Assembly (NCBI GenBank): GCA_938005315.1 | Contig: CALLOB010000020.1 | Span: 275-64,274, forward strand | DNA: 64,000 nt | Direction of reading: 5' to 3' | From: an uncultured Phycisphaerae bacterium | Lineage (GTDB): Bacteria > Planctomycetota > Phycisphaerae > UBA1845 > PWPN01 | Part shown: positions 1-64,000 of the stretch, one piece after another | How the letters are laid out: each line of letters starts with the position of its first letter | How positions within the stretch are numbered: position 1 is the first letter of the stretch | Made by a program: the position numbers and the translations under genes | Notes under the pieces: generated by a model | Seen by the model: only the letters and a program-made list of their open reading frames with translations | Databases searched by the model: none | Told to the model about the DNA's origin: nothing

Positions 1-268
1 GGACGAGCTGCCCGCCGATGCCCTGGCGCTGGAAGGCCTCATCGACCGCCAGGCTGCGCAGCTCGCCGAGGTCCCTCCAGACCAGGGCCAGGGCCGCGCA
101 GCCCACGACCTTCTGGCCGCCTTCCACCGGGCGCACGCAGACCACGAAATCGCGCAGGTGTTCGTAGAGATCCGCGTGGGAGCGGAAGAGCATCTTGTTG
201 AGTTCGGCGTGCACGGTGATCAGCCGATGGATCTCCGGCACGTCGGCCATGATGGCGCTGCGGATCAC
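1..268 (-). CDS. GNAT-family N-acetyltransferase (ArgA-like), 3' part runs off the left edge
   Basis: Not in the ORF track because it is edge-truncated. My minus-strand translation from GTG at 268 gives (M)IRSAIMADVPEIHRLITVHAELNKMLFRSHADLYEHLRDFVVCVRPVEGGQKVVGCAALALVWRDLGELRSLAVDEAFQRQGIGGQLV. This shows the typical GNAT motif A (sLAV...rgqGiG). The listed ORFs 39..335(-) and 158..340(+) are Arg/Asp-rich shadow frames. Start is uncertain (GTG 268 or ATG 250). Confidence 0.6.
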   Translation of the reverse strand, partial: MIRSAIMADVPEIHRLITVHAELNKMLFRSHADLYEHLRDFVVCVRPVEGGQKVVGCAALALVWRDLGELRSLAVDEAFQRQGIGGQLV

Positions 269-496
269 TGCGGGCTCCGGGCCGGCGCCGGTCGCCCCGT
301 CGTCCAGAGGGAACCCGACCGACGTGATGCTCCATCTTAGTGCCGGCGACAAGCCCGGCAAGCCTTGAAAGTTCCGCCCCGCGACGAGGTCGGCCCCGAG
401 GCGGGCTGGATGTCGACGGGCGATCATCCGATGACGACCGCGCGCCGCCTCGGCCCGGGCGGCGCGAACCGGCAGGGGGCGGGTATAATCCCGGCG

Positions 497-2044
497 ATGG
501 AAACCGTCGCGATCGTCGATTTCGGCAGCCAGTATTCCCAGCTCATCGCCCGGCGGGTGCGCGAGAACCGCGTGTTCTCGGTGGTCTGCGGTCCGCAGGT
601 CCGCCCGGCGGACCTGGCCGGGCTGGACATCCGGGGGCTGATCTTCTCGGGCGGACCGGCCAGCGTGTATGAGCCGGGCGCCCCGACCTGCGATCCGGCG
701 CTGCTGGACATGGGCGTGCCGGTGCTGGGCATCTGTTACGGAATGCAGCTGGCCTGCCGGATGCTGGGCGCGGACGTGCACGGGGCCCCCGCCAAGGAAT
801 ACGGCCGTACCCCGCTGACCGTGCTGGACCGTGCCGATCACCTGCTGGCCCACGTTCCCGAGCGGACCAGCGTGTGGAACAGCCACGGCGACCAGGTGAT
901 GTCGCTGCCGGCGGAATTCGCCCCGCTGGCCCGGACGCCCAACTGCCCGATTGCGGCGGTGCGTCACCGGACCCGCCCGGTGTACGGGGTGCAGTTCCAC
1001 CCCGAGGTGACCCACACGCCCTGCGGCGGGCAGATCCTGCGCAACTTCCTGTACGACATCTGCGGTTGCGGCGGGCGCTGGGAGATGGGCAACTTCATCC
1101 ACGAGACGGTCAAGTCGATCCGCCGGCGGGTCGGGCCGGACGAGCGGGTGATCTGCGGCCTGTCCGGCGGAGTCGACAGCAGCGTGACGGCTGCCCTGCT
1201 GCACGAGGCCATCGGCGAGCGGCTGGTCTGCATCTTCGTGGACAACGGGCTGCTGCGCAAGAACGAGGTGCACCTGGTCGAGTCGACGTTCCGTGACCAC
1301 TTCCGGATCGACCTGCGGATCGCCGACGCCGGGGCCCGGTTCCTGGAGCGGCTGGCCGGCGTGACCGATCCCCAGGAGAAGCGACGCCGCATCGGGCACG
1401 AGTTCATCGAGGTATTCAAGGCGCAGGCCTCCGCCGTACCCAACGCCCGCTACCTGGCCCAGGGCACGCTGTACCCGGATGTCATCGAGTCCGGGCACGG
1501 TCTGGCCGGCAAGGCCGCGAACATCAAGCTGCATCACAACGTCGGCGGGCTGCCGGCGGAGCTGGGTTTCGAACTGATCGAGCCGCTGCGCGACCTGTTC
1601 AAGGACGAGGTCCGCGTGGCCGGCCAGCACCTCGGGCTGCCGGAGGAGATCCTCTGGCGGCACCCGTTTCCCGGGCCGGGGCTGGCGGTGCGGATCGTCG
1701 GCGAGGTGACGGCCGCCCGGGTGCGGCTGCTCCAGGACGTCGACGAGATCGTGATCGAGGAGATCCGGGCGGCCGGCTGGTACCGCAAGATCGCCCAGGC
1801 GTTCGCGGTGCTGCTGCCGGTGCGGGCGGTCGGGGTGATGGGCGACGGCCGCAGCTACGAGGACCAGCAGGTCGCGGCCATCCGCTGCGTGGAGACGACC
1901 GATTTCATGACCGCCGACTGGGTACGGCTGGATGACGGGCTGCTGGCGAGGATCTCGTCGCGGATCATGAACGAGGTTCGCGGCATCAACCGCGTGGTTT
2001 ACGACGTGTCCAGCAAGCCGCCCAGCACCATCGAGTGGGAGTAG
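497..2044 (+). CDS. guaA: GMP synthase (glutamine-hydrolysing)
   Basis: From the internal ATG at 497: [23 protein letters not shown] (class-I glutamine amidotransferase N-terminus), the SGGVDSS PP-loop, and the C-terminal [11 protein letters not shown] typical of GuaA. The upstream 44 codons of ORF 365..2044 look non-coding. Confidence 0.95.
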
Positions 2045-2104
2045 GCTGCGTCCGGCGCGCCCCCCGCTTGCCGGTGCGGCGGCCGGCGACGCCGCAGGAA
2101 TTCC

Positions 2105-2530
2105 GTGAAACAAGCCCTGATCATCGTGGACCACGGCAGCCGTCTGGCGGAGGCCAACCGCGCGCTGGAGCGGCTGGCCGGGCACGTCCACCGCCTGAGC
2201 GGCCAGCCCGTCTACGTCGCCCACATGGAGCTGGCCGAGCCTTCGATCGCGCAGGCGTTCGACGCGGCCGTGGCCGACGGGGCGGAATTCATCTTCGTTT
2301 TTCCCTGCTTCGTCGCTCCCGGGCGTCACAGCCGCCGGGACATCCCGGCGCAGTGCGCCGCGGCCGCCGCCCGACACCCGGGCCCGGGCTGGCACTGCTC
2401 CGGGCCGATCGGAGCCGACGAGATGCTCGCCCGGCTGATCGTGGAACGCCTCAACCGCTGCGCCGCCCGCGGATACCGCTGCGAGGACTGCCCCGACACC
2501 TCCTGGTGCCGCGAGGACACCGGCGGTTGA
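2105..2530 (+). CDS. cbiX: Short CbiX-type sirohydrochlorin chelatase with Cys-rich C-terminal tail
   Basis: GTG start. LIIVDHGSRLAEAN...YVAHMELAEPSI...FIFVFPCFVAPGRHSRRDIP matches the CbiX/SirB chelatase fold motifs. The tail is CAARGYRCEDCPDTSWC (4 Cys). Confidence 0.7.
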   Translation: MKQALIIVDHGSRLAEANRALERLAGHVHRLSGQPVYVAHMELAEPSIAQAFDAAVADGAEFIFVFPCFVAPGRHSRRDIPAQCAAAAARHPGPGWHCSGPIGADEMLARLIVERLNRCAARGYRCEDCPDTSWCREDTGG

Positions 2531-2866
2531 TGGCGGCCGAAAACCCCGACCTCCCGAAGTGCACACCGGTCGGAGGGGCCACCGCGATTGGTGCCGGCGA
2601 CCAGCGCGCCGGACCGGGCCGCGCCTCGACGCGTCGCCCCGGCATGATGTGATCCGGGCGACGCAAGCTGACCCCGTTCGAGGAAGACGTTTTCGCCGGT
2701 TGAAGGGTAGATGGCGCCGCGGATAGCGCCGCACGGCCTCCGGGGCGGGGGGAGGCCGAACCCTGGCGGAATCCCGGCCGCGCGGGTAGACTGGCCCGCT
2801 CTGGCCGTCCGGCCGCGGGCGGCGCGGGAGCCCCCGCACGGACGACCGCACCGGGAGAACGCGGCG

Positions 2867-3640
2867 ATGGGTCGTACCTGCGTGATCGTGGCCGCTGCGG
2901 CGGCGATGTTGTGCCTGTGGTGTGCCTGCGAGCAGAAGAGTTCTGCGCCGGCACCTGTCGAGACGCCTGCGAAGCAGCCCGTCGAAACGGGTCGGGAGCA
3001 GCCTGCCCGGACCGACCAGGAGCAATCCGCGGCGTCAGGCCCGAGATCTTCATCCGAGGTGAGCACCATGAGCAGTGAACAGCAGACATCGGCGGCCGTT
3101 CAGTCGAACCCGGGCAAGCCGCTGGTGCTCCTGGACGTCAGCCACGGCGGCAGTCCGCTGGGAACCATCACCCTGGAGCTGGAGCCGGAGAAGGCCCCGC
3201 AGACCGTCGAGAACTTCCTGCGCTACGTGGACGAGGGCTTCTACCAGGGCACGGTGTTCCACCGCGTGATCCCGGGCTTCATGATCCAGGGCGGCGGTTT
3301 CGTCAGCGCCACCGAGCAGAAGTTCACCGGGCTGCACGCCCCGATCCGCAACGAGGCCCGCAACGGGCTCAAAAACACCCGCGGGACCATCGCGATGGCC
3401 CGCACCGGTGAACCGCATTCGGCTACCTCGCAGTTCTTCATCAACGTCAACGACAACGCTCTCCTGGACTACCCCAGCCGGGACGGGTGGGGCTATTGCG
3501 TGTTCGGGAAGGTCGTCGCCGGCATGGACGTGGTGGACAAGATCAAGGACGTTCCGACGCGCGTGAACCCGGAAATGGGCAGCGAGAAGTCGCAGCCGAT
3601 CGATCCGCCGGTGATCACGGCCGCGCGGCGCGCCAAGTGA
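2867..3640 (+). CDS. Exported cyclophilin-type peptidyl-prolyl cis-trans isomerase (probable lipoprotein)
   Basis: Internal ATG at 2867 gives [23 protein letters not shown] (signal peptide with lipobox-like Cys). The cyclophilin core follows: [15 protein letters not shown]...[22 protein letters not shown]. Confidence 0.9.
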
Positions 3641-3730
3641 TCGGCCGGCTTCGGGCCCGGCAACGACGATCCCCACCCCCGCCTTGTGCTCCGGCGGGCT
3701 GCCCCCGGAAGAGAATCGGATCAGGTCGGA

Positions 3731-3949
3731 TCAGGCCCGTTCGGGTTCTCGCGGGCCGTCGGCCAGCGGGCGATCGGGTACCGAGGCACGTTCGCCGGTC
3801 GCCCGATCGGCTTCCTCGGCCTGCCGGACCTGAGAGGGGACCGGCCCGGAACGGCTTTCATCATCGCCCAGCGAGGCCTGGTGCACTGCAGCCAGGCACC
3901 AGACACAGCCGCCTACGAGAAGCAAAGAGAGGGTCTTGCGGCACTTCAA
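3731..3949 (-). CDS. Small secreted/lipoprotein-like hypothetical protein
   Basis: TTG start preceded by AGGGAG 7 nt upstream. N-terminus MKCRKTLSLLLVGGCVWCLAA looks like a signal peptide. The remainder is acidic and low-complexity. Confidence 0.35.
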   Translation of the reverse strand: MKCRKTLSLLLVGGCVWCLAAVHQASLGDDESRSGPVPSQVRQAEEADRATGERASVPDRPLADGPREPERA

Positions 3950-4272
3950 GGTCTGACTCCCTGCGTATCGCGAAACAACCTGCGATTGGGGTAATTCAGC
4001 TTATCGGCGAAGGGGGTATTTTCCCCGCAGCTTTTCAATTGTCAATCGAATCGCCCGTGAGGCACGATCGCAACTCAACTCCTGTGGCCACTGGAGGCGG
4101 AAAACCGCCTCTGTGCATAAAGTCCTTGTCAAAGCGAGGGTTCCGAAATGGCCAGGAGCACGGTTTGACAGCCCGGCGCTTCGGGCGTTAGCGTGACCGA
4201 CGCCGGGCGGCTGGAAGGCGGCGGCGCGGTGGCGGGCCTTTCGCGGCGTCCGGCACATGTGAGGGTCGTTCA

Positions 4273-7200
4273 ATGCGGACGCACATTTCCGGTTCTGCGG
4301 CGGCTGTGATGGCCTTGGGGTCGTGTTGCGGGCTGGCGGCCTCGGCCAGGGCGGTGGATTCCGCCGGGGTCAAGGCGTTGTTCGCCGACCCGCCGCGCGA
4401 GTACAGCACCGCCCCGCTTTGGGTCTGGAACGACTGGCACACCCCCGAGCAGGTGGTCGAATCGCTGCGTGACCTGGCCGGCAGGAACGTGCGGCAGGTG
4501 TTCATCCACCCCCGCCCCGGGCTGATCACGCCTTATCTCGGTCCGGAGTGGTTCCAGTTGTGGGAGGCCTGTCTGGAGGAGGCCCGGCGGCTGGATATGA
4601 ACCTGTGGATCTACGACGAGAACTCCTACCCCTCGGGATTCGCCGGGGGACGGGTGCCCGAGGCGATGCCCGAGTCGCGGGGGCTGGGGCTGGTGATCCG
4701 CGAGACCGACAAGGCACCGGTCGCCGACGAAAACCTGGTGGGTGCGTATCGCATGACCGACGGGGGCTTTCAGGACGTCACCGCCGACTGCCGGGCCGGC
4801 CGGGCGCTGCCCGAGGGGCGCTATGTGACGGCGGTCGTCGTCCAGGCCCCGGTGACCGCCTGGCACGGCGGCCGCTATTACGTGGATCTGATGCGGCCGG
4901 GGGTCACCGAGAAGTTCATCGAGCTGACGCTGGAACCCTACCGCCAGCACTTCGGGCACGAGTTCGGCAAACGGATTCCGGGGGTATTCCAGGACGAGGC
5001 TCACATCCGCCCGGCCGACGCGGGGGTGCCCTGGACGCCGGGTTTGCCGGAGGCCTTCCGCAAGCGATGGGGTTACGACCTTCTGGCCCACCTTCCGAGC
5101 CTGAACTACCCGCTGGGCGACTTCCGGCGGGTGCGGCACAATTTCCTGCAGGTCTGCCTGGAGCTGTTCATCGAGCACTGGGCCCGGCCGTACTTCCAGT
5201 ACTGCAGCAGGCACAACCTGGAGTTCACCGGTCACTACTGGGAGCACGACTGGCCCTACTGCCTGCGGGTGCCGGACAACATGGCGATGTATGCCTGGCA
5301 CCAGCGGCCGGCGATCGACATCCTGCTGAACATCTGGAGCGACGGTCTGCAGGCCCAGACCGGAAACGTGCGGGCGGTGCGCGAGCTGGGCAGCGTGGCC
5401 AACCAGCTCGGTCTGAAGCGCACGCTCTGCGAGGCCTACGGCGCCGCCGGCTGGGAACTGCGTTTCGAGGACATGAAGCGGATCGGCGACTGGCTTTACG
5501 TGCTGGGGGTGAACACGCTGGACGAGCATCTCTCGCACGTCAGCATCCGCGGGGCCCGCAAGCACGACCACCCGCAGTCGTTCTCGTACCACGCCCCGTG
5601 GTGGGAGGCCTACGGCGTCTCGGCCTCCTATTTCGCCCGCCTTTCGGCGGCCATGTCCCAGGGGCGGCAGATCAACGACGTGCTGCTGATCGAGCCGACG
5701 ACCACGGTCTGGATGTACAACAGCGATGTTCAGGCCCCGCCGGACTGCGACCAGATCGCCCAGGCGTTCGAGGATATCGTCCGGGCCTGGGAGCAGGCCC
5801 AGATCGAATACGACATCGGCAGCGAGGACATCATCGCCCGCCACGGTTCGGTCAGCGACGGGGCTTTCGTGGTCGGACAGCGCGCCTACCGGGTGGTGGT
5901 GCTGCCGCCGCGCACGGAGAATCTCAACACCCGGACGGTCGAGTTGCTGGAGCGCTACCTGGCCGCCGGCGGGACGGTGCTGTGCTGCGGCGAGCCGCCG
6001 GAACGCATGGACGGGGCGGTCTCGGATCGTCCGGGGGCACTGAGCCGGGCGGACGGCTGGCGCCGGGTGACGCCCGAGCAGGCCCGGGCCGAGCTGGAGA
6101 AGCGGCAGACGGCCGGCGGATTCTTCATCACCCGGCCGGATGGCGACGAGGGACGGCTGTTCCATCATCGCCGGGTGATCGACGACGGCGAGATCCTGCT
6201 GGTGGTCAACAGCAGCATCGAGAAGCCCGCGCGCTGCACGGTCGCGGCTCGCGCCGGCGGCGCGGAGGAGTGGGACCTGCGCAGCGGGAAGGCGGCACCG
6301 CTGCCCTTCCAGCGCCGCGACGGGTCGGTGAGTCTGGATCTCGAGCTGCCTCCCTGCGGCAGCCGGCTGCTTTTCCTGTCGAAACAGCCGATCGAGCCGG
6401 CGCCGCCGGTGCGCGAGACGGTCCGGGCGCTGGCGGCCATCGGCGGCATGACGGTCGAGCGACTGGATCCCAACGTGCTCACGCTGGACTACGTGGACGT
6501 CGCCTGCCAGGGCGAAAGCAGGACCGGCCTGCACATCATCAAAGCCCGCGACTGGCTGTTCGCCCGCCACGGCTTCGAGCGTAACCCCTGGGACCGCGGC
6601 GTGCAGTTCCACGACACGCACCTGCGGCGGACGTTCGCGCCGGACAGCGGTTTCGAGGCGTCCTATCGCTTCACCATCGCCGGCGAGGTGCCGCGTGCCC
6701 TTTCGGCGGTGGTGGAGCGGGCCGACCTGTTTACCATCAGCTGCAACGGCGCGCCGGTGGCGCTCCAGCCGGGCTCCTGGTGGCTGGACCGCCAGTTCGG
6801 CCGGCTGGACATCGCCGCGGCCGCCCGGACGGGCGAGAACGTCCTGACCCTCCGGGCCCGGCCGTTCAGCGTGTTCCACGAGATCGCGGAGGTGTACATC
6901 CTGGGCGACTTCGCATTGCGGCCGGCCGAACGCGGCTTCGTGATCGAGCCGGCCAGGCCGCTGGAGGCCGGCGACTGGAGGCCGCAAGGCATGCCGATGT
7001 ACGGGCACCGCGTCGCGTACGCCCGCCGGTTCAAGATTGACCGGCCTGCGGAGAAGTATCGGGTGGTCCTGGGGCGGTGGTACGGCAGCATCGCGAAGGT
7101 GAGCGTCAACGGGCAGGACGCCGGGTGGATCTCCTGTGCCCCGTGGACCTGCGAGGTCGGTCCGCTGGTCCGGGCCGGGGAGAACACGGTTCAGGTCGTG

Positions 7201-7380
7201 GTCTATGGAACGCCGCGCAACATCCTGGGGCCGTTCCACAACCCGTCGATCGGCCTGACCGGGCCGTGGCACTTCGACGCGTCGCCGGAGTCCGGCCCGC
7301 CGCCGGGGGACAAATATTTCGGAATCGGTTATGGTCTGTTCGAGGCTTTCGAGCTTCAGGAGATCACCGCCTCGCGGTGA
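4273..7380 (+). CDS. Secreted glycoside hydrolase (family not assigned by eye) with C-terminal galactose-binding-like domain
   Basis: Signal peptide MRTHISGSAAAVMALGSCCGLAASARA. FADPPREYSTAPLWVWNDWHTPEQV...LWIYDENSYPSGFAGG is the N-terminal signature of a large planctomycete/bacteroidete glycosidase group. The C-terminus resembles a GH2-type sugar-binding jelly roll. Confidence 0.7.
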   Translation: MRTHISGSAAAVMALGSCCGLAASARAVDSAGVKALFADPPREYSTAPLWVWNDWHTPEQVVESLRDLAGRNVRQVFIHPRPGLITPYLGPEWFQLWEACLEEARRLDMNLWIYDENSYPSGFAGGRVPEAMPESRGLGLVIRETDKAPVADENLVGAYRMTDGGFQDVTADCRAGRALPEGRYVTAVVVQAPVTAWHGGRYYVDLMRPGVTEKFIELTLEPYRQHFGHEFGKRIPGVFQDEAHIRPADAGVPWTPGLPEAFRKRWGYDLLAHLPSLNYPLGDFRRVRHNFLQVCLELFIEHWARPYFQYCSRHNLEFTGHYWEHDWPYCLRVPDNMAMYAWHQRPAIDILLNIWSDGLQAQTGNVRAVRELGSVANQLGLKRTLCEAYGAAGWELRFEDMKRIGDWLYVLGVNTLDEHLSHVSIRGARKHDHPQSFSYHAPWWEAYGVSASYFARLSAAMSQGRQINDVLLIEPTTTVWMYNSDVQAPPDCDQIAQAFEDIVRAWEQAQIEYDIGSEDIIARHGSVSDGAFVVGQRAYRVVVLPPRTENLNTRTVELLERYLAAGGTVLCCGEPPERMDGAVSDRPGALSRADGWRRVTPEQARAELEKRQTAGGFFITRPDGDEGRLFHHRRVIDDGEILLVVNSSIEKPARCTVAARAGGAEEWDLRSGKAAPLPFQRRDGSVSLDLELPPCGSRLLFLSKQPIEPAPPVRETVRALAAIGGMTVERLDPNVLTLDYVDVACQGESRTGLHIIKARDWLFARHGFERNPWDRGVQFHDTHLRRTFAPDSGFEASYRFTIAGEVPRALSAVVERADLFTISCNGAPVALQPGSWWLDRQFGRLDIAAAARTGENVLTLRARPFSVFHEIAEVYILGDFALRPAERGFVIEPARPLEAGDWRPQGMPMYGHRVAYARRFKIDRPAEKYRVVLGRWYGSIAKVSVNGQDAGWISCAPWTCEVGPLVRAGENTVQVVVYGTPRNILGPFHNPSIGLTGPWHFDASPESGPPPGDKYFGIGYGLFEAFELQEITASR

Positions 7381-7434
7381 GCGACGTCGCAAGAAGAGCA
7401 CGCCGCCCGTGCCGCGGCGGAAGGGAGGCAGGCG

Positions 7435-8601
7435 ATGGCCCGCGAAACCATGACCTCGCGCGAGCGGCTGCTCAAGGCCGTTCGCCGCGAAGTGCCGGAT
7501 CGGGTGCCGATCGATCTGGGCGGCTTTCAGACCGGGATCCACCGGTCGGCCTATGCGGCGCTGCTGGAGCACCTGGGGTGGCAGGAGGAGATCCGCATCC
7601 TGGACCCGGTGCAGCAGCTGGCCCGACCTTCGGAGGAGGTGCTGCAGCGGTTCCGGGTGGATACGCGCTATGTGTGCGCCCACGGCCCCGACAGCTTCAA
7701 AGGCGGGATCGTGCGGAACGAACGCGACGGGCGGGCGTGGCTGGATCTGAAGGATGAGTTCGGGATCGTCTGGTCCATGCCCGAGGATCGGCCCCTGTAT
7801 ATGGACATTTCGCGCCATCCTCTGGCCCACGCGACCATCGACGACATCCGGGCCTGCCCCTTTCCGCGCGGCGACGACCCCACGCGGTTCACCGGCGTGC
7901 GCGAGCAGGCCCTGGAACTGCGCCGCCGGACGCCCTATGCGATCTGCACCGGCATCGGCGGCGTGGTGTATGAGTTCTGCTGGTATCTGCGCGGGCTGGA
8001 GCAGTGGTTCGTGGACCTGATGGAGAACCGCCCGCTGTGCGAGGTGCTGCTGGACAGAATGGCCGACTACTGGGTGAGCTTCTACACCGCCTTCCTGAAG
8101 GAGGTCGGCGACCTGGTCGATGTGGTGATGATCGGGGACGACCTGGCCGGGCAGTCCGGGCCGCTGTTCTCGCCGGCCATCTACCGCGAGCTGGTCAAGC
8201 CCCGCCAGAAGCGTCTGGTCCAGCACATCCGGTCGCTGACCAACGCGGCGATCTGGTATCACACCTGCGGGGCCTGCAGGACCTACATCCCTGAGCTGAT
8301 CGACAACGGCGTGGACATCCTCAACCCCGTGCAGATCGGCGTGAAGGGCATGGCCCCGGCCGAACTGAAACGCGAGTTCGGCTCGCGGATCGCCTTCTGG
8401 GGCGGGGGCATCGATTCGCAGCATGTTCTGCCATTCGCGACCCCGGCCGAAGTGCGCGAACACGTCCGCGCGAATCTGGCGGCCTTCAAGCCCGGCGGCG
8501 GCTACGTCTTCAACAACGTGCACAACATCCAGGACGGCGTGCCCCCGGAAAACATCGTCGCCCTTTTCGACGCCGCCTGGGAGTTCGGTGCCTACGACTG
8601 A
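7435..8601 (+). CDS. Uroporphyrinogen decarboxylase (URO-D)/MtaA-like family protein
   Basis: MTSRERLLKAVRREVPDRVPIDLGG... and the C-terminal GGGYVFNNVHNIQDGVPPENIVALFDA are typical of URO-D family TIM barrels. Starts 54 nt after the upstream hydrolase gene. Confidence 0.75.
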   Translation: MARETMTSRERLLKAVRREVPDRVPIDLGGFQTGIHRSAYAALLEHLGWQEEIRILDPVQQLARPSEEVLQRFRVDTRYVCAHGPDSFKGGIVRNERDGRAWLDLKDEFGIVWSMPEDRPLYMDISRHPLAHATIDDIRACPFPRGDDPTRFTGVREQALELRRRTPYAICTGIGGVVYEFCWYLRGLEQWFVDLMENRPLCEVLLDRMADYWVSFYTAFLKEVGDLVDVVMIGDDLAGQSGPLFSPAIYRELVKPRQKRLVQHIRSLTNAAIWYHTCGACRTYIPELIDNGVDILNPVQIGVKGMAPAELKREFGSRIAFWGGGIDSQHVLPFATPAEVREHVRANLAAFKPGGGYVFNNVHNIQDGVPPENIVALFDAAWEFGAYD

Positions 8602-8628
8602 CCCGGGCACCCCGGGGAGGCCTCTTCG

Positions 8629-8837
8629 CCTGGAGGGCCCCGCTCCGTCGGGGCCGTGCGCAACGGCCCGCGATCGCGGACGCGACGAAGCAAGACCGGA
8701 CGCGACGGAGCGCGTCCCTCCAGGTCCGCAAGACCGGACGCGACGGAGCGCGTCCCTCCAGGTCCGCAAGACCGGACGCGACGAAGCGCGTCCCTCCGGG
8801 CCCGCATTCCCCTGGAGGGCCCCGCTCCGTCGGGGCC
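8629..8837. repeat. REP-like array of three 38-bp tandem palindromic units, bracketed by a 27-bp direct repeat
   Basis: Units 8690-8727 and 8728-8765 are identical (GCAAGACCGGACGCGACGGAGCGCGTCCCTCCAGGTCC). Unit 8766-8803 is a variant. Each contains the hairpin GGACGCG-ACGGAG-CGCGTCC. CCTGGAGGGCCCCGCTCCGTCGGGGCC occurs at 8629-8655 and 8811-8837 and is itself a hairpin (GGCCCC...GGGGCC). Confidence 0.85.
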
Positions 8838-9754
8838 ATAAACCACCAGGCCCGGGCCTTCACGCAACCTTTGCGTGGATGGCGGTGTCCCGCGATGCCG
8901 GCCTTGTGGTCCTGCTGACCCGCAAAGACCGGCCTGCATTGGTGTTTGCACAACGAGCCCTCAGGACACGAAAAAAATCCCTCGCGAAAGGCTTGCCCAG
9001 GGTTCTGGTTTGGTGTATGTTAGGATGTGTGCGCGGGCCCTTGGAGGGGTCGAAGCGTTGGGATAAAGGGAAAAAAGACAGGGAGGTCCGCGGGGGGATG
9101 GGAAATCGACTTGTCTGCCTTAAAGTATTTCAAAGCAAAAGCTTACATCGGCCCGAAGGGGACGGGGAGACGGTTGCGGCCAGGGGTTCGTCGCTGCAGG
9201 AGCCCGCGATGGGGTACCAGAGGCAGCCCGCGGCTCGGAATGCAGCGCGTTCGGCCGGCCGATCGCCCGGGACAGCAGAGCGGCCGGGCGGGGCCGGCGG
9301 TTCTCGCGACGCCGGGCGGCACAACCCCGCGGTTGGCGCGCCCGCGGTTGGCGCGGAGCCCCCCGCCGGTGTGAGAATCCGGCCCCGCGCTCTCGACCGG
9401 ACGTCGGACGCATCCTGCCACGGCTTGCCGGCCAGAACCTCGAACGGCCTGAGAATCCGGCCGCGCGCGCCCGATCGGATCAGCTGTCCCGGAAACGACG
9501 ACATCTCGGCCGAGTGTTCAAGACCCCTTGGCGGCTGGCTGGCCTCGGCCTGTGGCGAAGAAGCTGACACGGTCGCGCGTTCAAGGTCACCGCACGACGA
9601 AGTCCTGGCCACCTCTATCGCAGACGCTGAAATCGCCGGCTCATGGTCGGCGCGCGGTGAAGTTGCAGAGACCCGTCGCGTGCAGGGCGGGGGTGCCGCG
9701 TTCTCGGGCTCGCCGCCAGGCCAATCGACAGTTCTCCAGCCCGGCCGGAGCGCA

Positions 9755-11050
9755 GTGGCCGAAGATGGTCGGCACCGGCCTGAGCCGCTGGATGCCCAGC
9801 GACGGCGGCTGTTCGAGGAACACCAGCAACTCGTGGAACTTCACCTGCGGCGGCGTCTGAGGCCGGGCGGCGCGCGGCGTTGCGGGCGGGAGCACGACGA
9901 TCTGCGGCAGGTGGGCCTGCTGGCGCTGTTGACGGCGGTGCGGACCTGGAATCCGCGGCGGTGTCCGGCGTTTGCGCCTTACGCCCTGTTGCGCATCAAG
10001 TCGGCGGTCAACCGGGTTCTGCTGGAGGAGGCCTGTCTGATTCGCGTTCCATCGCGGGCCCGGCGTCAGGCCCGCGCGGCGGCCGGTGGTGGCGCAACGC
10101 ATGGGCCGGGGACGCGTGCGTTTCCGGTGCCGCACGTGGGGACGCTGAGAGGGCTGGAGGATCGGCTGGCCGACGCGTCGGTTCATGTCGACCGGCCTCA
10201 CAGCGACGGGGAGGATGAGGCAGGAATCGTGATCGCGGTCGCCGGGGCGGACGACGTGCCGGGCGTGTTTTGCGGCGGGGCAGGAGGCGAGGCGCGGCCA
10301 GGTGGGTCAGTCATGGGATGGACGGGAGAAGTCCCGGGCGCGTTGAGCTTCTCCGGGCCGGTTGGGGCCGCCGCGCACCTGCGTTCGCGCGGCCCGGCCG
10401 GAGCGGATGGTCCGATTCACTGCGGGCTCGGCCCGGAGGCGGACCCGAGCGTGCGGAGCCTGCTGCACCGGCGGTACGTGCGGGCGGTGGCCCGGGCGGT
10501 GGACCTTTTGGGCGATCGTCCGTGGCGGGCGCGGAATCCCGCGGCCGTCCTGCGGCGGTTGGCAGTCGAGCGGCTGCTGATCGGACGGGAGGGCCACCGA
10601 ACGCCGCTGCGCCGGATCGCGGCCGAATCCGGGCTGGCGCCGAGTCAAACGCTGCGTTATGCACGGGCTCTTGAGGAGGAGGTCCGGCGGCAGTTCAGGG
10701 ATGACGTGCAGGTACCCTTGCTGCTGGCGCTGGCACGCCGGGGAAAGGAGGGTTTCGATGCCCGGGTGGATGCCGGGCAGCGGCAGTCGCTGCAGGAGGC
10801 CGAGTGGGCCGCTTTGCGGGCGCGTTTCGCGGCCATGGATCGGCCGGCGCAGGTCGAAGCGCTTTGTCGGCTGATCCGGCTGGCCGGCGGCGATGTGGCG
10901 GCGGTGGCGGCCGAGTTGCAGCAGGCAATGGAGGCGATCTGGAGGGACGGTCGGACGCTGTCGGGCGCGGTGATCCCGGGTCGTGTTTCGCCCGATATTT
11001 CGCCGATCCAGGCCGGCGGTTCGATCAGCCCGCCGGTCACGGCGGCCTGA
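9755..11050 (+). CDS. Atypical sigma-70 family factor-like protein (start uncertain)
   Basis: Distal part of ORF 8423..11050. DDLRQVGLLALLTAVRTWNPRRCPAFAPYALLRIKSAVNRVL resembles sigma region 2.1-2.3. TPLRRIAAESGLAPSQTLRYARALEEEV resembles a region-4 HTH. Codon usage is G/T-ending biased compared with neighbouring genes. GTG at 9755 is the first plausible in-frame start. Upstream of it the frame looks non-coding. Confidence 0.5.
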   Translation: MAEDGRHRPEPLDAQRRRLFEEHQQLVELHLRRRLRPGGARRCGREHDDLRQVGLLALLTAVRTWNPRRCPAFAPYALLRIKSAVNRVLLEEACLIRVPSRARRQARAAAGGGATHGPGTRAFPVPHVGTLRGLEDRLADASVHVDRPHSDGEDEAGIVIAVAGADDVPGVFCGGAGGEARPGGSVMGWTGEVPGALSFSGPVGAAAHLRSRGPAGADGPIHCGLGPEADPSVRSLLHRRYVRAVARAVDLLGDRPWRARNPAAVLRRLAVERLLIGREGHRTPLRRIAAESGLAPSQTLRYARALEEEVRRQFRDDVQVPLLLALARRGKEGFDARVDAGQRQSLQEAEWAALRARFAAMDRPAQVEALCRLIRLAGGDVAAVAAELQQAMEAIWRDGRTLSGAVIPGRVSPDISPIQAGGSISPPVTAA

Positions 11051-11478
11051 TCGCCGAGGTGAAGCATCGGCCAGCGTTCTTCACTCGGTCGTGCGCCCGC
11101 TTGGTCCGGCGGCCGCGCCGATGCGAACGCGATGAGGTTCAGACCGGACCGTGCCCGGTGGGTCCGGCTCCGGCGGTCCCGGCGCCGGAGATCTGGCCGC
11201 ACGCATCCTGTGGCAGGGTCTGCGCCCGCCCCTGGCGGTCCCGGCGCCGGAACCTCCGGTGGCCGATCCTTCCGGACGCGGGGCAGGGGACGCGGGGTAC
11301 CGCGCAACCACCGGCCACCCGCGGCGGGCCGCCCGGGTGCTGGGCCGGGCGCAACGTAGTCAGCGATGGTCGACGCCGAGCGCCGCCGGGGCCGACCGAG
11401 AGCGGGGGCGGGCTTTTTTAGACGGGCGCGCCGGTCGGCGGTGCACGGGCGGCATGGGCAATCCGCAGACGGTCGGGT

Positions 11479-12024
11479 CTACATCTCGATGCCGATGCGG
11501 GCGGGGATGCCCTGGCGGAAGTAGTGTTTGACCTCGCACATGTCCGTCACCAGATCGGCGCGGGCGACGATGCGGGGATCGGCTCCGCGTCCGGTCAGGA
11601 CGAGTTCGAGATGCTCGGGCCTGGCCTCGATCAGGTCCAGCAGCCAGTCGACGTCGATCAGCCCCATGGCCGTGCCGATGTTGGCCTCATCGAGCACGAC
11701 CACGTCGTATTCGCCGCCGTGCACCGCGGCATGCACCTCGCCCAGGCCCGCGGCCGCCAGGGCGGAGTCCTGGCGGGTCGGCGCGCCGGCGATGAAGCGG
11801 GGCAGGCCGAACTGCCTGATGGTGACGCGGTCCGCCAGGCGAGCCAGGGCGTGCAGTTCGCTGCTGCAGCTGCCCTTGGCGAACTGGGCGACGAACACGC
11901 GCAGGCCGGCGCCGGCGGCCCGCAGCACCAGCCCCAGGGCCGCGGTGGTCTTGCCCTTGCCGTTGCCGGTGTAGACGTGCACGTATCCGCGTCGCACGCA
12001 CCTGCCCTGATCTGAGGTCTCCAT
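11479..12024 (-). CDS. cobO: Cob(I)yrinic acid a,c-diamide / cob(I)alamin adenosyltransferase
   Basis: Internal ATG at 12024 with GGAG 6 nt upstream. GYVHVYTGNGKGKTTAALGLVLRAAGAGLRVFVAQFAKG (P-loop) and DVVVLDE are CobO/BtuR hallmarks. Confidence 0.9.
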   Translation of the reverse strand: METSDQGRCVRRGYVHVYTGNGKGKTTAALGLVLRAAGAGLRVFVAQFAKGSCSSELHALARLADRVTIRQFGLPRFIAGAPTRQDSALAAAGLGEVHAAVHGGEYDVVVLDEANIGTAMGLIDVDWLLDLIEARPEHLELVLTGRGADPRIVARADLVTDMCEVKHYFRQGIPARIGIEM

Positions 12025-12049
12025 GTTTCGCTCCGGCCGGGACCGGCTC

Positions 12050-12862
12050 TCATTCGAGGTCGTACAGGCTGTTGTCCGGCGACAGAAAGCCGGTAGGCAC
12101 CGATCCGTGGGGCTTGATGTTGCCCTTGTCGAACTCATAGGTCTCGTCGAACCGCCGACTCCACGGTTCGCCGTGGCCGTCGGCAAAGGTCACATTGGTA
12201 CGCAGGAGATGGCGATAGCCCTGGGTGCCGGCCGATCGGCCCGAGAAGGACGCGTCGCGGCCGCGGAACGGCGAGCGCATGAACTTGTTGGCGCCGGCGA
12301 CGTATTCCCCGTCTCCGAAGAGGGCACAGCCGGCGGGCCGGCGGACGTCATCCGGTCGGGCGGGGTCGGCATCGGCGATGAGTCGGCCGGTCGGTCTGGG
12401 CGGCCAGCCGGTCAACTCGGCGCGATACAGGCAATAGCCCACGTAGCTGCTGTTGTAGTTGTATCCCGTGAAAGGGTAGTCGACCCAGTTGTCGCCGCCT
12501 TCGTACTTGGGGCACTGATTGATCTGGGCGATGGTCTTGCCCTGCCAGAGCAGACCGGGCTGAACGGTGGAGACACGTCTGCCGCCCTCCCAGCGGTGGC
12601 GGACCAGAAGATCCCAGGCGCAGGACACCATGCCGTCGGGGGAGCCGTACAGGTAGGGAGGGAATCGTCGCTGGGCGGCGGCATAGCCATGGGCCGCGAT
12701 GGCCATCTGTCGGAGGTTGCTCAGGCACTGGGCGCCGCGGGAGAGCTCCCGGGCCCGTACGAGCGAAGGCACGAGGATCGCCAGGAGCAGAGCCAGAACC
12801 GCCGCCACCACCAGCACTTCCAGCAGCGTCCAACCCTTCCTGCAGGGGCCTGCCGGGGCCAT
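12050..12862 (-). CDS. DUF1559 / H-X9-DG prepilin-type N-terminal cleavage-methylation domain protein
   Basis: Start at 12862 with GGAG upstream. KGWTLLEVLVVAAVLALLLAILVPSL is a type IV pilin-like leader plus helix. The C-terminal HLLRTNVTFADGH fits the H-X9-DG motif. Confidence 0.85.
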   Translation of the reverse strand: MAPAGPCRKGWTLLEVLVVAAVLALLLAILVPSLVRARELSRGAQCLSNLRQMAIAAHGYAAAQRRFPPYLYGSPDGMVSCAWDLLVRHRWEGGRRVSTVQPGLLWQGKTIAQINQCPKYEGGDNWVDYPFTGYNYNSSYVGYCLYRAELTGWPPRPTGRLIADADPARPDDVRRPAGCALFGDGEYVAGANKFMRSPFRGRDASFSGRSAGTQGYRHLLRTNVTFADGHGEPWSRRFDETYEFDKGNIKPHGSVPTGFLSPDNSLYDLE

Positions 12863-12878
12863 GGGCGTGCTCCAGGAG

Positions 12879-13961
12879 TCAGCGCTTGCAATCGGGATCG
12901 ACCGGCACATCGGGGCCGCCGAAACACCTCTGAAGGATGGCGAAATCGGACTGATCCACGTCGCCGTCCTGATCCAGGTCCGTGCGCAGGCACTCCGGCG
13001 CCGGCGGGCCCATGGCCGGGCCGGTGGCACAGTTTTCAAAAACCGCGATGTCGTCGACGTCCACGTCCGTATCGCAGTCGAAGTCGGGCGCCGGGGCGTC
13101 CGGGTCGACATCGGCCACGGCATCGATTTCCGGCGTCATGCCGCTGCCCGCGGGGTTGCTGATGCGGATGAAGCGGAACCAGGGCAGGTTCACGTCGTCC
13201 AGATCGAATCCCGTGCCGCCGGCGCAATAACCGTACTTCGCGGCGTATTCGGCCACGGTCCGTCCGACGAAGCTTGCGGGCGAGAGGGCGGGATTGAACG
13301 GGATCAACGGGTGCGTCGGCGCTCCCCACCAGCCGTTGTGGGGCGGCTGCGACGGGGCGTTGGCGGGATCGTAAATCCGGCCCAGCGTGGGGGCGAACAT
13401 GTCGGCGCCCTGCGGGGGCGCAAAGGTCCGCCAATCGGTCAGCTCCGGATGGGCCGGATCGTGGTATTGGGCGACGGAGACGATGCCGGGCTCCGACCAG
13501 ACCGTGGCGGTCTGGATGACGGCGGCGTTCGGATCGCCGTTGGTCCACATGACGCCGCCGCCGGTCGTCTGAAAAGCGTTGCCGTAGACGATGAAGTCGA
13601 TTCCGCAGGGGTTGCGGGGATCGTTGACCACCGGATGGTCGAAGGCCAGGATCAGGTGGCCGCCTTCGCCGATCGAGACCAGCTCGAACATCCGGAAGGC
13701 CGGATAGACGGGCAGGACCGCGACCGGCTCGCCGACCGGGATGCTCCAGTTGTCTCCGGTGGTGTCGATGGTGGGACGCCCCAGTGCCGCCAGCGGCTGA
13801 TTGAACGGCGCCTGCAGGATCCAGTCCGTGGGTACCGGGCCTCCCTGAACGTACTCGACGACTTCCGTGGCGAAATCGGACGGGTTCTCGCTGAATTCGT
13901 AACCGGGACTGACCGTCGTCACGATCATGACGATGGCCGCGGGGCCAAGGGATCTGCTCAT
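12879..13961 (-). CDS. Secreted protein of unknown function with C-terminal double dockerin/EF-hand-like Cys-containing module
   Basis: Start at 13961 with GGAGCAGGA upstream. Hydrophobic N-terminus MSRSLGPAAIVMIVTTV. C-terminus DFDCDTDVDVDDIAVFENCATGP...DLDQDGDVDQSDFAILQRCFGGP. Confidence 0.7.
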   Translation of the reverse strand: MSRSLGPAAIVMIVTTVSPGYEFSENPSDFATEVVEYVQGGPVPTDWILQAPFNQPLAALGRPTIDTTGDNWSIPVGEPVAVLPVYPAFRMFELVSIGEGGHLILAFDHPVVNDPRNPCGIDFIVYGNAFQTTGGGVMWTNGDPNAAVIQTATVWSEPGIVSVAQYHDPAHPELTDWRTFAPPQGADMFAPTLGRIYDPANAPSQPPHNGWWGAPTHPLIPFNPALSPASFVGRTVAEYAAKYGYCAGGTGFDLDDVNLPWFRFIRISNPAGSGMTPEIDAVADVDPDAPAPDFDCDTDVDVDDIAVFENCATGPAMGPPAPECLRTDLDQDGDVDQSDFAILQRCFGGPDVPVDPDCKR

Positions 13962-14079
13962 GGTTTCCTGCTCCGATAAAGCCTCTTGCCTGTCAGCGAC
14001 ACGAGCAGCGCCGGGGCGGAGGTCCGTGCCCGGAAAGCCCGGACACGGACCCGGCCGTCCACGGTGCTTTTTCTTTCTT

Positions 14080-14721
14080 TCAGCTGCGGCGACGGCGCAG
14101 CCCCGGCAGGCCGGCGGCCAGCAGCAGGACCGCCGTCGGCTCGGGAATCGCAAAGGGCACATTGAGCGGATAATCGTCGATGCTCGTGCCCGGCGGATAC
14201 GACCCGAACCACAGAATGGCGTTGATCCCCTCGAGGTGCCCGTTCTGGAGCAGCTTCTGGTTATAACCTGCCTGGTTGGCGTCCCAGTCGCCCAGTTTCG
14301 TCCAGTTGGAGTTCATGGGGCCCCACCGGGCATAGGGATTATCCGTGCTGCCCAGATTCCAGCTGCCTGGTTCGATGTGCAGGTGGCTGTCGTTGCCGTC
14401 GAAATAGGCGATGTTGACGAGGAAGGCCCCGCCGTAGGCGGACGTCACGGTGAACACGCCGGCGTTGTGGAAGGCATCGAGCATATCCGACTCGTATGCG
14501 GTGCCGTCCCAGCGGTAGCCGAAGGCATGCGATTCGGTGTGATACGGGCCGCCCATGAAGTTCCAGTCCACCACCAGGATGGTTTCGTTGGCCCCGCTGC
14601 CGGCCCAGGCATCCACTTCGATCCAGGCGTTCTGGCCCGAAGCGCTCTGGAAATAGTACGGTGCCGCGGTGACGGGAGCTGCAGCACACAACACAACCAA
14701 CACCCAAAGCTTTCTTTCCAT
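14080..14721 (-). CDS. PEP-CTERM sorting-domain secreted protein
   Basis: GAGGAG RBS upstream. Signal peptide MERKLWVLVVLCAAAPVTAA. The C-terminal IPEPTAVLLLAAGLPGLRRRRS has the full PEP motif, TM helix and Arg cluster. Confidence 0.8.
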   Translation of the reverse strand: MERKLWVLVVLCAAAPVTAAPYYFQSASGQNAWIEVDAWAGSGANETILVVDWNFMGGPYHTESHAFGYRWDGTAYESDMLDAFHNAGVFTVTSAYGGAFLVNIAYFDGNDSHLHIEPGSWNLGSTDNPYARWGPMNSNWTKLGDWDANQAGYNQKLLQNGHLEGINAILWFGSYPPGTSIDDYPLNVPFAIPEPTAVLLLAAGLPGLRRRRS

Positions 14722-14805
14722 TGCCTTCTCCTCATCCAGGATCGCCGACAGGACCGGCCGACCACCGGCCCGCCCTGCGCGGTCAAGCCATCGCTTTTCC
14801 TGGCT

Positions 14806-14898
14806 TCACGTGTTGCCCGGAGATGTCTTCTTCGGAACGATCAGGCACACCGCCAAGGCGACCGCCGGACCTGCGATGAGCCGGATGTAACGAACCAT
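14806..14898 (-). CDS. Possible 30-aa small membrane peptide in the riboswitch-operon leader
   Basis: My translation: MVRYIRLIAGPAVALAVCLIVPKKTSPGNT. GGGGAGAAGG lies about 10 nt upstream. It is too short for the ORF track and there is no homology evidence. Confidence 0.2.
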   Translation of the reverse strand: MVRYIRLIAGPAVALAVCLIVPKKTSPGNT

Positions 14899-14940
14899 CT
14901 GAAAGCCGCCTTCTCCCCGAGACGCGCGGGGAATCCCCCC

Positions 14941-14962
14941 GGGCTTCGTCGAAGCCCTTTTT
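14941..14962 (+). terminator. Intrinsic-terminator-like hairpin on the plus strand (GGGCTTC-GTC-GAAGCCC followed by TTTTT)
   Basis: Perfect 7-bp GC-rich stem and T5 tract read directly from the sequence. There is no credible plus-strand CDS upstream. On the minus strand the hairpin is followed by a G-run, not a U-run. Confidence 0.35.
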
Positions 14963-15149
14963 CAGTCCTCACGTTCGAGGTTCGCCGAGACTGTCAATGG
15001 CCGCCCAGGCGGTCGCGGCCACGGCCCGGTGTCCCGATCGCGGGGACACGACGCGGTCCGGCGCATCGTGGTCAAGGCAAGGTGGGCCAGCCGATAACAC
15101 TGAAAAAGGGGGCACAACCTTGCGGTCCCTGAATGCGCGAGGACCATCA

Positions 15150-15370
15150 GGTTTCGACAGGCAGGTCTTCCGGCTCAGGGCTAGTGTCCCGCTCGCCTTC
15201 CCACCAGTGCCCGTTGCGGGCCCGGCAGTGGCTCATCGTCAGCAGGACGCCGGCGGGCATGGCTCGGCATCGAGCTTCCTGCCCGCCGCCCTTCACGGCG
15301 GCGCGTCCGCGGTGGGATTCCCCGCTCCTCCAGTGAACGGGGGCACCACACTTCCCTTTTCACCCGGCGT
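15150..15370 (-). promoter_or_regulatory. Cobalamin (B12) riboswitch
   Basis: The minus strand shows the conserved blocks in canonical order. AAAAGGGAAGTGTGGTG (15344-15360), GGGGAATCCCACC, GCCACTG (15226-15232), GGGAAGGC (15195-15202) and the B12 box AGCCGGAAGACCTGCC (15160-15175). Confidence 0.8.
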
Positions 15371-15414
15371 GTCGGCGACCACCGCCGACGAGGCCGGGCA
15401 CCTGTCCGGGCGGC

Positions 15415-15443
15415 AATATATCCTGCCGTTGGTCGCGTGTCAA
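15415..15443 (-). promoter_or_regulatory. Sigma-70-type promoter for the riboswitch leader
   Basis: Minus strand: TTGACA (15438-15443), exact 17-nt spacer, TATATT (15415-15420). It lies about 45 nt upstream of the riboswitch 5' block. Confidence 0.5.
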
Positions 15444-15583
15444 TCGCCGTTTTTGCCGTGTTGAATTTTTTCAGATGACGCGCTCATGACGGGTCATCGC
15501 GGAAGGCCGTGAAGGCCGGGCAGGTGCTCTGAGCGCATCGGTGTTGTGGCACGCGACACAGGAGCAGGGGCTGCCTGTGCCGG

Positions 15584-18500
15584 TCACGGCGAGGCCGACT
15601 GCAGCAGTGTCACCGGGCCGAGCAGGCCGGAGTCCATCAGCGGAGAATCGGCGGTCAGTTTGCGGATGTTGGTGCGCGTGAACCGCTGTGCGGGCTCCAG
15701 GGCGGCGTCGCCGATCACGCGGTTGGCCCAGCAGTTGACGACCTCGATCCGCAGGCGATTCCCGGTACGTTGGACGGCGTCGGTGATCTCCACGCGCAGG
15801 GGCCAAGCCCACAGCACGCCGAGGTCGTGACCGTTGAGGGTGACGGCCGCGAGCTGCCGGACGTTGCCCAGGTCGAGGTACAGGCGGGACCCGGGCGCGG
15901 CGGCGCCGTCGGGCAGATCGAAGGTCTTCTCGTAGAAGGCCGTGCCGGAGTAGAAGCGGATGCCGGGCTCGAGCCTGCAGGTCCAGTTGACCAGCGAAGG
16001 GAACTCGACGGACTCGGGCCCGCCCCACGCGGGATCGAATCGCACCGTCCAGGGACCGGTGGGCTCGGCGACCTTCGAGAGCCGGGGGAAGTTGCCGTTC
16101 GCGGCCGCGGGCGGCGGCGATGCGGCGGGTTCACGAAACAGGATGAACCACGAGCCGCAGGGGGCGAACTCCAGCGGCACGCGTGTCCGTCCGCCCTGGC
16201 AGGACCAGGCCGTCAGCCTGCGACGGTCGCCGGTGACGGCATCCCAGAGTTCCGGGGCTTTACCGCTGACGCGGAAGAGGACGTCGGCGGCCAGGGGCTG
16301 CTCGGTGAGGTTGACGACGAAATAGATCTCGACCTCACCGTCGCGGCGGTGGATGTAGTCCAGTACCGTCGTGCCAGGATCGGCGGGCCGGGTGGCGGCG
16401 CCGGCGGCGGTGACGACGTACTCGAGATCCGGGAGCACGCCGTCGTCCAGCAGCACCTGCCGGGCCGGCCGGCCGCTGATCACCCGTCCCCGGCCGACGG
16501 AGGCCTCCGGGCGGCCGTCGGGCCACAGCTCGTCGGCCAGTCGGGCGACGCGGGCGTCGCAGGCCGGGTAGTCCTGCAGGCCGGTGGCCGTGCGGGGCCT
16601 GGGGCCGACGACCGTCGCCCCGGCGTGGACCAGTTCCCTGATCTTCTCGAGCACCGGAAGCGAGATCGCCTCGCGCGGCGGCAGCACCAGCAGTGCGTAG
16701 CTCATGCCGTCCGGCAGCACGATCCGGCGGTCGCGCACGCTCATGCGGGTGAGCACGACCTCTTCGGTGGCCACGTCGTAGTCGAAGCCGGGCAGCACGC
16801 CGGCCGGATCGGAGGCCTTGAGCCGGGCGAAGTTGGGCACGTGATCGCCGTAGTAGAAGACCGCGTCGGCCACGAAGAGGCCCTGCTGGAGGAGGAAGTG
16901 GCAGCGGTTCAGATAGCTCATGAACGGGCCGGAGCGGTTCCACCAGGTCGTTCCGGGGTCGATGTGGGTGCCGGCGAAGTACTGCTGGCCCGGCAGGCCC
17001 ATCTCGACCGGCGAGCAGGTGAAGGCGTGCCAGACGAGCAGATTGAGGCCCTCGCAGCAGGCCCGGTCGAACGAGGGCTTGAGGTTGTCGCCGAGCGTTT
17101 CCTGCCAGTGGGGGCCGATGTTGGTGAAGCCTTCGGCCAGGACGAGCCGGCGGCCGCAGGTGTGGGCGGCCGAGGCCGGCTGCTTGACGAAGAAGCGATC
17201 CTCGTCGGTGACCCGATGTCGCCACGAGCGCGACCAGAACTCCGACATCGGGGCGTCGTTGAGGCCGAGGCAGCGCAGCGAATCGACGGGCACGGCATGC
17301 GGCCCGCCGGATTCCGGGTGGATGCGCAGGCCGCGGCGGTGGGCGTACTCGCGGAACAGCCGGAAATGGTTGTCGACGGCCAGGTCGCCCATGGTTTTGC
17401 GGAAATCGTAGAGGAAGCGGTTGGTGATCTGGCGGCTGTCGACGATGCGGCCGGCGATCGCGGGCAGGAACGGCAGCAGGTCGTATCCCCGGCGCCGGCG
17501 GAATTCCTCGCGCAGGGTGGGCGTCCAGTTGGCGGCCTCGATCTCCCAGCTGTCGGTGTGCAGGTAGACGAGCGTCTCGCCGGCCAGGGGGCCGGCGTCG
17601 GCGATGAGCGGCTCGACGACCTGTTTCCAGTAGCTGCGGAACGTTTCGGCGTCGAAGGGGTCGATCGCGTAGCCGTCCCAGCCTTCGCTGTTGGTGTTCA
17701 CCCGGCAGTGGCGGTTCAGCGTGCAGCCGAATCGCAGGATTTCCCAGTCGCCCTCGGGCACGTCCCACCGGAGCGTGCCGTCGCGCTCCATGCGGCCGGT
17801 GAGGTCGATCAGGCGGCCGGAGTGCAGGTGTTCCTCGCCGGGAACGCCCGGGGCCTCGTCGAACAGCGGCGAGGTGTCCGGCGCCGACCGCCCGAGGACC
17901 CGGTCGAGGGTCTTGTACTCGAAGTTCCGGATGCGGTGGGCGGCTTCGCGGCGCGGCCAGGAGCCGTCGGGCCCGTGCAGAGCGATCTCGACGATCTGGA
18001 CGTTGCGCGGCGCGCCCCCTTGCGCGTCGCAAGCCTCGAGGATCCGCAGGCGGAAGGTTCGGGCCCGGGTCTCGTCGAAGCGGACGGAGTTCTCGCCATT
18101 TTCCGGGCATGCGAAGGTGCTCAGAAGCCGCCACGCCCGGCCGTCGTCGGAGGCCTCCAGTTCGCACCGGCGCGGACCGTATCCCGGCCGGCCGGTGAGG
18201 GTCAGGCCGTGCACGGCCACGGGCCTGTCGAAGCGGAACTGGATCCACTCGGGGCGCTCGCGCGAGGGGCCGTCTCCGGGACTGGTGCCGCCGGACGCCC
18301 AGAAGGTCTCGGGCCTGCCGTCGACGGCGTCGGCGGCCACGTGCACGGGCTGCTGGGAGCCGGCGGTGACTTCCAGGGTCGCGTCGCCGTCGTGGTCCGG
18401 GCGGACCGGGTAGGCGACGACCGCGATGTCGCGGTAGAAGGCCGGCTCGTGCTGCGGCTCGGGCAGGATTGCACGCGCGGGGCCGGGCCCCCGGACGCGT

Positions 18501-18934
18501 GTGTCGGACCAGACCAGCCGCTTGGGGGCGTCCTGGGGTTTCACCATCGGACCGCCGAGGTTCCAGCCGCTCTGGATGTTGAGGCTCATTTCCAGGCCGA
18601 GCCGTTGAGCCTCGCGCAGGGCATGTTTGTAGAGCTCGCGCCACGGGGGCGTGAAGAAGGTGGGGCCGTGGGGCACCTGGTCGTTGCCGTCCTGCTCGGC
18701 CCCGCCGGCGTCGCAGATCAGGGCGCCGCCGAAGCCCTTGTCGGCCATTTCCTCGAGGTCGCGGGTGATGGCGGCGGTGGTGACATTGCCGTTGAGCCAC
18801 CACCAGTAGGCCCGCACACGGGCTTCGCGCGGCGGCGCGGCGAATCCCTTCGCGAGGGCGTCGTCGGCGAGGGTGATCGGACAGAGCGCCAGGGCCGGCA
18901 CGAGACCGATGCTCAATCTGCCCGTCGGCTGCAT
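15584..18934 (-). CDS. Secreted GH106-like glycoside hydrolase (putative alpha-L-rhamnosidase type) with F5/8 type C domain
   Basis: Signal peptide, then FAAPPREARVRAYWWWLNGNVTTAAITRDLEEMADKGFGGALICDAGG. An internal discoidin-like segment is present (AVDGRPETFWAS...WIQFRFDRPVAVHGLTL). The C-terminus is a GH2-type sugar-binding-like domain. Confidence 0.75.
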   Translation of the reverse strand: MQPTGRLSIGLVPALALCPITLADDALAKGFAAPPREARVRAYWWWLNGNVTTAAITRDLEEMADKGFGGALICDAGGAEQDGNDQVPHGPTFFTPPWRELYKHALREAQRLGLEMSLNIQSGWNLGGPMVKPQDAPKRLVWSDTRVRGPGPARAILPEPQHEPAFYRDIAVVAYPVRPDHDGDATLEVTAGSQQPVHVAADAVDGRPETFWASGGTSPGDGPSRERPEWIQFRFDRPVAVHGLTLTGRPGYGPRRCELEASDDGRAWRLLSTFACPENGENSVRFDETRARTFRLRILEACDAQGGAPRNVQIVEIALHGPDGSWPRREAAHRIRNFEYKTLDRVLGRSAPDTSPLFDEAPGVPGEEHLHSGRLIDLTGRMERDGTLRWDVPEGDWEILRFGCTLNRHCRVNTNSEGWDGYAIDPFDAETFRSYWKQVVEPLIADAGPLAGETLVYLHTDSWEIEAANWTPTLREEFRRRRGYDLLPFLPAIAGRIVDSRQITNRFLYDFRKTMGDLAVDNHFRLFREYAHRRGLRIHPESGGPHAVPVDSLRCLGLNDAPMSEFWSRSWRHRVTDEDRFFVKQPASAAHTCGRRLVLAEGFTNIGPHWQETLGDNLKPSFDRACCEGLNLLVWHAFTCSPVEMGLPGQQYFAGTHIDPGTTWWNRSGPFMSYLNRCHFLLQQGLFVADAVFYYGDHVPNFARLKASDPAGVLPGFDYDVATEEVVLTRMSVRDRRIVLPDGMSYALLVLPPREAISLPVLEKIRELVHAGATVVGPRPRTATGLQDYPACDARVARLADELWPDGRPEASVGRGRVISGRPARQVLLDDGVLPDLEYVVTAAGAATRPADPGTTVLDYIHRRDGEVEIYFVVNLTEQPLAADVLFRVSGKAPELWDAVTGDRRRLTAWSCQGGRTRVPLEFAPCGSWFILFREPAASPPPAAANGNFPRLSKVAEPTGPWTVRFDPAWGGPESVEFPSLVNWTCRLEPGIRFYSGTAFYEKTFDLPDGAAAPGSRLYLDLGNVRQLAAVTLNGHDLGVLWAWPLRVEITDAVQRTGNRLRIEVVNCWANRVIGDAALEPAQRFTRTNIRKLTADSPLMDSGLLGPVTLLQSASP

Positions 18935-19157
18935 GCATGCTCATCGTCCCGGGCCGACGAAGCGATTCGTATGGAGATCCCGCCGGCCGGCGGACTTTCC
19001 GAAGGATCCGGGAGGCGCATGCGCGCGGGGCTGCCGCGACGGCGGGGTAGTGCCCGGGCGTTGCCGCCCTACGACAGCTGATGATCCATGCGAAGCGCGT
19101 CGTGGCCGACGGGTGTCGCGCGACGGCACACGCGGCGGGACCGACCGCGGCGGTCAC

Positions 19158-20105
19158 TCACTCCCGGGGAAAGAAGAAATCGACGATCGTTGCCGTCGCG
19201 TCGAGATTCTTCGAGCTGATGCCGGAGAGGGGCAGGCGCGGGCCGTGCGGCGGCCAGGCGTGTCCGCCGTCATGAATGACGTACTGGACGATGGTGCTGC
19301 CGTCGGTACAGCCGGTGAAGGTGCGTTTCTCGACGGTGGTACCGTCATCCACCAGGACCGGAAGGGTTTCAACGACGGGCTCCGACCGGCATCCGGCAGC
19401 AGCGGCGAGGACGGCGACGGAGGCATCGCTGGAAAGAACCTCCCCGCCCTGACAGGGGATCCGTGTCCCGCCGCAGACCGTTCCGCCGGAGAACGGCATC
19501 AGGGCGTCGGCGTCGCCGACGATGGTCAGGAAGGGCACGCCGGGCCGGGGGCGGCAGGTCTCGGCCAAGGGCGCAGGCATGTTCGCGATGACCGGCGCGA
19601 AACCGGCGAACACGCCGGACGTTCCGCAGCACAGACGCCAGGTCATCATGCCTCCGTTGGACGCGCCGGTGACATACACGCGTGCGGCGTCCACGCTCAC
19701 CTGCCGGCTCACGTCCTCCACCAGGGCCACCAGAAAGCGGACGTCATCGACGCCCCGGGCGGCGCTGTCCGTCGTCCCGCGGCCGTCGTTCCAGTGGCCG
19801 CCGTCATAGGCGTCCGGGTAGGCGACGAGGAAGCCGCGGGTGTCGGCGTACCCGTCGAAGCCCAGCTGCCGCTGCATCCTGCGGCCGGACCCGCCCCCTC
19901 CGTGGAGCACCAGCAGCAGCGGAAGAGGCTTCCGATCGCCGCGGTCGGGCGGCACGTGCAGGATGTAGGTGCGCTGGAGCGCGTCGACTTCCAGGGTCCG
20001 GTAATGGTTGCCCGGCCCGCTGGCACTGGTATCCGATGGCCCCGACGGGCAGGCGACGCCGGTGAGGGCGGTGCCGGCCATGAGGGTGATCAGCAGCGTT
20101 TTCAT
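19158..20105 (-). CDS. Secreted esterase, PHB depolymerase / LpqC (CE1-like) family
   Basis: Signal peptide MKTLLITLMAGTALTGVA. LPLLLVLHGGGGSG...DDVRFLVALV...VYVTGASNGGMMTWRL carries the GxSxG nucleophile elbow. Confidence 0.8.
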   Translation of the reverse strand: MKTLLITLMAGTALTGVACPSGPSDTSASGPGNHYRTLEVDALQRTYILHVPPDRGDRKPLPLLLVLHGGGGSGRRMQRQLGFDGYADTRGFLVAYPDAYDGGHWNDGRGTTDSAARGVDDVRFLVALVEDVSRQVSVDAARVYVTGASNGGMMTWRLCCGTSGVFAGFAPVIANMPAPLAETCRPRPGVPFLTIVGDADALMPFSGGTVCGGTRIPCQGGEVLSSDASVAVLAAAAGCRSEPVVETLPVLVDDGTTVEKRTFTGCTDGSTIVQYVIHDGGHAWPPHGPRLPLSGISSKNLDATATIVDFFFPRE

Positions 20106-20279
20106 CGTGAAACCTCCGTTCGGCGGTGTCGCGGGGCGGGGACGCCGCCTTACAGAGAGAAAAGCGGCGTCCGCCTCACATCCCTGGTGGTTTCGGCGAC
20201 GAGCGGGGTTACACTCCCGGAGACGATCCGGGCCCTGCCGAGGCCTGACGGGCGGCGGAGCGGCGGGGCAGCCGGCCGG

Positions 20280-22793
20280 TCAGGGACGCACCCAGGACAG
20301 CTCCAAGTTCAGGGCGGAAGGCGTCGAGTCGGGGGCGGCCCCGGACGCGGCCGTCCAGGTCGCGACGGCGAGCGTCTTTCCGTCGGCCAGGCGGACCTCG
20401 TAACGGATCTCTTCAGGAAAGAACCACGTACCCTCGTCGCCGGTCGCCAGTTGCACGGTCGGGGGGCGTTCCGGCAGGCGGGGCGGTGTGCCGTCAAGCG
20501 ACAACCTGGTCGTTTCCCCGGCCAGGGTTCCCAGGACGTGCGAACCGACGCGGACGGTCACGGGGCCGTCGGGGCCCAGATGGGTGCCGCGGATGACCAG
20601 CTCGGCCGCAGAGACTTCGGGGATCGTCGGACGATCGGCGCGAGCGGGCGCCGATGCCGGCGGCCCGAAGATTCCGGCACGCAGGCCGGCGAGGCGTTCG
20701 GCCTGGCCGTCATCCAGCGGCGGTTCGGGGTCGGCGCCGGCGACGATCACCGAGGCCGTGGCATGGCGGGACAGCGGCACAGCTGTTCCCCCATCGGCCG
20801 GTCGCGGGGCGACCCGATACGGGGGCGCGTCGACGCAGTAAACGTGGGCCCAGGCAATGCCCGCGGCCTGCGGCACGCGGATCAGGGCCTGCGTTCCGGG
20901 GGCGACGACGGGTGCGCGGGACAGGAAGCTGATCCGCGAGGTGACCGGAACGACCCAGTGGCCGCGGGCGTTGCGGAAGAGGTTCACGTCATTGGGGCCG
21001 CTGGCCGCGATGCCGTGCGGCTCGAGGACCTGCTCCTTGCCGGTCAGCGGCTCGAACAGCGGGGCATAGATCTCCAGCAGCCCGGCGGCCTCGGGATCGG
21101 GGGGCTGCTGCGAGATCGGGAACTCGCGGGCGATCATCTGGGGAAAGACCGCGTTCTGGAGTCGCAGCTTGAGTGCGGCCTCGAAGGCCAGCAGATCGTC
21201 CTTGTAGGGCTGGGGATAGTGCCAGGCGCAGACCGGCCTCAGCGGAGCGAGGTAGCCCAGTCCGCGGGCGTAGCCGTACTCGTGGCAGTAGCCGTCGACG
21301 TCCTTGAGCATCTCGATCCGCCAGAACTGGTTGACGAAGACGCGTTTTCCGGCGGCGTGAGCCTGGCGGCAGACCTCCGCGACGCCCTCGCCGACGGGGC
21401 CGGCCATGGCGGTGACTTCGCGGTCGGCGATCATCGTCAGGCCGTCGGCATGGGCGTAGTCGTAGAGGCCGGCCCAGTCGAGCCGGTCGATGGCGAAGCC
21501 GTCGATCTCCGGCAGCCGCTCGAGGTGGCGACGCAGCTGCTCCTGAAGCATGGGAAACAGCGCGTACGGCCGGCCCGAGTTCATGGCCAGGGCGCCTTCC
21601 CAGGTGGGGATCGGCCGGCCCTGGGCGTCATGGATCAGGGCGTCGGCGAAGCGTTCGCGCAGCAGGCGGTCGGCCTCGGCGGCATCGCCGCTGCCTCCAC
21701 CGGCGCCGCCGTATTCGGTCACGTTGAAATACGCGAACGTGCAGATGCCGTGCTCGTGCATCCGGCGGATGAACGCGCGGATCTTCGCGTCGCTCATCGT
21801 CTCGCCGAGGTTCCACCAGCGGGCGTAGGTGTAGGGCTTCCACTCCGGGGCGTCCGGCAGGTATTCTCCCAGGTGGGTGAACCAGAAGCTCGACCACAGC
21901 CAGCGGATGTTCTGGCGGGCCATCTCCTCCAGGGGCGGATGTTCGTGGATGTGGTGGTACCAGAAGGCGCCCTCGCAGGATCCGCGGGGCAGGGCCGGCC
22001 GGAAGTGCCTCGGAAAGGCGTCGCTGTAGGCCCGCAGGACGGCGCGGTAGTCGGCGGGGTGGGCGTGGAGCATCAGGCGCACGGCGGCCGGCCGGCCGCC
22101 GCCCATGGCCCGGTGGCCCAGGCGCAGGCGGAGCGTGGCCGCGTCGGACCACTCGATCTGCAGATGGGGGATCGGCGGCTCGGGCGGCAGGGCGACGGTC
22201 AGGGCCGCGTCCGCGCGGGTATCGAAGACCGACGCCAGCGGCAGGACGCAGTAGCGCCCCGCATCCCAGCCGGTGGCGCCGTAGGGCCAGACCGAGTAGT
22301 CGCGGTAGGTCGCCACGGACATGAGGCCGCGCTCGCCGGCGGTGAAGACCGACCGGTCCGCGGTCAGAATCGGCAGTTCGATGCACACTTCGTGACCGGC
22401 GCGCGGGCCGTCGCCGCGAAACTCCAGGTCCCAGGTCAGCCCCGAGTCCGTCGATGACCATCTCTCGACGCATTCGAGGGCCGCCTCCGGCAGGCGGCGG
22501 GTGATGGTGGCGCCGGTCCCGTCTGCGGCGGCGGTTCCGTCGGCGGCCGCGGCCGTTGCGCCGGAGGCCTCGTTGCGGATACTCCAGCGCATCGGGCCCG
22601 CGAGCCAGGCATGCCGGCCGTCGGGGCCGGTGGCAAGACCCGTCACCATGCCGTCCGGCGACACGACGACGTGCACGCCGGCGCCGCCGATGCGAAGTTG
22701 TTCGGCCGCGATGCCGGGTGCCGGCACAGAAATCCAGAGCACCAGCAGCAGGCCGGTCAGGCCGGTGTCGCGGCTGTTTCGACACCAGATCAT
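20280..22793 (-). CDS. Secreted hypothetical protein, possibly glycoside-hydrolase-like TIM barrel
   Basis: Internal ATG at 22793 gives MIWCRNSRDTGLTGLLLVLWISVPAPGIAA. Long conserved-looking core (GICTFAYFNVTEYGG...IDGFAIDRLDW...) but I recognise no named family. Confidence 0.55.
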   Translation of the reverse strand: MIWCRNSRDTGLTGLLLVLWISVPAPGIAAEQLRIGGAGVHVVVSPDGMVTGLATGPDGRHAWLAGPMRWSIRNEASGATAAAADGTAAADGTGATITRRLPEAALECVERWSSTDSGLTWDLEFRGDGPRAGHEVCIELPILTADRSVFTAGERGLMSVATYRDYSVWPYGATGWDAGRYCVLPLASVFDTRADAALTVALPPEPPIPHLQIEWSDAATLRLRLGHRAMGGGRPAAVRLMLHAHPADYRAVLRAYSDAFPRHFRPALPRGSCEGAFWYHHIHEHPPLEEMARQNIRWLWSSFWFTHLGEYLPDAPEWKPYTYARWWNLGETMSDAKIRAFIRRMHEHGICTFAYFNVTEYGGAGGGSGDAAEADRLLRERFADALIHDAQGRPIPTWEGALAMNSGRPYALFPMLQEQLRRHLERLPEIDGFAIDRLDWAGLYDYAHADGLTMIADREVTAMAGPVGEGVAEVCRQAHAAGKRVFVNQFWRIEMLKDVDGYCHEYGYARGLGYLAPLRPVCAWHYPQPYKDDLLAFEAALKLRLQNAVFPQMIAREFPISQQPPDPEAAGLLEIYAPLFEPLTGKEQVLEPHGIAASGPNDVNLFRNARGHWVVPVTSRISFLSRAPVVAPGTQALIRVPQAAGIAWAHVYCVDAPPYRVAPRPADGGTAVPLSRHATASVIVAGADPEPPLDDGQAERLAGLRAGIFGPPASAPARADRPTIPEVSAAELVIRGTHLGPDGPVTVRVGSHVLGTLAGETTRLSLDGTPPRLPERPPTVQLATGDEGTWFFPEEIRYEVRLADGKTLAVATWTAASGAAPDSTPSALNLELSWVRP

Positions 22794-22958
22794 GGGACGA
22801 ACTCCGATTCGCGGTGATTCGATGACCGCTTCCGGAACCGCGCTGGTCCCGAACGGCGGCGGTAGCGGCATCTTATGGGACGGAGGGCGGCGGTCAAGGC
22901 CGCCGGATCGGCGGGCCGGGCCGATGCTGAGGGGTGCGCGCCGGCCGGTCGGCGGTTT

Positions 22959-24353
22959 TCAGACGGCCAGCCGCTTGATGACCACGCCGGTGAGGTCGTC
23001 GGCCTGGGGCGTGCCGCCGGAGAAGTTCAGGACGTCGGTGTGAAGGTGCTGGATCATGGCGGCGGCCGGGAGGTGGCGGGCGGAGCGGATGGTCCGGCAC
23101 AGCCGCTCGACGCCGTAAGGCTCGCCGTCGATGTTGACCCATTCGAAGAAGCCGTCGGTCAGCAGGACCAGCGTGTCGCCGGGATGCATGTCCAGCCGGC
23201 GTGCCGGGCCGTAGCGGGTCTCCGCGAGCACGCCGAAGGGCACGTCGTCGGCATGGCTGACCTCGACCTCGTCGGCCTCCGCGCGGTAGAGGAAGATCGG
23301 GCCGTGCCCGGCCGAGAGCATCTGGACGGTCCGGGACCGCTGGTCGAGCAGGGCGGCCACGAAGGTGATGAAGCGGTCGGCCGGCAGGTCCTCGGCCAGC
23401 AGGCGGTGGATGCGGTTGATCAGCTCGCCGAAGTCGTCGCCGCCGAGGAAGCTGGCCCGGGCATAGGCCCGGCAGACGGCGGTGACCAGGGCCGGACCGA
23501 TCCCATGGCCGCTGACGTCGGCCAGCGAGACGACCAGCCGTCCCCCCGCGAGTTCCTGCCAGTCGAAGTAGTCGCCGCCGGTCTGGTCGGCCGGGCGGCT
23601 CCAGCCGGCGATGTCGTAGCCGCGCAGATCGGGGCGTCGGCGGGGCAGCAGGCCCTGCTGGATCGAGCGGGCGATGTCCAGGTCGCGTTCCAGCCGGCGG
23701 ATCTCCTCGCGCGTGGCGGCCTCGCGCAGGGCGGCGATGAGATGCACGCGGGTCTGGCGGGCCACGGCCGCGGCCGCGAGTCCGCTGCAGACCATCACGA
23801 CGGCGAAGGTCACGTAGACCGGGAAGGTGAACGCGCCGCTGCCCGGCGGCGGGACGGGGACCCAGTGGAACGTGCACCAGGCCAGGGCGAGATACTGCGC
23901 GGCGGCCACCGCGCCGGTCAGCAGGCACAGCAGCGGGCTGAGATGCAGGATGGAGAGAATGAGGAAGAGCATGTAGCCCAGGGCCGCCGGGCTGACCAGC
24001 GACCGATAGGGGCCGGGGTAATCGGCCAGCGTGCCGATGAGCATGACGGCGCTGGGCAGGGAGGTTTCGACGAGGATGTTGACCGCCCAGATCCACTGCG
24101 GCGGCCGGGCGGCGGCTCGCAGGGCCCGGGCCACGCTGCGCAGCATGAGGCTCTCATGGACGAAGAAGACCGCGACCACGGCGAGGATGCGCGGCAGATG
24201 GGCGCGGGTCTCTTCCTCTCCCGGCAGTCGGCTGCGGATCAGGACGACCGCCACCATGATCGCGATGACGGCCATGAGGCTGGCGATGCGCAGCCGCTCG
24301 CTGGCCAGGGCGGCCCTGTGGAAAGCCGGCGACTCGATCGAACGGGTGACCAT
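22959..24353 (-). CDS. Membrane-anchored PP2C/SpoIIE-family serine phosphatase (RsbU-like)
   Basis: Multi-TM N-terminal half. The C-terminal half has GDYFDWQELAGGRLVVSLADVSGHGIGPAL...LLTDGFFE...DDLTGVVIKR. Confidence 0.85.
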   Translation of the reverse strand: MVTRSIESPAFHRAALASERLRIASLMAVIAIMVAVVLIRSRLPGEEETRAHLPRILAVVAVFFVHESLMLRSVARALRAAARPPQWIWAVNILVETSLPSAVMLIGTLADYPGPYRSLVSPAALGYMLFLILSILHLSPLLCLLTGAVAAAQYLALAWCTFHWVPVPPPGSGAFTFPVYVTFAVVMVCSGLAAAAVARQTRVHLIAALREAATREEIRRLERDLDIARSIQQGLLPRRRPDLRGYDIAGWSRPADQTGGDYFDWQELAGGRLVVSLADVSGHGIGPALVTAVCRAYARASFLGGDDFGELINRIHRLLAEDLPADRFITFVAALLDQRSRTVQMLSAGHGPIFLYRAEADEVEVSHADDVPFGVLAETRYGPARRLDMHPGDTLVLLTDGFFEWVNIDGEPYGVERLCRTIRSARHLPAAAMIQHLHTDVLNFSGGTPQADDLTGVVIKRLAV

Positions 24354-24377
24354 GGCGGGCTCCTGGCGATGGGGGGT

Positions 24378-25631
24378 TCAGGCCTCCTGAAGCATATCGC
24401 AGACCAGCCGGGCGATCTCGGCCTCCTCATCGGTGGGGATGACGCGGACGGTGACGGCGGCGCCGTCGGCCGAGATGACCGGTGCGCCGGCGGTGTTGCG
24501 GGGCTCGTCGAGGGCGATGCCCAGGAACCCCAGCCCGGCGCAGATGCGGGCCCGGATTTCCGGGGCGTTTTCGCCGATGCCGCCGCTGAAGACCAGCGTG
24601 TCCAGGCCCTCCAAAGCGGCGGCCAGGGCCCCGAGCCACTTGCGGGCGTCGTAGCAGTACAGGGCCACGGCCTCGGCGGCGCGCACGTCGTGAGGCTCGC
24701 GGGCCAGCAGGTCGCGCATGTCGGAGCTGGTTTCGGAGACGCCCAGCAGGCCGGACTCGGCGTTGATCATGTGCTGGAAGCGGTCGGCGGTCATCCCCTC
24801 GGTGCGGGCGAGGTAGGCGAACACGCCGGGGTCGAGGTCGCCGGTGCGGGTGCTCATCATCAGCCCGGCGGTGGGCGTGAACCCCATGGTGGTGTCGATG
24901 CTCCGCCCGCCGCGGACGGCGGCCATGCTCGAACCGTTGCCCAGGTGGGCGAGGATGACGCGTCCCTCGGCTTCGCCGGGCCGGCCGATGCGGGCCAGTT
25001 CGCGCATCAGAAAGGCGTACGAGAGGCCGTGAAAGCCGTAGCGCCGGACGCCGGCGGCGTCGTAGCGTCGCGGGAGAGGGAGAAGCTGAGCGACGCGGGG
25101 GACGGTGCGGTGGAACGCGGTGTCGAAGCAGGCCACCTGCGGCAGCGAGGGAAGCCGCCGGCTGAAGGCCTCGATCAGCCCGATCTGGGCCGGGAAGTGG
25201 CCGGGGTTGTAGGGGCCCAGGCGTCGCATTTCGGCCAGGACCTCAGGCGAGAGCCGCTGGGGGCGGTCGTAGCGCATGCCGCCGTGGACCACGCGGTGAC
25301 CGACGGCCTTCACGGCGGCGAAATCGACCTCCTGTTCCAGGAGCCGGATCAGCGGTTCCAGGCAGGCGGCGTGATCGGCGGCCTGGATCGTGCGGCGGGC
25401 GACCTCCGGGCCGCTCCCCCGGGTCACGGAGATGGCGGTGTCCGGCAGGCCGATGCGTTCGATCCGGCCGGCCAGCAGCCGCGCCGGGGGGCGGTCCGCC
25501 CGGAAAAGCGAGAACTTGATGCTGGAGGAGCCGGCATTGATGGTCAGTACCCGATCGCCGTCGGCGGGTGTCCGGTCGCCTCCGGAGGCCGGTGACGCTT
25601 GACCGGCAGCCATGGACCGCTTATCGCTCAT
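24378..25631 (-). CDS. ackA: Acetate kinase
   Basis: VLTINAGSSSIKFSLF, VGHRVVHGG, and the C-terminal IPTDEEAEIAR. Start chosen at ATG 25631; the longer ORF extension is Arg/Pro-rich. Confidence 0.9.
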   Translation of the reverse strand: MSDKRSMAAGQASPASGGDRTPADGDRVLTINAGSSSIKFSLFRADRPPARLLAGRIERIGLPDTAISVTRGSGPEVARRTIQAADHAACLEPLIRLLEQEVDFAAVKAVGHRVVHGGMRYDRPQRLSPEVLAEMRRLGPYNPGHFPAQIGLIEAFSRRLPSLPQVACFDTAFHRTVPRVAQLLPLPRRYDAAGVRRYGFHGLSYAFLMRELARIGRPGEAEGRVILAHLGNGSSMAAVRGGRSIDTTMGFTPTAGLMMSTRTGDLDPGVFAYLARTEGMTADRFQHMINAESGLLGVSETSSDMRDLLAREPHDVRAAEAVALYCYDARKWLGALAAALEGLDTLVFSGGIGENAPEIRARICAGLGFLGIALDEPRNTAGAPVISADGAAVTVRVIPTDEEAEIARLVCDMLQEA

Positions 25632-25861
25632 GAGGCCGGGGCTTCCAACGCGCCGTTCGGCGCTCCGGGCCGACTCGGGCCGGAGATCTCGGGCAGCGCG
25701 GAGCGATCCTAATGCCCGGGTGGCGGCCCGGCAAGGCGGGGACGATTCCATTTTTCGCGGGGATTTGTAGTGGCTCGGTCGGCCGGGCCGGCGGTAGAAT
25801 CCCGGGCGTCCCGGCCGCGCGGCCGGGAGCGGATGCATCGGGGGAACGAAAGGAGGTCGCG

Positions 25862-26638
25862 ATGGGCTGCCGCAGACCGGGAATCGCCGCCCTCAAGGCC
25901 GTGGCCGTCATCGCCGCGATCGTGGTGGCCGCGGGCGTGGTGCTCTACTTCACCAGCGACGTGTTCAGCACCCGGGTCGATGCACGGATCGACCAGCTGG
26001 CCCACTGGACGCCGCAAAACATCGCCAAGGACCCCGAGAACTACCTCAACTTCTGCGAGAAGCAGGCCCGCCGGGCGCTGGACGATCTCAAGGCCAACGA
26101 GATCAGCATCGCTCAGAGCCGCGCCCGGCTGGAGGGCATGCGGAAGGACGCGACGGAGAAGATCGCCGCCGGCGTCAAGGCTCTGGACGAGCTCAAGGAG
26201 CTCTACCGCGCGACCGAGGCGGCGGGCAGCTGGCCGGCGGGCTGGCAGGGTCAGCCGCGCGACCGGGACTGGACCCGGCGTCAGGTCGTGTCCCTGGCCA
26301 GGCAGATCGACGGCCAGAAGGCGCTGCTGGAGAAGGTCGAGGCCGGCCTGAAGAAGCTCGACGCCCAGGTCCTGCGGGTTCAGGATGCCAGGGCCAAAGC
26401 CGCCGAGCAGCTGGCCGAGATCGCCGGCAGCCGCGAGATGCTGAAAGTCCAGAAGATCACCGACGACCTGACGGCGCGGCTGGTGAACATGAAGGGCATG
26501 CTGGAAGCGACGATCAGCACGGCCAGCGAGACCTCCGGCATCATCTCGCTGGACCAGCTGGCGGCCGAGTCCGCGGCGGTGGTCAGCGACGAGGAGTTCG
26601 ACAAGGTGATGGCGGCTCCGTCCGCCGGGCCGGATTGA
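25862..26638 (+). CDS. N-terminally membrane-anchored coiled-coil protein, PspA/IM30-like by pattern
   Basis: AGGAGG RBS. MGCRRPGIAALKAVAVIAAIVVAAGVVLYF is a signal-anchor. It is followed by ...AKDPENYLNFCEKQARRALDDLKANEISIAQSRARLE..., long heptad-rich helices. Confidence 0.6.
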   Translation: MGCRRPGIAALKAVAVIAAIVVAAGVVLYFTSDVFSTRVDARIDQLAHWTPQNIAKDPENYLNFCEKQARRALDDLKANEISIAQSRARLEGMRKDATEKIAAGVKALDELKELYRATEAAGSWPAGWQGQPRDRDWTRRQVVSLARQIDGQKALLEKVEAGLKKLDAQVLRVQDARAKAAEQLAEIAGSREMLKVQKITDDLTARLVNMKGMLEATISTASETSGIISLDQLAAESAAVVSDEEFDKVMAAPSAGPD

Positions 26639-26744
26639 GGCTGCCGGCCGGAATCCCGGGCCGCCGCCGGGGACCGGATTGCGGCCGGCCCGAGTTTCCA
26701 TCCGGGCGGCGGTGCACGGGGAATGTTTGCCGGGCAGGAATCCG

Positions 26745-27455
26745 ATGGCATTCAGGGCGGCGCGGACATGCCGGTGGGTCGTTCTCCTGCTGCCGTGTTG
26801 CGTCGGTTGCAAGCCGCAGGCGCCGTCCGCGCCGCCGGCGCCGCGCAGCTGGACCAGCGATCAGATCGCGGCCGACCCGGTGGGCTATCTGGAGGACCAG
26901 GACCGCCAGGTCGAACTGCAGATCCAGGAGCGCCGCAACCGGCTCGAGCAGGTTTCCCTGCGGCGTGCCCAGATCGCCGAGAAGCGGCAGCGCCTGGCCG
27001 AGAACATGAGCCAGATCCGCAACGTGCACGACCGGCTGGCCGCCGCCGTCCGTCGGGCCGACGACGAGGACCGCTGGCCGGCGCGGATGGGAGGCCGGAG
27101 CTTCACCCGCGAAAAGGCGCGGGCGATCCTGACGGCCACCGAACAGTACCTGCAGGACCGCGAGCCGCTGGCCCGGGCCTACGACGAGACGCTCGACAAG
27201 CTCGCCCGGATGGAGTCGCAGATGATGCGCGAAAGCCAGGACCTGGCCCGTCTGCGGGAGCGGATCGCGCTGGACATCGAGCGCATCCGGCTCAACCAGG
27301 GCATTGCCGAGCTGGGCGAGCTCCGCAAGGCGGAGACGGAGCTGGCCTCGTTCTCGAAGATGCTGGGGGCCATGGACGAGAACGTACTGGACACGGCGAC
27401 GGTGGCGGCCCGCGAGGAGCCCGTCCCGATCGACGTGGAAAAGCTGCTGAACTGA
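26745..27455 (+). CDS. Coiled-coil lipoprotein, paralog of the upstream gene
   Basis: MAFRAARTCRWVVLLLPCCVGC has a lipobox. It shares the ADPVGYLE and RWPA motifs and the helix pattern with 25862..26638. Confidence 0.6.
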   Translation: MAFRAARTCRWVVLLLPCCVGCKPQAPSAPPAPRSWTSDQIAADPVGYLEDQDRQVELQIQERRNRLEQVSLRRAQIAEKRQRLAENMSQIRNVHDRLAAAVRRADDEDRWPARMGGRSFTREKARAILTATEQYLQDREPLARAYDETLDKLARMESQMMRESQDLARLRERIALDIERIRLNQGIAELGELRKAETELASFSKMLGAMDENVLDTATVAAREEPVPIDVEKLLN

Positions 27456-27484
27456 CCCGCCTGATCATCGGAAAGGGGTGTGGC

Positions 27485-29113
27485 ATGCGTGCTGCCTTTT
27501 CGGGGATGATGCTGATCGCGGCCTTGACCGGTCTGCCCGCGGTCGCCCAGGATCGCGGGGACGTTTCCGGCCTGGCCGCCGACGCCGAGCTGGTCGAGAC
27601 CCGTAATCAGGTGCCCAGGCTCAAGGCCGCGGCCGCGTACGAGCCGCGCGACGGGGTCGTCGAGATCGAGCTGAGCGAGTACGCCGGGTACGCGGGCCTG
27701 ATCGCGGCCAACCGCGGCCTGGAGCCCGGCGACGAGTCGGTCTTCAGTCGCCGGCACGGCTTCAAGCTTCGGATCACGATCAGCGAGGAGGAGAGCTGGT
27801 CGTCGCTGAACGCCGGGCGGATGGCGGCCTCCGCGACCACGGTGGACGTGCTGGCCGCGTACGGAGAGCAGTTCAAGGTGCAGGTGCCGGCGCTGATCGG
27901 CTTCTCGCGCGGGGCCGACGGCATCGTGGTTCTCAGGGAGATCGCGAAGATCAACGACCTCAAGGGCAGGGTGGTCGCCACCGCCCAGTTCACCGAGGCC
28001 GACTTCTTTCTGCGCTACCTCGCCCAGGAGGCCGGGCTGGGCGTGAACATGCTGCCGGACCTTTCAGCCGCGCCGGATCCGGGGCAGATCAACGTGGTGT
28101 ACTGCGCCGACGCTTTCGGGGCCGGGGACCTCTTTCTGCGCGACCTGAAGGCGGGGCGCAAGCGGCTGGCGGGCTGCGTGACCTGGGCCCCCAAGACCAC
28201 CGAGGTGGCCGAGGCCAGCGGCGGAGCGGCTCACGTGCTGGTCACGAACCGCAACCTGCTGATCATTGCGGATGTCCTGGTGGTCAACGCCGGTTTCGCC
28301 AAGAACCACCCCGCTACGGTCAACGGTCTGGTGGCCGGGCTGCTGGAGGGCAACGCCATGGTGCGCGAGCGGCCCGAGGATCACCTGGCGGTCGTCGCGA
28401 AGGCCTTCGGCTGGACGACCGACGAGGCCCGCGAGGAGCTGGCCAGGGTGCATCTGGCGAACTTCCCGGAGAACCGGGCGTTCTTCGCCGGCACGCTGGA
28501 GTCGGCCGGCAGCTTCGAGTACATCTTCGAGACCGCCGGCTACGTTTACGGCAGCAAGCTGATCGGCGCGCTGGCCCCGGCGGAGGGCTTCGTCGATCCC
28601 GGTCCGCTGGCCGAGATCGAGCGGGGCGGGCAGTTCAGGAACCAGAAGGCCGCGATCACGCCGATCAAGGGGCGCGGCGGGCCGGCGGAGACCGATCCGG
28701 ACGCCGAGCGGCTCGAGACCGTCGCGCTGCTGTCCAAGGACATCCGCTTCCAGTTCAAGCCCAACTCCAGCAGGCTGGAGGCCGACAGCGAGCAGAACCG
28801 CAAGGGGCTGCAGAGCATCGCCCAGCTGGTGAAGATCAGTCCCGGCTCGACCGTGCTTCTGCGGGGGCATGCCGACGGCTCGCTGGCGGTCAAGGCCCGC
28901 CAGACCCAGGGCGAGGCGAAGGCCCGGGAGATGTTTTTGGCGCTCAAGAGCCTCAGCCGGGCGCGGTGCGCGGAGGTCAAGCGGGTGCTGGAGGAGACCT
29001 TCCGGATCGATCCGCAGCGCATCGAGGCCCAGGGCGTGGGCGCCGACGAGCCGACCGGCCAGGGGCCGGACGCCGACCGGCGGGTCGAGGTGCTGTGGAT
29101 GGTCCTGGAGTAA
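27485..29113 (+). CDS. Periplasmic substrate-binding-like (NMT1/SsuA-type) domain fused to a C-terminal OmpA-family domain
   Basis: Signal peptide MRAAFSGMMLIAALTGLPAVAQ. Central COG0715-like region. The C-terminal LLRGHADGS...RARCAEVKRVLEE...IEAQGVGADEP...RRVEV is an OmpA/MotB peptidoglycan-binding motif. Confidence 0.8.
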   Translation: MRAAFSGMMLIAALTGLPAVAQDRGDVSGLAADAELVETRNQVPRLKAAAAYEPRDGVVEIELSEYAGYAGLIAANRGLEPGDESVFSRRHGFKLRITISEEESWSSLNAGRMAASATTVDVLAAYGEQFKVQVPALIGFSRGADGIVVLREIAKINDLKGRVVATAQFTEADFFLRYLAQEAGLGVNMLPDLSAAPDPGQINVVYCADAFGAGDLFLRDLKAGRKRLAGCVTWAPKTTEVAEASGGAAHVLVTNRNLLIIADVLVVNAGFAKNHPATVNGLVAGLLEGNAMVRERPEDHLAVVAKAFGWTTDEAREELARVHLANFPENRAFFAGTLESAGSFEYIFETAGYVYGSKLIGALAPAEGFVDPGPLAEIERGGQFRNQKAAITPIKGRGGPAETDPDAERLETVALLSKDIRFQFKPNSSRLEADSEQNRKGLQSIAQLVKISPGSTVLLRGHADGSLAVKARQTQGEAKAREMFLALKSLSRARCAEVKRVLEETFRIDPQRIEAQGVGADEPTGQGPDADRRVEVLWMVLE

Positions 29114-29119
29114 GGATCC

Positions 29120-29593
29120 ATGCCCCGCCGGCACGACTACCCCATCATTCGCTTCCTGATCGGGGCCTTCCACGCGCTGGCCGTCGTCGCCTTCGCCCTG
29201 GCCTTGGTCGTCGCCGGCTATCTCTGCGTGCTGGGTGAGGCCCTGCGCAACGGGCTGGTGATGGAGGGTCCTGTGTCGCAGGCCCTCCATCGCTACGACT
29301 CCGGCCAGCTTTTCGTGGCCGCCGGGGCGACGGCGGCCGCCGGGCTGGTTCTGTTTCTGCTGCTGGGAACGCTCGGCCAGCTGTTGGCCATGCAGCGGGA
29401 CCGTGCGGTCAACACCGCCCGGCAGGTGCGGCTCCTGGAGGATATTCTCGAGCTGAACGAGGAGGTTGCGCAGGCGTCCGTCACGAAGCGGGTCGCGCTG
29501 TGCGAGGGCTGCCATCGCCTGGGGGCCCTGGAGCGCATCGAATCCGGGCAGTGGATCTGCCGGGAGTGCCGGCGCCAGATCCGGATCGCCTGA
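29120..29593 (+). CDS. Two-TM membrane protein with C-terminal CxxC...CxxC zinc ribbon
   Basis: Starts 7 nt after the upstream stop. Hydrophobic helices IIRFLIGAFHALAVVAFALALVVAGYL and AAAGLVLFLLLGTLGQLL. Tail is CEGCHRLGALERIESGQWICRECRRQ. Confidence 0.55.
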   Translation: MPRRHDYPIIRFLIGAFHALAVVAFALALVVAGYLCVLGEALRNGLVMEGPVSQALHRYDSGQLFVAAGATAAAGLVLFLLLGTLGQLLAMQRDRAVNTARQVRLLEDILELNEEVAQASVTKRVALCEGCHRLGALERIESGQWICRECRRQIRIA

Positions 29594-29698
29594 GCCGGCC
29601 GCCGCGGGTGCCGTGCGTTCGGCGGGCGACGGCGTTCCCGGCGGCGGCCTGGCCCGCGTCTTGCGGTTTGGTCCGACCCGCGGGGTTCAGGTGTCACA

Positions 29699-30025
29699 AT
29701 GTCGTCGTACGTCTTTCTGATCGAGGCCGCTGAGGTCCCGCCCGGACGGGCCGCGCCGGTTCGGGTCGGCGACCGCTGGTTCGCGGTGTGCAACGATGGC
29801 GGCCACTTTCACGTGGTCGATCACGACTGCCCGCACGAGGGCGGATCGCTGGCCGGCGGGGAGGTCCGCGACGGCTGCGTCATCTGCCCGGTCCACGCCT
29901 GGCCGTTCGACCTGCAGACCGGCCTGACCGACGAGCGCATGCCCTGGATGCGGCTGCGGCGGTATCCGTGCGAGCTCCGCGACGGCCGGGTTTTCGCCGA
30001 CGTCACCGCCCCCCTGCGGACCTGA
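29699..30025 (+). CDS. Rieske [2Fe-2S] domain protein (NirD-like small subunit)
   Basis: CPHEGGSL...CPVHAWPFDLQTG is the CxH...CxxH Rieske ligand pattern. Length is 108 aa. Confidence 0.8.
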   Translation: MSSYVFLIEAAEVPPGRAAPVRVGDRWFAVCNDGGHFHVVDHDCPHEGGSLAGGEVRDGCVICPVHAWPFDLQTGLTDERMPWMRLRRYPCELRDGRVFADVTAPLRT

Positions 30026-30037
30026 GGTCCGGGCGGG

Positions 30038-31588
30038 TCAGTCCGTGTGCGGCGGATCGACCGGATCGGGCGGGTCGGGATCGATGGGCCCGGGCATGGC
30101 CGCCGGGAGGTCTGTCGGCGGGGTCTTTCCGCGCCGGCCGCGGGCGCCGCGTCCGGGCGGCGGCACCCGTCCTTCGGCCAGGTCCTGGTCGAACATCCGC
30201 CGGCGGCGCAGCAGGTGGTGGTAGTGCTGGGCGAACCGGTGGGCCTCGTCGCGCACCTGCTGGAGCAGCCGCAGGGCGGGGTTGTTGCGCGGCAGGCGGA
30301 GCGGCCGGCCGCGGGCCTGAACGTAGAGTTCCTCCTCGCGTTTGGCCAGCGACACCACCATCGGCGGACGGACCTGCATGTCCTCGAAGGCCGACAGGGC
30401 CGCGTGCAGGTGTCCCAGGCCGCCGTCGATGAGAATCACGTCCGGGTAGAGTTCCTCCCCCCCGGCGGCGCGGCGATAGCGCCGGGCCACGACCTCGCGG
30501 ATCATGGCGTAGTCGTCGATGCCCTGGACGGTGCGGATGCGGAACCGCCGGTAGCCGCTCTTGAACGGTCGGCCGTCGATGAAGCAGACCAGCGATCCGC
30601 AGGACTCCTGGCCGTGCAGGTTGGCGATGTCCACCCCCTCGATGGTGCGGGGCGGCGACTCCATGCCGAGGATTTCGGCCAGCCTGGCCAGCCCCTCGGC
30701 CGGATCGACGAAGAACACCTCCGGCTGGACGTCGGTTTCCACGTCGCCGGACAGCGAAAGGGCCTCCAGGGCCCTGATGCGGTCGCGCAGCCGGGCGGCC
30801 TCCTCGTAGTGCAGTCCCGCGGCCGCGGCCTCCATCTCCCGGCGCAGCTGCCGCAGCACGACGCTGCGCTTCGACGAGAGGAATCGCCGCAGCCGGGCGA
30901 TATCCCGGCGGTAGTCCGCGCGGCTGATCAGGGCGGCGCACGGAGCGGTGCACTGGTGGATCGAGTACAGCAGACAGGGCCGGAAGTGGCGGCGGGAGTC
31001 GTCGCCCTCGCGGATCTCCAGTTCGCAGGTGCGGAAGCGGAAGACCTTCTGCAGGGCGTTGACCGCCGCCCGGACGCCCGAGGCGCTGACAAAAGGTCCG
31101 TACAGCCGCGTGCCGCGGGCCTGCGGCTTGCGGGTCACGTAGACGCCGGGGAAGTCCTCGGCGGTGGTGATCTCGATGTAGGGGAAGCTCTTGTCGTCGC
31201 GGAGCCGCTCGTTGTAGGGCGGCTGGATGTCCTTGATCAGGCGGTTTTCCTGAAGCAGGGCGTCGACCTCGGTCTCGCAGTCCAGAAAGTCCAGGTCCGT
31301 CGCCTGAGCGATCATCGCGGCGATCTCGGGACCGCGGGTCCGCAGCAGGTCGGCCGAGGCCTGGAAGTAGCTGCTCACGCGGCTGCGCAGGTCCTTGGCC
31401 TTGCCGATGTAGAGCACACGGCCGCGTGCATCCTTGAACAGGTAGACGCCCGGCGACCGGGGCAGCAGGCGGATCTTCTCGATCAGGGTGGCCGTCGGGC
31501 GAGGACCGTCGGATCCCCCCTCGACCGTCGGGTCCGCGGCCGGCTCGGAGTCCGGCGGCGGTTCGGGGCTGGGGGCGTCGGCGCTCAT
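30038..31588 (-). CDS. uvrC: Excinuclease ABC subunit C (lacks recognisable C-terminal HhH2)
   Basis: GIY-YIG (GVYLFKDARGRVLYIGKAKDLRSRVSSYF). UVR domain (YEEAARLRDRIRALE). Endonuclease domain (PDVILIDGGLGHL...DEAHRFA). Ends in a Pro/Arg-rich tail. Confidence 0.9.
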   Translation of the reverse strand: MSADAPSPEPPPDSEPAADPTVEGGSDGPRPTATLIEKIRLLPRSPGVYLFKDARGRVLYIGKAKDLRSRVSSYFQASADLLRTRGPEIAAMIAQATDLDFLDCETEVDALLQENRLIKDIQPPYNERLRDDKSFPYIEITTAEDFPGVYVTRKPQARGTRLYGPFVSASGVRAAVNALQKVFRFRTCELEIREGDDSRRHFRPCLLYSIHQCTAPCAALISRADYRRDIARLRRFLSSKRSVVLRQLRREMEAAAAGLHYEEAARLRDRIRALEALSLSGDVETDVQPEVFFVDPAEGLARLAEILGMESPPRTIEGVDIANLHGQESCGSLVCFIDGRPFKSGYRRFRIRTVQGIDDYAMIREVVARRYRRAAGGEELYPDVILIDGGLGHLHAALSAFEDMQVRPPMVVSLAKREEELYVQARGRPLRLPRNNPALRLLQQVRDEAHRFAQHYHHLLRRRRMFDQDLAEGRVPPPGRGARGRRGKTPPTDLPAAMPGPIDPDPPDPVDPPHTD

Positions 31589-31651
31589 GGTCAGGCGATT
31601 ATACGCCCGACGGCTGCCGGCGGCTTGAGCCCCGACCGGACCGGATGGAAG

Positions 31652-32836
31652 TCAGCGCGTCGAGAAGCTGTAGATCGTGGTCTGCGTATAGGTCCGGCCG
31701 GGCCGCAGGATGGTGTCCGGAAACTCCGGCTTGTTGGGCGAATCCGGGTAGTGCTGGGCCTCCAGGCAGAACCCGTAGCGATGCCGGTACACGCGCCCCT
31801 GCTTGCCGGTGATGCTGCCGTCCAGGAAGTTTCCGGCGTAGAACTGCATGGCCGGCTCGGTGGTCCGCACTTCCATGACCCGTCCGGAGGTCGGCTCGAA
31901 GACCCGGGCGGCCAGGGTCATTTCGCCGGGCCGGGGCTTGTTGAGCACCCAGCAGTGGTCGTAGCCGCCGGCGTTGGCGATCTGCGGATCGTCGGCCCCG
32001 ATGCGGGCCCCGATCGGCACCGGCCGGGTGAAGTCCATCGGCGTCCCCTGCACCGACCGGACCTCGCCGGTGGGGATCAGTCCGGCATCGACCGGCAGGA
32101 ACCGATCCGCATTCAGCATCAGCTCGTGGTCCAGGATGTCGCGCAGGCCCTGCCCGGCGAGGTTGAAGTAGCTGTGGTGCGTGAGGTTTACCGGCGTGGG
32201 CCTGTCGGCCTGGGCGCGATAGTCGATCCGCAGCGCGTTGTCGTTGGTCAGCAGGTAGGTGACCTCGACCTCGAGGTTGCCGGGATAGCCCTCCTCGCCG
32301 TCCACGCTGGTATAGGCCAGCTTCAGGCCCACGGCCGAGGCGGTCCGCACCGGCGAGGCTTCCCACACGACCTTGTCGAAGCCCTTGAGCCCGCCGTGGA
32401 GGTGGTTGCCGTTGTTGTTGGTCGCCAGGACGTACTCCCGTCCGTCGAGCATGAACCGTCCGCGGGCGATGCGGTTGCCGTACCGACCGATCAGGGCTCC
32501 GAAGTAGGGCGTGGACTTCAGGTAGCCCTCCAGCCGGTCGTGGCCCAGAACCACGTCGTCCAGTTCGCCCCGACGGTCCGGTACCAGCAGCCGCACCAGG
32601 ATGCCGCCGTAGGTGATGATTTCCGCCTGCATCCCACGGGCGTTGGTGAGCCGATAGAGGTCCACGTTCCGGCCGCCGGGAGCCTTGCCGAAGTCTTCCC
32701 GCTCGATGTTCAATCTGCCGCCGCCTTTCGCCCTGGCGACCGGCTCCCGGCTCACGCCGGGCTCGCCGCAGGAGCCCAGGCCCAGCAACAGCGCCGCCAG
32801 GCCGGTGGTTCCGATCCGCCGCAGGTGGTGATTCAT
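31652..32836 (-). CDS. galM: Exported aldose 1-epimerase (galactose mutarotase)
   Basis: ATG at 32836 gives MNHHLRRIGTTGLAALLLGLGSC (lipobox). LTNDNALRIDYRAQADRPTPVNLTHHSYFNL and FCLEAQHYPDSPN are mutarotase signatures. Confidence 0.9.
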   Translation of the reverse strand: MNHHLRRIGTTGLAALLLGLGSCGEPGVSREPVARAKGGGRLNIEREDFGKAPGGRNVDLYRLTNARGMQAEIITYGGILVRLLVPDRRGELDDVVLGHDRLEGYLKSTPYFGALIGRYGNRIARGRFMLDGREYVLATNNNGNHLHGGLKGFDKVVWEASPVRTASAVGLKLAYTSVDGEEGYPGNLEVEVTYLLTNDNALRIDYRAQADRPTPVNLTHHSYFNLAGQGLRDILDHELMLNADRFLPVDAGLIPTGEVRSVQGTPMDFTRPVPIGARIGADDPQIANAGGYDHCWVLNKPRPGEMTLAARVFEPTSGRVMEVRTTEPAMQFYAGNFLDGSITGKQGRVYRHRYGFCLEAQHYPDSPNKPEFPDTILRPGRTYTQTTIYSFSTR

Positions 32837-33035
32837 GATCGCGTCCTCCTCCGGCCGCGCCGCCCGGGGCCGGTCGCCCCGACGACCGGGCCGGTCATGT
32901 GCCGGCCATTGCGCCGGAGCCGTGGCGCGACGCAACAGACGCCGGAATGTTATCGGCCGCCGGAAAAGTCGTCCAGCGGCGGCAGGGATGACCGCTCCGA
33001 CCTGTCGGCCTGCCGGTCGAGGCCGTAAAAGCCCG

Positions 33036-34541
33036 CTATTCAATGGGGGAAAAGACGCCGCGATAGCGATCCAGCTCCGCGGCCTGCCGTATCTGGTCCC
33101 AGCCGCACTCCCGGGCCATCCACCCGGCCACGCGACCGGCGATTTCCAGCCGGTCGGGGCGGTAGTAATGCCACCCGGCTCGGCGCAGCATGACGTCGTC
33201 CAGGTGCAGGGCCCATTCCTGCCGCACCGCCCGCCGGACGACGTCTTCATGCACCTCCGGGGGCTCCAGGCCGGCGCGCGGCGGCTCATCGGGACAGCCC
33301 GGCAGCGGCTCGTCCGCCGTCCGGCAGGCCACCCGGCCGCCGCCCAGCCGCCGCTCGAGGAGATCCACCACCTGGCCGGCCATCAGGCGGTAGGTGGTCA
33401 GCTTGCCGCCGGCCACGTCGATCCACCCGGGCTCGGAGGAGAGGATGCGGTGCGCGCGGCTGATGTCCGAAGGCCCTCCGCGGCGGTCGGCGATCAGCGG
33501 CCGCAGGCCTGCCCAGCAGCTCAGAACGTCGGCGGGGCCCAGTCCGGCCTCCGGAAAGCAGCGGTTCACCACCGCCAGAACCTCGTCCCGGTCGCCGGCC
33601 TCGACCCGCGGCTCGCCGGGAGGGCCGGGCCAGTCGGTATCCGTGGTTCCCAGGATGACCCGCTGAGCCCAGGGAATCGCGAACAGGATCCTTGGTCCGT
33701 CGGTCATCACCACCGCCTCGGCCAGCGGCAGCCGCGAACGATCGACCACCAGGTGCACCCCCTTGGTGAGCCGCAGCCGCAGCCGGCTGTGCGGGATGCG
33801 GTCGGCCCACGGGCCGGCGGCATTGACCACGCACCGGGCCTTCGCGGTCAGGGCGGCGCCGCTCGCGGTGTCGCGCAGGCCGCAGCACCAGCCGTCGCCG
33901 TCGCGTTCGGCCCATTCCAGCCGGCAGGCGTTCACCACGACCGCTCCGGCGGCCGCGGCGGATCGCAGGGTGTCGATGACCAGGCGGGCGTCGTGGGTCA
34001 GGGCGTCGAAGTAGCGTACCGCGCCCCGCAGGCCGGAGGTCCGCAGGCCCGGGGCGAGCCGCAGGGCGTCATCCGCGTCCAGGATCGTCGATGACTCGGC
34101 CGCCGGCGGGCCGCACAGCAGATCGTACAGTCGCACGCCGGCCCGCAGTTTCCAGAGCGGCCAGGGCGACCCCTGCCAGGCTGGAAAGACGAAGGCCAGC
34201 GGGAGGTGCAGGTGCCCGGCGATCCGACGAAGCACCTGCTTTTCGCGACCGGCCTGGCGCACGAGCCGCAGTCGGCCCTGAGCGAGGTAGCGCAGCCCGC
34301 CGTGGAGCAGGCGGCTGGACCGTCCGCTGGTTCCGGAGGCGAAGTCGGCCTGCTCGACCAGGCCGACGGACCGGCCGCGCAGGGCCGCGTCGCGGGCTAT
34401 TCCAGCCCCTACGATGCCGCCCCCGACGACCAGCACGTCGAGCATGCCGGCGCGGATCACCGCCAGGGCCGCGGAGCGATCCGGAGGTTGAACGTGGTGG
34501 TCGGGATGGCGGATCATGACGTCCGAACGTCGCGGCCGCAA
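33036..34541 (-). CDS. glpD: FAD-dependent glycerol-3-phosphate dehydrogenase
   Basis: VLVVGGGIVGAGIARDAALRG...GTSGRSSRLLHGGLRYL. Alternative start at ATG 34517. Confidence 0.85.
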   Translation of the reverse strand: MRPRRSDVMIRHPDHHVQPPDRSAALAVIRAGMLDVLVVGGGIVGAGIARDAALRGRSVGLVEQADFASGTSGRSSRLLHGGLRYLAQGRLRLVRQAGREKQVLRRIAGHLHLPLAFVFPAWQGSPWPLWKLRAGVRLYDLLCGPPAAESSTILDADDALRLAPGLRTSGLRGAVRYFDALTHDARLVIDTLRSAAAAGAVVVNACRLEWAERDGDGWCCGLRDTASGAALTAKARCVVNAAGPWADRIPHSRLRLRLTKGVHLVVDRSRLPLAEAVVMTDGPRILFAIPWAQRVILGTTDTDWPGPPGEPRVEAGDRDEVLAVVNRCFPEAGLGPADVLSCWAGLRPLIADRRGGPSDISRAHRILSSEPGWIDVAGGKLTTYRLMAGQVVDLLERRLGGGRVACRTADEPLPGCPDEPPRAGLEPPEVHEDVVRRAVRQEWALHLDDVMLRRAGWHYYRPDRLEIAGRVAGWMARECGWDQIRQAAELDRYRGVFSPIE

Positions 34542-34574
34542 GCCGGGGTTCGACGCGACGCGATGGCTCTCCCT

Positions 34575-35126
34575 TCAGTGGGTCAGAAGAACGCGCAGGC
34601 CGATCAGGATCAACACCGCTCCGCCGAGGGCGTCGGCCGCCCGGGCCCAGGGGGCCAGAAGCCGGGCTCCGAAGGTGATGCCGACGGCCGTGAATCCGCA
34701 GGCCACCAGGCCGATCACCGCCGCGGCCAGCCAGATGCCGCTGCCCAGCAGGGCCAGGCTGAAGCCCACCGCCAGGGCATCGATGCTGGTGGCCACCGAC
34801 AACGACACCAGGAGCCAGCCGCGGGTGGGATCGGCACGGTGGGTCCGTTCCTCGCCTTGCGCGGCCTCGTACAGCATCTTTCCGCCGATAAACGCCAGCA
34901 GACCGAAGGCCAGCCAGTGGTCGAAGGCCGCCACCCAGTCGCTGATCCGCCGTCCGGCCCACCACCCGATCACCGGCATCATGAACTGGAAGAGCCCGAA
35001 GTGCCACGCCAGGCGGAACATGTGTCGCGGACCGACGGTCTTGAGTGTCAGCCCCGCGGCGATCGACACCGCGAAGGCGTCCATGGCCAGGCCGACCGCG
35101 ATGCCGAGAAGATTCAGCGTGTTCAA
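34575..35126 (-). CDS. mntP: Manganese efflux pump MntP
   Basis: TTG at 35126 gives (M)NTLNLLGIAVGLAMDAFAVSIAAG..., matching the MntP N-terminus, and the second half repeats the MDAF-type motif (SIDALAVGFS). About 183 aa, as expected. The upstream part of ORF 34575..35399 is non-coding-like. Confidence 0.8.
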   Translation of the reverse strand: MNTLNLLGIAVGLAMDAFAVSIAAGLTLKTVGPRHMFRLAWHFGLFQFMMPVIGWWAGRRISDWVAAFDHWLAFGLLAFIGGKMLYEAAQGEERTHRADPTRGWLLVSLSVATSIDALAVGFSLALLGSGIWLAAAVIGLVACGFTAVGITFGARLLAPWARAADALGGAVLILIGLRVLLTH

Positions 35127-35328
35127 CGCTCGGGCCCCGGGAAAACGCGTCGAAGGTCCGGCCCGGCCCGGACCTCCGGGTGCATTGTAAGAGCGGGCAG
35201 GTCGTGAACAAGCCGGCCCGGGGGCCTTTTCCGCAGCGCCGCGAGAAGCTACACTGGACCGGCCGGTTGCGCCGCGGATCATGACGCCCGCCAGGCGACA
35301 CCACGGCCCAGGCAGCCAGAGGCGCCCC

Positions 35329-36117
35329 ATGACCCCCGTGGCCCTGACCATCGCCGGCTCGGACCCCTCCGGAGGCGCCGGGGTGCAGGCCGACCTCAAG
35401 ACGTTCCACCAGCACGGCGTCTACGGCACTTCGGTGATCACGCTCCTGACCGTCCAGAACACCCAGTCGGTACTGGATGTCGAGATCCTCCGCCCGGCAT
35501 TCATTCTCGCCCAGCTCGAGGCCGTCCTGCAGGACATCCCGCCGGCGGCGGCCAAGATCGGCGCCCTGGGCACCGCCGAGGTGATCCAGGCCGTCGCCCG
35601 GCGGGCCGCGGACTTCGGTTTTCCGCTGGTGGTCGATCCGGTGATGATCAGCAAGCACGGCGTAGCGCTGCTGGACTGCGAGGCCGCCGAGGTCATGCGC
35701 CGCGAGCTGCTGCCGCGGGCCTTTCTGGTGACGCCCAACTCGCTGGAAGCCTCGCGGCTCTCGGGCATCCAGGTCGACGACCCGGACTCGATGGAGGCTG
35801 CGGCCGAGGCGATCGGGAAACTGGGCCCGCGCAACGTGCTGATCAAGGGCGGGCACCTGACCGAGGACGCCCGCGACGTCCTGTGGGCCGATGGCACGCT
35901 GCACCGGCTGCATTCGGACCGGCTGGAGAGTCGCAACACGCACGGCACCGGGTGCGTGCTTTCGGCGGCCATCACCGCCCGGCTGGCCCGCGGCGAGGCG
36001 CTGCTGGAGGCCGTGCGCGGGGCCAAACGCTTCATCACCCAGGCGATCCGCACCAGCCCGGGCCTGGGCCGCGGCCTGGGGCCCACCAACCTGCACACCG
36101 AAACCGATCCGCGGTAA
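35329..36117 (+). CDS. thiD: Hydroxymethylpyrimidine/phosphomethylpyrimidine kinase
   Basis: MTPVALTIAGSDPSGGAGVQADLKTF...NTHGTGCVLSAAITARLA. Confidence 0.9.
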   Translation: MTPVALTIAGSDPSGGAGVQADLKTFHQHGVYGTSVITLLTVQNTQSVLDVEILRPAFILAQLEAVLQDIPPAAAKIGALGTAEVIQAVARRAADFGFPLVVDPVMISKHGVALLDCEAAEVMRRELLPRAFLVTPNSLEASRLSGIQVDDPDSMEAAAEAIGKLGPRNVLIKGGHLTEDARDVLWADGTLHRLHSDRLESRNTHGTGCVLSAAITARLARGEALLEAVRGAKRFITQAIRTSPGLGRGLGPTNLHTETDPR

Positions 36118-36280
36118 GGCGTGGCATGGCCGCGCATGAGCCGTAGCGGCCGGCCCCCGGGCCGGCCGTGCCCGACAAAAACAACCCTGCAACGCCCGGC
36201 ATCATACCGGCCGACGCCATGACCGCGCATTGATCGTGCCAGGCGCCGTCCCGGCCGGCGCCCCGGGCAGGAATCTCTGC

Positions 36281-38200
36281 TCAAGACTTCGTGCCTTGCT
36301 GCCCTTGCGCACGCTTCCACCAGGCCAGTACCAGCAGCGACCAGAGCAGGCCACAGTGGTCCCGGCGGCGGGAGAGGTGTTCGTCGAAGAGCCGCTGCGC
36401 CGCCTCGGGGCACAGACCCAGGTCTTCCAGCGTCGTGCGGCGGACGACATCCCGGTACATGTCCTTCAGCTCGTGCCGCAGGAACTCTCCGACGGGCACC
36501 TCAAAGCCCATCTTCGGCCGGACCAGCACCGGGCCGGGCAGCAGGTCGGCAAAGGCGTCACGCAGGATGCGTTTGCCCAGCACGCCGCGGATCTTGTAGT
36601 CCACCGGCAGGCCCGCCACCAGCCCGACCAGATCGCGCTGCAGCAGCGGCACCCGCACCTCGAGGCTGCAGGCCATGCTCGCGGCGTCCACCTTGTGCAG
36701 CATGTCGGCCGGCAGTCCCACAGCCAGATCGGCCAGCAGCACCGCCTCCAGCGGATCCACCGGCCCCCCGCGGCCCCATCGGCCCGGCGCGTCGCGGTAC
36801 ATCGCCCGAACCACCCGGCCGGAGTCCCGCGCGACCTGGTCCCCGAGCAGGCGCGCGGCCTCGGCGTCGGAGGTCAGCAGCGTCCAGGCCAAATGACGCT
36901 CAAGAGGATCGTCCAGGTCGCCGCGCACCAGCTTGCGGGCCTGGCGGATCCGATCCAGCAGCCGCGTGCTGCGGGCATCCGGAAGCCGCTCGAGAAAGGG
37001 CTCCAGAAAACCCTTGCGCAGCGCGGACGGCAGTCGGCGGTAGCGCCGCAGCCAGGCGTGGCCCGCGTACTTCCAGTAGCCTCCGAAAAGTTCGTCGCCC
37101 CCGTCGCCGCTGAGGGCCACCGTGACCGCCTTCCGGGTATGCCGGCTGACCAGGGCGGTTGGCAGGATGGAACTGTCCCCGAAGGGTTCCCCCAAGCGCT
37201 CGAGCATCGGTTCGACCGCCTCCAGAACATCCCCGAAGCTCAGCCGGATCTCCTGATGCTCGGTGCCCAGGTGCCGGGCGACCATACGGGCGTAGCCGGT
37301 CTCGTCATAACGGCTGTGCCCGGCATAGCCGATGCTGAATGTCCGGACCGGTCGACCGGAAGCCCGCGCCAAACAGGCGACGACCACGGAGGAATCCAGC
37401 CCGCCCGAAAGAAACGCGCCCAGCGGCACGTCGGCCACCTGCTGGCTGTGGACCGCGCGTTCCACGGCCGACCGTACGAGCTCGCAGGCCTCCGGGTATG
37501 CCGGCGGCGGGTCGACCGGCTCCGGCAGCCGGAAGAACGGCGTCGGAACCGACGGACCAGTCGCGTCGAAGGACAGCAAATGCCCGGGGGCGAGCTTGCG
37601 GACGTGACGGTAGATCGTCAGGGGGTGGGGGATCCAGCCCAGCCGCAGATAGCAGGCCAAGGCCTGCCCGTCGATGTCCCAGGGCAGGCCCGGAACCTGC
37701 CGCAGGGCGGCCAGCTCGCTGGCGAACACCAGCTTGCGGTCATGGAACGCGTAATACAGGGGCTTGATGCCCAGCGGATCCCGCGAAAGATGGCCCTGGC
37801 GGTCGTACGGGTTGACCACCGCCATCGCCCACATCCCGTCGAAAGCCGACAACGCCTGCGGACCCCAGGCCGCGCAGGCCTCCAGCGCGACTTCCGTATC
37901 GCAGGCCGTTCGGGGAGGCTGCGGCAGGCGGGCGGCAAGGGCTCGGAAGTTGTAAAGCTCTCCGTTATAGCTGATCGCCCACCGGCCGGTGCGGTCGAGC
38001 ATCGGCTGGTGACCCTGCGGTGACGGATCGATGACCGCCAGGCGAGTGTGGGCCAGGCCGGCCGAAAAGCCGTCGTCGTGATAGTGCCAGGTGCCCCGGT
38101 CATCCGGTCCGCGGTGGCGCAGCGACCGGGCCATGGCCTCCAGCAGGTCCTCGGCGATCGGTCTTCCGGCGAAATCGATGATTCCGGCAATGCCGCACAT
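36281..38200 (-). CDS. asnB: Asparagine synthase (glutamine-hydrolysing)
   Basis: ATG at 38200 gives MCGIAGIIDF (N-terminal nucleophile Cys2). The FLSGGLDSS PP-loop is present. Confidence 0.9.
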   Translation of the reverse strand: MCGIAGIIDFAGRPIAEDLLEAMARSLRHRGPDDRGTWHYHDDGFSAGLAHTRLAVIDPSPQGHQPMLDRTGRWAISYNGELYNFRALAARLPQPPRTACDTEVALEACAAWGPQALSAFDGMWAMAVVNPYDRQGHLSRDPLGIKPLYYAFHDRKLVFASELAALRQVPGLPWDIDGQALACYLRLGWIPHPLTIYRHVRKLAPGHLLSFDATGPSVPTPFFRLPEPVDPPPAYPEACELVRSAVERAVHSQQVADVPLGAFLSGGLDSSVVVACLARASGRPVRTFSIGYAGHSRYDETGYARMVARHLGTEHQEIRLSFGDVLEAVEPMLERLGEPFGDSSILPTALVSRHTRKAVTVALSGDGGDELFGGYWKYAGHAWLRRYRRLPSALRKGFLEPFLERLPDARSTRLLDRIRQARKLVRGDLDDPLERHLAWTLLTSDAEAARLLGDQVARDSGRVVRAMYRDAPGRWGRGGPVDPLEAVLLADLAVGLPADMLHKVDAASMACSLEVRVPLLQRDLVGLVAGLPVDYKIRGVLGKRILRDAFADLLPGPVLVRPKMGFEVPVGEFLRHELKDMYRDVVRRTTLEDLGLCPEAAQRLFDEHLSRRRDHCGLLWSLLVLAWWKRAQGQQGTKS

Positions 38201-38400
38201 GTCGGGCCATTGTTTCGATCGGCACACGGACTGCAAGCCGTCATCAGATGAGGAATCGCAGGCGGTGACGTGATCCCCTGGAGCCGGGTTTTCTTTGCAG
38301 GGCTTCCAGCAAGGGCTATGATACCCACCGGTGTGCGGGCGCGGCCTGGGCGCGGGCCCCGACCCGGCGGATCCCAGCGAACCTCCTTTCGGGATGGTCC

Positions 38401-40806
38401 ATGAGATCGACTCTTCACCTCCGGCGCGACCCGGGCCGCGCGCGAGCCCGGCTCGCCGCAGCGATGCTCGGCCTGGCGGCGGCGGTACCGCTGCCGGTGC
38501 GGGCCCAGGATCCGACCCCGACGACGGTGCCGGCCGGACCGGTTTCGCCGTTCGACGGCCGGCCGATCACCGAGTTGCGGGTGATCGGCCTGGAACGGAT
38601 CGACGAAGCTTACGTCCGCAACCAGATCCGCACCCGCGTGGGACAGACCTACTCGCAGACGCAGGTGCAGCGGGACATCGGCACGCTGCTGCGGACGGCG
38701 CGGTTTCTGGACGTGCGGGCCCAGCCCGCCGAGGTCCCCGGCGGCGTGGTCGTGACCTTCAGCCTGGTGGAGAAGCCGGAGGTCGAGTCGGTCTCCTTCG
38801 TCGGTAACGTCAGGTTCAAGGAAAAGAAGCTGCTGGAAGCCCTGACTTTCGCGGCCGGCGATCCGCTGGACATGTTCGAGATCCGCCAGGGCCGGGAGGC
38901 CATCGAGCGGCTCTACCGCGAGAAGGGTTACGCCTTCGCCGAGGTCACGGTCGATGAGGAGCAGGTCCGGACCGGGCGCCGGGTGGTCTACACCATCGTG
39001 GAGAACCAGCGCGTCCGGGTGCGGGGGATCCGCTTCGAGGGCGCGTATGCCTTCGACGCGACGGAGCTGGAAAACGCGATCGAGACCAAGACCTACATCT
39101 GGATCTTCCGCACCGGCGACTACGACCCCGACAAGGTCGCGCGGGACGCGGCCACGCTTCAGGCCTACTACCGCGACCGCGGCTTCCTGGACGCCGAGGT
39201 GAGCTGGGTGCCCGAGTTCCGGGACGTGGCCCGCGAGGAGCTGGACATCATCTTCCGGATCAACGAGGGCGTGCGCTACACGGTGGAGGAGATCCGGTTC
39301 GAGGGCCACGAAGTGGTCACCGAGGAGGAGCTGCTGGCGGCCATGCGGCTGAAGGTGGGCGACCCCCTGCTGGCCGCCCAGCTTAACACCGACGTCAAGA
39401 GCATCGAGACGCTCTACGGCTCGCGGGGCTACATCGAGGCCCAGGTGGCCGCGGGATGGGTCTACTCGGCCGAGCCCGAGCGGGTCATCGTGACCATCCG
39501 CATCCGCGAGGGCGAGCCGTTCAGGTTCGGCTGGATCGAGGTCAACGGGAACCTCAAGACCCAGGAGAAGTGCGTGCGGCGCGAGCTGCGCTTCTTCCCC
39601 GAGGACGTCTACGACATCACCCTGACCCGGGCGGCCGAGAAACGTCTCAAGGAGACCGGCCTGTTCACCGAGGCCCGGATCGAGCCGGTGGCGCCGCCGG
39701 ACAACGCCCCCGGCGTGCGCGACGCGATCGTGACGGTCACCGAGAACCCGCAGACCACCCAGTTCATCGCCGGCATCGGGGCCAGCAGCGACAGCGGCCT
39801 GGTCGGCAACATCGTGCTGGAGAACACCAACTTCGACATCCTCGACCGCCCCCGGACCTGGGAGGAGTTCTTCCGCGGGCGGGCCTTCCGCGGCGCCGGG
39901 CAGACCATGCGGCTGCAGCTGGAGCCGGGCACGGAGTTCACGCGCTTCCGGATCGACTTCCGCGAGCCGTATCTCAACGACCGGCCGATCGGCTTCAACA
40001 CCAGCCTGTACCTGTTCGAGCGGGGACGCGACGGCTACGACGAGCAGCGGGCGGGCTTCACCTTCAGCTTCGACCACAAATTCGAGAAGGGCTTCCTGAA
40101 GGACTGGATCGGCGAGATCGCCTTCCGCAACGAGTACGTCAACGTGGCCGACCGAGAGAGTTTCGCGGCGAAGGACATCCGCGATGCCGAGGGCGGCCAT
40201 TACCTCTCAAGCATCAAGCTCTCGCTGGCTCACGACACCACCGACAGCCGGTTCAACCCCACCGAGGGCCACCGCTTCGTGACCAGCGTCGAGCAGTTCG
40301 GGATGATGGGCGGAGATTACTTCTTCACCGAGTTCATGGCCCGCTACATCCAGCACTGGACGGTGGCCATCGACGAGCAGGACCGGCGCAGCGTCGTCTC
40401 CTGGCACGCCACGCTCGGGCAGATGTTCGGCGACACGCCGGTCTTCGAGCGCTTCTACGCCGGCGGCATCGGCTCGTTCCGCGGCTTCGACTATCGCGGC
40501 ATCAGCCCCCGCGACGGCCTGCGGCGCAACCGCATCGGCGGCGACTTCATGGTCCTGACCGGCGCCGAGTACACCTTCCCGATCTACGACAAGGTCATCC
40601 GCGGCGTGTTTTTCGCGGACATGGGCACCGTCGAGCGCGACTTCGGCATCTCCTCCTGGCGGGCGGCCGTCGGGGCCGGCATCCGCCTGACGCTGGACAT
40701 CTTCGGCACCGTGCCGATGGAGTTCGACCTGGCCCTGCCGGTGGCCAAGGACGGCGAGGACGACACCCGCATCTTCAGCTTCTTCATCGGCCTGCCGTTC
40801 CTGTGA
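38401..40806 (+). CDS. bamA: Outer membrane protein assembly factor BamA (Omp85 family)
   Basis: Signal peptide. Repeated POTRA-like segments (I..I.F.GN..F....L). C-terminal barrel ending IFSFFIGLPFL with a terminal aromatic residue. Confidence 0.9.
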   Translation: MRSTLHLRRDPGRARARLAAAMLGLAAAVPLPVRAQDPTPTTVPAGPVSPFDGRPITELRVIGLERIDEAYVRNQIRTRVGQTYSQTQVQRDIGTLLRTARFLDVRAQPAEVPGGVVVTFSLVEKPEVESVSFVGNVRFKEKKLLEALTFAAGDPLDMFEIRQGREAIERLYREKGYAFAEVTVDEEQVRTGRRVVYTIVENQRVRVRGIRFEGAYAFDATELENAIETKTYIWIFRTGDYDPDKVARDAATLQAYYRDRGFLDAEVSWVPEFRDVAREELDIIFRINEGVRYTVEEIRFEGHEVVTEEELLAAMRLKVGDPLLAAQLNTDVKSIETLYGSRGYIEAQVAAGWVYSAEPERVIVTIRIREGEPFRFGWIEVNGNLKTQEKCVRRELRFFPEDVYDITLTRAAEKRLKETGLFTEARIEPVAPPDNAPGVRDAIVTVTENPQTTQFIAGIGASSDSGLVGNIVLENTNFDILDRPRTWEEFFRGRAFRGAGQTMRLQLEPGTEFTRFRIDFREPYLNDRPIGFNTSLYLFERGRDGYDEQRAGFTFSFDHKFEKGFLKDWIGEIAFRNEYVNVADRESFAAKDIRDAEGGHYLSSIKLSLAHDTTDSRFNPTEGHRFVTSVEQFGMMGGDYFFTEFMARYIQHWTVAIDEQDRRSVVSWHATLGQMFGDTPVFERFYAGGIGSFRGFDYRGISPRDGLRRNRIGGDFMVLTGAEYTFPIYDKVIRGVFFADMGTVERDFGISSWRAAVGAGIRLTLDIFGTVPMEFDLALPVAKDGEDDTRIFSFFIGLPFL

Positions 40807-40954
40807 TCCGGGCCGCGGCGAGGAGCCCTCGCCGCGGCGGCGCGTCCGGACCTGCTCGGCCGGTTGCCGCCCGCGAAAAGAGGGCATAGCATCCACGCCG
40901 TCGGCGGCGCACCGAGGTGTGCGCGGGCTTCCGCGACCTGTGGGAGGTCGAATC

Positions 40955-41512
40955 ATGCGTCTGTTTCACTGCGTCGGCACACTGGTCATGGGGACCCTCC
41001 TCATGGGCTCCACCGGCTGCGTGGGAAGGGTGATCGGCGAGGGCGCCGAGGGGGCCCTGGGCCCCAAAGGCGCCTACTTCGAGCAGAAGCCCGCCGCCCC
41101 CGCCCGCAGCGCCAAAGTGCTCAGCGATTACGGGCGGTTCGAACTCGGCGAGGTCCGAAACGAGGTCCCGCGGCTCGTGCCCGGCGAATTCCTCCGCGAG
41201 TTCCCCCGCAAGTTCGGCAAAGAGCTCCGCGAATCCAGGCTGGCCAGGGCCGCCGGCGGCAAGACGCTGGTCTTCGACGTGACCATCATCCACTACGAGA
41301 AGGCCGACACCGAAGACAACGTTTTCGGCCCGCTGGAGCAGGTCGTCGCCCGGGTTCGGCTGCTGGACAAGGAATCCGGCGAGGTGCTGGCCGAGGGCAA
41401 CGCCATCGGCCGTACCGGCAAGACCGTCGGCCTGGGCGCGGAGACCAAGGCCGAGGGGCTGGCCAGGGCGCTGATCAAGTGGGTCGAGGACTACTGGAGC
41501 GACAAGCGCTGA
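40955..41512 (+). CDS. Lipoprotein of unknown function
   Basis: GGGAGG RBS. MRLFHCVGTLVMGTLLMGSTGC has a lipobox. Confidence 0.6.
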   Translation: MRLFHCVGTLVMGTLLMGSTGCVGRVIGEGAEGALGPKGAYFEQKPAAPARSAKVLSDYGRFELGEVRNEVPRLVPGEFLREFPRKFGKELRESRLARAAGGKTLVFDVTIIHYEKADTEDNVFGPLEQVVARVRLLDKESGEVLAEGNAIGRTGKTVGLGAETKAEGLARALIKWVEDYWSDKR

Positions 41513-41530
41513 GCGGCCGCCGACGGCCCT

Positions 41531-42658
41531 TCAGTCATGTCCGAAATGCGGCCGCCATGTCGGTGACCGACCGGGACGGAAACGGGCCCTGTTCGCCGGC
41601 CCGGCGCCGCCGTGCGAACCGCCTCCCGCCAGAAAAGCCGGCAGCTTTACCGGCACCCCGGCCAGCCGTCGGGCCATCTCCCGGCTGACCCGCTCCACCG
41701 CATCCCCGCCGCTCAGCGACAGCCACCGGCCGGCACGCAGGACGCAGGACTGCTGCGGGACGGCCGTGCGGGTGAAGGGCCAGGGCGTCCGGCCGCTCTG
41801 GACGATGTTGCAGTACGACTTGCCCGGGTGCCGCCGGAAACCCCGCCCGGCCATCTGGACGGTCGGGAGACGCGAGGCGTCGCGCACGAACACCGTCCGC
41901 AGGTCCGGGCAGTCGAAGCCCTCGTTGAGGATGGCGACGTTGGCCACTACGTCGAACTCCCCGGCGTCGAACGCGTCGAGCTGGCGCTCGCGATCGGTCG
42001 TGGCGCTGACCACCTCGCAGTGCACGCCGGCCTCGGCCAGCAGTCCGGCGAACGCCCCGCACTCCGCCAGCGTCGCGAAGAAGACCACGCTCTTGCCCCA
42101 GCGATCCGGCTCGCGCAGGTACACGGCGGCCACGGTCTGAGGCGTCCACTCCTCGATCGACCAGTGGCGATAGGGGCACAACCAGCCGTCCTGGATCAGA
42201 CGATGCAGCCCGGCGTCGCGGACCACCCGCTTGAAGGCCAGCTTGAGCCGGTCGGTGCGGTAGGGCGTGGCGGTGGTGCCCAGGATGAAACGCCCCCCGG
42301 CGGCCTCGTGGATGTGCACGCAGGAGGCGGTGGCGTCGTGCTGGGCCTCATCCACCACCGTGATGTCTGCCGGAGGAGGCGAGGAGTCGAACATGCTCAC
42401 CAGGTTCAGCCGCCGCAGCCCGAAGAAGCGGATGTTGGCCTGGTCGGCCTGCCGGAGCAGGTTCCGCCGCATGGCCACCCAGTTGCTGCGCAGCCCGTGG
42501 CGATCCTCGAAATGCCTGAGCACCCGCATGGCCATGATCGTCTTGCCGCTGCCGGTGGGGCTCTCGATCATCACCGTGCGGTCGCCGGCCTCGAAGTGGC
42601 GGATGACCTGGGCGACGACGCGGTCCTGATAATCACGCGATTCGTACTTCTGCAGCAT
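41531..42658 (-). CDS. Minimal SF2 helicase (DEAH/ResIII-type, about 375 aa)
   Basis: ATG at 42658 with GGGGAG upstream. DYQ (Q motif), SPTGSGKT (Walker A), VVDEAQH (motif II), TATP (III), QMAGRGFR (VI). Arg-rich C-terminal tail. Confidence 0.8.
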   Translation of the reverse strand: MLQKYESRDYQDRVVAQVIRHFEAGDRTVMIESPTGSGKTIMAMRVLRHFEDRHGLRSNWVAMRRNLLRQADQANIRFFGLRRLNLVSMFDSSPPPADITVVDEAQHDATASCVHIHEAAGGRFILGTTATPYRTDRLKLAFKRVVRDAGLHRLIQDGWLCPYRHWSIEEWTPQTVAAVYLREPDRWGKSVVFFATLAECGAFAGLLAEAGVHCEVVSATTDRERQLDAFDAGEFDVVANVAILNEGFDCPDLRTVFVRDASRLPTVQMAGRGFRRHPGKSYCNIVQSGRTPWPFTRTAVPQQSCVLRAGRWLSLSGGDAVERVSREMARRLAGVPVKLPAFLAGGGSHGGAGPANRARFRPGRSPTWRPHFGHD

Positions 42659-42732
42659 GGTCGGAACTCCCCGGCCCGCGAACATGTCTGGATCCCGCGA
42701 ACCTCTTCGGATTCGGCACTCGTGCATCCGAA

Positions 42733-42789
42733 CTTCTTTCTTCTCGCTTTCCCCATCTTGCTCCTCCGTTCTCGCTTCTCTTTCGCCTT
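42733..42789. repeat. 57-nt polypyrimidine (plus strand) / polypurine (minus strand) tract with internal TTCTCGCTT direct repeat
   Basis: CTTCTTTCTTCTCGCTTTCCCCATCTTGCTCCTCCGTTCTCGCTTCTCTTTCGCCTT has 51 of 57 pyrimidines by my count. This is striking against the GC-rich, mixed background. It lies between the DUF932-like gene and the helicase gene. Confidence 0.8.
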
Positions 42790-42934
42790 GGCGGCCGGCG
42801 CCGCCGGTCATGCCCGAAGAAAGCGGGCCGCCAACGCGGAGCACCGGAGCGGCCGGCCCCCGCGCCGGCCGGGGCGAAAGGGGGGCTTCGCCGACCGAAA
42901 ACACGCCCCCGGCGCGCGGTGTTCCCAGAGGCGC

Positions 42935-44017
42935 TCAATTGAAGTAGAACGGCGGCGGCTCACGGCTGTCGCCGGTCTCCAGGCTGCCCTCGAGGTCGTA
43001 CTCGTCGGCCAGCGTGCCGCCGACCCAGGCGTGCAGGCGGAGAGGCTCCGACAGCTTGTCGGCATGATGCGTGGTGATCTCGGTCGCGGCGGTGATCAGG
43101 TCATAGACCGTGCAGTCCATCGGCAGCATGCGCTGCCTGCGGGGGCTGACGGCCTGTTCTCCGGCCACACCGTATTTCAACGACAGGTCTCCGGTCAGCC
43201 GCGAAAGCCGTTTGTAGACCGGCTCGAGATCCTTCCGCCGGCGCGGTTCCGTCGCCCGGGCCAGCGCCCGGCTGAAGGTGCGGACCTCATACACGCTGGC
43301 CTCGGAGCGCCGGGCGGACTGCAGCCGCTGGCGAAGAGCCGCGCAACCCTCCTCGTTGGAGTAGCAGTCCATCGCCCGGGCCAGCGGACCGGCAGCCCCA
43401 TCCGACGCCCGGCGCCCCAGCGACACCTCGGTCCGGAACACGCGGGCGTAGCTGATCAGCCCGTTGGCGCAGACCTGGCGGATCATGGACAGGTACACGC
43501 TCGGCAGGCTCAGGCCGTCCATCGGCGTCTGGAACGTGCAGGTGTGCTGGAATACATCCTTGCCCAGCTGCCAGTCGGCCTCGTCAAGCTGATGCACGCT
43601 GGTGACCACACCGTCCTCGTACCGGGCCGACACCAGCCGGTCGCCCTGGCCCCTCAGCACGCGGCAGATGCCGGTCGGCCTGACCACCGGCCGCTGGGGA
43701 TCGGACATGCCCAGGGCGGTGTCCCCGTCGATGACCAGACGCACGCGGCTGCGCGGATGCACCTCCTGAATTCGGCCGAAGACCTCCTGCGGCGTGTAGT
43801 AGTGGAAAAAGGTGGGGCTGATCCGGAAGCACTTCCACAATGAGGCCAGGAAACGCCGGGAGATCCGAAGATCCCGTCCGTCGATCTGTGCGCCGCACAA
43901 CACCCGCCGGAGCCTGACCGCGCCGCTGCGGATCTCTCCCCACTGAGGCTTGATCGCTCCAATGGGGATTTCTATCGTCTCCAGTCGGGCCAGTCGCTTC
44001 GCCAATGCCGCCACCAT
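42935..44017 (-). CDS. Hypothetical protein, DUF932-like (phage/plasmid-associated family) by weak motif resemblance
   Basis: GGAG RBS 8 nt upstream. FQTPMDGLSLPSVYLSMIRQVCANGL resembles the DUF932 '...DGS...R(V)VCANT(L)' core as I remember it. No catalytic motif recognised. Confidence 0.55.
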   Translation of the reverse strand: MVAALAKRLARLETIEIPIGAIKPQWGEIRSGAVRLRRVLCGAQIDGRDLRISRRFLASLWKCFRISPTFFHYYTPQEVFGRIQEVHPRSRVRLVIDGDTALGMSDPQRPVVRPTGICRVLRGQGDRLVSARYEDGVVTSVHQLDEADWQLGKDVFQHTCTFQTPMDGLSLPSVYLSMIRQVCANGLISYARVFRTEVSLGRRASDGAAGPLARAMDCYSNEEGCAALRQRLQSARRSEASVYEVRTFSRALARATEPRRRKDLEPVYKRLSRLTGDLSLKYGVAGEQAVSPRRQRMLPMDCTVYDLITAATEITTHHADKLSEPLRLHAWVGGTLADEYDLEGSLETGDSREPPPFYFN

Positions 44018-44272
44018 CTCGGGACTCCTGCCTTACCGTCCTCAAGGGCCTTCCCCGGCGGCATCCGGTCGCCGGAGGCCCTCACAGGTAAGTGTGGGCT
44101 CGGGGTATGACAGGATGTGTCGCACCCTCCAAGGTTTTTCTGGAGTCTGTTAGGGGTTATCGGCCCGGGCGAATCCGATCGGGCTTGGGGGGCGGTCGGA
44201 GCCGCGATTCATGTCCGGCTCTGTTCCCTGCGGCCCAAGGCCAGCTGGAGGGCTGGTGGGTCGGATAGGATT

Positions 44273-45301
44273 TCAGGTCTGGTATAGTCGTGCGGCGGCC
44301 AGCAGCTCGTCCCGCATTTCGTCTCTAAGCGATTTCGGTGAAATAACTTCTGCGCATTCGCCGAAGCTTTTAAGCCATCCCTTGAACACACCGACTTCAG
44401 CCAGACGGAAAGTCGCCACAACGCTTTGGGGATACCCGGAGGCCGGCTCGAACAACGTCGGTTCCGGCGTGGGCCATTCGAGCTTCTGGCTCTTGTGCCA
44501 GATGCGTTCGCTGACCAGATCGACGGCCCTGCCGGTGAAGCGAACCTTGATGGCAATCGGCCGGTCCGGGGCGGTGACGATCCCGAAGCTGTCCTCGAAG
44601 TGCCGGCGGATGTCGATGTCGGGCCGCCTGAACGTCTGGCGGGTCGTTTCCAGGCTGGTGATCCGCAGTACCTTCAGGATACGGGTGGCCTTGCTGCGAT
44701 GCGAGTGCCCGAGCACGAACAAATTGCCGTCGAACAGCACCAGCCCGTAGGGGTCGAACTTCGTGACGTAGGGCCGGCGGTCCGGCTGCCAGACGGGGCG
44801 GTAGCCCAGGCTGACGGTGGCGCGGTTGCGGGCCGCCTCGATCAGGGCCCGGATGGTCGGGGCGTGCCCGGCGTGATCGGCCTGGCCGAAGCGGGGGATG
44901 TAGGTGAGCACGTCCACGTCGGCGAAGAAGTCCAGGGCCTTGCGGTGCAAGCTGCTGCGGACCTTCTCGATGGCCGACTGGATGCCCTCGGCCAGGTGCG
45001 TGCCGGCGACCGGCTCGAACATCCGGCCGGCCAGAGCCAGGGACAGTGCCTCGGTGTGGCTGAGCACCAGGGCCCCGGACCTCAGCGTATCGTGCGGCAG
45101 CTTCCACAGCCGGCGGCCGTAGTCGTCTTCGACATGGTCCAGAGGAAAGCCAACCTCGGCCAGAGCCTCGAAATCGCGCTGGATGGTCCGCTTGCTGACG
45201 CCCAGTTCTTCGGCCAGCTCGGCCAGGGTCAGGCCGTCGCCGCGCTTCTGCAGCAGGTTGAGCAGCTTCCACGCGCGCAGCAACTGATCGCCACGGGCCA
45301 T
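44273..45301 (-). CDS. HTH + WYL-domain transcriptional regulator (YafY/PafBC/BrxR-CapW class)
   Basis: N-terminal RAWKLLNLLQKRGDGLTLAELAEELGVSKRTIQRDFEAL (DeoR-type HTH). Central WYL-type SH3-like region (VTKFDPYGLVLFDGNLFVLGHSH...RILKVLRI). C-terminal WCX-like region. Confidence 0.85.
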   Translation of the reverse strand: MARGDQLLRAWKLLNLLQKRGDGLTLAELAEELGVSKRTIQRDFEALAEVGFPLDHVEDDYGRRLWKLPHDTLRSGALVLSHTEALSLALAGRMFEPVAGTHLAEGIQSAIEKVRSSLHRKALDFFADVDVLTYIPRFGQADHAGHAPTIRALIEAARNRATVSLGYRPVWQPDRRPYVTKFDPYGLVLFDGNLFVLGHSHRSKATRILKVLRITSLETTRQTFRRPDIDIRRHFEDSFGIVTAPDRPIAIKVRFTGRAVDLVSERIWHKSQKLEWPTPEPTLFEPASGYPQSVVATFRLAEVGVFKGWLKSFGECAEVISPKSLRDEMRDELLAAARLYQT

Positions 45302-45480
45302 GGTGTGTCTCCGACAAGGATTCTGGCGGGATTATATCGGCGCGGGCGCAAGTTGAAACCCGTCAGGCCCGGGAGCGGTCGAAGCCCCGCCGCACGGTCC
45401 TCCGGCGGCCCGTGCCCGGCGGGGCGGCTTGTGGTACAAGACCGTCGGCGGCCGGTTCCGACCGGCCGGGAGGATGAAAC

Positions 45481-47523
45481 ATGAGAACCGCATGTCTGGC
45501 GTGTCTGGTGCTGCTCGGCTGCCGGGTACCGCCTGCGGGTGCCGACATCCCTTCAAGAACCGACGACGTGCGTTGGCAAAGCCTGCCGCATACCGACTTT
45601 GACTTTCAGCCCAGGCCGCCGGCGAGTCTCGAGGCCTGGCAGGTCCGGGCGCAGGCCTTGCGGACGCAGGTGCGTTTCGCGGCCGGTCTGATTCCCGAAC
45701 CTGCGCGTGCGCCGCTGAACGCCAGGATCTTCGGCCGGCTGGAGCGGCCGGGCTACACCGTGGAGAAGGTGTTCTTCGAGAGCCGCCCCGGGTTGTACGT
45801 CACCGGCAATCTCTATCGGCCCGCGGGACCGGCCGGGCGGCACCCGGCGGTGGCCTGTCCGCACGGTCACTGGCCGCGGGGCCGGCTGAATCATGACGAG
45901 CGAGGCTCGGTGCCGGCGCGCTGCATCGCCCTGGCGCGACTGGGGGCGGTGGTCTTCTCCTGGGACATGATCGGGTACAACGACAGTGGCCGGCAGTTCG
46001 ACCACCGCGACGAGATCTTCCTCGAACCGGCGCTGGCCCTGTGGGGCATCGGCCCGCTGGCCGTGCAGACGGTCAACAGCATCGCGGCCCTGGACTTCCT
46101 GCAATCCCTTCCGGACGTCGATCCCGGGCGGATCGGCGCCACCGGCGGCTCCGGCGGGGGCACGCAGACGTTCATTCTCGCGGCGGTGGACGATCGTCTT
46201 CAGGTGGCGGCGCCGGTGAACATGATCTCGCACACCATGCAGGGCGGCTGCATCTGCGAGAACGCCCCGCTGCTGCGGATCGACACGCAGAACATGGAGA
46301 TCGGGGCCCTTTTCGCCCCCCGGCCCCTGCTGCTGGTCAGCGCCACCGGCGACTGGACGAAGGACACGCCGCAGGTGGAGTTTCCCTTCATCCGCGGCAT
46401 CTACGGCCTGTCCGGGGCGGCCGACCGCGTGGCCAACGTGCACATCGACGCCGAACACAACTACAACCGCGCCAGCCGCGAGGCCATGCTGCGTTTCTTC
46501 GCCCGGCACCTGTTGAACCGCCCCGACGCCGACTCGGTCACCGAGGGCGACATCCGGGTGGAGGCCGACGAGGACCTGCTGGTCTTCGCGGACATGGAAC
46601 CGCCGGCGGACATGCCCGGCCTGCCGGCGCTGATCGAGCGCTTCAAGGAAGAGGACCGCCGGCGCATCGCGGACCTGGTCCGGGCCGGGCCCGAGGGACT
46701 GGGCCGGCTCGTGTCGCTGGCCCGGTTGGGCGTGTCCCAGGCTGCGGGGTCGGAATTCCCGAAGACCGGCGACATCCGGCGCAACGCTCCTGCCGCCGAT
46801 ACCGCAGCGGTCGAGACCCGCAGGGAGGAACTGCTCACGCGCGACGGGCGGCAGGTTCCGCTGGTGCGTCTGTGCAGCTCCCTCTCCCCGGTCAGGAACC
46901 GGGTGTTCATCCTCGTGCACCCCGACGGCCTGGCCTTTGCCGACGCGGGGCGGGAGGCGATCCGGCCGCTGCTGGTTCGCGGTCGGCACGTGGCGGTGGT
47001 CGAGCCTTTCGGTTTAGGCGGCTCCAGGCGGCCGGTGCCGGCGACCAGGCCGCAGTTCTACGACAAGTTCTTCACCACCTTCAACCGCACCGACGCAGCC
47101 GAGGCCGTCTACGACCTGCTGACCGTGCTGGCCGCGGAACTGGCCGCTCCCGGCGTCGAGCGCGTGAGCGTCGCGGCGTTCGGGTCCGCCGGGCCGGTGA
47201 CGCTGGCGGCGCTGGCGCTGCTGCCGGAGAAGCTGCCCGACGGCCGCAGGGTCGAGGCGCTGCTGGACTTCGGCGGTTTCGACGATAGTTCCGATGGGGA
47301 CTACCTGGCCCGGTTCTTCGTGCCGAACGTGCGACGCATCGGCGGGCTGCCGGCCGTCGCGGCCGCGGCGGCGCAGTGCTGCGACCTGCGACTGGTGGGT
47401 ACCGGCGGCCGGACCGATCTTTCCTGCGTCTCGCAGGCCGCCCGACTCGCCGGAAGACATTTCGAGGCGGCCGGTGAGTCGGTCTCCCCCCATCAGCTGC
47501 TCGAGCGGCTGGCCGGAGGCTGA
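45481..47523 (+). CDS. Secreted alpha/beta hydrolase, acetyl-xylan-esterase-like
   Basis: Signal peptide MRTACLACLVLLGC. YTVEKVFFESRPGLYVTGNLYRP...HGH...IGATGGSGGGTQT carries a GxSxG-type nucleophile elbow. Confidence 0.7.
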   Translation: MRTACLACLVLLGCRVPPAGADIPSRTDDVRWQSLPHTDFDFQPRPPASLEAWQVRAQALRTQVRFAAGLIPEPARAPLNARIFGRLERPGYTVEKVFFESRPGLYVTGNLYRPAGPAGRHPAVACPHGHWPRGRLNHDERGSVPARCIALARLGAVVFSWDMIGYNDSGRQFDHRDEIFLEPALALWGIGPLAVQTVNSIAALDFLQSLPDVDPGRIGATGGSGGGTQTFILAAVDDRLQVAAPVNMISHTMQGGCICENAPLLRIDTQNMEIGALFAPRPLLLVSATGDWTKDTPQVEFPFIRGIYGLSGAADRVANVHIDAEHNYNRASREAMLRFFARHLLNRPDADSVTEGDIRVEADEDLLVFADMEPPADMPGLPALIERFKEEDRRRIADLVRAGPEGLGRLVSLARLGVSQAAGSEFPKTGDIRRNAPAADTAAVETRREELLTRDGRQVPLVRLCSSLSPVRNRVFILVHPDGLAFADAGREAIRPLLVRGRHVAVVEPFGLGGSRRPVPATRPQFYDKFFTTFNRTDAAEAVYDLLTVLAAELAAPGVERVSVAAFGSAGPVTLAALALLPEKLPDGRRVEALLDFGGFDDSSDGDYLARFFVPNVRRIGGLPAVAAAAAQCCDLRLVGTGGRTDLSCVSQAARLAGRHFEAAGESVSPHQLLERLAGG

Positions 47524-47548
47524 ATCGCTTGCGCCGGTTTGCGTCACG

Positions 47549-47577
47549 TTGTCGCCCCTGCGTGTCGGGCTTATGAT
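47549..47577 (+). promoter_or_regulatory. Candidate sigma-70 promoter upstream of fmt
   Basis: TTGTCG (47549-47554), 17-nt spacer, TATGAT (47572-47577). It lies about 160 nt upstream of the fmt start. Confidence 0.3.
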
Positions 47578-47735
47578 CGCCCTGCCGCCGCCGATCGGGA
47601 CAGGCCGGGGCACGATGGCGGCGTGCCGGCCTTTGCGGCGCGGCGATGGGGTCCGTGCGACCGCGGTCGCGCGTCGGCCGGGATCGGTAATCGGCCTCGG
47701 CGCTCCGGCAGGCGCCATGCCGGTCGTCCCGAAAG

Positions 47736-48689
47736 GTGGTCATGCGCCTCGTTTACTTCGGATCCGGCGAATTCGCGGTTCCCAGTCTGCGCTGGCTGCA
47801 CAACAGCCCGCATCCGGTGCTGCTGGTGGTGACTCAGCCGGACCGGCCGGCCGGCCGGGGCAAGCAGCTTCAGTCCACGCCGGTGGCCGGGCGGGCCGAG
47901 CAGGACGGGTTGGAACTCGTGCGCTGCCCGGACGTCAATGCCCCGGATTTCGTCGAGCGGATACGCGCCCTGGACGCCGACCTCGGCGTCACCGCGGCCT
48001 TCGGGCAGAAACTGCATGAGCCGATCCGCTCGGCCTTCCGTTACGGCTGCATCAACCTTCACGCCTCGCTGCTGCCGAAGTACCGGGGGGCCGCGCCGAT
48101 CGCGCGGGCGATTCTGGCCGGTGAAACGCTGACCGGCGTGAGCGTGTTCCGCATGGTCGATCGCATGGACGCCGGGCCGGTGCTCATCCGGCGGCAAACC
48201 ATGATCGGACCGACGGAGACCTGCGGGAGTCTGCACGACCGGCTCGCCGGTATCGCGTGCGACGCGCTGGGAGCAGCCATGCGGCTGCTGGAGGCCGACC
48301 CTCATGTGCCGGGCGAACCGCAGGACGAGTCGCAGGCCTGCGCGGCCCCCAGGCTTTCCAAGGCCGACGGCCTGCTGCGCTTCGACGAGCCGGCCGAGCA
48401 GCTGGCCCGCCGTTGCCGGGCGATGTGGCCCTGGCCCACGGCCCGGTGCCGCTACGTCCCACGGCACGGCGATCCGGTGGAGGTGGCCTTGGCCGAGGTC
48501 GCGGTCGTTCCCGCCGCGGTGCGCGAGCCTCCGGGAACGTTGACCGAAGCCCTGACGGTGGCCACCGCGGCCGGCACCCTCGAGATCTACGGCATTCAGC
48601 CGGCCGGCCGGCGATGCATGAGCTGGCGCGACTTCGTGAACGGTCGCAACGTCCGGCCCGGCGACCGGTTCGAGTCCCTGGACGGCTGA
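47736..48689 (+). CDS. fmt: Methionyl-tRNA formyltransferase
   Basis: MRLVYFGSGEFAVPSL...VVTQPDRPAGRGKQL...INLHASLLPKYRGAAPI. Start is GTG 47736 or ATG 47742. Confidence 0.92.
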   Translation: MVMRLVYFGSGEFAVPSLRWLHNSPHPVLLVVTQPDRPAGRGKQLQSTPVAGRAEQDGLELVRCPDVNAPDFVERIRALDADLGVTAAFGQKLHEPIRSAFRYGCINLHASLLPKYRGAAPIARAILAGETLTGVSVFRMVDRMDAGPVLIRRQTMIGPTETCGSLHDRLAGIACDALGAAMRLLEADPHVPGEPQDESQACAAPRLSKADGLLRFDEPAEQLARRCRAMWPWPTARCRYVPRHGDPVEVALAEVAVVPAAVREPPGTLTEALTVATAAGTLEIYGIQPAGRRCMSWRDFVNGRNVRPGDRFESLDG

Positions 48690-48699
48690 GTGCCCACGC

Positions 48700-50220
48700 A
48701 TGCAGTTCATCGTCTTCGTCGCATTCGCCGTCGCTCTCAGCCTGCCGCCCGACGGTCCGCCGTGGCCGACGATCTCCGACCCGCGGGCCACGGTGGCGAT
48801 CGTCTTCGGGCAGGTGCTGGCCGCCGGCCTGGTGGCCGCGGTCTTCGGCGCCGTGGTCCGCCGCCGCCTCGAGCGCCAGCCCGCCTGGCTGCCGGGGGCC
48901 CAGCGGCGGCTGGGACAGGCCAACGTGGCCTTGCGCTTCGTGCTGACGGCCGGCCTGGTCGCCGGGGCCTACGGCACCGACTGGAGCCGGTGGGTGCGGT
49001 CGATCGACTGGATCCGCCCGCTGTGGGGGCTGGACGAACTCCTGATCATCAGCCCCTTCTTCGTCGCCCTGATCGTCGCCTGGATCGCGCTCTATCCGGC
49101 CGACCGGGGCGTCCGGCAGGTGTCGCTGGAGCATCGGCTGTGGCTCAGCGAGCCGGCCCGGCCGGTCTGGAGCCTGGGGGCGTATCTGGCCTTCATGCTC
49201 CGCCACCACGTGCTGATCATCGTCGTGCCCATGCTGCCGATCGTGGTGGCCAACGACGCGGTGAGCCACGAGCACTACGGGCGGGCGATCCGCATGGCCG
49301 CCGGCATCCCCTGGGCCGACCAGGCCGTGCTGGTGGCCGTGGCGGGGGTGGTCTTCCTGTTCGCGCCGGTCATGTTGAGATATATATGGCACACGCAGCG
49401 TCTGCCGCGCGGGGCGCTGCGCGACCGGCTGGAGGCCATCTGCCGTCATGCCGGGCTGACCTACCGCGACATCCTCATCTGGCGCAGCGACGGCATGGTG
49501 GTCAACGCGGCGGTGATGGGGCTGCTGCGGCCGGTGCGCTATGTGCTGCTGTCCGACGGCCTGCTGGAGTCCATGGAGGATCGGCAGATCGAGGCGGTGT
49601 TCGGCCACGAGGCCGGGCACGTCAAGCATCGCCACATCGAGTTCTATTTGCTGTTCGCAGTGCTGACGATGCTGGTCGTCGGCGGGGTGATGGAGCTGGC
49701 GATCCGCTGGTGGCCGGGGCTGCGGGCCGATCCGCGTGCCGCCCGTGATTACCTGCAGGTCGCGGCCATGGGCATGATCGTGCTGCTGTGGGGCGTGGCC
49801 TTCGGGCCGGTGTCGCGGCGCTTCGAGTGGCAGGCCGACCTCTTCGGGGCCCGCTCGGTCACCCCCGAGCCTTCCGGCTGCGACCGGCCCTGTACGGTCC
49901 ACGGCACCGCCCTTCCGGAAACCGCCGGCACATCCGGGCCGCTCCCGGCCGGGCTGTGCGCCACCGCCGCCGATCTGTTCGCCGAGGCCCTGCACCGCAT
50001 CGCGATCCTCAACGGCATTCCCCCCGAGGCCCGCAGCTGGCGTCACTCCAGCATCGCCAACCGGATCGGCCTGCTGAGGCGATATGCCCGCGACCCCGCG
50101 GCGATGGTCCGGCTCGAGCGGTCCGTGATGGCGATCAAGCTCGTCCTGGCCCTGGGCACTGCGCTGGGGCTGGTCGTCGCCGCGTGGCTCTACTGGCCGC
50201 CGCAGTGGCAATCCCGTTGA
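48700..50220 (+). CDS. Membrane M48-family zinc metalloprotease
   Basis: Multiple TM helices. HEAGHVKHRH contains the HExxH motif. Confidence 0.8.
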   Translation: MQFIVFVAFAVALSLPPDGPPWPTISDPRATVAIVFGQVLAAGLVAAVFGAVVRRRLERQPAWLPGAQRRLGQANVALRFVLTAGLVAGAYGTDWSRWVRSIDWIRPLWGLDELLIISPFFVALIVAWIALYPADRGVRQVSLEHRLWLSEPARPVWSLGAYLAFMLRHHVLIIVVPMLPIVVANDAVSHEHYGRAIRMAAGIPWADQAVLVAVAGVVFLFAPVMLRYIWHTQRLPRGALRDRLEAICRHAGLTYRDILIWRSDGMVVNAAVMGLLRPVRYVLLSDGLLESMEDRQIEAVFGHEAGHVKHRHIEFYLLFAVLTMLVVGGVMELAIRWWPGLRADPRAARDYLQVAAMGMIVLLWGVAFGPVSRRFEWQADLFGARSVTPEPSGCDRPCTVHGTALPETAGTSGPLPAGLCATAADLFAEALHRIAILNGIPPEARSWRHSSIANRIGLLRRYARDPAAMVRLERSVMAIKLVLALGTALGLVVAAWLYWPPQWQSR

Positions 50221-50305
50221 AATCAGCCGGTCATTGCCGATCGTTGCCCCCTGTCAGCTGCACACGGCACCGCGGGCCGGCCGGTACAGCGCTTCGCGGG
50301 TCGGT

Positions 50306-52843
50306 TCAGTTTGACGGGCGGCGCCGGGCCAACGTGCCCGGGCCGACGCCCGCGGGATAGAGTTTCGTCAGCCGACGCAACACGTCGGCGGCGGGCCGAA
50401 GACCGGCGAACAGGTCGGCGTACAGTCCCAGCACCTCGCAGACCTCGGCCGCCGTCTCGTCGAAAAGCTCCACACGCATCCACGCCGGCCGAAGAACACC
50501 AATCCGGTCCCAGCGGGCCGCGGCTGACTGCACGGTGACGTCGAAGACCGTGGTCCGGCCCGCCGGATCGACGCGCAAGGCCTGCTCCCGCCCGCGGTAA
50601 TCCCGCAGGCGGGCCTGCCCGCCGATGCACGGCCGGCCGCACGCGTCGCAGCCGGCACCGCCATCAACGGCGGCCGACACCGGGCAATACGACGTGTGAA
50701 ACAGCGGCACCCGGGCATGAACGATCAGCTCCAGCTCCACGCCGGGGCACGCGGCCGCCAGGCGGGCCAGTTGCGAGGCGTCGGCGTCGTAGCCCGGCGT
50801 CACCCGCGCGAAGCCCGCCTCGCGCAGGACATCGGCGCTCAGCTCGTTGACCGCGTTCAGCGTGTGGTCGGCCACCTGCGTCAGCCCCGGTGCCCGGCGG
50901 CGCAACAGCACCCCGGCCGCGAGGCTGCGCACCAGCAGGGCATCGGGCCCGGCGTCGGCCAGCGCTTCCACCCATCCTTCCTCGCCGGGCATGAGCACCT
51001 GCGTGGTCGCCAGCGACACCGCCCGCCCGTTCGCGCGGACCGCCGCCACCACCTGCGACGGCTCGCCGCAGCCGGCCTCGACGTGCACCATCGCCGGCGG
51101 GTCTGCGGCACCACGGCACCACTCCAGCACCGCGGCGAGCTGTCCGGCGGACCGGACCAGCACCGACCATCGCGGCGGGGCGACGACCGGATCGGCCCGG
51201 GACAGCGCGGCCCGGGCTTCCGACAGAGCCTCCGGCCGCTCGACCTCGCGGCGGGCGGCGGCCTCGCGAGCCTCGAGGAGCCTGACGATCGCCTCCCGCC
51301 TCATCCGGTTCAGCAGGCTCTTGGGCACCATGACGTCCACGCAGTCGGCCGGGCCGTCCGACCCGCATAATGTCACCGTCCCAAGCTCATAGGGCGTGCC
51401 GCCCAGTCGCCCGAGCTGCTCGCCCAGCAGAGCCGGCGTCAGCCCGTGACGCGCCGCCGGCGGCATCGGGTCTTCGGACGACACCTCGACCTCGTGCCCG
51501 GCCTGGTCGTGAAAACGGATCCGCAGCGGCCGTCCGGCACCGGCCCGGATCTCCACGTGCAGTTTTTCGCGGCGCACCGCCCCACGCCGACGACCGCTGC
51601 GCTCCAGCGATCGCCGCAACGTCGGATCGTCGGTCTTCCACACGCGGCATCCGCGCGGCACGGAAGGAATGTCGACATCGCCCCACCCCAGACCCACGGC
51701 CACCCGCGGCGCCCGGCCGGGCAGCGCCTGCACGTCGTAGACCCGCCCACCCTGCTCGGGAGCGTCGGGCCGGCCGGTGTCGAAGACGATGCCGTCGCCG
51801 GGCTTGAGCCTGTCGGACAGGTCCGCAGCCGTAAGCCTGATGATCACCCGCCGCGGCGATGTGCCCTCCACATGCCCCAGCAGCAATCCCCGGCTGCGCG
51901 GGAAACGCCCGTCCACCAGCCCGGCGCGGTCGCCGCCGAGAAATCCGCTGGTGAACCCGCGAGAGAAGCTCAGCGTCAGGCGTTCCCGCGCCCGTGGATC
52001 GAGTCCGGCCCGTTCGCCGCGGGCGATGCGGTCGATCAGATCGCGGTAAGTCCGCGTCGCCGCGGCCACATATGCGGCGCTCTTGAGCCGGCCTTCGATC
52101 TTGAGCGCCGCGACACCGATGTCGATGAGGCGCGGCAGCAGCTCGGCGGCCGAGAGATCCCGCGGGCTCATCAGGTAACCGCGGTCGCCGGTGTCAGCCC
52201 GCCGGCCGCCGAGACTCAGCCCCCAGGGCAGGCGGCAGACCTGGGCACACTCCCCGCGGTTGGCGCTGCGACCCCACCACGCCTGGCTGGCCAGGCACTG
52301 CCCGCTGAAGGAAATGCACAGGGCCCCGTGGACGAAAACCTCCAGTTCAATGCTGGTTTGGCGGACGATGTCCGCCACCTGCCGCCACGACAGCTCCCGG
52401 GCCAGGATCACGCGCCGGACTCCCAGCGAGGCCAGCAGGCCGATGCCGGCCGGGTGGGTCTGCGTGGTCTGGGTCGAGGCATGTATCGGCAGCGTCGGGC
52501 ACATCGCCCGCGCCAGCCGCAACAGGCCGAGGTCCTGCACGATGATCGCGTCCACGCCGGCCTCGGCCGCGGCTGCGACGTACCCGGCGGCCCGGTCCAG
52601 CTCGCCCGGAAAGATCAGCGTGTTCAAGGTCAGGTAAGCCCTGACATTGTGGTCATGTATGCGGCGCACCAGCGACGGCAACTCGCCCAGGCGGAAATTC
52701 GTCGCGCGCCGGCGGGCGTTGAAGTCCTCCAGCCCGAAATAGACCGCGTCGGCCCCGTTAGCGATGGCGGCGCGCAGGGCCTCCTCGTTCCCGGCCGGGA
52801 CCAGGAGTTCCGGCAGGCAGGGCTGGACGGCACCGGAGGGCAT
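50306..52843 (-). CDS. Double-module U32-family protein (peptidase U32 / UbiU-UbiV-like)
   Basis: N-terminal module LLVPAGNEEALRAAIANGADAVYFG with the Cys cluster C..F.GQC...ECAQVC. A second U32-like module near the C-terminus carries YCPVS...GCDACGRPC. Confidence 0.85.
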   Translation of the reverse strand: MPSGAVQPCLPELLVPAGNEEALRAAIANGADAVYFGLEDFNARRRATNFRLGELPSLVRRIHDHNVRAYLTLNTLIFPGELDRAAGYVAAAAEAGVDAIIVQDLGLLRLARAMCPTLPIHASTQTTQTHPAGIGLLASLGVRRVILARELSWRQVADIVRQTSIELEVFVHGALCISFSGQCLASQAWWGRSANRGECAQVCRLPWGLSLGGRRADTGDRGYLMSPRDLSAAELLPRLIDIGVAALKIEGRLKSAAYVAAATRTYRDLIDRIARGERAGLDPRARERLTLSFSRGFTSGFLGGDRAGLVDGRFPRSRGLLLGHVEGTSPRRVIIRLTAADLSDRLKPGDGIVFDTGRPDAPEQGGRVYDVQALPGRAPRVAVGLGWGDVDIPSVPRGCRVWKTDDPTLRRSLERSGRRRGAVRREKLHVEIRAGAGRPLRIRFHDQAGHEVEVSSEDPMPPAARHGLTPALLGEQLGRLGGTPYELGTVTLCGSDGPADCVDVMVPKSLLNRMRREAIVRLLEAREAAARREVERPEALSEARAALSRADPVVAPPRWSVLVRSAGQLAAVLEWCRGAADPPAMVHVEAGCGEPSQVVAAVRANGRAVSLATTQVLMPGEEGWVEALADAGPDALLVRSLAAGVLLRRRAPGLTQVADHTLNAVNELSADVLREAGFARVTPGYDADASQLARLAAACPGVELELIVHARVPLFHTSYCPVSAAVDGGAGCDACGRPCIGGQARLRDYRGREQALRVDPAGRTTVFDVTVQSAAARWDRIGVLRPAWMRVELFDETAAEVCEVLGLYADLFAGLRPAADVLRRLTKLYPAGVGPGTLARRRPSN

Positions 52844-53024
52844 CCCGGCATTTTACCGCCGCCGGCGCCCAAGGCAGGGTGACCGGCGGCGGGTCGTCCG
52901 GGAGGTCCGAAAAAGTGGCCGGGCGACGGAAAAGGAGGGCAAGAAAGGCCGCCGGATTGCCGATTTCGATGCTTGGCGGGACCGCTGCGCCCGCACGGTC
53001 GGCGGTTGCTGACGAGGGCTGCTC

Positions 53025-54839
53025 GTGGCCGAAGGCGACATCCATCCGGTGATTTCAATACTGGCAGGGCGGTTTCCCGCGCTGGTCCAGCAGCTGTGTT
53101 CCTGGCGATCCGGGCAGGAAGCGCCGATCCGGGCGGACATCGTCCACGCCCGGCCGCTGTCGTTCACCCAGGGGCGCTGCGTTTACGTTTTCAACCAGCA
53201 GGACGGCCGGGCGGTCCGCCGGCGGCTTCTGGAGCTGGACGAGGACCAGCGAATGGTCCAGGTGTTTCCGGACTTTCCCCACCTGCTGGCCTTCATCGGC
53301 GCGCCGGAGGCGGCCGGATGCGTGCCGGACCCGCGGTGGTGTCCGTGGGTCCTGCAGGACCAGGCCCCGCACATCGACCAGTGCTGCTTCAACACCACGC
53401 CGTCGGACTGGCCCTGGCCGCTGTGGAAGGGCGACAGGCTTCCGGAAGGCCCCGCGCACGAGCCGGCCCAGCGGCTGGGGCGGCGGCTCGGCGACTTGCT
53501 GAACCACATGGCCGACGGACTGGTGCAGCGACTGCAGGCCGCCTACGCCCATCGCGAAAGCCCCGCGGAGGTCCTCCGCCGCGGCAAAAGACCGTTGCGG
53601 CTGCTGATTCCGGCGTGCCGTACCACCGCTTATCAGAAATACTGTGCCCGCGACGTGGCCGAGGGTTTGCGGGCCTGCGGCGTCGATGCTCACGCGCTGA
53701 TCCTGGAGAACACGCCGGCGATCAACTTCGAGGTGCTGCAGGCCGTCGAGCACCTGGATGCCGACGTGCTGCTGCTCAACGGCTGGCCGCGGCGCCTGCT
53801 GAAGGGCTTTCCCGAGAACCTCTGCGTGGTGCTGTGGGATCAGGACTACGTCCTGTCGCCCAGTCCGGCCTGGGCCGAGGGGATGGGTCCACACGACCGG
53901 CTGCTGGTCATGCTGCGCGAATGGGTGCAAGACGCCGCATCCGCGCCCGGCCAGTCCCGCCGCGTGTTCCACCTGAACATCGGGTCCAACGGCCGGCTGT
54001 ACCACCCGCCGGAGCGTCCGATGCCCTGCGAACACGAGGTGCTGTTCGTCGGGAACATTCATCGGTGGGAGGACTACAAGCCGCTGATCAACTTCGGACA
54101 GTGGCCGGCCCCCCTGCAGGCGGTGCTTGAGGACGCCCGGGTGCGGCTCATCGAGTGGGTCGCGTCGGCCGGCGAGGATCAGCGGTTCGTCATGCCGGAT
54201 CCGCGGGCCTTTCTGGACGCGTCGTTCGATGCCTGCCGCCTGTCCTGGCCCGAGAATCCGACCGACGTCCGGGCGCTGGTGCGCTATTTCCAGTACCGCG
54301 TGGCGCATTACGTCCTGCGCGAGGCTTACGTCTCGGCCCTGGCCGGGTTCCGGCTGGGGCTGTTCGGCAAGGGCTGGGAGCACGTCCCGGCGGTGGCTCA
54401 CCTGTGCCGCGGACCGGTGGTCAACGGCCCGGAGCTGCTGGAGGCCATCCACCGCAGTGCCGTCAACCTGCACCTGCACACCTGGACGGTGCACCATCCG
54501 CGACTGTACGACACCGCGGCCGCCGGCGGCTTCCTGCTGGTCGGGCGGGTGGACGAGGCCCTGCCCCTGGAGCAGGTCTTCGAGCCCGGCCGCGAACTGG
54601 ACACCTTCGCGTCGATTCCCGAACTCAAACGCAAGGTCCGCTACTGGCTGGACCATCCCGAGCAGCGCGCCGCGGTGGCGGCCGCGGCCGCGGCCCGGGC
54701 CGCCCGGGATCACGACATGGCCTCGCGGATGGCCGAGCTGGTGTCGATTCTCCGGTCCCCGGGTACGGATGCCGCCGCCCGACCGATCCCGGCCGATGGA
54801 GCAGAACATGGCCGTCTTGCTGTCGCTGCCGCAGGCTGA
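53025..54839 (+). CDS. CgeB-like / DUF3880-type glycosyltransferase-family protein with unknown N-terminal half
   Basis: The C-terminal half (FVGNIH...LGLFGKGW...NLHLHT...RLYDTAAAGGFLLV...L..FAS..EL..KV.YWL.HP..R) resembles CgeB/GT1-like spore-maturation family proteins. Confidence 0.6.
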   Translation: MAEGDIHPVISILAGRFPALVQQLCSWRSGQEAPIRADIVHARPLSFTQGRCVYVFNQQDGRAVRRRLLELDEDQRMVQVFPDFPHLLAFIGAPEAAGCVPDPRWCPWVLQDQAPHIDQCCFNTTPSDWPWPLWKGDRLPEGPAHEPAQRLGRRLGDLLNHMADGLVQRLQAAYAHRESPAEVLRRGKRPLRLLIPACRTTAYQKYCARDVAEGLRACGVDAHALILENTPAINFEVLQAVEHLDADVLLLNGWPRRLLKGFPENLCVVLWDQDYVLSPSPAWAEGMGPHDRLLVMLREWVQDAASAPGQSRRVFHLNIGSNGRLYHPPERPMPCEHEVLFVGNIHRWEDYKPLINFGQWPAPLQAVLEDARVRLIEWVASAGEDQRFVMPDPRAFLDASFDACRLSWPENPTDVRALVRYFQYRVAHYVLREAYVSALAGFRLGLFGKGWEHVPAVAHLCRGPVVNGPELLEAIHRSAVNLHLHTWTVHHPRLYDTAAAGGFLLVGRVDEALPLEQVFEPGRELDTFASIPELKRKVRYWLDHPEQRAAVAAAAAARAARDHDMASRMAELVSILRSPGTDAAARPIPADGAEHGRLAVAAAG

Positions 54840-55953
54840 ATGCGCCCCCACGATCGCGGTTCCGCCTCCCGCGGACCTCGCCGATGATCCGCGCCTCGGG
54901 CGGGGCGACCCCTTCAGTCCGCACAAGATCCTCAACCATTTCGAACGTCTGCGGGCACTGGTCGCCGGCGAGCTGGCGTATCCGGTGACGGTGGAAATCG
55001 ACCCGAGCAATCGCTGCAATCACCGCTGCGCCTGGTGCGTCAGCGCCGCCGCTCACACCGGCGAGGAGCTCGACACCGGGCGTTTTCGGGCCCTGCTGGC
55101 CGAGCTTTGCCGGCTGGACGTGCGTTCCGTGGTCATCAAGGGAGGCGGGGAGCCGACCGTCCACCGCGGCATCAACGACATGCTCGCGGCCTGCGTCGAG
55201 CACGGCCTGCCGGTGGGCCTGATCACCAACGGCTCGATGCCACATGCCGGAACGCGCGAGGCGGTGCTGGCCTGCGCCGAGTGGGTGCGGGTCAGCCTGG
55301 ACGCCGCCTGTGCCGCGACGCACCGGCAGATCCACGGTACCGCCGACTTCCGGCGCATCATCGACAACGTGGGCTTTCTGGCGGCCCATGCGCGGCGCAC
55401 GCTGGTGGGGCTCAACTTCGCCGCCGAGCCCCGCAACTGCCGCGAGATCACCGCTTTCACGCAAATGGCCCGCGACCTAGGCGTCGCGTATGTCAGCATC
55501 CGCTGCGTGTTCGACCGCTCGTCGCTGATCCCGCCGGAGATCCGCCAGGAGATGCGCCGTCAGGCGGCCGCGGCCAGAGAGCTCGAGACCGAGCGCTTCC
55601 GGGTGCTGCTGGGCAACTTCACCGACCGCTACCTCGACGCCGACTGGACCGACCCGTTTCCGTACCGCCGCTGCCTGGGACCCAACTTGGTGGGCGTCGT
55701 CGGGGCCGACGGCGAGGTCTACGCCTGCTGCTTCCTTCGCGGCCGGCGGGACTTCAGCTTCGGGAACCTCGCCGGGGCCTCCTTCGAGGAGGTCTGGGGC
55801 GGCCCGCGCCGCCGGGAGGTCATGGAGCGGGTCTACCGCGGAGAATGCGGGCATGCCTGCATCGGCGGCATGACCGCCAGCCGATACAACGTGTACAACG
55901 AGATCCTCAATTACCTGGAGCTGGAGCCCAAACAGCACGCGGAGTTCATCTGA
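54796..55953 (+). CDS. Radical SAM protein with Cys-rich C-terminal (SPASM-like) region
   Basis: CNHRCAWC is the CxxxCxxC motif. GGGEPT is the SAM-binding glycine motif. The C-terminal part has YACCF...CGHACIGG. Start is ATG 54796 or 54808, overlapping the end of the upstream gene. Confidence 0.85.
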   Translation: MEQNMAVLLSLPQAECAPTIAVPPPADLADDPRLGRGDPFSPHKILNHFERLRALVAGELAYPVTVEIDPSNRCNHRCAWCVSAAAHTGEELDTGRFRALLAELCRLDVRSVVIKGGGEPTVHRGINDMLAACVEHGLPVGLITNGSMPHAGTREAVLACAEWVRVSLDAACAATHRQIHGTADFRRIIDNVGFLAAHARRTLVGLNFAAEPRNCREITAFTQMARDLGVAYVSIRCVFDRSSLIPPEIRQEMRRQAAAARELETERFRVLLGNFTDRYLDADWTDPFPYRRCLGPNLVGVVGADGEVYACCFLRGRRDFSFGNLAGASFEEVWGGPRRREVMERVYRGECGHACIGGMTASRYNVYNEILNYLELEPKQHAEFI

Positions 55954-56576
55954 TGCGCACCGACCACATTTACGCCCCGATTCGAGTCCGTGTCACTCTC
56001 GACGACCCGCGCGAGCCGCTGGAGATGATCGGTTTCACCATCGCGCGATACAAGTTCGCCTGCAAGTGGATGCGCGAGACCGACCGCGTGCTCGAGGTCG
56101 GCTGCGGCGAGGGCTACGGCTGCCACTTCTTCAGCCGCCACGTGGCCGAGGTCGTCGGGCTGGACATCGATGAGGAACTCATCCGCCGCTGCGTCCAGCG
56201 ATACCAGCGCGAGAATCTCCGCTACGAGGTCGGCGACATCACCGCCCCGACCCTTCCGCCGCGGCCGGAATACGACGTGGTCGTGGCCCTGGAGATGATC
56301 GAGCATACCACCCGGGAGGAAGGGCAGGCGGTCATCGCCAACTGCGCCGCGTACCTCAAGCCCGGCGGGCTGTTCATCGCCAGCACCCCCAGGGCCCGGG
56401 AAGACCGCTCGCTGTCGCGCCAGCAGCACCACGTCTTCGAGTACGACTACGAGACCCTGCTGGCCGCTCTCGATCCGCACTTCCGGCGGGTGATGGTCTT
56501 CTGCCAGAACGACGAGTACATCTACGCCGGCCACCCCTCCACCGCCTGGAACTTCGTGGCCGTGTGCTTCAAGTAG
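55953..56576 (+). CDS. Class I SAM-dependent methyltransferase
   Basis: The start ATG overlaps the upstream TGA (TGATG). VLEVGCGEGYG is motif I and VVALEMIEH follows. Confidence 0.8.
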   Translation: MRTDHIYAPIRVRVTLDDPREPLEMIGFTIARYKFACKWMRETDRVLEVGCGEGYGCHFFSRHVAEVVGLDIDEELIRRCVQRYQRENLRYEVGDITAPTLPPRPEYDVVVALEMIEHTTREEGQAVIANCAAYLKPGGLFIASTPRAREDRSLSRQQHHVFEYDYETLLAALDPHFRRVMVFCQNDEYIYAGHPSTAWNFVAVCFK

Positions 56577-56642
56577 GCCTGGCCCCGTGCTTCAAGCAGG
56601 CCGCGGCCGGACGGTTGTCGGTTCGTGGTCCCGGGACTGAAC

Positions 56643-57407
56643 TCATCGGGCCGCCGATCCACCCTGCGCGGCGGGCGGCTCGTCGGCCGGTTCGATCGGC
56701 AGTTGCACCTCGCCGTAGCGCAGGAAACCCGGCACGAAGGGGCTGTTGTACCCCAGGTAACGCGGCGGGCCGGCGGGACGATACCGCTGCCCCTGCGATG
56801 AGAGCCAGTCCGTCAAACGGGCCAGGGCCTCGGCGAAACGGCCATCGGTGTAGTTACCCCGGACGCCGATCGACACCACCGTCGTGGCCGGGACATCCTC
56901 GACCGTCACCCGAGGATCGACTTCGTCCGGACCGGTCGTGCCCCAGGTCCGCCGGCCGTACAGGAAGGCCATCGACTCGGCCGCCGGCACGCCGCCGCCC
57001 TCGAACGAGGCGTCCGGGTAGCCAATCTCGACCGGCGCGGTCATCGGGATGTCGTGCCGCCTGATGTGATCGAACAGCGGACCGAACATGCCGTTGGCGC
57101 CGCCGGTAACCCCGCCGGGGCCGGCCCGCACCCGCGCCACTCGACAGGCCGGGTAATCCTTGACCACGATCCGGCCGGTCGGCCCCGGAGGCGGAAAGCC
57201 CTCCGGCAGGGCGGCCTCATGGAACAGCAAGGGCTTGCCCACCGGCACAGACTCCTGCGAACGGGCCTGGTCGGCCTCCCGTGCGGCCTGCGGCGCTCGG
57301 TCCGCGGCCGCAGCTGGCTCCTTAACCCCGCAGCCGGCCGCCATGGCCGCCGCCACGCAGGCCGCCGCAGCCGAAAAGACCATGCCGTGACGTGAAATGC
57401 GCCTCAT
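56643..57407 (-). CDS. SOUL heme-binding-family lipoprotein
   Basis: Lipobox AAMAAGC. MFGPLFDHIRRHDIPMTAPV and the C-terminal YLGYNSPFVPGFLRYGEV are typical of the SOUL/HBP family. Confidence 0.7.
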   Translation of the reverse strand: MRRISRHGMVFSAAAACVAAAMAAGCGVKEPAAAADRAPQAAREADQARSQESVPVGKPLLFHEAALPEGFPPPGPTGRIVVKDYPACRVARVRAGPGGVTGGANGMFGPLFDHIRRHDIPMTAPVEIGYPDASFEGGGVPAAESMAFLYGRRTWGTTGPDEVDPRVTVEDVPATTVVSIGVRGNYTDGRFAEALARLTDWLSSQGQRYRPAGPPRYLGYNSPFVPGFLRYGEVQLPIEPADEPPAAQGGSAAR

Positions 57408-57748
57408 GCCGAACCGCCCGGAAGATGCGGGGCGATAATAGGCCTGCCTGGCAAGGCATCGCCCTTAAACACCTGAATACCATAAATCTTAGGCCGGCTT
57501 CCGCTTGCCGACTCAGGCGACGGTGCGCTGAAGTAGAGCCGCTGCCCGCCAGACCGGGCCCTCCACCCATCCGGAATTGCCGTCGCCAGCCGCCCTTTCC
57601 GCTGCGCAAGCTCCTTCCAACCCGTGCCCTGCACTTCCAGAAGCTCCGGTCCGAGCCGGCTAAAAGCCTTTCACGCCCTGACTGTAAAGCCCGCCGGTCC
57701 GCAGCAGCCTGAAGAGCCGGTTTTCTCCTCCGTTTAAGCGATTAAACA

Positions 57749-57777
57749 TTGATTCCAGCCCGGCCATGTCATACACT
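57749..57777 (+). promoter_or_regulatory. Candidate sigma-70 promoter
   Basis: TTGATT (57749-57754), 17-nt spacer, TACACT (57772-57777). It lies about 95 nt upstream of the ATG at 57874. Confidence 0.4.
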
Positions 57778-57873
57778 GATAGTGCATCAGTCGCCGGTCG
57801 CGGGGGGATGGTCTGTCCCGGCAGTCGAATCCTGCCCCGGGGCGCCCGAAAACAAATCCAGGAGGCCGTATCG

Positions 57874-59496
57874 ATGCGAGGGAGAATAGCTCGCCTGATA
57901 GGGATCGGCGGAATCATCGGTTGCTTGACCGCGGTTACGGCCGCGCAGTGGACCGCACCCCAGTATCTGCCCGATCCGGTGGACTTCGGCTACCACTGCA
58001 AGCCCGGCAGGATGGTCGGCTCGATCTACGGCGGCTTTCACACGATCTATCAGGCCGGCGAGAATCTGCGCTACCGGCGATGGTACAACGGTACGCTGGG
58101 CCCGATCGTCACCTCGGCCTCGGCCTTCATGTTCAATCCCCAGATCTGCGAGGCCCCCAACGGCGATATCCACGTGGTCTTCGAGAGCTGGATGGACCCC
58201 GACCCCCCGCAGGTCGGCTGGGCCCGTTCAACCAATGGCGGAGCCTCCTTCGGTCCCTGGTCGCGGATCTCCAACGCCGGCGCCGGCACCAAGTGGCCAT
58301 TCGTGGCCCCGTTCGGTTTCAGCGGCCCCGACGTGATCATGGCCTACTGGGACGCCGCCGGAAAGGCCATGCGCTACCAGCGATTCAACGGCAGCAGCTG
58401 GCAGCCGTACAGTGCCGCGGTCTTCGCCCCCGGCGTCGAGTCGGTATACATGGTCACCGGCATGTGCCGCTCGCCGGTGGACGGCACCGTCTATCGCACC
58501 TACGGCCGCAAGATCTCCGGCACCTTCAACCCCTGCTACCGGCGCTACAACGGCTCGGGTTGGGAAGGCGAGGTCGTGGTCACCCCGACGGGCTTTTTTG
58601 CCTGGCCGCACATCGCGGTCAACAACGCCGGCACGATCATGGTCTACTGGGAACAGGACGAAGTCGCCTACAGCCGCTGGTTCACCCCCGGGCAGGGCTG
58701 GTCGGCGACCACGATTATCGACGCGCCGGGCATCCACGGTCACATCGTTGCCGTCCCCGGAACCAACCACTTCGCCTGCGTCACCACCGGCAACCAGAAT
58801 GCCGCCCGTGTGCGGATGTGGATCCGAGGCAGGTGGATGCCCGCGGTCAACGTCGCCACATCCTCGGGATTCACGCCGGATTCCAGAATCGCCGCCGACA
58901 GCAACCGGGCCTTGATGGCCGCCTGGGAGAACTGGGACACCGGCCTGCCCCGTTGGTTGTATGCGGTGCTGAACAATCCGCAGCTGGAGGTCACGCCGAC
59001 GACCTTCTCCCGCGCGGTCGGCGCGGGCCGGACCCTCGATCCGGACACCTTTCTCCTGACCAACACCGGCGCCGGCACGCTGAACTACACCATCAGCAGC
59101 AATGCCGCCTGGCTGACGCCGTCGGTCACCGCGGGCTCCAACAGCGGCTCGGATGACGACATCCTCATCCACTACAACCTCACCGGCCTGGCGGCGGGGG
59201 ATTACACCGGCGTCCTGACGATCACCCCTTCGGCCGGCGGCGGGCCTCGGACCGTCACCGTGCAGCTGCGCGTCACGGCGCTGAAGCCCGACATGGACCG
59301 CGACGGCGACGTCGACCAGCAGGATTACGGCCGATTCCAGGCCTGCCTGACCGGAGCGTTCATCCCGCAGACCGATCCGGCCTGCGCCGATGCCCGGCTG
59401 GACGCCGACTCCGACGTCGATGCCGACGACGCGGCCCTGTTCCTGGGGTGCGTCAGCGGCCCGGACATCCTGGCCGACCCTTACTGCCTCCCGTAG
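57874..59496 (+). CDS. Secreted beta-propeller-like (BNR/sialidase-like repeats) protein with Ig/BACON-like domain and C-terminal dockerin/EF-hand-like Cys module
   Basis: AGGAGG RBS. Signal peptide MRGRIARLIGIGGIIGCLTAVTAAQ. Recurrent blade motif Y.R(W/F/Y)NG..W (YRRWYNGTL, YQRFNGSSW, YRRYNGSGW, YSRWFTPGQGW). STNGGASFGPW is BNR-like. C-terminus DMDRDGDVDQQDYGRFQACLTG...DADSDVDADDAALFLGCVSGP. Confidence 0.7.
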   Translation: MRGRIARLIGIGGIIGCLTAVTAAQWTAPQYLPDPVDFGYHCKPGRMVGSIYGGFHTIYQAGENLRYRRWYNGTLGPIVTSASAFMFNPQICEAPNGDIHVVFESWMDPDPPQVGWARSTNGGASFGPWSRISNAGAGTKWPFVAPFGFSGPDVIMAYWDAAGKAMRYQRFNGSSWQPYSAAVFAPGVESVYMVTGMCRSPVDGTVYRTYGRKISGTFNPCYRRYNGSGWEGEVVVTPTGFFAWPHIAVNNAGTIMVYWEQDEVAYSRWFTPGQGWSATTIIDAPGIHGHIVAVPGTNHFACVTTGNQNAARVRMWIRGRWMPAVNVATSSGFTPDSRIAADSNRALMAAWENWDTGLPRWLYAVLNNPQLEVTPTTFSRAVGAGRTLDPDTFLLTNTGAGTLNYTISSNAAWLTPSVTAGSNSGSDDDILIHYNLTGLAAGDYTGVLTITPSAGGGPRTVTVQLRVTALKPDMDRDGDVDQQDYGRFQACLTGAFIPQTDPACADARLDADSDVDADDAALFLGCVSGPDILADPYCLP

Positions 59497-60703
59497 AAGG
59501 AGCGGTTGCAAGCCCGCGCAAACAGAGGAGTTCCCGGGCGACGGCCGCGGCGCCGGCGGCGGCGTCGGCGGCCCCCAGGCTCGCCGTCACGCTCTGCAGA
59601 TCCGCCCGCATGCGCTCCCGCCGGGCGTCATCGGCAAGAAGACTCTGCGCCTCGGACGCGATCGGGGCGGTGGACGTGTAATAGGGCATGAACTCCGGCA
59701 CGATCCGCCGGCCGGCCAGGATGTTGACCAGCGACAGGTGCGGCGTGCGGATCAGCCACCGTCCCACCAGCCGGTAACCCCACTTCGAGCCGTTGTACAT
59801 CACGATCATCGGTACCCGGTACCAGGCGACCTCCAGCGTGGCCGTGCCGGAGGCACACAGAGCCAGGTCGGCCGCCGAGAGCAGGGCCGCGTTGCGATCG
59901 ATCAGCACCCGGGCGTTCAGGCCGCTTCCGTCCACCTGAACCCTTACCTGCTCGGCCACCGCCGGGTGGCCGGCGAACAGAAACGCCGCCCGTGGGTGGT
60001 CGCACTGAATCCGCCGGGCGACCTCGATCTGCCCTCCGATGACCTCCCGGACCACGTGACCGCGCGATCCGGGCAGGCAGGCCACCACCGGGCTTCCCAG
60101 GTTCCGCAAAGCCTGCACCTCTACGGGATCCACTTTGGAGTGATGTAACTGGGCGACCAGCGGATGGCCCACATACCGGGCCGGCACCCCTCGCCGGTTG
60201 AAGTACTCCTCCTCGAACGGCAGGATCACAGCCAGTCGGTCGATTACCCCTCTGACTCGCCGGATTCGCCAAGGAGCCCAAGCCCACAACTGGGGGGCGA
60301 TATAGGCCATCACCGGGCATCCGGCTGACTTAAGTTTCTTCGCCATAGGGAGATGCAGCGCAGGCGAGTCGACCAGCACCGCCAGGTCGGGTGGTTCGAT
60401 TCGAGCCATCCGTCCGATTCGACGGACCAGCAACCAGGCCTGTCCGGCCAGACGCCAGGCGTTGGCGAGCATGGCCGCCCGGTCGGTCAGGTCGTCGATC
60501 GCCCGGCAGCCGGCGGCCTGCATCTTGGGCCCGGCGACACCGAAAAACTCGGCCTGTGGGAGGCTTGAGCGGAGGGCTGCGATCAGGTCGGCGGCGTGCC
60601 GGTCGCCGCTGGGTTCGGCGGCGGAGATAAAGATTCGAGGCCTGCCGGGACTCAGGAGAGGGGGTGAGGGGGAGCCGGGCCTTGCTGCTGCGGGGTCGGA
60701 CAC
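59453..60703 (-). CDS. lpxB: Lipid-A-disaccharide synthase
   Basis: RIFISAAEPSGDRHAADLIAAL, GVAGPKM, SGTATLE. Confidence 0.9.
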   Translation of the reverse strand: MSDPAAARPGSPSPPLLSPGRPRIFISAAEPSGDRHAADLIAALRSSLPQAEFFGVAGPKMQAAGCRAIDDLTDRAAMLANAWRLAGQAWLLVRRIGRMARIEPPDLAVLVDSPALHLPMAKKLKSAGCPVMAYIAPQLWAWAPWRIRRVRGVIDRLAVILPFEEEYFNRRGVPARYVGHPLVAQLHHSKVDPVEVQALRNLGSPVVACLPGSRGHVVREVIGGQIEVARRIQCDHPRAAFLFAGHPAVAEQVRVQVDGSGLNARVLIDRNAALLSAADLALCASGTATLEVAWYRVPMIVMYNGSKWGYRLVGRWLIRTPHLSLVNILAGRRIVPEFMPYYTSTAPIASEAQSLLADDARRERMRADLQSVTASLGAADAAAGAAAVARELLCLRGLATAPSTGGSKGRPGCPGR

Positions 60704-61014
60704 GCCCGGGACTGTATCGGCAGGACGGGCAGGGGGTCAACGGGCTGCGGATCCGAAGGGGAGGAAACCAGGCGGCCCGGTGGCAGGGCGGCGGCTCCCG
60801 GCGGACTTGCGGAAGCTGGCGTCGGGCGCCCGTTTTGGTTACTATTGCCGTTTCCCGTATCGCCTGCGGCCCCGGGGCATCCCGGTCCTTGCGCGGGTGA
60901 GCCCCCTGCGGGGGGTGGGGGGTGCCTGCGGCGCGGGCGGACCGCGCCTCCGGTCGGGCTTCGGCGGCGCCCCGACCGGCTTTGAGGCGGTGCCGCAGCC
61001 TTGGGAGGTGTTGC

Positions 61015-61860
61015 TTGGCTTCCGATCTGGTGCGCAATCTGATCAACGCGGGGGTTCACTTCGGCCATCGAACCAGCCGGTGGAATCCGAAGATGAAGCC
61101 CTACATCATGGGCCGCAAGAACCAGATCCACATCATCGACATCCGCGAGACGGTCAAGGGGATCATCCGGGCCTCGAAGTTCCTGGCCCAGGTGGTGGCC
61201 CGGGGCGATGACGTGCTGTTCGTGGGCACCAAGCGGCAGGCCCGCCAGGCGATCCTGGATGCGGCGCAGCGGGTCGGGATGCACTGCGTGACCGAACGCT
61301 GGCTGGGTGGGACGCTGACCAACTTCCGTACCATCCGCCAGCGGCTGGCCCGGCTGGAGGAACTCGAGGCCATCGAGGCCGAGGGCATGGCCGAGAAATA
61401 CAGCAAGAAGATGATCGCCACGCTGACCCGGCAGCGCCGCAAGATCAAGCGTAACCTCGACGGCATCCGCCGCATGAGCAAGCTGCCGGGAGCCCTGGTG
61501 ATCGTGGACGTGCGCCGCGAGCACATCGCCGCCCGCGAGGCCCGCAAGCTGGGGATCCCGGTGGTCGGCATCATCGACACGGATTCGGACCCGGACGAGG
61601 TGGACATCGCGATTCCGGCGAACGACGACGCGATACGGGCCGTCGCCCTGGTGATCGGGGCTCTGGCCGACGCGGTGCAGGAGGGGCTCCGGGCCCGTCC
61701 CGCGCCGGCCGCATCGTCCGAGGGAGAGGCGACCGCGCCCAGGCCGTCCCGTCGCTCGACCCGGGTGACGGCCCGCGCCGTCGAGGAAGACAAACCCGAG
61801 GCGACGGTGCCGGACGGAGCCGTGAACGGCTCTTCGGCGGACCAGCCCGTCGCGTCGTGA
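61015..61860 (+). CDS. rpsB: 30S ribosomal protein S2
   Basis: TTG at 61015 with GGGAGG upstream gives (M)ASDLVRNLINAGVHFGHRTSRWNPKMKPYIMG..., aligning with S2 N-termini. Acidic/Pro-rich C-terminal extension. Confidence 0.92.
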   Translation: MASDLVRNLINAGVHFGHRTSRWNPKMKPYIMGRKNQIHIIDIRETVKGIIRASKFLAQVVARGDDVLFVGTKRQARQAILDAAQRVGMHCVTERWLGGTLTNFRTIRQRLARLEELEAIEAEGMAEKYSKKMIATLTRQRRKIKRNLDGIRRMSKLPGALVIVDVRREHIAAREARKLGIPVVGIIDTDSDPDEVDIAIPANDDAIRAVALVIGALADAVQEGLRARPAPAASSEGEATAPRPSRRSTRVTARAVEEDKPEATVPDGAVNGSSADQPVAS

Positions 61861-62025
61861 CGACCGTCCCCGCCGGAATCGCCGGCGGGTTTCCGGTGTA
61901 TCCAGAATCGTGTCCAGCCGGTCGCCCACAAGGCCGCGACCGGAAGCCGTGGCCCCGAGCCGCCAGGCCGGTCGCGGAGAACCGTACACCTGCCGGGCTG
62001 CCCGGCGAGGCCCGAGGAGAGCAAG

Positions 62026-62859
62026 ATGGCCGAGATCACTGCTGCGATGGTCATGAAGCTGCGGGAGCGCAGCGGGTTGCCGATGATGGACTGCAAGAAG
62101 GCCCTGCAGGAGGCCGACGGCGACGAGGAAAAGGCCATGGAGATTCTGCGGAAGTCGGGGGCCAAGGCCGCCGAGAAGAAGGCCGGCCGGGCGACTTCCG
62201 AGGGGCGAATCGGCTGCTACCGCGACGCCGGAAACGGGCGGGCAGCCCTGGTCGAGATGCTCTGCGAGACTGCACCGGTGGCCAACAACCCCGAATTCCG
62301 GCAGCTGGCCGACCGCATCGCCCGCCACGCGGCCCTGACCGGAAGCGGCGACCCGGCCTCGATCGGCAGCGAACCGTTCATCGACGACCCGAAGATGACC
62401 GTCGCGGATCTGGTGCACGACGTGCTCAACCGGATCCGGGAGAACATGGTGATCGGCCGCATCGTGCGACTACCGGCGCCGGCGGCGGTCTACGTGCACC
62501 ACACCGGCAAGCTCGGCGTTGGGGTCTGCACCGACAAGCCGTGTGCCGACACCGAACTGCTCAACGACATCTGCATGCACGTGGCAGCGATGCAGCCGGA
62601 GGCTCTGGACCGCGCCGGCATTCCCGCCGAGAAGGTCGCCCGGGAGACCGAGCTGGCCCGCGAGGAGATCCGGGCCTCGGGCAAGCCCGAGAACATGATC
62701 GACAGGATCCTCACGGGCAAGATGAATCGCTGGTTCAGCGAGCGGGTGCTGCTCGAGCAACCGTTCGTCAAGGACGACAAGACCACGGTGGGACAGGTGC
62801 TCCAGAAAGCGGGCGTCACCGTGACCGGCTTCCGGCGGCTGCAGGTGGGCGTGGAATAG
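62026..62859 (+). CDS. tsf: Elongation factor Ts
   Basis: MAEITAAMVMKLRERSGLPMMDCKKALQEADGDEEKAMEILRKSG is the UBA-like N-terminus. The classic rpsB-tsf gene order is present. Confidence 0.95.
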   Translation: MAEITAAMVMKLRERSGLPMMDCKKALQEADGDEEKAMEILRKSGAKAAEKKAGRATSEGRIGCYRDAGNGRAALVEMLCETAPVANNPEFRQLADRIARHAALTGSGDPASIGSEPFIDDPKMTVADLVHDVLNRIRENMVIGRIVRLPAPAAVYVHHTGKLGVGVCTDKPCADTELLNDICMHVAAMQPEALDRAGIPAEKVARETELAREEIRASGKPENMIDRILTGKMNRWFSERVLLEQPFVKDDKTTVGQVLQKAGVTVTGFRRLQVGVE

Positions 62860-62925
62860 GTCCGGCCGCCGCCCCGGTCGAACCGGAGGACCCGGGGCCC
62901 GAGGTCGCCGCGGGAGATCCGCGAC

Positions 62926-63996
62926 ATGACGCTGGAGGAACTCCGCAGCCAGATCGACGCCATCGACCGCGAGCTGGTGGCACTGCTCAACCGCCGCGCC
63001 GCCATCGTCGTCGAGGTGGGGCGGCTCAAGAACGCCGACGGCGCGCCGATCTACGCGCCGGACCGGGAGAAGCAGGTCTTCGACCGCATCCGGGCGGAAA
63101 ACCGCGGTCCTCTGCCGGACCGGACCCTGATGGCCATCTGGCGGGAGCTGATGAGCGGCTCTTTCGCTCTGGAGAAGCCCCTGCGGATCGCCTACCTGGG
63201 CCCGGAGGGCAGCTTTTCGCACCTGGCGGCGGTGGGCAAGTTCGGGGCCTCGGTGGAGTACGAGGCGGTGACGCTGATTCGCGGGGTGTTCGACGAGGTC
63301 GCCCGCGGACACGCCGATTTCGGCATCGTGCCGATCGAAAACTCCGTCGGCGGCGGCGTGATCGACACGCTGGACGCGCTGGTCGAGGCCGACGTGCGGA
63401 TCTGCGCGGAGATCAACCGGGCGATCCACCACAATCTGCTGGCCCGCTGTCGGATGGAGCAGATCCGGCGGGTGTACTCCAAGCCGGAGGTGTTCGCCCA
63501 GTGCCAGCGCTGGCTGAGCGAGACCAACCTGATCGGCAGGACCATCCCGGTGGCCAGCACGAGCAACGCCGCCGCCCTAGCCCGCGACGAAGAGGGCTCG
63601 GCCGCCATCGCCAGCCTGATGGCCGCGGAGCTCTACGGCCTGGACGTGATCTGCGACAACGTGGAGGACAACCCCAACAACGTGACCCGCTTCTTCGTCC
63701 TCGGCCGTCAGTCGGCCGGACCGACCGGCGACGACAAGACCTCGCTGCTGTTCACCACCAGGGACGAGCCCGGGGCCCTGGTGAACGTGCTGCTGGCCCT
63801 GCGCGAGGCGGGGATCAACATGTCGTTCATCGAGTCGCGTCCCAGCAAGAAGCGCAACTGGGAGTACTGCTTCTTCGTCGACGTCCAGGGACATGAGACC
63901 GATCCGGCCGTCCGTCGGGCGGTGGATGCGGCCCGCGGATACTGCCTGAGCCTCATCGTCCTGGGGTCGTATCCCCGGGCGACGGACGTGTTGTAG
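62926..63996 (+). CDS. pheA: Bifunctional chorismate mutase / prephenate dehydratase
   Basis: LRSQIDAIDRELVALLNRRA (chorismate mutase). IAYLGPEGSFSH and NVTRFFVL (prephenate dehydratase). SFIESRP (ACT domain). Confidence 0.92.
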   Translation: MTLEELRSQIDAIDRELVALLNRRAAIVVEVGRLKNADGAPIYAPDREKQVFDRIRAENRGPLPDRTLMAIWRELMSGSFALEKPLRIAYLGPEGSFSHLAAVGKFGASVEYEAVTLIRGVFDEVARGHADFGIVPIENSVGGGVIDTLDALVEADVRICAEINRAIHHNLLARCRMEQIRRVYSKPEVFAQCQRWLSETNLIGRTIPVASTSNAAALARDEEGSAAIASLMAAELYGLDVICDNVEDNPNNVTRFFVLGRQSAGPTGDDKTSLLFTTRDEPGALVNVLLALREAGINMSFIESRPSKKRNWEYCFFVDVQGHETDPAVRRAVDAARGYCLSLIVLGSYPRATDVL

Positions 63997-64000
63997 CGGC

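Follow-up and report, generated by a model that had tools for sequence, protein, structure and literature searches.

We find that the 64-kb window, the whole stretch of Phycisphaerae DNA analysed here, carries an operon that, with a probability of about 0.75, is repressed by B12 and serves to capture corrinoids at the cell surface and activate them inside the cell. Its four genes, g1, g2, g3 and cobO, follow a cobalamin riboswitch, and a B12 riboswitch lies upstream of g1 homologues, on the same strand, in 35 of 39 genome loci. This linkage strongly supports the proposal of an earlier note on this DNA, which saw in the operon a B12-regulated surface corrinoid-capture module; CobO would supply the salvage step. 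The cassette, present in at least five phyla, is apparently an undescribed relative of B12-scavenging machinery known solely from gut Bacteroides.

The near-consensus minus-strand promoter described previously is the single such site in 11000-16000, where shuffling predicts 0.5, and its -35 hexamer is unchanged in two homologous loci (L003 and L022). The riboswitch ahead of the operon is borne out by an Rfam search, in which RF00174 scores 44.8 bits (E 5e-8), well above its gathering score of 31.5, and is the sole Rfam match within the window; orthologous aptamers in L022, L003, L046 and L049 reach 58-69 bits. The match abuts the -10 box, so that the aptamer begins a few nucleotides from the likely transcription start and not about 45 nt past the promoter, as had been stated. 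The coordinates and sizes of the four co-directional genes (213, 360, 270 and 181 aa) match public gene calls, and the intergenic gaps of 118, 16 and 25 nt, along with the GGAG-type Shine-Dalgarno (SD) sites, read in the sequence as reported. The hairpin in the g1-g2 spacer (-59.5 kcal/mol for the fold of 13955-14085) has no U-tract beside it, and may act on the processing or stability of the transcript and so fix the g1:g2 expression ratio.

Table 1. Features of the operon and its leader, in window coordinates
Feature	Position	Strand	Details
Sigma-70-type promoter	15415-15443	-	TTGACA-17-TATATT; 11/12 consensus matches
Cobalamin riboswitch aptamer	15143-15420	-	RF00174, full model match (1-189)
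B12 box	15160-15175	-	AGCCGGAAGACCTGCC; inside the RF00174 aptamer
Structured leader	14899-15142	-	Conserved, ~245 nt, from aptamer to ancestral first start codon
Leader hairpins	15078-15122, 15029-15049, 14913-14933	-	14913-14933 adjoins the SD
Stump ORF	14806-14898	-	30 codons, MVRYIRLIAGPAVALAVCLIVPKKTSPGNT, stop; behind the leader's conserved SD
g1	14080-14721	-	213 aa, secreted, PEP-CTERM-type tail
g1-g2 spacer hairpin	14020-14053	-	Strong, 14-bp; RNAfold
g2	12879-13961	-	360 aa, secreted
g2, BtuH-like domain	~residues 25-285		Putative B12-binding; fold and profile
g2, Cys-rich module	residues 286-345		Dockerin/EF-hand-like, calcium-binding; matches dockerins
g3	12050-12862	-	270 aa, prepilin-type N-methylation motif, DUF1559/H-X9-DG
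cobO/btuR	11479-12024	-	ATP:cob(I)alamin adenosyltransferase, PF02572, P-loop GNGKGKTT

The 35 riboswitch-linked loci comprise 34 with RF00174 and one with AdoCbl-II, and three of the four remaining loci are contigs cut off upstream. These g1 loci are spread over Planctomycetota, Verrucomicrobiota, Armatimonadota, Desulfobacterota and Spirochaetota, so the conserved linkage to which the earlier note had tied its reading is indeed found. The riboswitch stands directly before g1 in 17 other loci, and the g1-g2-g3 cassette recurs in about 25; Desulfobacterota carry g1 with g2-type paralogues, and there tandem AdoCbl and c-di-GMP-I riboswitches precede the cassette genes. RF00174 also precedes 4/4 very distant g1-domain relatives, one of which comes after genes for a TonB-dependent receptor and a BtuG-type propeller (DUF5074). 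At L030, a TonB-dependent receptor comes after the g1-domain gene, and in Spirochaetota and Bacteroidota-type relatives cassette domains adjoin such receptors. Verrucomicrobiota proteins fuse the g1 core to a BtuH-like domain, and some g1 loci encode DUF4465 proteins, members of the BtuJ family for which B12 binding was shown experimentally (PMC13398666). Neither BtuB nor a BtuG propeller is encoded in the window operon, and no transporter genes are encoded near it. An operon without btuB does not imply a genome without it, and the non-canonical crossing of the envelope that the earlier note deduced from this absence is no more than a possibility.

The upstream proteins had been described as unrelated in sequence to BtuG and BtuH, but g2 and g1 both show similarity to known B12 binders. 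With the AF2 model of g2 (pLDDT 90.1), Foldseek finds as best match 7biz, the BtuH2-CNCbl structure (E 6.3e-7), the second-best PDB match being some five orders of magnitude weaker (E 0.02); superposed on 7biz, the model reaches a global TM of only 0.22, at an rmsd of 14.9 Å. A profile built from g2 and F2, the gene family discussed below, retrieves 7biz as the only significant PDB sequence (E 9.8e-5), in an alignment limited to the N-terminal half of the domain. The motif GGYI.V.FDH...YDF.V.GNAF is common to g2, F2 and BtuH2, with N128 invariant, and GNAF aligns with Asn-399 and Phe-401 of BtuH2, which are metal and corrin contacts (PMC13616437). Judged by predicted fold and profile, the main domain of g2 is a remote homologue of the Bacteroides BtuH B12-binding domain, and would bind corrinoids. 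The dockerin-like call holds for the C-terminal module by its match to dockerins, but the dockerin score of the window copy falls below threshold (18.3 vs 22.9 bits). A lipoprotein signal is absent from g2.

Across phyla, g1 proteins share 45-78% identity; H65, H115 and several Trp are invariant, as are the motifs ESHAFGYRWDG, GSWNLAST and EGINA. The best PDB fold matches of the AF2 model (pLDDT 79.7) are the beta-domains of transcobalamin, intrinsic factor and haptocorrin, and 3u7z, with Foldseek probabilities of 0.9-1.0, E values of just 0.009-0.4, and TM scores of 0.56-0.62 as measured against the small target domain. Relatives retrieved with the g1 profile bear PF14478 (57.8 bits) on or beside the g1-like stretch, and the PF14478 model itself matches no member of the g1 family, even with the cut-off relaxed to E <= 10. 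The modelled g1 core thus resembles a transcobalamin-beta/DUF4430-like domain, the link to DUF4430 being indirect, and we regard g1 as a putative corrinoid binder. Its PEP-CTERM assignment is sub-threshold in the window copy (14.8 vs 20.7 bits) but is upheld by the family, with such tails in 29/31 members.

The description of g3 as a DUF1559 pseudopilin-like protein is confirmed by PF07963 (N_methyl) and PF07596 (DUF1559 N-terminus), both above threshold, and by an H-X9-DG motif seen on inspection. Its first 80 residues match type IV pilins and GspG, and a sequence search finds no solved relative of the globular part. C46/C117 and H218...D228-G229 are invariant in the subfamily alignment, and a further 27 loci, from Planctomycetota, Verrucomicrobiota and Armatimonadota, have g3 next to g2; by sequence, g3 belongs to a conserved subfamily restricted to the g1-g2-g3 cassette. 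The last gene is CobO/BtuR, as had been recognised (PF02572, 193.8 bits, E 3e-57); cobO lies within the cassette in five loci, among them L008, L016, L032 and L046, and in L043 directly follows the same leader.

In the mechanism that we propose, the riboswitch would be an OFF switch: high intracellular adenosylcobalamin would occupy the aptamer and lower downstream expression, and when B12 is scarce g1, g2, g3 and CobO would all be produced. Secreted g1, presumably anchored by its PEP-CTERM tail, would present a core like the cobalamin-binding beta-domain of transcobalamin; g2 would capture corrinoids via its BtuH-like domain, its calcium-binding dockerin-like module probably acting as a tether. 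A near-constant partner of g2 in PVC bacteria and Armatimonadota, g3 probably anchors the binders or relays cargo across the periplasm. CobO would adenosylate the imported corrinoid, thereby closing a feedback loop onto the riboswitch.

The stretch between aptamer and g1 had been read as a leader of about 430 nt, with no other credible CDS before the four genes and with a hairpin plus CCCCCTTTTT as candidate expression platform; none of these three readings is borne out. The leader is a structured RNA of ~245 nt that ends at a conserved SD/ATG and is followed by the stump of a BtuH-like gene. Across seven independent loci it has a mean column identity of 76%, and the RNAalifold consensus contains 70 pairs with compensatory changes at nine (4.0 +/- 1.6 in shuffled leaders, nine being reached in 2/500 shuffles). 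The T-run (15103-15107) sits in the loop of the conserved hairpin 15078-15122 and occurs in just two of the seven homologous leaders; we reject it as a terminator. Since the leader contains no conserved intrinsic terminator, a translational and/or Rho-dependent platform is the likeliest type. Intact F2 genes, which by sequence are BtuH-like PEP-CTERM paralogues of g2, begin at the same SD/ATG position in L003, L022, L045, L046 and L049, and the stump's N-terminus is similar to their signal peptides, e.g., MYRTKSLIAGLGLIV in L046; on this comparison the stump is what remains of the signal peptide of an F2 gene that has been lost. The ancestral operon of the clade would have had five genes, F2 first, of which the window genome keeps the first 30 codons of F2, and the leader therefore appears ~420 nt long. 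The stump's SD is AGGCGG, that of the other leaders AGGAGG. With the first cistron decayed and its SD mutated, riboswitch control of g1-cobO may be weaker here than in relatives.

Taken further, this decay could mean that the riboswitch controlled only the lost F2 and that g1-cobO is now B12-independent, expressed via read-through or an unrecognised internal promoter. The shortened first cistron and its altered SD fit such a history, as does the strong SD of g1 itself, 85 nt further downstream, and purely translational control at the first cistron could let downstream genes escape. We consider this unlikely: 11000-16000 holds no second promoter-like site, aptamer and leader are intact and conserved, and the riboswitch directly precedes g1 elsewhere. 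Rho-dependent polarity and mRNA decay, moreover, usually extend such control to downstream cistrons.

Improbable to a similar degree is the reading that the cassette, though regulated by B12, serves adhesion or biofilm formation: B12-starved cells would use its proteins, which would bind no corrinoid, to attach to B12-producing partners or matrix. PEP-CTERM tails, dockerin modules and pilin-like proteins are typical of adhesins and of matrix and biofilm genes, and the tandem arrays of Desulfobacterota include c-di-GMP riboswitches, a hallmark of adhesion and biofilm; the AdoCbl/c-di-GMP-I tandem is an AND gate for low B12 and high c-di-GMP, tied to sessile life (PMC9481103). What favours corrinoid capture is the gulf between 7biz and all other PDB matches of g2, the occurrence of g1-domain relatives in btuB/btuG-type loci, and the DUF4465 B12 binders and CobO encoded alongside; the two readings are mutually compatible. 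That the proteins instead handle a ligand such as cobalt, a non-corrinoid tetrapyrrole (haem, for example) or solely incomplete corrinoids, its supply linked to B12 status, seems highly improbable. Cobalt transporters, too, can be under cobalamin riboswitches (PMC9481103), and a similar speculation, on conductive haem-bearing pili, was made for a Desulfobacca acetoxidans locus by Sherlock et al. (PMC9481103); the invariant histidines of g1 are possible metal ligands, and remote homology cannot reveal ligand specificity. Against this, both recognisable domains, BtuH and transcobalamin beta, indicate binders of complete corrinoids, and the cassette has no cytochrome c motifs and no cobalt-transporter or haem-binding families.

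Corrinoid capture places the operon closest to the extracellular cobamide relay of Bacteroides thetaiotaomicron (BtuJ, BtuH, BtuK, BtuG and BtuB), of which BtuH2 (PDB 7BIZ) is the nearest part. Both systems combine a B12-riboswitch-repressed operon with multiple surface-exposed capture proteins (repression and capture both putative here), the BtuH fold and sequence motif (in g2 and F2), paralogue multiplication and fusions (g1-g2 here, BtuG-BtuH there) and, in some cassette loci, DUF4465 (BtuJ) proteins. They differ in their anchors, PEP-CTERM/exosortase tails and dockerin-like modules here and lipoprotein signals there, in the lack of BtuG and BtuB from the window operon, and in g1 and g3, which have no Bacteroides counterpart. 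BtuH homologues were previously reported from gut Bacteroidota only (PMC13616437); the hosts here are PVC bacteria, Armatimonadota and Desulfobacterota. Relative to the 100-aa transcobalamin-type beta-domain (DUF4430, PF14478; 3u7z being a bacterial DUF4430 protein), g1 is about twice the size, lacks an alpha-domain partner and has its own invariant motifs.

Like the enterobacterial btuB riboswitch with BtuR/CobA salvage, the operon pairs a cobalamin riboswitch as feedback sensor for uptake genes with an adenosyltransferase (CobA/CobO/BtuR) that produces the effector AdoCbl, but its targets are putative surface binders and a pilin-like protein rather than a TonB-dependent transporter, and its leader is a conserved multi-hairpin RNA. 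With the type II secretion pseudopilin GspG and the type IV pilin PilA, g3 shares the prepilin cleavage/methylation motif and hydrophobic alpha-1 helix; its DUF1559/H-X9-DG globular part, riboswitch linkage and g2 adjacency set it apart, and its neighbourhood contains no genes for an assembly ATPase, platform or secretin. Finally, the AdoCbl/c-di-GMP-I/c-AMP-GMP array of D. acetoxidans is a 7-kb locus of the same protein system, encoding g1 (P0069) and g1-like and g2-like proteins, whereas the window has one cobalamin riboswitch and no c-di-GMP aptamer. Sherlock et al. (2022) left the functions of the array genes open while speculating on conductive pili (PMC9481103); these genes can now be assigned identities as BtuH-like and DUF4430-like putative corrinoid binders.

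The strong promoter and cobalamin riboswitch that an earlier note had read ahead of four minus-strand genes (g1, g2, g3 and cobO) are both borne out, and we find that the RF00174 match, above its gathering threshold in the aptamer region, is the sole Rfam match at that threshold in the whole 64-kb window. No second such promoter site occurs between 11000 and 16000, where shuffles give 0.5, and the -35 hexamer is unchanged in two homologous loci. The aptamer begins a few nt from the likely transcription start, and not about 45 nt downstream of the promoter as had been supposed. The proposed gene coordinates, gaps and Shine-Dalgarno (SD) sites hold: the products of g1-g3 are identical in public gene calls, and ribosome-binding sites of the GGAG type and spacers of 118, 16 and 25 nt are read from the operon sequence. 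The last gene is, as claimed, unambiguously cobO; its product matches PF02572 with 193.8 bits (against 25.7) over positions 2-171 of 172, carries the P-loop GNGKGKTT, and scores just under the strict cut-offs of the NCBIfam equivalogs (154.2 vs 167.75 and 178 vs 185). The hairpin in the g1-g2 spacer may act in transcript processing or stability and so raise the g1:g2 ratio.

Features of the riboswitch-controlled operon and its leader, in window positions
Feature	Position	Strand	Basis or remark
Promoter TTGACA-17-TATATT	15443-15415	-	11/12 consensus positions
Cobalamin riboswitch RF00174	15143-15420	-	Rfam 44.8 bits vs gathering threshold 31.5; model 1-189, full
B12 box AGCCGGAAGACCTGCC	15160-15175	-	within aptamer
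Conserved leader, first 245 nt after aptamer	15142-14899	-	76% identity over seven independent loci
Conserved hairpin with T-run in loop	15078-15122	-	leader comparison
Hairpin	14913-14933	-	overlaps 5' part of SD region
Stump ORF	ATG 14898	-	30 codons only, MVRYIRLIAGPAVALAVCLIVPKKTSPGNT followed by stop; resembles F2 signal peptides
g1	14080-14721	-	
Hairpin, 14 bp, very stable, without U-tract	14020-14053	-	in 118-nt g1-g2 spacer
g2	12879-13961	-	
g3	12050-12862	-	
cobO	11479-12024	-	

The decisive question raised by the sequence-only reading was whether the riboswitch stays with these genes in relatives, and it does. A survey of one genome per species yielded 41 loci with a g1 homologue from Planctomycetota (Phycisphaerae, Sedimentisphaerales, Anaerohalosphaeraceae, Pirellulales and Planctomycetales), Verrucomicrobiota, Armatimonadota, Desulfobacterota and Spirochaetota, with carriers coming from anoxic habitats, digesters and sediments among them. 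Rfam scanning of 39 loci places RF00174 upstream of the g1-homologue cluster on the same strand in 34, and one further locus, from Spirochaetota, has an AdoCbl-II class riboswitch; in three of the four exceptions (L007, L023 and L028) the contig breaks off shortly upstream of the cluster, leaving L012 as the sole true exception. Genomes hold roughly ten cobalamin riboswitches each, so that for any one locus a same-strand riboswitch would turn up by chance in the 6 kb upstream with a probability well below 1%. According to the gene maps, about 25 Planctomycetota and Verrucomicrobiota loci have the cassette as riboswitch, g1, g2, g3; Armatimonadota have g3-g2-g1, and Desulfobacterota carry g1 with several g2-type paralogues and without g3. 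No conserved transporter genes are found inside the cassette in the Planctomycetota loci. In one Phycisphaerae locus (L027, 7665-9335) g2 is followed by the gene for a beta-propeller protein of the PQQ_2/BamB type, 556 aa long and dockerin-like at its end, which could serve as a functional counterpart to the BtuG or BtuK propellers.

The same survey bears on the alternative that cobO is the true riboswitch target and its neighbours are passengers. In L043, cobO does come directly after the same conserved leader; across the 42 loci, however, cobO is counted in only 4 (the window and 3 genome loci), and g1 and g2 are present in nearly all. By name, the cassettes that include cobO are those of the window, L008, L016, L032 and L046. 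We therefore reject this alternative and take the surface proteins as the riboswitch targets, with cobO an occasional passenger.

We find that g2 resembles BtuH, overturning the earlier assumption that the surface proteins are unrelated in sequence to BtuG/BtuH. The AlphaFold model of g2 (pLDDT 90.1, pTM 0.88) has as its best Foldseek match in the PDB 7biz_A (E 6.3e-7, probability 1.00; runner-up E 0.02), with a low global TM-score of 0.22 on superposition. This entry is the BtuH2-cyanocobalamin complex of Bacteroides thetaiotaomicron (PMC13616437). A profile of g2 with F2, a PEP-CTERM paralogue whose gene is intact in relatives, also matches 7biz_A (E 9.8e-5), with no other PDB match below 0.1; BtuH was not detected with a g2-only profile, the match appearing after F2 and divergent paralogues were added, and the alignment is confined to chain residues 199-328, which make up the first half of the domain. 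The g2 family and 7biz have in common the motif LG.GGYI.V.FDH...YDF.V.GNAF, in which Asn-399 and Phe-401 of BtuH2 (in GNAF; +100 numbering offset) align with g2 N128 and F130, N128 being invariant in 47 sequences. In BtuH2, Asn-399 is a metal ligand and Phe-401 stacks on the corrin (PMC13616437). Among the site residues compared (Gln-333, Asn-399, Phe-401, Glu-406, His-476, Tyr-510, Asp-522, Ser-582 and Glu-584), Gln-333 and Glu-406 are not conserved in the g2 family, and the C-terminal ones lie beyond the aligned stretch. From fold and profile comparison, then, g2 is related to the BtuH B12-binding domain and is a putative corrinoid binder.

The two paralogues differ at their C-termini. At the end of g2, 60 residues are predicted to form a cysteine-rich, dockerin/EF-hand-like calcium-binding module. 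The dockerin assignment made earlier finds backing in the family and falls short for the window copy, which scores 18.3 bits against PF00404 (dockerin type I), under the threshold of 22.9; some g2 homologues pass that threshold, and the g2 profile matches PDB dockerins (E 2e-3 to 0.07) and 8x39 (E 2.6e-5). The signal of g2 is of the Sec type, with no lipobox cysteine. F2, present in 15 loci, is clearly paralogous to g2 (hhalign probability 99.3%, E 1.5e-20) and bears a PEP-CTERM tail in place of the dockerin-like module. Homology between g1 and g2 was rejected, as hhalign matches are limited to signal peptide and tails; the two had been clustered as one family because of fusion proteins and PEP-CTERM tails.

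The g1 family is tightly conserved (45-78% identity across phyla), with invariant H65, H115 and several tryptophans and the motifs ESHAFGYRWDG, GSWNLAST and EGINA. Its structure model (pLDDT 79.7) best matches the cobalamin-binding beta-domains of transcobalamin, intrinsic factor and haptocorrin, together with 3u7z, a bacterial DUF4430 protein, with probability 0.9-1.0, weak E-values of 0.009-0.4 and TM-scores of 0.56-0.62 against a 100-residue target. DUF4430 is the transcobalamin-family C-terminal domain (PMC4350170). Direct searches link g1 to no PDB or Pfam sequence, and PF14478 (DUF4430) is found in 0 of 31 family members even at E <= 10. An exhaustive g1 profile search returns 804 representative clusters, many of them multi-domain proteins in which the g1 core is repeated. 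PF14478 occurs in 4 of 10 tested relatives from this search (P0257, P0271, P0284 and P0313, with per-repeat E down to 1e-17 to the g1 profile), scoring up to 57.8 bits at positions that overlap or adjoin the g1-like stretches. Through these intermediate sequences g1 is judged transitively homologous to DUF4430, with corrinoid binding putative.

An independent check on the loci of four such distant g1 relatives agrees where B12 is concerned: RF00174 stands directly ahead in all four, one of which runs riboswitch, TonB-dependent receptor, DUF5074, g1-repeat protein, DUF5074 being the BtuG-type propeller family. The Spirochaetota locus L030 has the order AdoCbl-II riboswitch, F2-like protein, g1-domain protein, TonB-dependent receptor, and in Verrucomicrobiota a single protein of 750-770 aa fuses a g1-core domain with a BtuH-like domain. 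Five Desulfobacterota loci encode DUF4465 proteins, the BtuJ family, for which B12 binding has been shown experimentally (PMC13398666). The g1 tail, which reads PEPTAVLLLAAGLPGLRRRRS, has a PEP motif, a hydrophobic helix and a basic cluster; the PEP-CTERM call made for it finds its backing in the family, 29 of 31 members matching the HMM (PF07589 / TIGR02595; best E 2.4e-6), whereas the window copy itself scores 14.8, under 20.7.

Assignment of g3 as a DUF1559, prepilin-type protein is confirmed: the N-terminus is type IV pilin/GspG-like, PF07963 (N-methylation motif) scores 22.0 vs 21.2 bits, and PF07596 (DUF1559) scores 35.2 vs 23.3 bits over profile positions 2-46 only. An H-X9-DG motif is present (RH-LLRTNVTFA-DGH in the window protein), though the TIGR04294 model gives no match at E <= 0.1. 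Across 26 aligned orthologues, at 25-72% identity to the window protein, H218 and D228 of this motif are invariant and G229 is kept in at least 90%, and C46/C117 are invariant in the DUF1559 body. These orthologues nearly always adjoin g2, with gaps often of 0-10 nt, a spacing that suggests translational coupling of g2 and g3.

The long leader between aptamer and g1 is real, with a gap of 420 nt, and gaps of 200-560 nt are common among Planctomycetota loci, but it is no idle spacer: it comprises a conserved structured RNA and a gene stump, a short ORF where no other coding sequence had been expected. The RNA folds into several hairpins, for which covariation support is modest (9 compensatory pairs vs 4.0 +/- 1.6 in shuffles). 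Its 3' end consists of an SD and an ATG that start an intact F2 in L003, L022, L045, L046 and L049; in the window the SD is degraded to AGGCGG and the ATG opens the stump. Between 14806 and 14721, no similarity to F2 was detected past the signal peptide. Because the same start serves F2 in relatives and a stump here, the ancestral operon in this clade is reconstructed as riboswitch-F2-g1-g2-g3-(cobO), an order still seen in L046, with F2 lost from the window. Two further observations concern this RNA. At 14941-14957, the plus strand carries a terminator-like element for antisense transcription, the perfect hairpin GGGCTTCGTCGAAGCCC with TTTTT after it; in the sense RNA the hairpin has A5 before and no U after, and homologous leaders are without the perfect stem. 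In the metagenome contigs L047 and L048, an IS21-like transposase gene breaks the leader about 75 nt past the B12 box, shortly after the first post-aptamer hairpin.

How the riboswitch acts through this leader was weighed among several mechanisms. The hairpin and CCCCCTTTTT run suggested previously as the expression platform are rejected as an intrinsic terminator, since only 2 of 7 homologous leaders have the T-run and it sits in the loop of a conserved hairpin, and no conserved intrinsic terminator is found in the leader. A C-rich leader of the Rho-utilisation type is unsupported, the transcript having 147 G and 129 C. Pairing of the aptamer 3' CCUGCCU with the SD, predicted by RNAalifold as helix 1, was set aside; it shows no covariation and would mean an ON switch. 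Our best guess is translational control with polarity. Since the first cistron has decayed, riboswitch control of g1-cobO could be weaker in the window than in relatives.

Around the operon, GH106 alpha-L-rhamnosidase-family genes lie on both flanks (15584-18934, minus strand; 4273-7377, plus strand); between the end of the upstream one and the riboswitch promoter lie 140 nt, and this gene also neighbours the operon in the other public contigs that carry it. Adjoining a GH106-like gene is a plus-strand gene for a URO-D family protein (PF01208; 7435-8598), a family that includes corrinoid-dependent methyltransferases of the MtaA/MtbA type, and its product could be a local B12 consumer. The approximately 2.9 kb downstream of cobO (8600-11480) hold an 875-aa plus-strand ORF whose sole match is sigma-70 region 2 at residues 463-529 and whose codon-position GC contrast is poor for a large part of the ORF; a far shorter gene, convergent with cobO, is probably the real one there.

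From the RNA element, promoter, protein families and conserved linkage observed here, we infer that the cassette is a corrinoid capture and salvage system, with a probability of roughly 75%, in keeping with the original idea of a B12-riboswitch-controlled surface capture module. When B12 is low, the operon would be transcribed and translated; g1, sorted by an exosortase, and g2, tethered via its dockerin-like module, would bind corrinoids at the cell surface, both in the manner of BtuH and BtuJ in Bacteroides, and g3 would anchor the binders or relay the cargo. An importer encoded elsewhere would then take the corrinoid in, CobO would adenosylate it, and the resulting AdoCbl would shut the riboswitch. 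The part assigned to g3 is the least secure of these steps. An unlikely, bolder reading makes g3 part of a pseudopilus or fibre in the B12 import route: once cleaved by a prepilin peptidase, g3 would build a short pseudopilus or fibre, or cap one, and BtuH-like g2 and transcobalamin-like g1 would dock on this fibre, which would carry corrinoid through the PVC/Armatimonadota envelope without a TonB gate of the BtuG/BtuB type. Fibre-mediated macromolecule uptake has been proposed for Planctomycetes, and such a route, if true, would be a new vitamin-uptake mechanism consistent with that proposal. To our knowledge, no member of the hugely expanded DUF1559 family has an assigned function, and the searchable literature yielded neither a function nor a link to B12; the g3 fibre would thus be the first function for any member.

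Few microbes make B12 and most need it, so scavenging shapes communities, and we know of elaborate surface B12-capture systems worked out only in gut Bacteroides so far. The capture and salvage reading places BtuH-like, transcobalamin-like and pilin-like DUF1559 proteins in a riboswitch-controlled cassette found in five phyla; it supplies three unannotated families with a function that can be tested, gives one DUF1559 subfamily a first functional context, and offers new small scaffolds for putative B12 binding.

In Desulfobacterota, g1/g2-type genes are preceded by tandem pairs of a cobalamin and a c-di-GMP-I-type riboswitch spaced 100-300 nt apart (L010, L011, L013, L018, L019, L020, L025, L026, L033, L040 and L050), in some loci with up to three pairs (for example L050, 1438-7944); the window lacks this arrangement. 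Tandem AdoCbl/c-di-GMP riboswitches are already published for Desulfobacca acetoxidans, with only 2-3 examples of the pairing and the gene functions left open (Sherlock et al. 2022; PMC9481103). We verified the published array as a locus of the same protein system as the window; the Desulfobacterota loci add about ten examples, tie the pairing to one protein system, and offer an explanation of what this "unusual series of logic gates" regulates. Three of these loci (L010, 1783-2878; L019, 1230-2449; L025, 2170-3307) also have a cobalamin riboswitch directly before a gene for a cNMP-binding, AraC-type HTH transcription factor, upstream of further riboswitches and g1/g2 genes, which may be a regulator under riboswitch control set above targets that are themselves riboswitch-controlled.

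BtuH has been described as a fold without homologues, in 37 gut Bacteroidota (PMC13616437), and we found nothing in the literature on BtuH in Verrucomicrobia or on a cobalamin riboswitch with a pilin in Planctomycetes. A passing remark in the DUF4465 paper, that DUF families structurally like Bacteroides accessory proteins are often nearby (PMC13398666), anticipated part of the present finding in general terms. The closest known system is the Bacteroides Btu relay (PMC13616437), which has its logic and the BtuH domain in common with the window operon. The two differ in phyla and in anchoring chemistry, BtuH being a surface lipoprotein where g2 has a dockerin-like end and F2 a PEP-CTERM tail; btuB and btuG are absent from the window operon, and its g1 and g3 components set the cassette apart.

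Follow-up and report, generated by a model that had tools for sequence, protein, structure and literature searches.

A DriD-like WYL regulator gene beside a co-inherited DUF932-fold protein and minimal SF2 helicase in an uncultured Phycisphaerae bacterium: a candidate DNA-processing module

The WYL-domain regulator DriD, a DNA-damage sensor and activator of Caulobacter crescentus, has a regulon comprising didA, recA, recJ, dnaG, bapE and CCNA_03891. It reads bases through Arg37 and Arg41 at boxes with the consensus ATACGAC(N7)GTCGTAT (PMC10853764) and contacts RNA polymerase via a PafC-type helical linker (PMC13004042). The promoters activated by DriD lack good -35 elements, and the box at didA ends at -36 (PMC9186387). 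Mycobacterial PafBC, another DNA-damage activator, is heterodimeric, recognizes a non-palindromic site and needs RNA polymerase to bind DNA (PMC10853764); its induction is triggered by single-stranded DNA (ssDNA; PMC11804915). CapW also senses ssDNA (PMC11662680). WYL repressors of the BrxR/CapW type are encoded beside BREX, CBASS and other defence systems; the regulator gene immediately precedes a mobile multi-gene module that is read in the same direction, with a palindromic operator between regulator and cargo. Several SF2 helicases are linked to a partner protein. In Hachiman, a defence system, the SF2 helicase HamB is accompanied by the effector HamA, which has a nuclease fold. Archaeal XPB-Bax1 shows that a minimal SF2 helicase can act in repair together with the product of an adjacent gene, and MrfAB of Bacillus subtilis is another helicase-plus-partner repair pair. 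Canonical DUF932/TIGR03299 proteins, such as YfjQ and YafZ of Escherichia coli, occur in phages, plasmids and ICEs; the literature on DUF932 proteins gives no function for any member, and a bioRxiv study described a DUF932 gene under selection after phage exposure.

The locus compared here with these systems lies in a 64-kb window, the whole stretch of 64,000 nucleotides analysed from an uncultured Phycisphaerae bacterium. Its genes and candidate control elements, in the direction of transcription, are:

45331-45336, minus strand: putative TATAAT -10 element for transcription of the regulator gene, 30 nt before its ATG
44273-45301, minus strand: WYL regulator gene, ORF of 342 aa
44104-44126, minus strand: candidate palindromic operator GGTGCGAC-ACATCCT-GTCATACC, of the DriD-box type CGAC-N7-GTCR, identified by cross-locus conservation
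44091-44096, minus strand: CAYAYT block (CACACT), candidate -10 of the cassette promoter, conserved in the clade
42935-44017, minus strand: DUF932-like middle gene, ORF of 360 aa
42902-42918, minus strand: terminator-like hairpin and T-run from a consensus scan, directly past the stop codon of the DUF932-like gene
41531-42658, minus strand: helicase gene, ORF of 375 aa

The three ORFs are intact and are separated by spacers of 255 nt (WYL-middle) and 276 nt (middle-helicase). Core genes flank them on both sides, as in the preliminary description of the sequence. One flank holds BamA and a small lipoprotein; the other holds a hydrolase of 680 aa, fmt and an M48 peptidase. A longer helicase ORF (457 aa) is possible from a GTG, but homologues begin at the MLQKYE position instead. 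The motifs SPTGSGKT, DEAQH, TATP, QMAGRGFR and RQVCANGL, also reported initially, are found in the translations on invariant columns of the family alignments. The three genes are not chance ORFs: they have hundreds of homologues and are under purifying selection, with dN/dS values of 0.15-0.25 against the closest relative, like those of the neighbouring core genes (regulator, 0.145 against locus L086; middle protein, 0.246; helicase, 0.194).

The AT-richness attributed earlier to the 3' end of the regulator gene and to both spacers is real for the first (GC 0.575 over the last 200 nt) and for the WYL-middle spacer (0.651; the window averages 0.696), whereas the middle-helicase spacer is average (0.692). 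Across the 64 kb, GC is lowest in the 500-nt interval at 44.1 kb (0.61, z about -3), and the local dip spans 43.8-44.4 kb. This dip, the position between core genes and about 200 nt inserted, in this genome only, into the middle-helicase spacer would suit a functionless, decaying remnant of an integrative element, an origin suggested in the preliminary description. The 276-nt length of this spacer is itself genome-specific (73 nt in an 82%-identical relative, 32-355 nt elsewhere). This reading is nevertheless refuted by the intact ORFs, the invariant helicase motifs, dN/dS values typical of the neighbouring core genes and the conservation of the operator and promoter blocks; no integrase was found among the called genes, and no tRNA or att-like or flanking repeat at the islet. 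The dS of the three genes equals that of the flanks and their GC3 (0.85-0.90) falls inside the flanking core-gene range (0.85-0.95), which points to long vertical inheritance and selection in the host. The terminator-like hairpin falls inside the genome-specific spacer; the evidence for it is weak, because the scan gave three sites against 2.1 expected.

[quoted passage not shown] Among solved structures, Caulobacter DriD (8tp8/9pfq) is its closest relative and aligns over the full length with an E value of about 1e-9, ahead of every other solved WYL chain by five orders of magnitude. PafB and PafC, which share the HTH_PafC, WYL and WCX domains, come next (E about 4e-4). No solved chain other than DriD beats 4e-4, and the window regulator has the PafC-type linker typical of activators, which distinguishes it from BrxR and CapW. 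It shares with DriD the domain architecture and the base-reading arginines, R38 and R42 aligning with Arg37 and Arg41. However, identity is low, and the window regulator comes from another phylum, judging by its homologues, almost all of which are from Planctomycetota. Only part of the WYL ligand pocket resembles that of DriD: R204 is retained, whereas Y192 is replaced by Phe and W206 by Leu. ssDNA would be a plausible ligand. A homodimer, rather than a PafBC-like heterodimer, is implied by the single gene and the palindromic box. Unlike DriD, the window regulator is encoded by a gene physically linked to its target and moving with it, and the papers compared name no DUF932-fold/helicase pair as a DriD target.

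Control of the other two genes by the WYL protein, as initially proposed, is backed by the conserved operator upstream of the DUF932-like gene. The candidate box lies 87 nt upstream of the ATG of this gene, and its half-sites (CGAC/GTCG type) and 7-bp spacing match the published DriD box; it is the top match to GGTCCGAC-N7-GTCGGACC across the 64-kb window (13 of 16 positions). Within the clade, the palindrome has the form GTnCGAC-N7-GTCRnAC and is kept in the same place in the window and in loci L086, L018, L012, L001 (two copies) and L008/L009 (two copies). This conservation spans six independent loci with proteins 54-82% identical, the remaining spacer being unalignable. The motif GGTNCGACNNNNNCTGTC was found in 10 of 89 loci, all ten of which belong to the window's clade, and every copy precedes the DUF932-like gene. 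Homologues of the regulator that stand alone (46-52% identity) also have CGAC-N7-GTCG boxes beside their own genes, one of them with the identical spacer ACATCCT. L008/L009 have no adjacent WYL gene, and the two boxes of L008 without such a neighbour suggest control in trans, as in a regulon.

The CAYAYT block follows the 21-bp core of the box (44105-44125) at a distance of exactly 8 nt and may be a -10 element. Both its sequence (CACACT, CATACT or CACATT, with CATGTT in L008) and the 8-nt spacing are kept in all clade loci, within a spacer that is otherwise unalignable. No -35 consensus was found at the cassette promoter, a feature shared with the promoters of DriD targets. However, only about 8 nt separate the end of the window box from the candidate -10, much less than at didA. 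The geometry thus differs from that of didA, and a position overlapping the -35 region would suit a repressor as well as an activator. A site near the -10 that replaces the -35 would resemble the sigma-adaptation promoters of PafBC. Upstream of the regulator gene, the TATAAT block GGTATAATCCC is conserved in the window, L086, L018 and L012, in a region that otherwise aligns poorly, and may serve as its promoter.

The middle protein was accurately labelled as weakly DUF932-like, because its Pfam score lies just under the gathering score (E=1.5e-4; 22.1 bits against 23); 11 of 25 members of its family match DUF932 weakly. Foldseek searches of BFVD with an AF2 model (pLDDT 85, pTM 0.78) gave 28 matches at E<1e-3, to phage DUF932 proteins at E 3e-13 and TM 0.60-0.63, and the protein is thus a divergent member of the DUF932 fold. 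In the PDB, Foldseek found no solved relative (best E 0.46) and no recognizable nuclease or other toxic-effector fold. The family (614 clusters at 50% identity, E<=1e-3) shares the fold, the R-x-x-C-x-N-G signature and the occurrence in phages with canonical DUF932 proteins; R180, C183, N185, G186, D167, E244, E313 and H317 are among its invariant residues. It differs from them in its sub-threshold Pfam score, in having no PHROG or NCBIfam match, in its larger size (360-440 aa), in its obligate pairing with a helicase and in being nearly confined to Planctomycetota and their phages.

The helicase, a minimal SF2 DExH enzyme, matches ResIII (8e-13) and Helicase_C (2e-6) in Pfam and phrog_16 'DNA helicase' (2.5e-39), and the family alignment shows no variation in its Q motif or in motifs I, II, III and VI. 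It comprises the two RecA-like domains first described, a conserved C-terminal module of about 60 aa and a disordered basic tail. The top PDB match of its AF2 model (pLDDT 81.5) is the repair helicase RadD of E. coli (YejH; E 3e-15, TMq 0.62), the nearest protein to the helicase core in both solved structure and sequence, followed by SauUSI, LlaBIII, UvrB, XPB and Hef. The window helicase lacks the extra C-terminal part of RadD (375 aa against 586 aa). RadD orthology was ruled out by an NCBIfam RadD score of 50.7 against a cut-off of 720. XPB-Bax1 complexes, which also rank among its top structural matches, differ in that the window partner is unrelated to Bax1.

The robust conserved unit is the pair formed by the helicase and the DUF932-like protein, not the trio. 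The two genes lie within 3 kb of each other in 41 of 48 independent loci, mostly in Planctomycetota genomes and also on large uncultured phage contigs. The identities of the two proteins to those of the window correlate (r=0.94) and their NJ trees are congruent; these sequence comparisons indicate that the two co-evolve. The pair is found in both gene orders, with flanks that differ almost everywhere. Co-conservation of all three genes, a prediction of the preliminary description, is borne out for the pair only: the WYL gene is linked to it solely in the window's clade, and the majority of pairs lack a WYL regulator. The WYL gene and the cassette nonetheless form a co-directional three-gene unit in five independent contexts, and the view of the islet as a discrete, accessory and horizontally mobile module is supported.

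Nineteen pair loci are on IMG/VR contigs (18-408 kb), which carry scattered tRNAs, a tail sheath gene and homing endonucleases. Near the pair in phage contigs are genes for a NAD-dependent ligase, a UvsX-like recombinase, SSB and a DNA repair protein, and the pair sits among replication and recombination genes in 13 of 15 large phage contigs. Bacterial and viral copies are interleaved in the trees, which implies horizontal exchange, apparently between planctomycete bacteria and their large phages. The pair could thus be a phage replication, recombination or counter-defence cassette at home in large planctomycete phages, with chromosomal copies captured or domesticated and, here, a new target of a resident DriD-like regulator-operator unit. 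The only cultured-phage relatives of the helicase are helicases with an annotated Sak4-like annealing protein and HNH endonucleases as neighbours, DUF932 is typical of phage and ICE cargo, and other genomes have the regulator and box but no cassette, suggesting that the cassette was added. However, no other phage gene was found near the pair in the window or in Limnoglobus roseus, homologues of the middle protein are absent from 50,697 GenBank phage records and from PLSDB plasmids, and the dS and GC3 shared with the flanking genes speak for long residence in the host. A phage cassette therefore seems rather improbable as an explanation of this islet.

The preliminary description also proposed a defence system. 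In a new WYL-gated anti-phage system, the regulator would hold the pair, which might be harmful to the cell, silent until phage replication or DNA breakage yielded ssDNA; the helicase would sense or load onto aberrant DNA and the DUF932-fold protein would be the effector, with a logic like that of Hachiman, which likewise pairs an SF2 DExH helicase with a tightly linked partner of about 300-400 aa. A compact helicase-partner pair with a patchy distribution, varied flanks, occasional second copies in genomes and exchange between viral and bacterial lineages would suit this role, as would the bioRxiv report on DUF932. The WYL gene, directly upstream of the pair and moving with it in five contexts, recalls the arrangement described for BrxR-type regulators (PMC9122601). 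In PADLOC, the helicase partially matches the helicase domains of PbeA and of type I/IV restriction enzymes, and a few loci adjoin HicAB, an orphan D12 methyltransferase, a transposase or an nSTAND-trypsin protein. The analysis gave no evidence of defence, however. PADLOC gave no match to any model for the middle protein and no full-length match to a system-specific model for the helicase, and HamA and HamB models are absent from its matches at E<=0.1. HamB is about twice the size of the window helicase, and the window partner has a DUF932 fold, not the nuclease fold of HamA; Hachiman is a defence system, whereas the window pair is at most a candidate for one. The trio thus matches no named system, as first noted, and its cargo, unlike that of BrxR and CapW, is no recognized defence system. 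Among the 140 nearest-neighbour ORFs of 24 loci, only a handful match PADLOC models, some of them generic kinase models, with no defence-island enrichment and no recurrent partner; the neighbours are heterogeneous, mostly ordinary metabolic and envelope genes. A position amid phage replication and recombination genes would be unusual for host defence, the regulator is nearer to DriD and PafBC than to other solved WYL proteins, and no toxic-effector fold is recognizable. An anti-phage function is nonetheless a serious rival reading, more probable than a phage cassette but less so than the module discussed next.

The evidence most favours another alternative of the preliminary description, a DNA-damage-inducible helicase module. 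We tentatively consider the islet to be a transcription unit for an ssDNA- or damage-induced DNA-processing module, an accessory to repair or recombination, with a probability of about 0.4. A homodimeric DriD-type regulator would bind the palindromic CGAC-N7-GTCR box before the two-gene cassette, and its ligand-loaded WYL domain would switch the cassette on, the ligand most probably being ssDNA from DNA damage or replicating foreign DNA. The DUF932-fold protein and the RadD-like helicase would presumably act as a complex, the helicase supplying ATP-driven translocation or unwinding and its partner DNA-substrate recognition or processing; in this host, the most likely job would be to process gapped or stalled-fork DNA on induction by damage. 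These biochemical roles are conjectural, the literature giving none for any DUF932 protein and the fold having no solved relative. The repair-module reading is supported by the DriD-like linker and arginines, the DriD-type box and the -10-like block with no -35, by the co-inheritance of the pair, the RadD-nearest helicase core and the DNA-metabolism neighbours in phages, and by the lack of a defence-island signal, the dN/dS of 0.15-0.25 and a dS equal to that of the flanking core genes. It is weakened by the pocket changes, the box geometry and the many pairs with no WYL regulator; the co-travel of the WYL gene with the cassette resembles that of BrxR and CapW as local regulators of mobile defence systems, and the patchy distribution, variable contexts and phage-host exchange would also suit defence. 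Linkage to a DriD-like regulator would tie the DUF932 family to DNA-damage or foreign-DNA signals.

The islet consists of three minus-strand genes set between plus-strand genes on both sides (homologous loci in other genomes or contigs carry numbers prefixed with L):

38401-41512, plus strand, BamA and a small lipoprotein (flank on one side)
41531-42658, minus strand, helicase gene (ORF, 375 aa)
42935-44017, minus strand, DUF932-like middle gene (ORF, 360 aa)
44273-45301, minus strand, WYL regulator gene (ORF, 342 aa)
45331-45336, conserved TATAAT in the regulator's own upstream region
45481-50220, plus strand, 680-aa hydrolase, fmt and M48 peptidase (flank on the other side)

The helicase ORF can also be read as 457 aa, and both its homologues and public gene calls begin at MLQKYE. 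The spacers measure 255 and 276 nt, as the preliminary description stated. The AT-richness it reported, in a window with a G+C content of about 70%, holds for the last 200 nt of the regulator gene (GC 0.575) and for the spacer between the regulator and middle genes (0.651), but not for the spacer between the middle gene and the helicase, which is average (0.692). Of all 500-nt stretches in the window, the one made up of the 3' end of the regulator gene and the adjoining spacer has the lowest GC (0.61, z about -3); further dips, equal in depth to that of the islet (0.61–0.62 in 500-nt windows), lie at about 3.7 kb, 14.2–14.5 kb and 57.4–57.7 kb. A deviant composition of the genes was not borne out by a windowed GC and GC3 run, GC3 being 0.85–0.90 in the trio versus 0.85–0.95 in the flanking core genes. 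The spacer between the middle gene and the helicase (42659-42934) carries an insertion of about 200 nt (especially at about 42700-42790), which is missing from an 82%-identical relative with a 73-nt spacer; within this insertion lies a purine-rich tract, GAAAGAGAAGCGAGAACGGAGGAGCAAG..., unusual at 70% GC. A 61-aa ORF (42571-42756, minus strand), preceded by a Shine-Dalgarno-like GGAGGAG, overlaps the start of the helicase gene out of frame. Rfam gave no known RNA in the long spacers at E<=1, and the predicted fold of the 276-nt spacer is no more stable than those of shuffled sequences (z 0.17).

The contexts of eight homologues, together with scans of species-representative genomes and IMG/VR, provided 89 loci. 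Bacterial matches belong almost all to the Planctomycetota (Planctomycetaceae, Pirellulaceae, Gemmataceae, Tepidisphaerales and Phycisphaerales), the carriers including the Limnoglobus roseus PX52 chromosome, where the pair is helicase-first, and Alienimonas, which has the DUF932-like gene by itself; a small number are from MAGs with the labels Desulfobulbus, Chitinophaga, Alcaligenaceae and Omnitrophota. Of the non-redundant loci, 48 have 3 kb or more to either side, and in 41 of these (28/33 bacterial and 13/15 viral) the helicase gene lies within 3 kb of the DUF932-like gene, mostly in a helicase-first order (35 loci), more rarely DUF932-first, as in the window (5), and once divergently. 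Co-conservation of these two genes is also seen in their identities to the window copies, which are correlated (r=0.94), and neighbour-joining trees of both proteins give the same clades, with viral and bacterial copies interleaved. The pair is co-evolving, and it has been exchanged between large phages and Planctomycetota. ORF clustering revealed no recurrent third partner in more than 10 of 86 loci, except for antisense shadow ORFs, and the regulator accompanies the pair in the window's own clade alone (the window, L086/87, L018, L012 and L001/2, at 56–89% identity), distant WYL/WCX proteins being found in four loci outside it. Because no third gene recurs and regulator linkage is limited to one clade, the conserved unit is the pair; the trio, which had been put forward as that unit, is a lineage-specific elaboration.

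In 7 of the 48 loci the DUF932-like gene has no helicase within 3 kb, and a helicase-profile search beside the helicase-less copies yielded no divergent helicase. Two DUF932-like copies, one with a helicase and one without, occur on the 408-kb IMG/VR contig 3300000976_000008 (L075 and L076), and likewise in one planctomycete MAG (L022 and L052). An apparent DUF932–helicase fusion, P0032, was rejected, since it arises from a frameshift that joins neighbouring genes by read-through on a contig of poor quality. A gene for an AAA+ (PF00004-type) ATPase lies near the pair in three independent contexts, one of them viral (L001 4047-4946; L002 1213-2490; L051 6032-6529; L071 5554-7050), which is too few for a partner.

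The flanks of the islet in the window are common only to its closest relative, L086 (82–89% identity), and the neighbours differ at every other locus. Relative to L086, the regulator has a dN/dS of 0.145, the DUF932-like gene 0.246 and the helicase 0.194 (hydrolase 0.255 and fmt 0.100 in the flanks), and dS is the same in the islet (0.38–0.45) as in the flanks (0.42–0.46). The islet is therefore functional and has passed down vertically together with its flanks since the split from the L086 lineage, with the three-gene unit under selection. These values dispose of the remnant of an integrative element that had been proposed, and a decaying remnant of any kind is essentially excluded. No tRNA was found within the window, no att-like or flanking direct repeats around the islet and no integrase-like ORF in the flanks; an integrative mobile element (prophage, ICE or genomic island) was rejected on these grounds and because GC3 equals that of core genes.

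The regulator has HTH_11, HTH_PafC (residues 5–115), WYL and WCX domains in Pfam, and displays the architecture of DriD, a homodimeric WYL DNA-damage activator of Caulobacter (wHTH, helical linker, WYL, WCX). DriD is also its top solved relative (8tp8, 9pfq; E about 1e-9, residues 6–339), followed by PafB/PafC of the mycobacterial WYL heterodimer (about 4e-4), and no other solved chain scores better than 1e-3. The base-reading residues of DriD, Arg37 and Arg41 (PMC10853764), align with R38 and R42 of the regulator (KRTIQRD in the regulator vs RRTAERM in DriD). In the WYL pocket of DriD, ssDNA is bound by Y192, K202, R204 and W206 (PMC9186387); R204 is kept in the regulator (R207), whereas Y192 is replaced by F195, W206 by L209 and K202 by an alanine with an adjacent lysine, and the pocket appears only partly DriD-like. 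On its sequence, the regulator is a new member of the known WYL/DriD-type group, and its ligand would, by analogy with the family, be ssDNA.

Alignment of the spacer between the regulator and DUF932-like genes from five loci (proteins 54–82% identical) yielded one alignable block, the rest being almost all unalignable. This block corresponds to a predicted operator box of the palindromic CGAC-N7-GTCG type, located at 44104-44126 upstream of the DUF932-like gene and kept in six independent loci. In the five aligned loci it reads as follows:

Window: GTGCGAC-ACATCCT-GTCATAC
L086: GTACGAC-ACACCCT-GTCATAC
L018: GTCCGAC-CCCATCT-GTCGTAC
L001: GTCCGAC-CCGATCT-GTCGGGC
L012: GTCCGAC-CTGAACT-GTCACCC

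CAYAYT is found exactly 8 nt past every one of these boxes. Ten of the 89 loci contain the pattern GGTNCGACNNNNNCTGTC, all of them in the window's clade, every copy being upstream of the DUF932-like gene. L001 and L008 have two copies each, one of those in L008 forming a perfect palindrome (GGTCCGAC-N7-GTCGGACC), and boxes are present without an adjacent WYL gene in L008 and L009, which suggests control in trans. The consensus for DriD is ATACGAC(N7)GTCGTAT, and the pattern CGACNNNNNNNGTCG was used by the DriD authors to search for the sites of homologues (PMC10853764); the half-sites and 7-bp spacing of the DriD operator are identical to those of the box described here. Position 44104-44126 is the window's best match to the long consensus and the only site to reach 13/16 positions. 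The short core, CGAC-N7-GTCR, is not enriched in the window (11 seen vs 12 expected), so the significance of the box lies in its conservation across loci. A perfect core palindrome, CGACGCAACACGTCG, at 50373-50387, in the 3' part of a long minus-strand ORF (50306-52843), is probably a coincidence. A metagenome scan for GGTCCGAC-N7-GTCGGACC returned 120 loci, with a regulator homologue beside the box only in L168; the other loci look like chance or unrelated sites, and no regulon could therefore be derived.

No box is present in the regulator's own upstream region. Promoters activated by DriD lack a good -35 and have the box near the would-be -35 position; the putative promoter of the pair has no -35 consensus. 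At didA, a DriD target, the box ends at -36 (PMC9186387), whereas here it ends 8 nt before CAYAYT, the candidate -10, so that the sequence fits activation or repression alike. These comparisons establish a DriD-type regulator with a conserved, predicted DriD-type operator ahead of the pair.

The regulator family has 46 members at a minimum of 46% identity, and its 59–64% identity tier includes members on contigs bearing the pair (e.g. of 13,357, 16,184 and 8,679 bp). In the four loci examined in which a regulator homologue (46–52% identical) occurs without the pair, CGAC-N7-GTCG boxes are found beside the gene in each case:

L210: box 119 nt past the regulator stop codon
L211: box 125 nt past the regulator stop codon, with the spacer ACATCCT, as in the window
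L212: one box 92 nt upstream and two more downstream
L168: box about 74 nt upstream

Such stand-alone regulators with boxes argue that the regulator–box unit is older than its link with the pair, which seems to have been added behind a unit already in existence; the operator–regulator unit occurs both alone and fused to mobile cargo. The L210 box (7142-7164) is the sole perfect one in its 13-kb locus and points towards the 3' end of a convergent ArsP permease gene, with no called gene after the box; an unannotated small gene or an RNA is a possible target. In L212 (5061-7026, 7866-7923), the regulator homologue is divergent from an RNase_T–WYL fusion and two ADP-ribosylglycohydrolases, with three perfect CGAC-N7-GTCG boxes and SbcCD-like genes nearby, and these genes may be a different cargo of the same regulator–operator unit.

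The middle protein matches Pfam DUF932 (PF06067) at 22.1 bits (E 1.5e-4), just below the gathering score of 23, which agrees with its earlier labelling as weakly DUF932-like; weak matches are found in 11 of 25 family members (best 5.5e-5), and PADLOC, NCBIfam and PHROG gave no match for the middle protein. A word-indexed search retrieved 32 relatives, and a profile search of 1.84 billion representatives retrieved 614 clusters at E<=1e-3 and 348 at E<=1e-30. The AlphaFold2 model, obtained with 25 homologues as input, is confident (pLDDT 85, pTM 0.78). Foldseek found nothing significant for this model in the PDB (best E 0.46); RAD52 rings led the list at E about 0.5, with meaningless TM values of 0.1–0.2, and do not justify calling it an annealing protein. 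The model resembles predicted phage DUF932/TIGR03299 structures in BFVD (E 3e-13, TM 0.60–0.63; 28 matches at E<1e-3) and, given these matches and the weak Pfam matches in 11/25 members, the middle protein is, as modelled, a divergent DUF932-fold protein. The residues R55, E78, R82, R93, H142, D167, R195, R229, R231, E244, E313, H317 and E343 are invariant in the 25 members, as are R180, C183, N185 and G186 (25/25) of the motif R-x-x-C-x-N-G, which we take to be the DUF932 family signature. The searchable literature reports no function for DUF932, YfjQ, YafZ or TIGR03299.

The helicase is of the SF2 DExH type; it matches ResIII and Helicase_C in Pfam, and its Q motif, Walker A (GSGKT), DExH, motif III and motif VI are all invariant in a 25-sequence alignment; motif VI is followed by a conserved module of about 60 residues and then a variable basic tail. 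The family comprises over 1,156 clusters at E<=1e-10, its members being short throughout (355–430 aa). The nearest structure to the helicase model (pLDDT 81.5) is the E. coli repair helicase RadD (E 3e-15), which is also the top PDB match by sequence, followed by SauUSI, LlaBIII, UvrB, XPB(-Bax1) and Hef. RadD is 586 aa long, versus 375 aa here, and only the core superposes (TMq 0.62); a RadD (YejH) orthologue was rejected, as NCBIfam NF053632 gives 50.7 bits against a cut-off of 720. The helicase has no nuclease domain.

The IMG/VR contigs bearing the pair are 18–408 kb in length, with about 50% GC in L079, the sole contig measured. They have scattered tRNAs, an NAD-dependent ligase near the pair, a UvsX-like recombinase, SSB, a DNA-repair protein, HNH and LAGLIDADG endonucleases, a methyltransferase and a tail sheath; these contigs have the look of true large phages, in which the pair has DNA-metabolism surroundings. 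That the pair is a cassette for phage replication or counter-defence which the host has captured, the explanation placed third, is improbable. Relatives of the middle protein were found neither in cultured phages (50,697 GenBank records) nor in PLSDB plasmids, and the helicase relatives there are only 22–28% identical, some adjoining a protein annotated as Sak4-like annealing protein. In three related phage contigs, a tRNA-Leu(TAA) lies at or just past the 3' end of the DUF932-like gene (L079 11693-11781; L080 11480-11563; L083 11275-11358). A conserved block encoding a 460–510-aa protein and a 220–330-aa ORFan precedes the pair in L079, L080, L083, L005, L075 and L077; the larger protein carries a IREINQNSMDAGS motif, which resembles that of GHKL-type ATPases.

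A new WYL-gated anti-phage system, the explanation placed second, would account for a compact helicase with a partner of unknown kind, a distribution that is both patchy and mobile, and a regulator that is local and travels with its cargo. BrxR/CapW-type repressors have a recognised defence system as cargo, whereas PADLOC-DB v2 (including Hachiman and Gabija) returned no component of a known anti-phage system here, with 0 families for the middle protein and generic helicase-domain matches, the best of which (PbeA 4e-14, type IV restriction enzyme) are confined to the C-terminal RecA-like domain. Among the 140 ORFs closest to the pair in 24 bacterial loci (three to either side), PADLOC members were limited to PD-T4-6 kinase-like models (up to 3), SduA (2) and ShosA, mad6, MzaA and WYL (1 each), so that residence in defence islands is unsupported by these neighbours; this negative is only moderate because of crude ORF calling and a PADLOC version dating from 2023. 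Pfam neighbours are heterogeneous and ordinary (S9 peptidases, response regulators, oxidoreductases, glycine-cleavage P protein and planctomycete DUF1549/DUF1553); the Limnoglobus roseus pair lies amid DUF1559 and DUF1579 proteins, an aldo-keto reductase and an HD-domain signalling protein with FHA and GAF, and a minority of loci are near HicAB, a transposase, a D12 methyltransferase or an nSTAND–trypsin protein. With few neighbour matches and none for the middle protein, the defence module originally suggested is unsupported by these scans, and we regard it as less likely than a repair role.

A damage-induced repair or recombination accessory is placed first, at a probability of about 0.42, because of the affinity of the regulator for DriD/PafBC, the RadD-like core, the DNA-metabolism context in phages and the lack of defence association. 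The trigger would be ssDNA or DNA damage, and the DUF932-fold protein and the helicase may form a complex, the pair carrying out DNA processing. More speculatively, the pair could be an unrecognised two-component system sensing and processing aberrant DNA, traded between phages and Planctomycetota as a host anti-phage defence or a phage counter-defence or superinfection tool, and wired in one lineage to an ssDNA-sensing DriD-type switch.

WYL-controlled modules with helicases are already known, and given these the find is no surprise in principle; no precedent for the pairing of a DUF932 fold with a minimal helicase and for its DriD-type wiring was found in libraries or the searchable literature. 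The half-sites, spacing and base-reading arginines of DriD recur here in sequences with almost exclusively planctomycetotal relatives. A system for sensing and processing aberrant DNA would provide the first function for a DUF932 fold widespread in phages, plasmids and ICEs; a defence role would add a new system in a phylum with a poorly charted immune repertoire, and a repair role an accessory module common to phages and hosts. DUF932 is a common, function-less family of phages, plasmids and integrative elements, and the partnership of a divergent branch with a helicase, behind a putative DriD-type operator in one clade, points to ssDNA or DNA-damage signalling, the pairing and the operator together offering a concrete and tractable experimental handle on this family.
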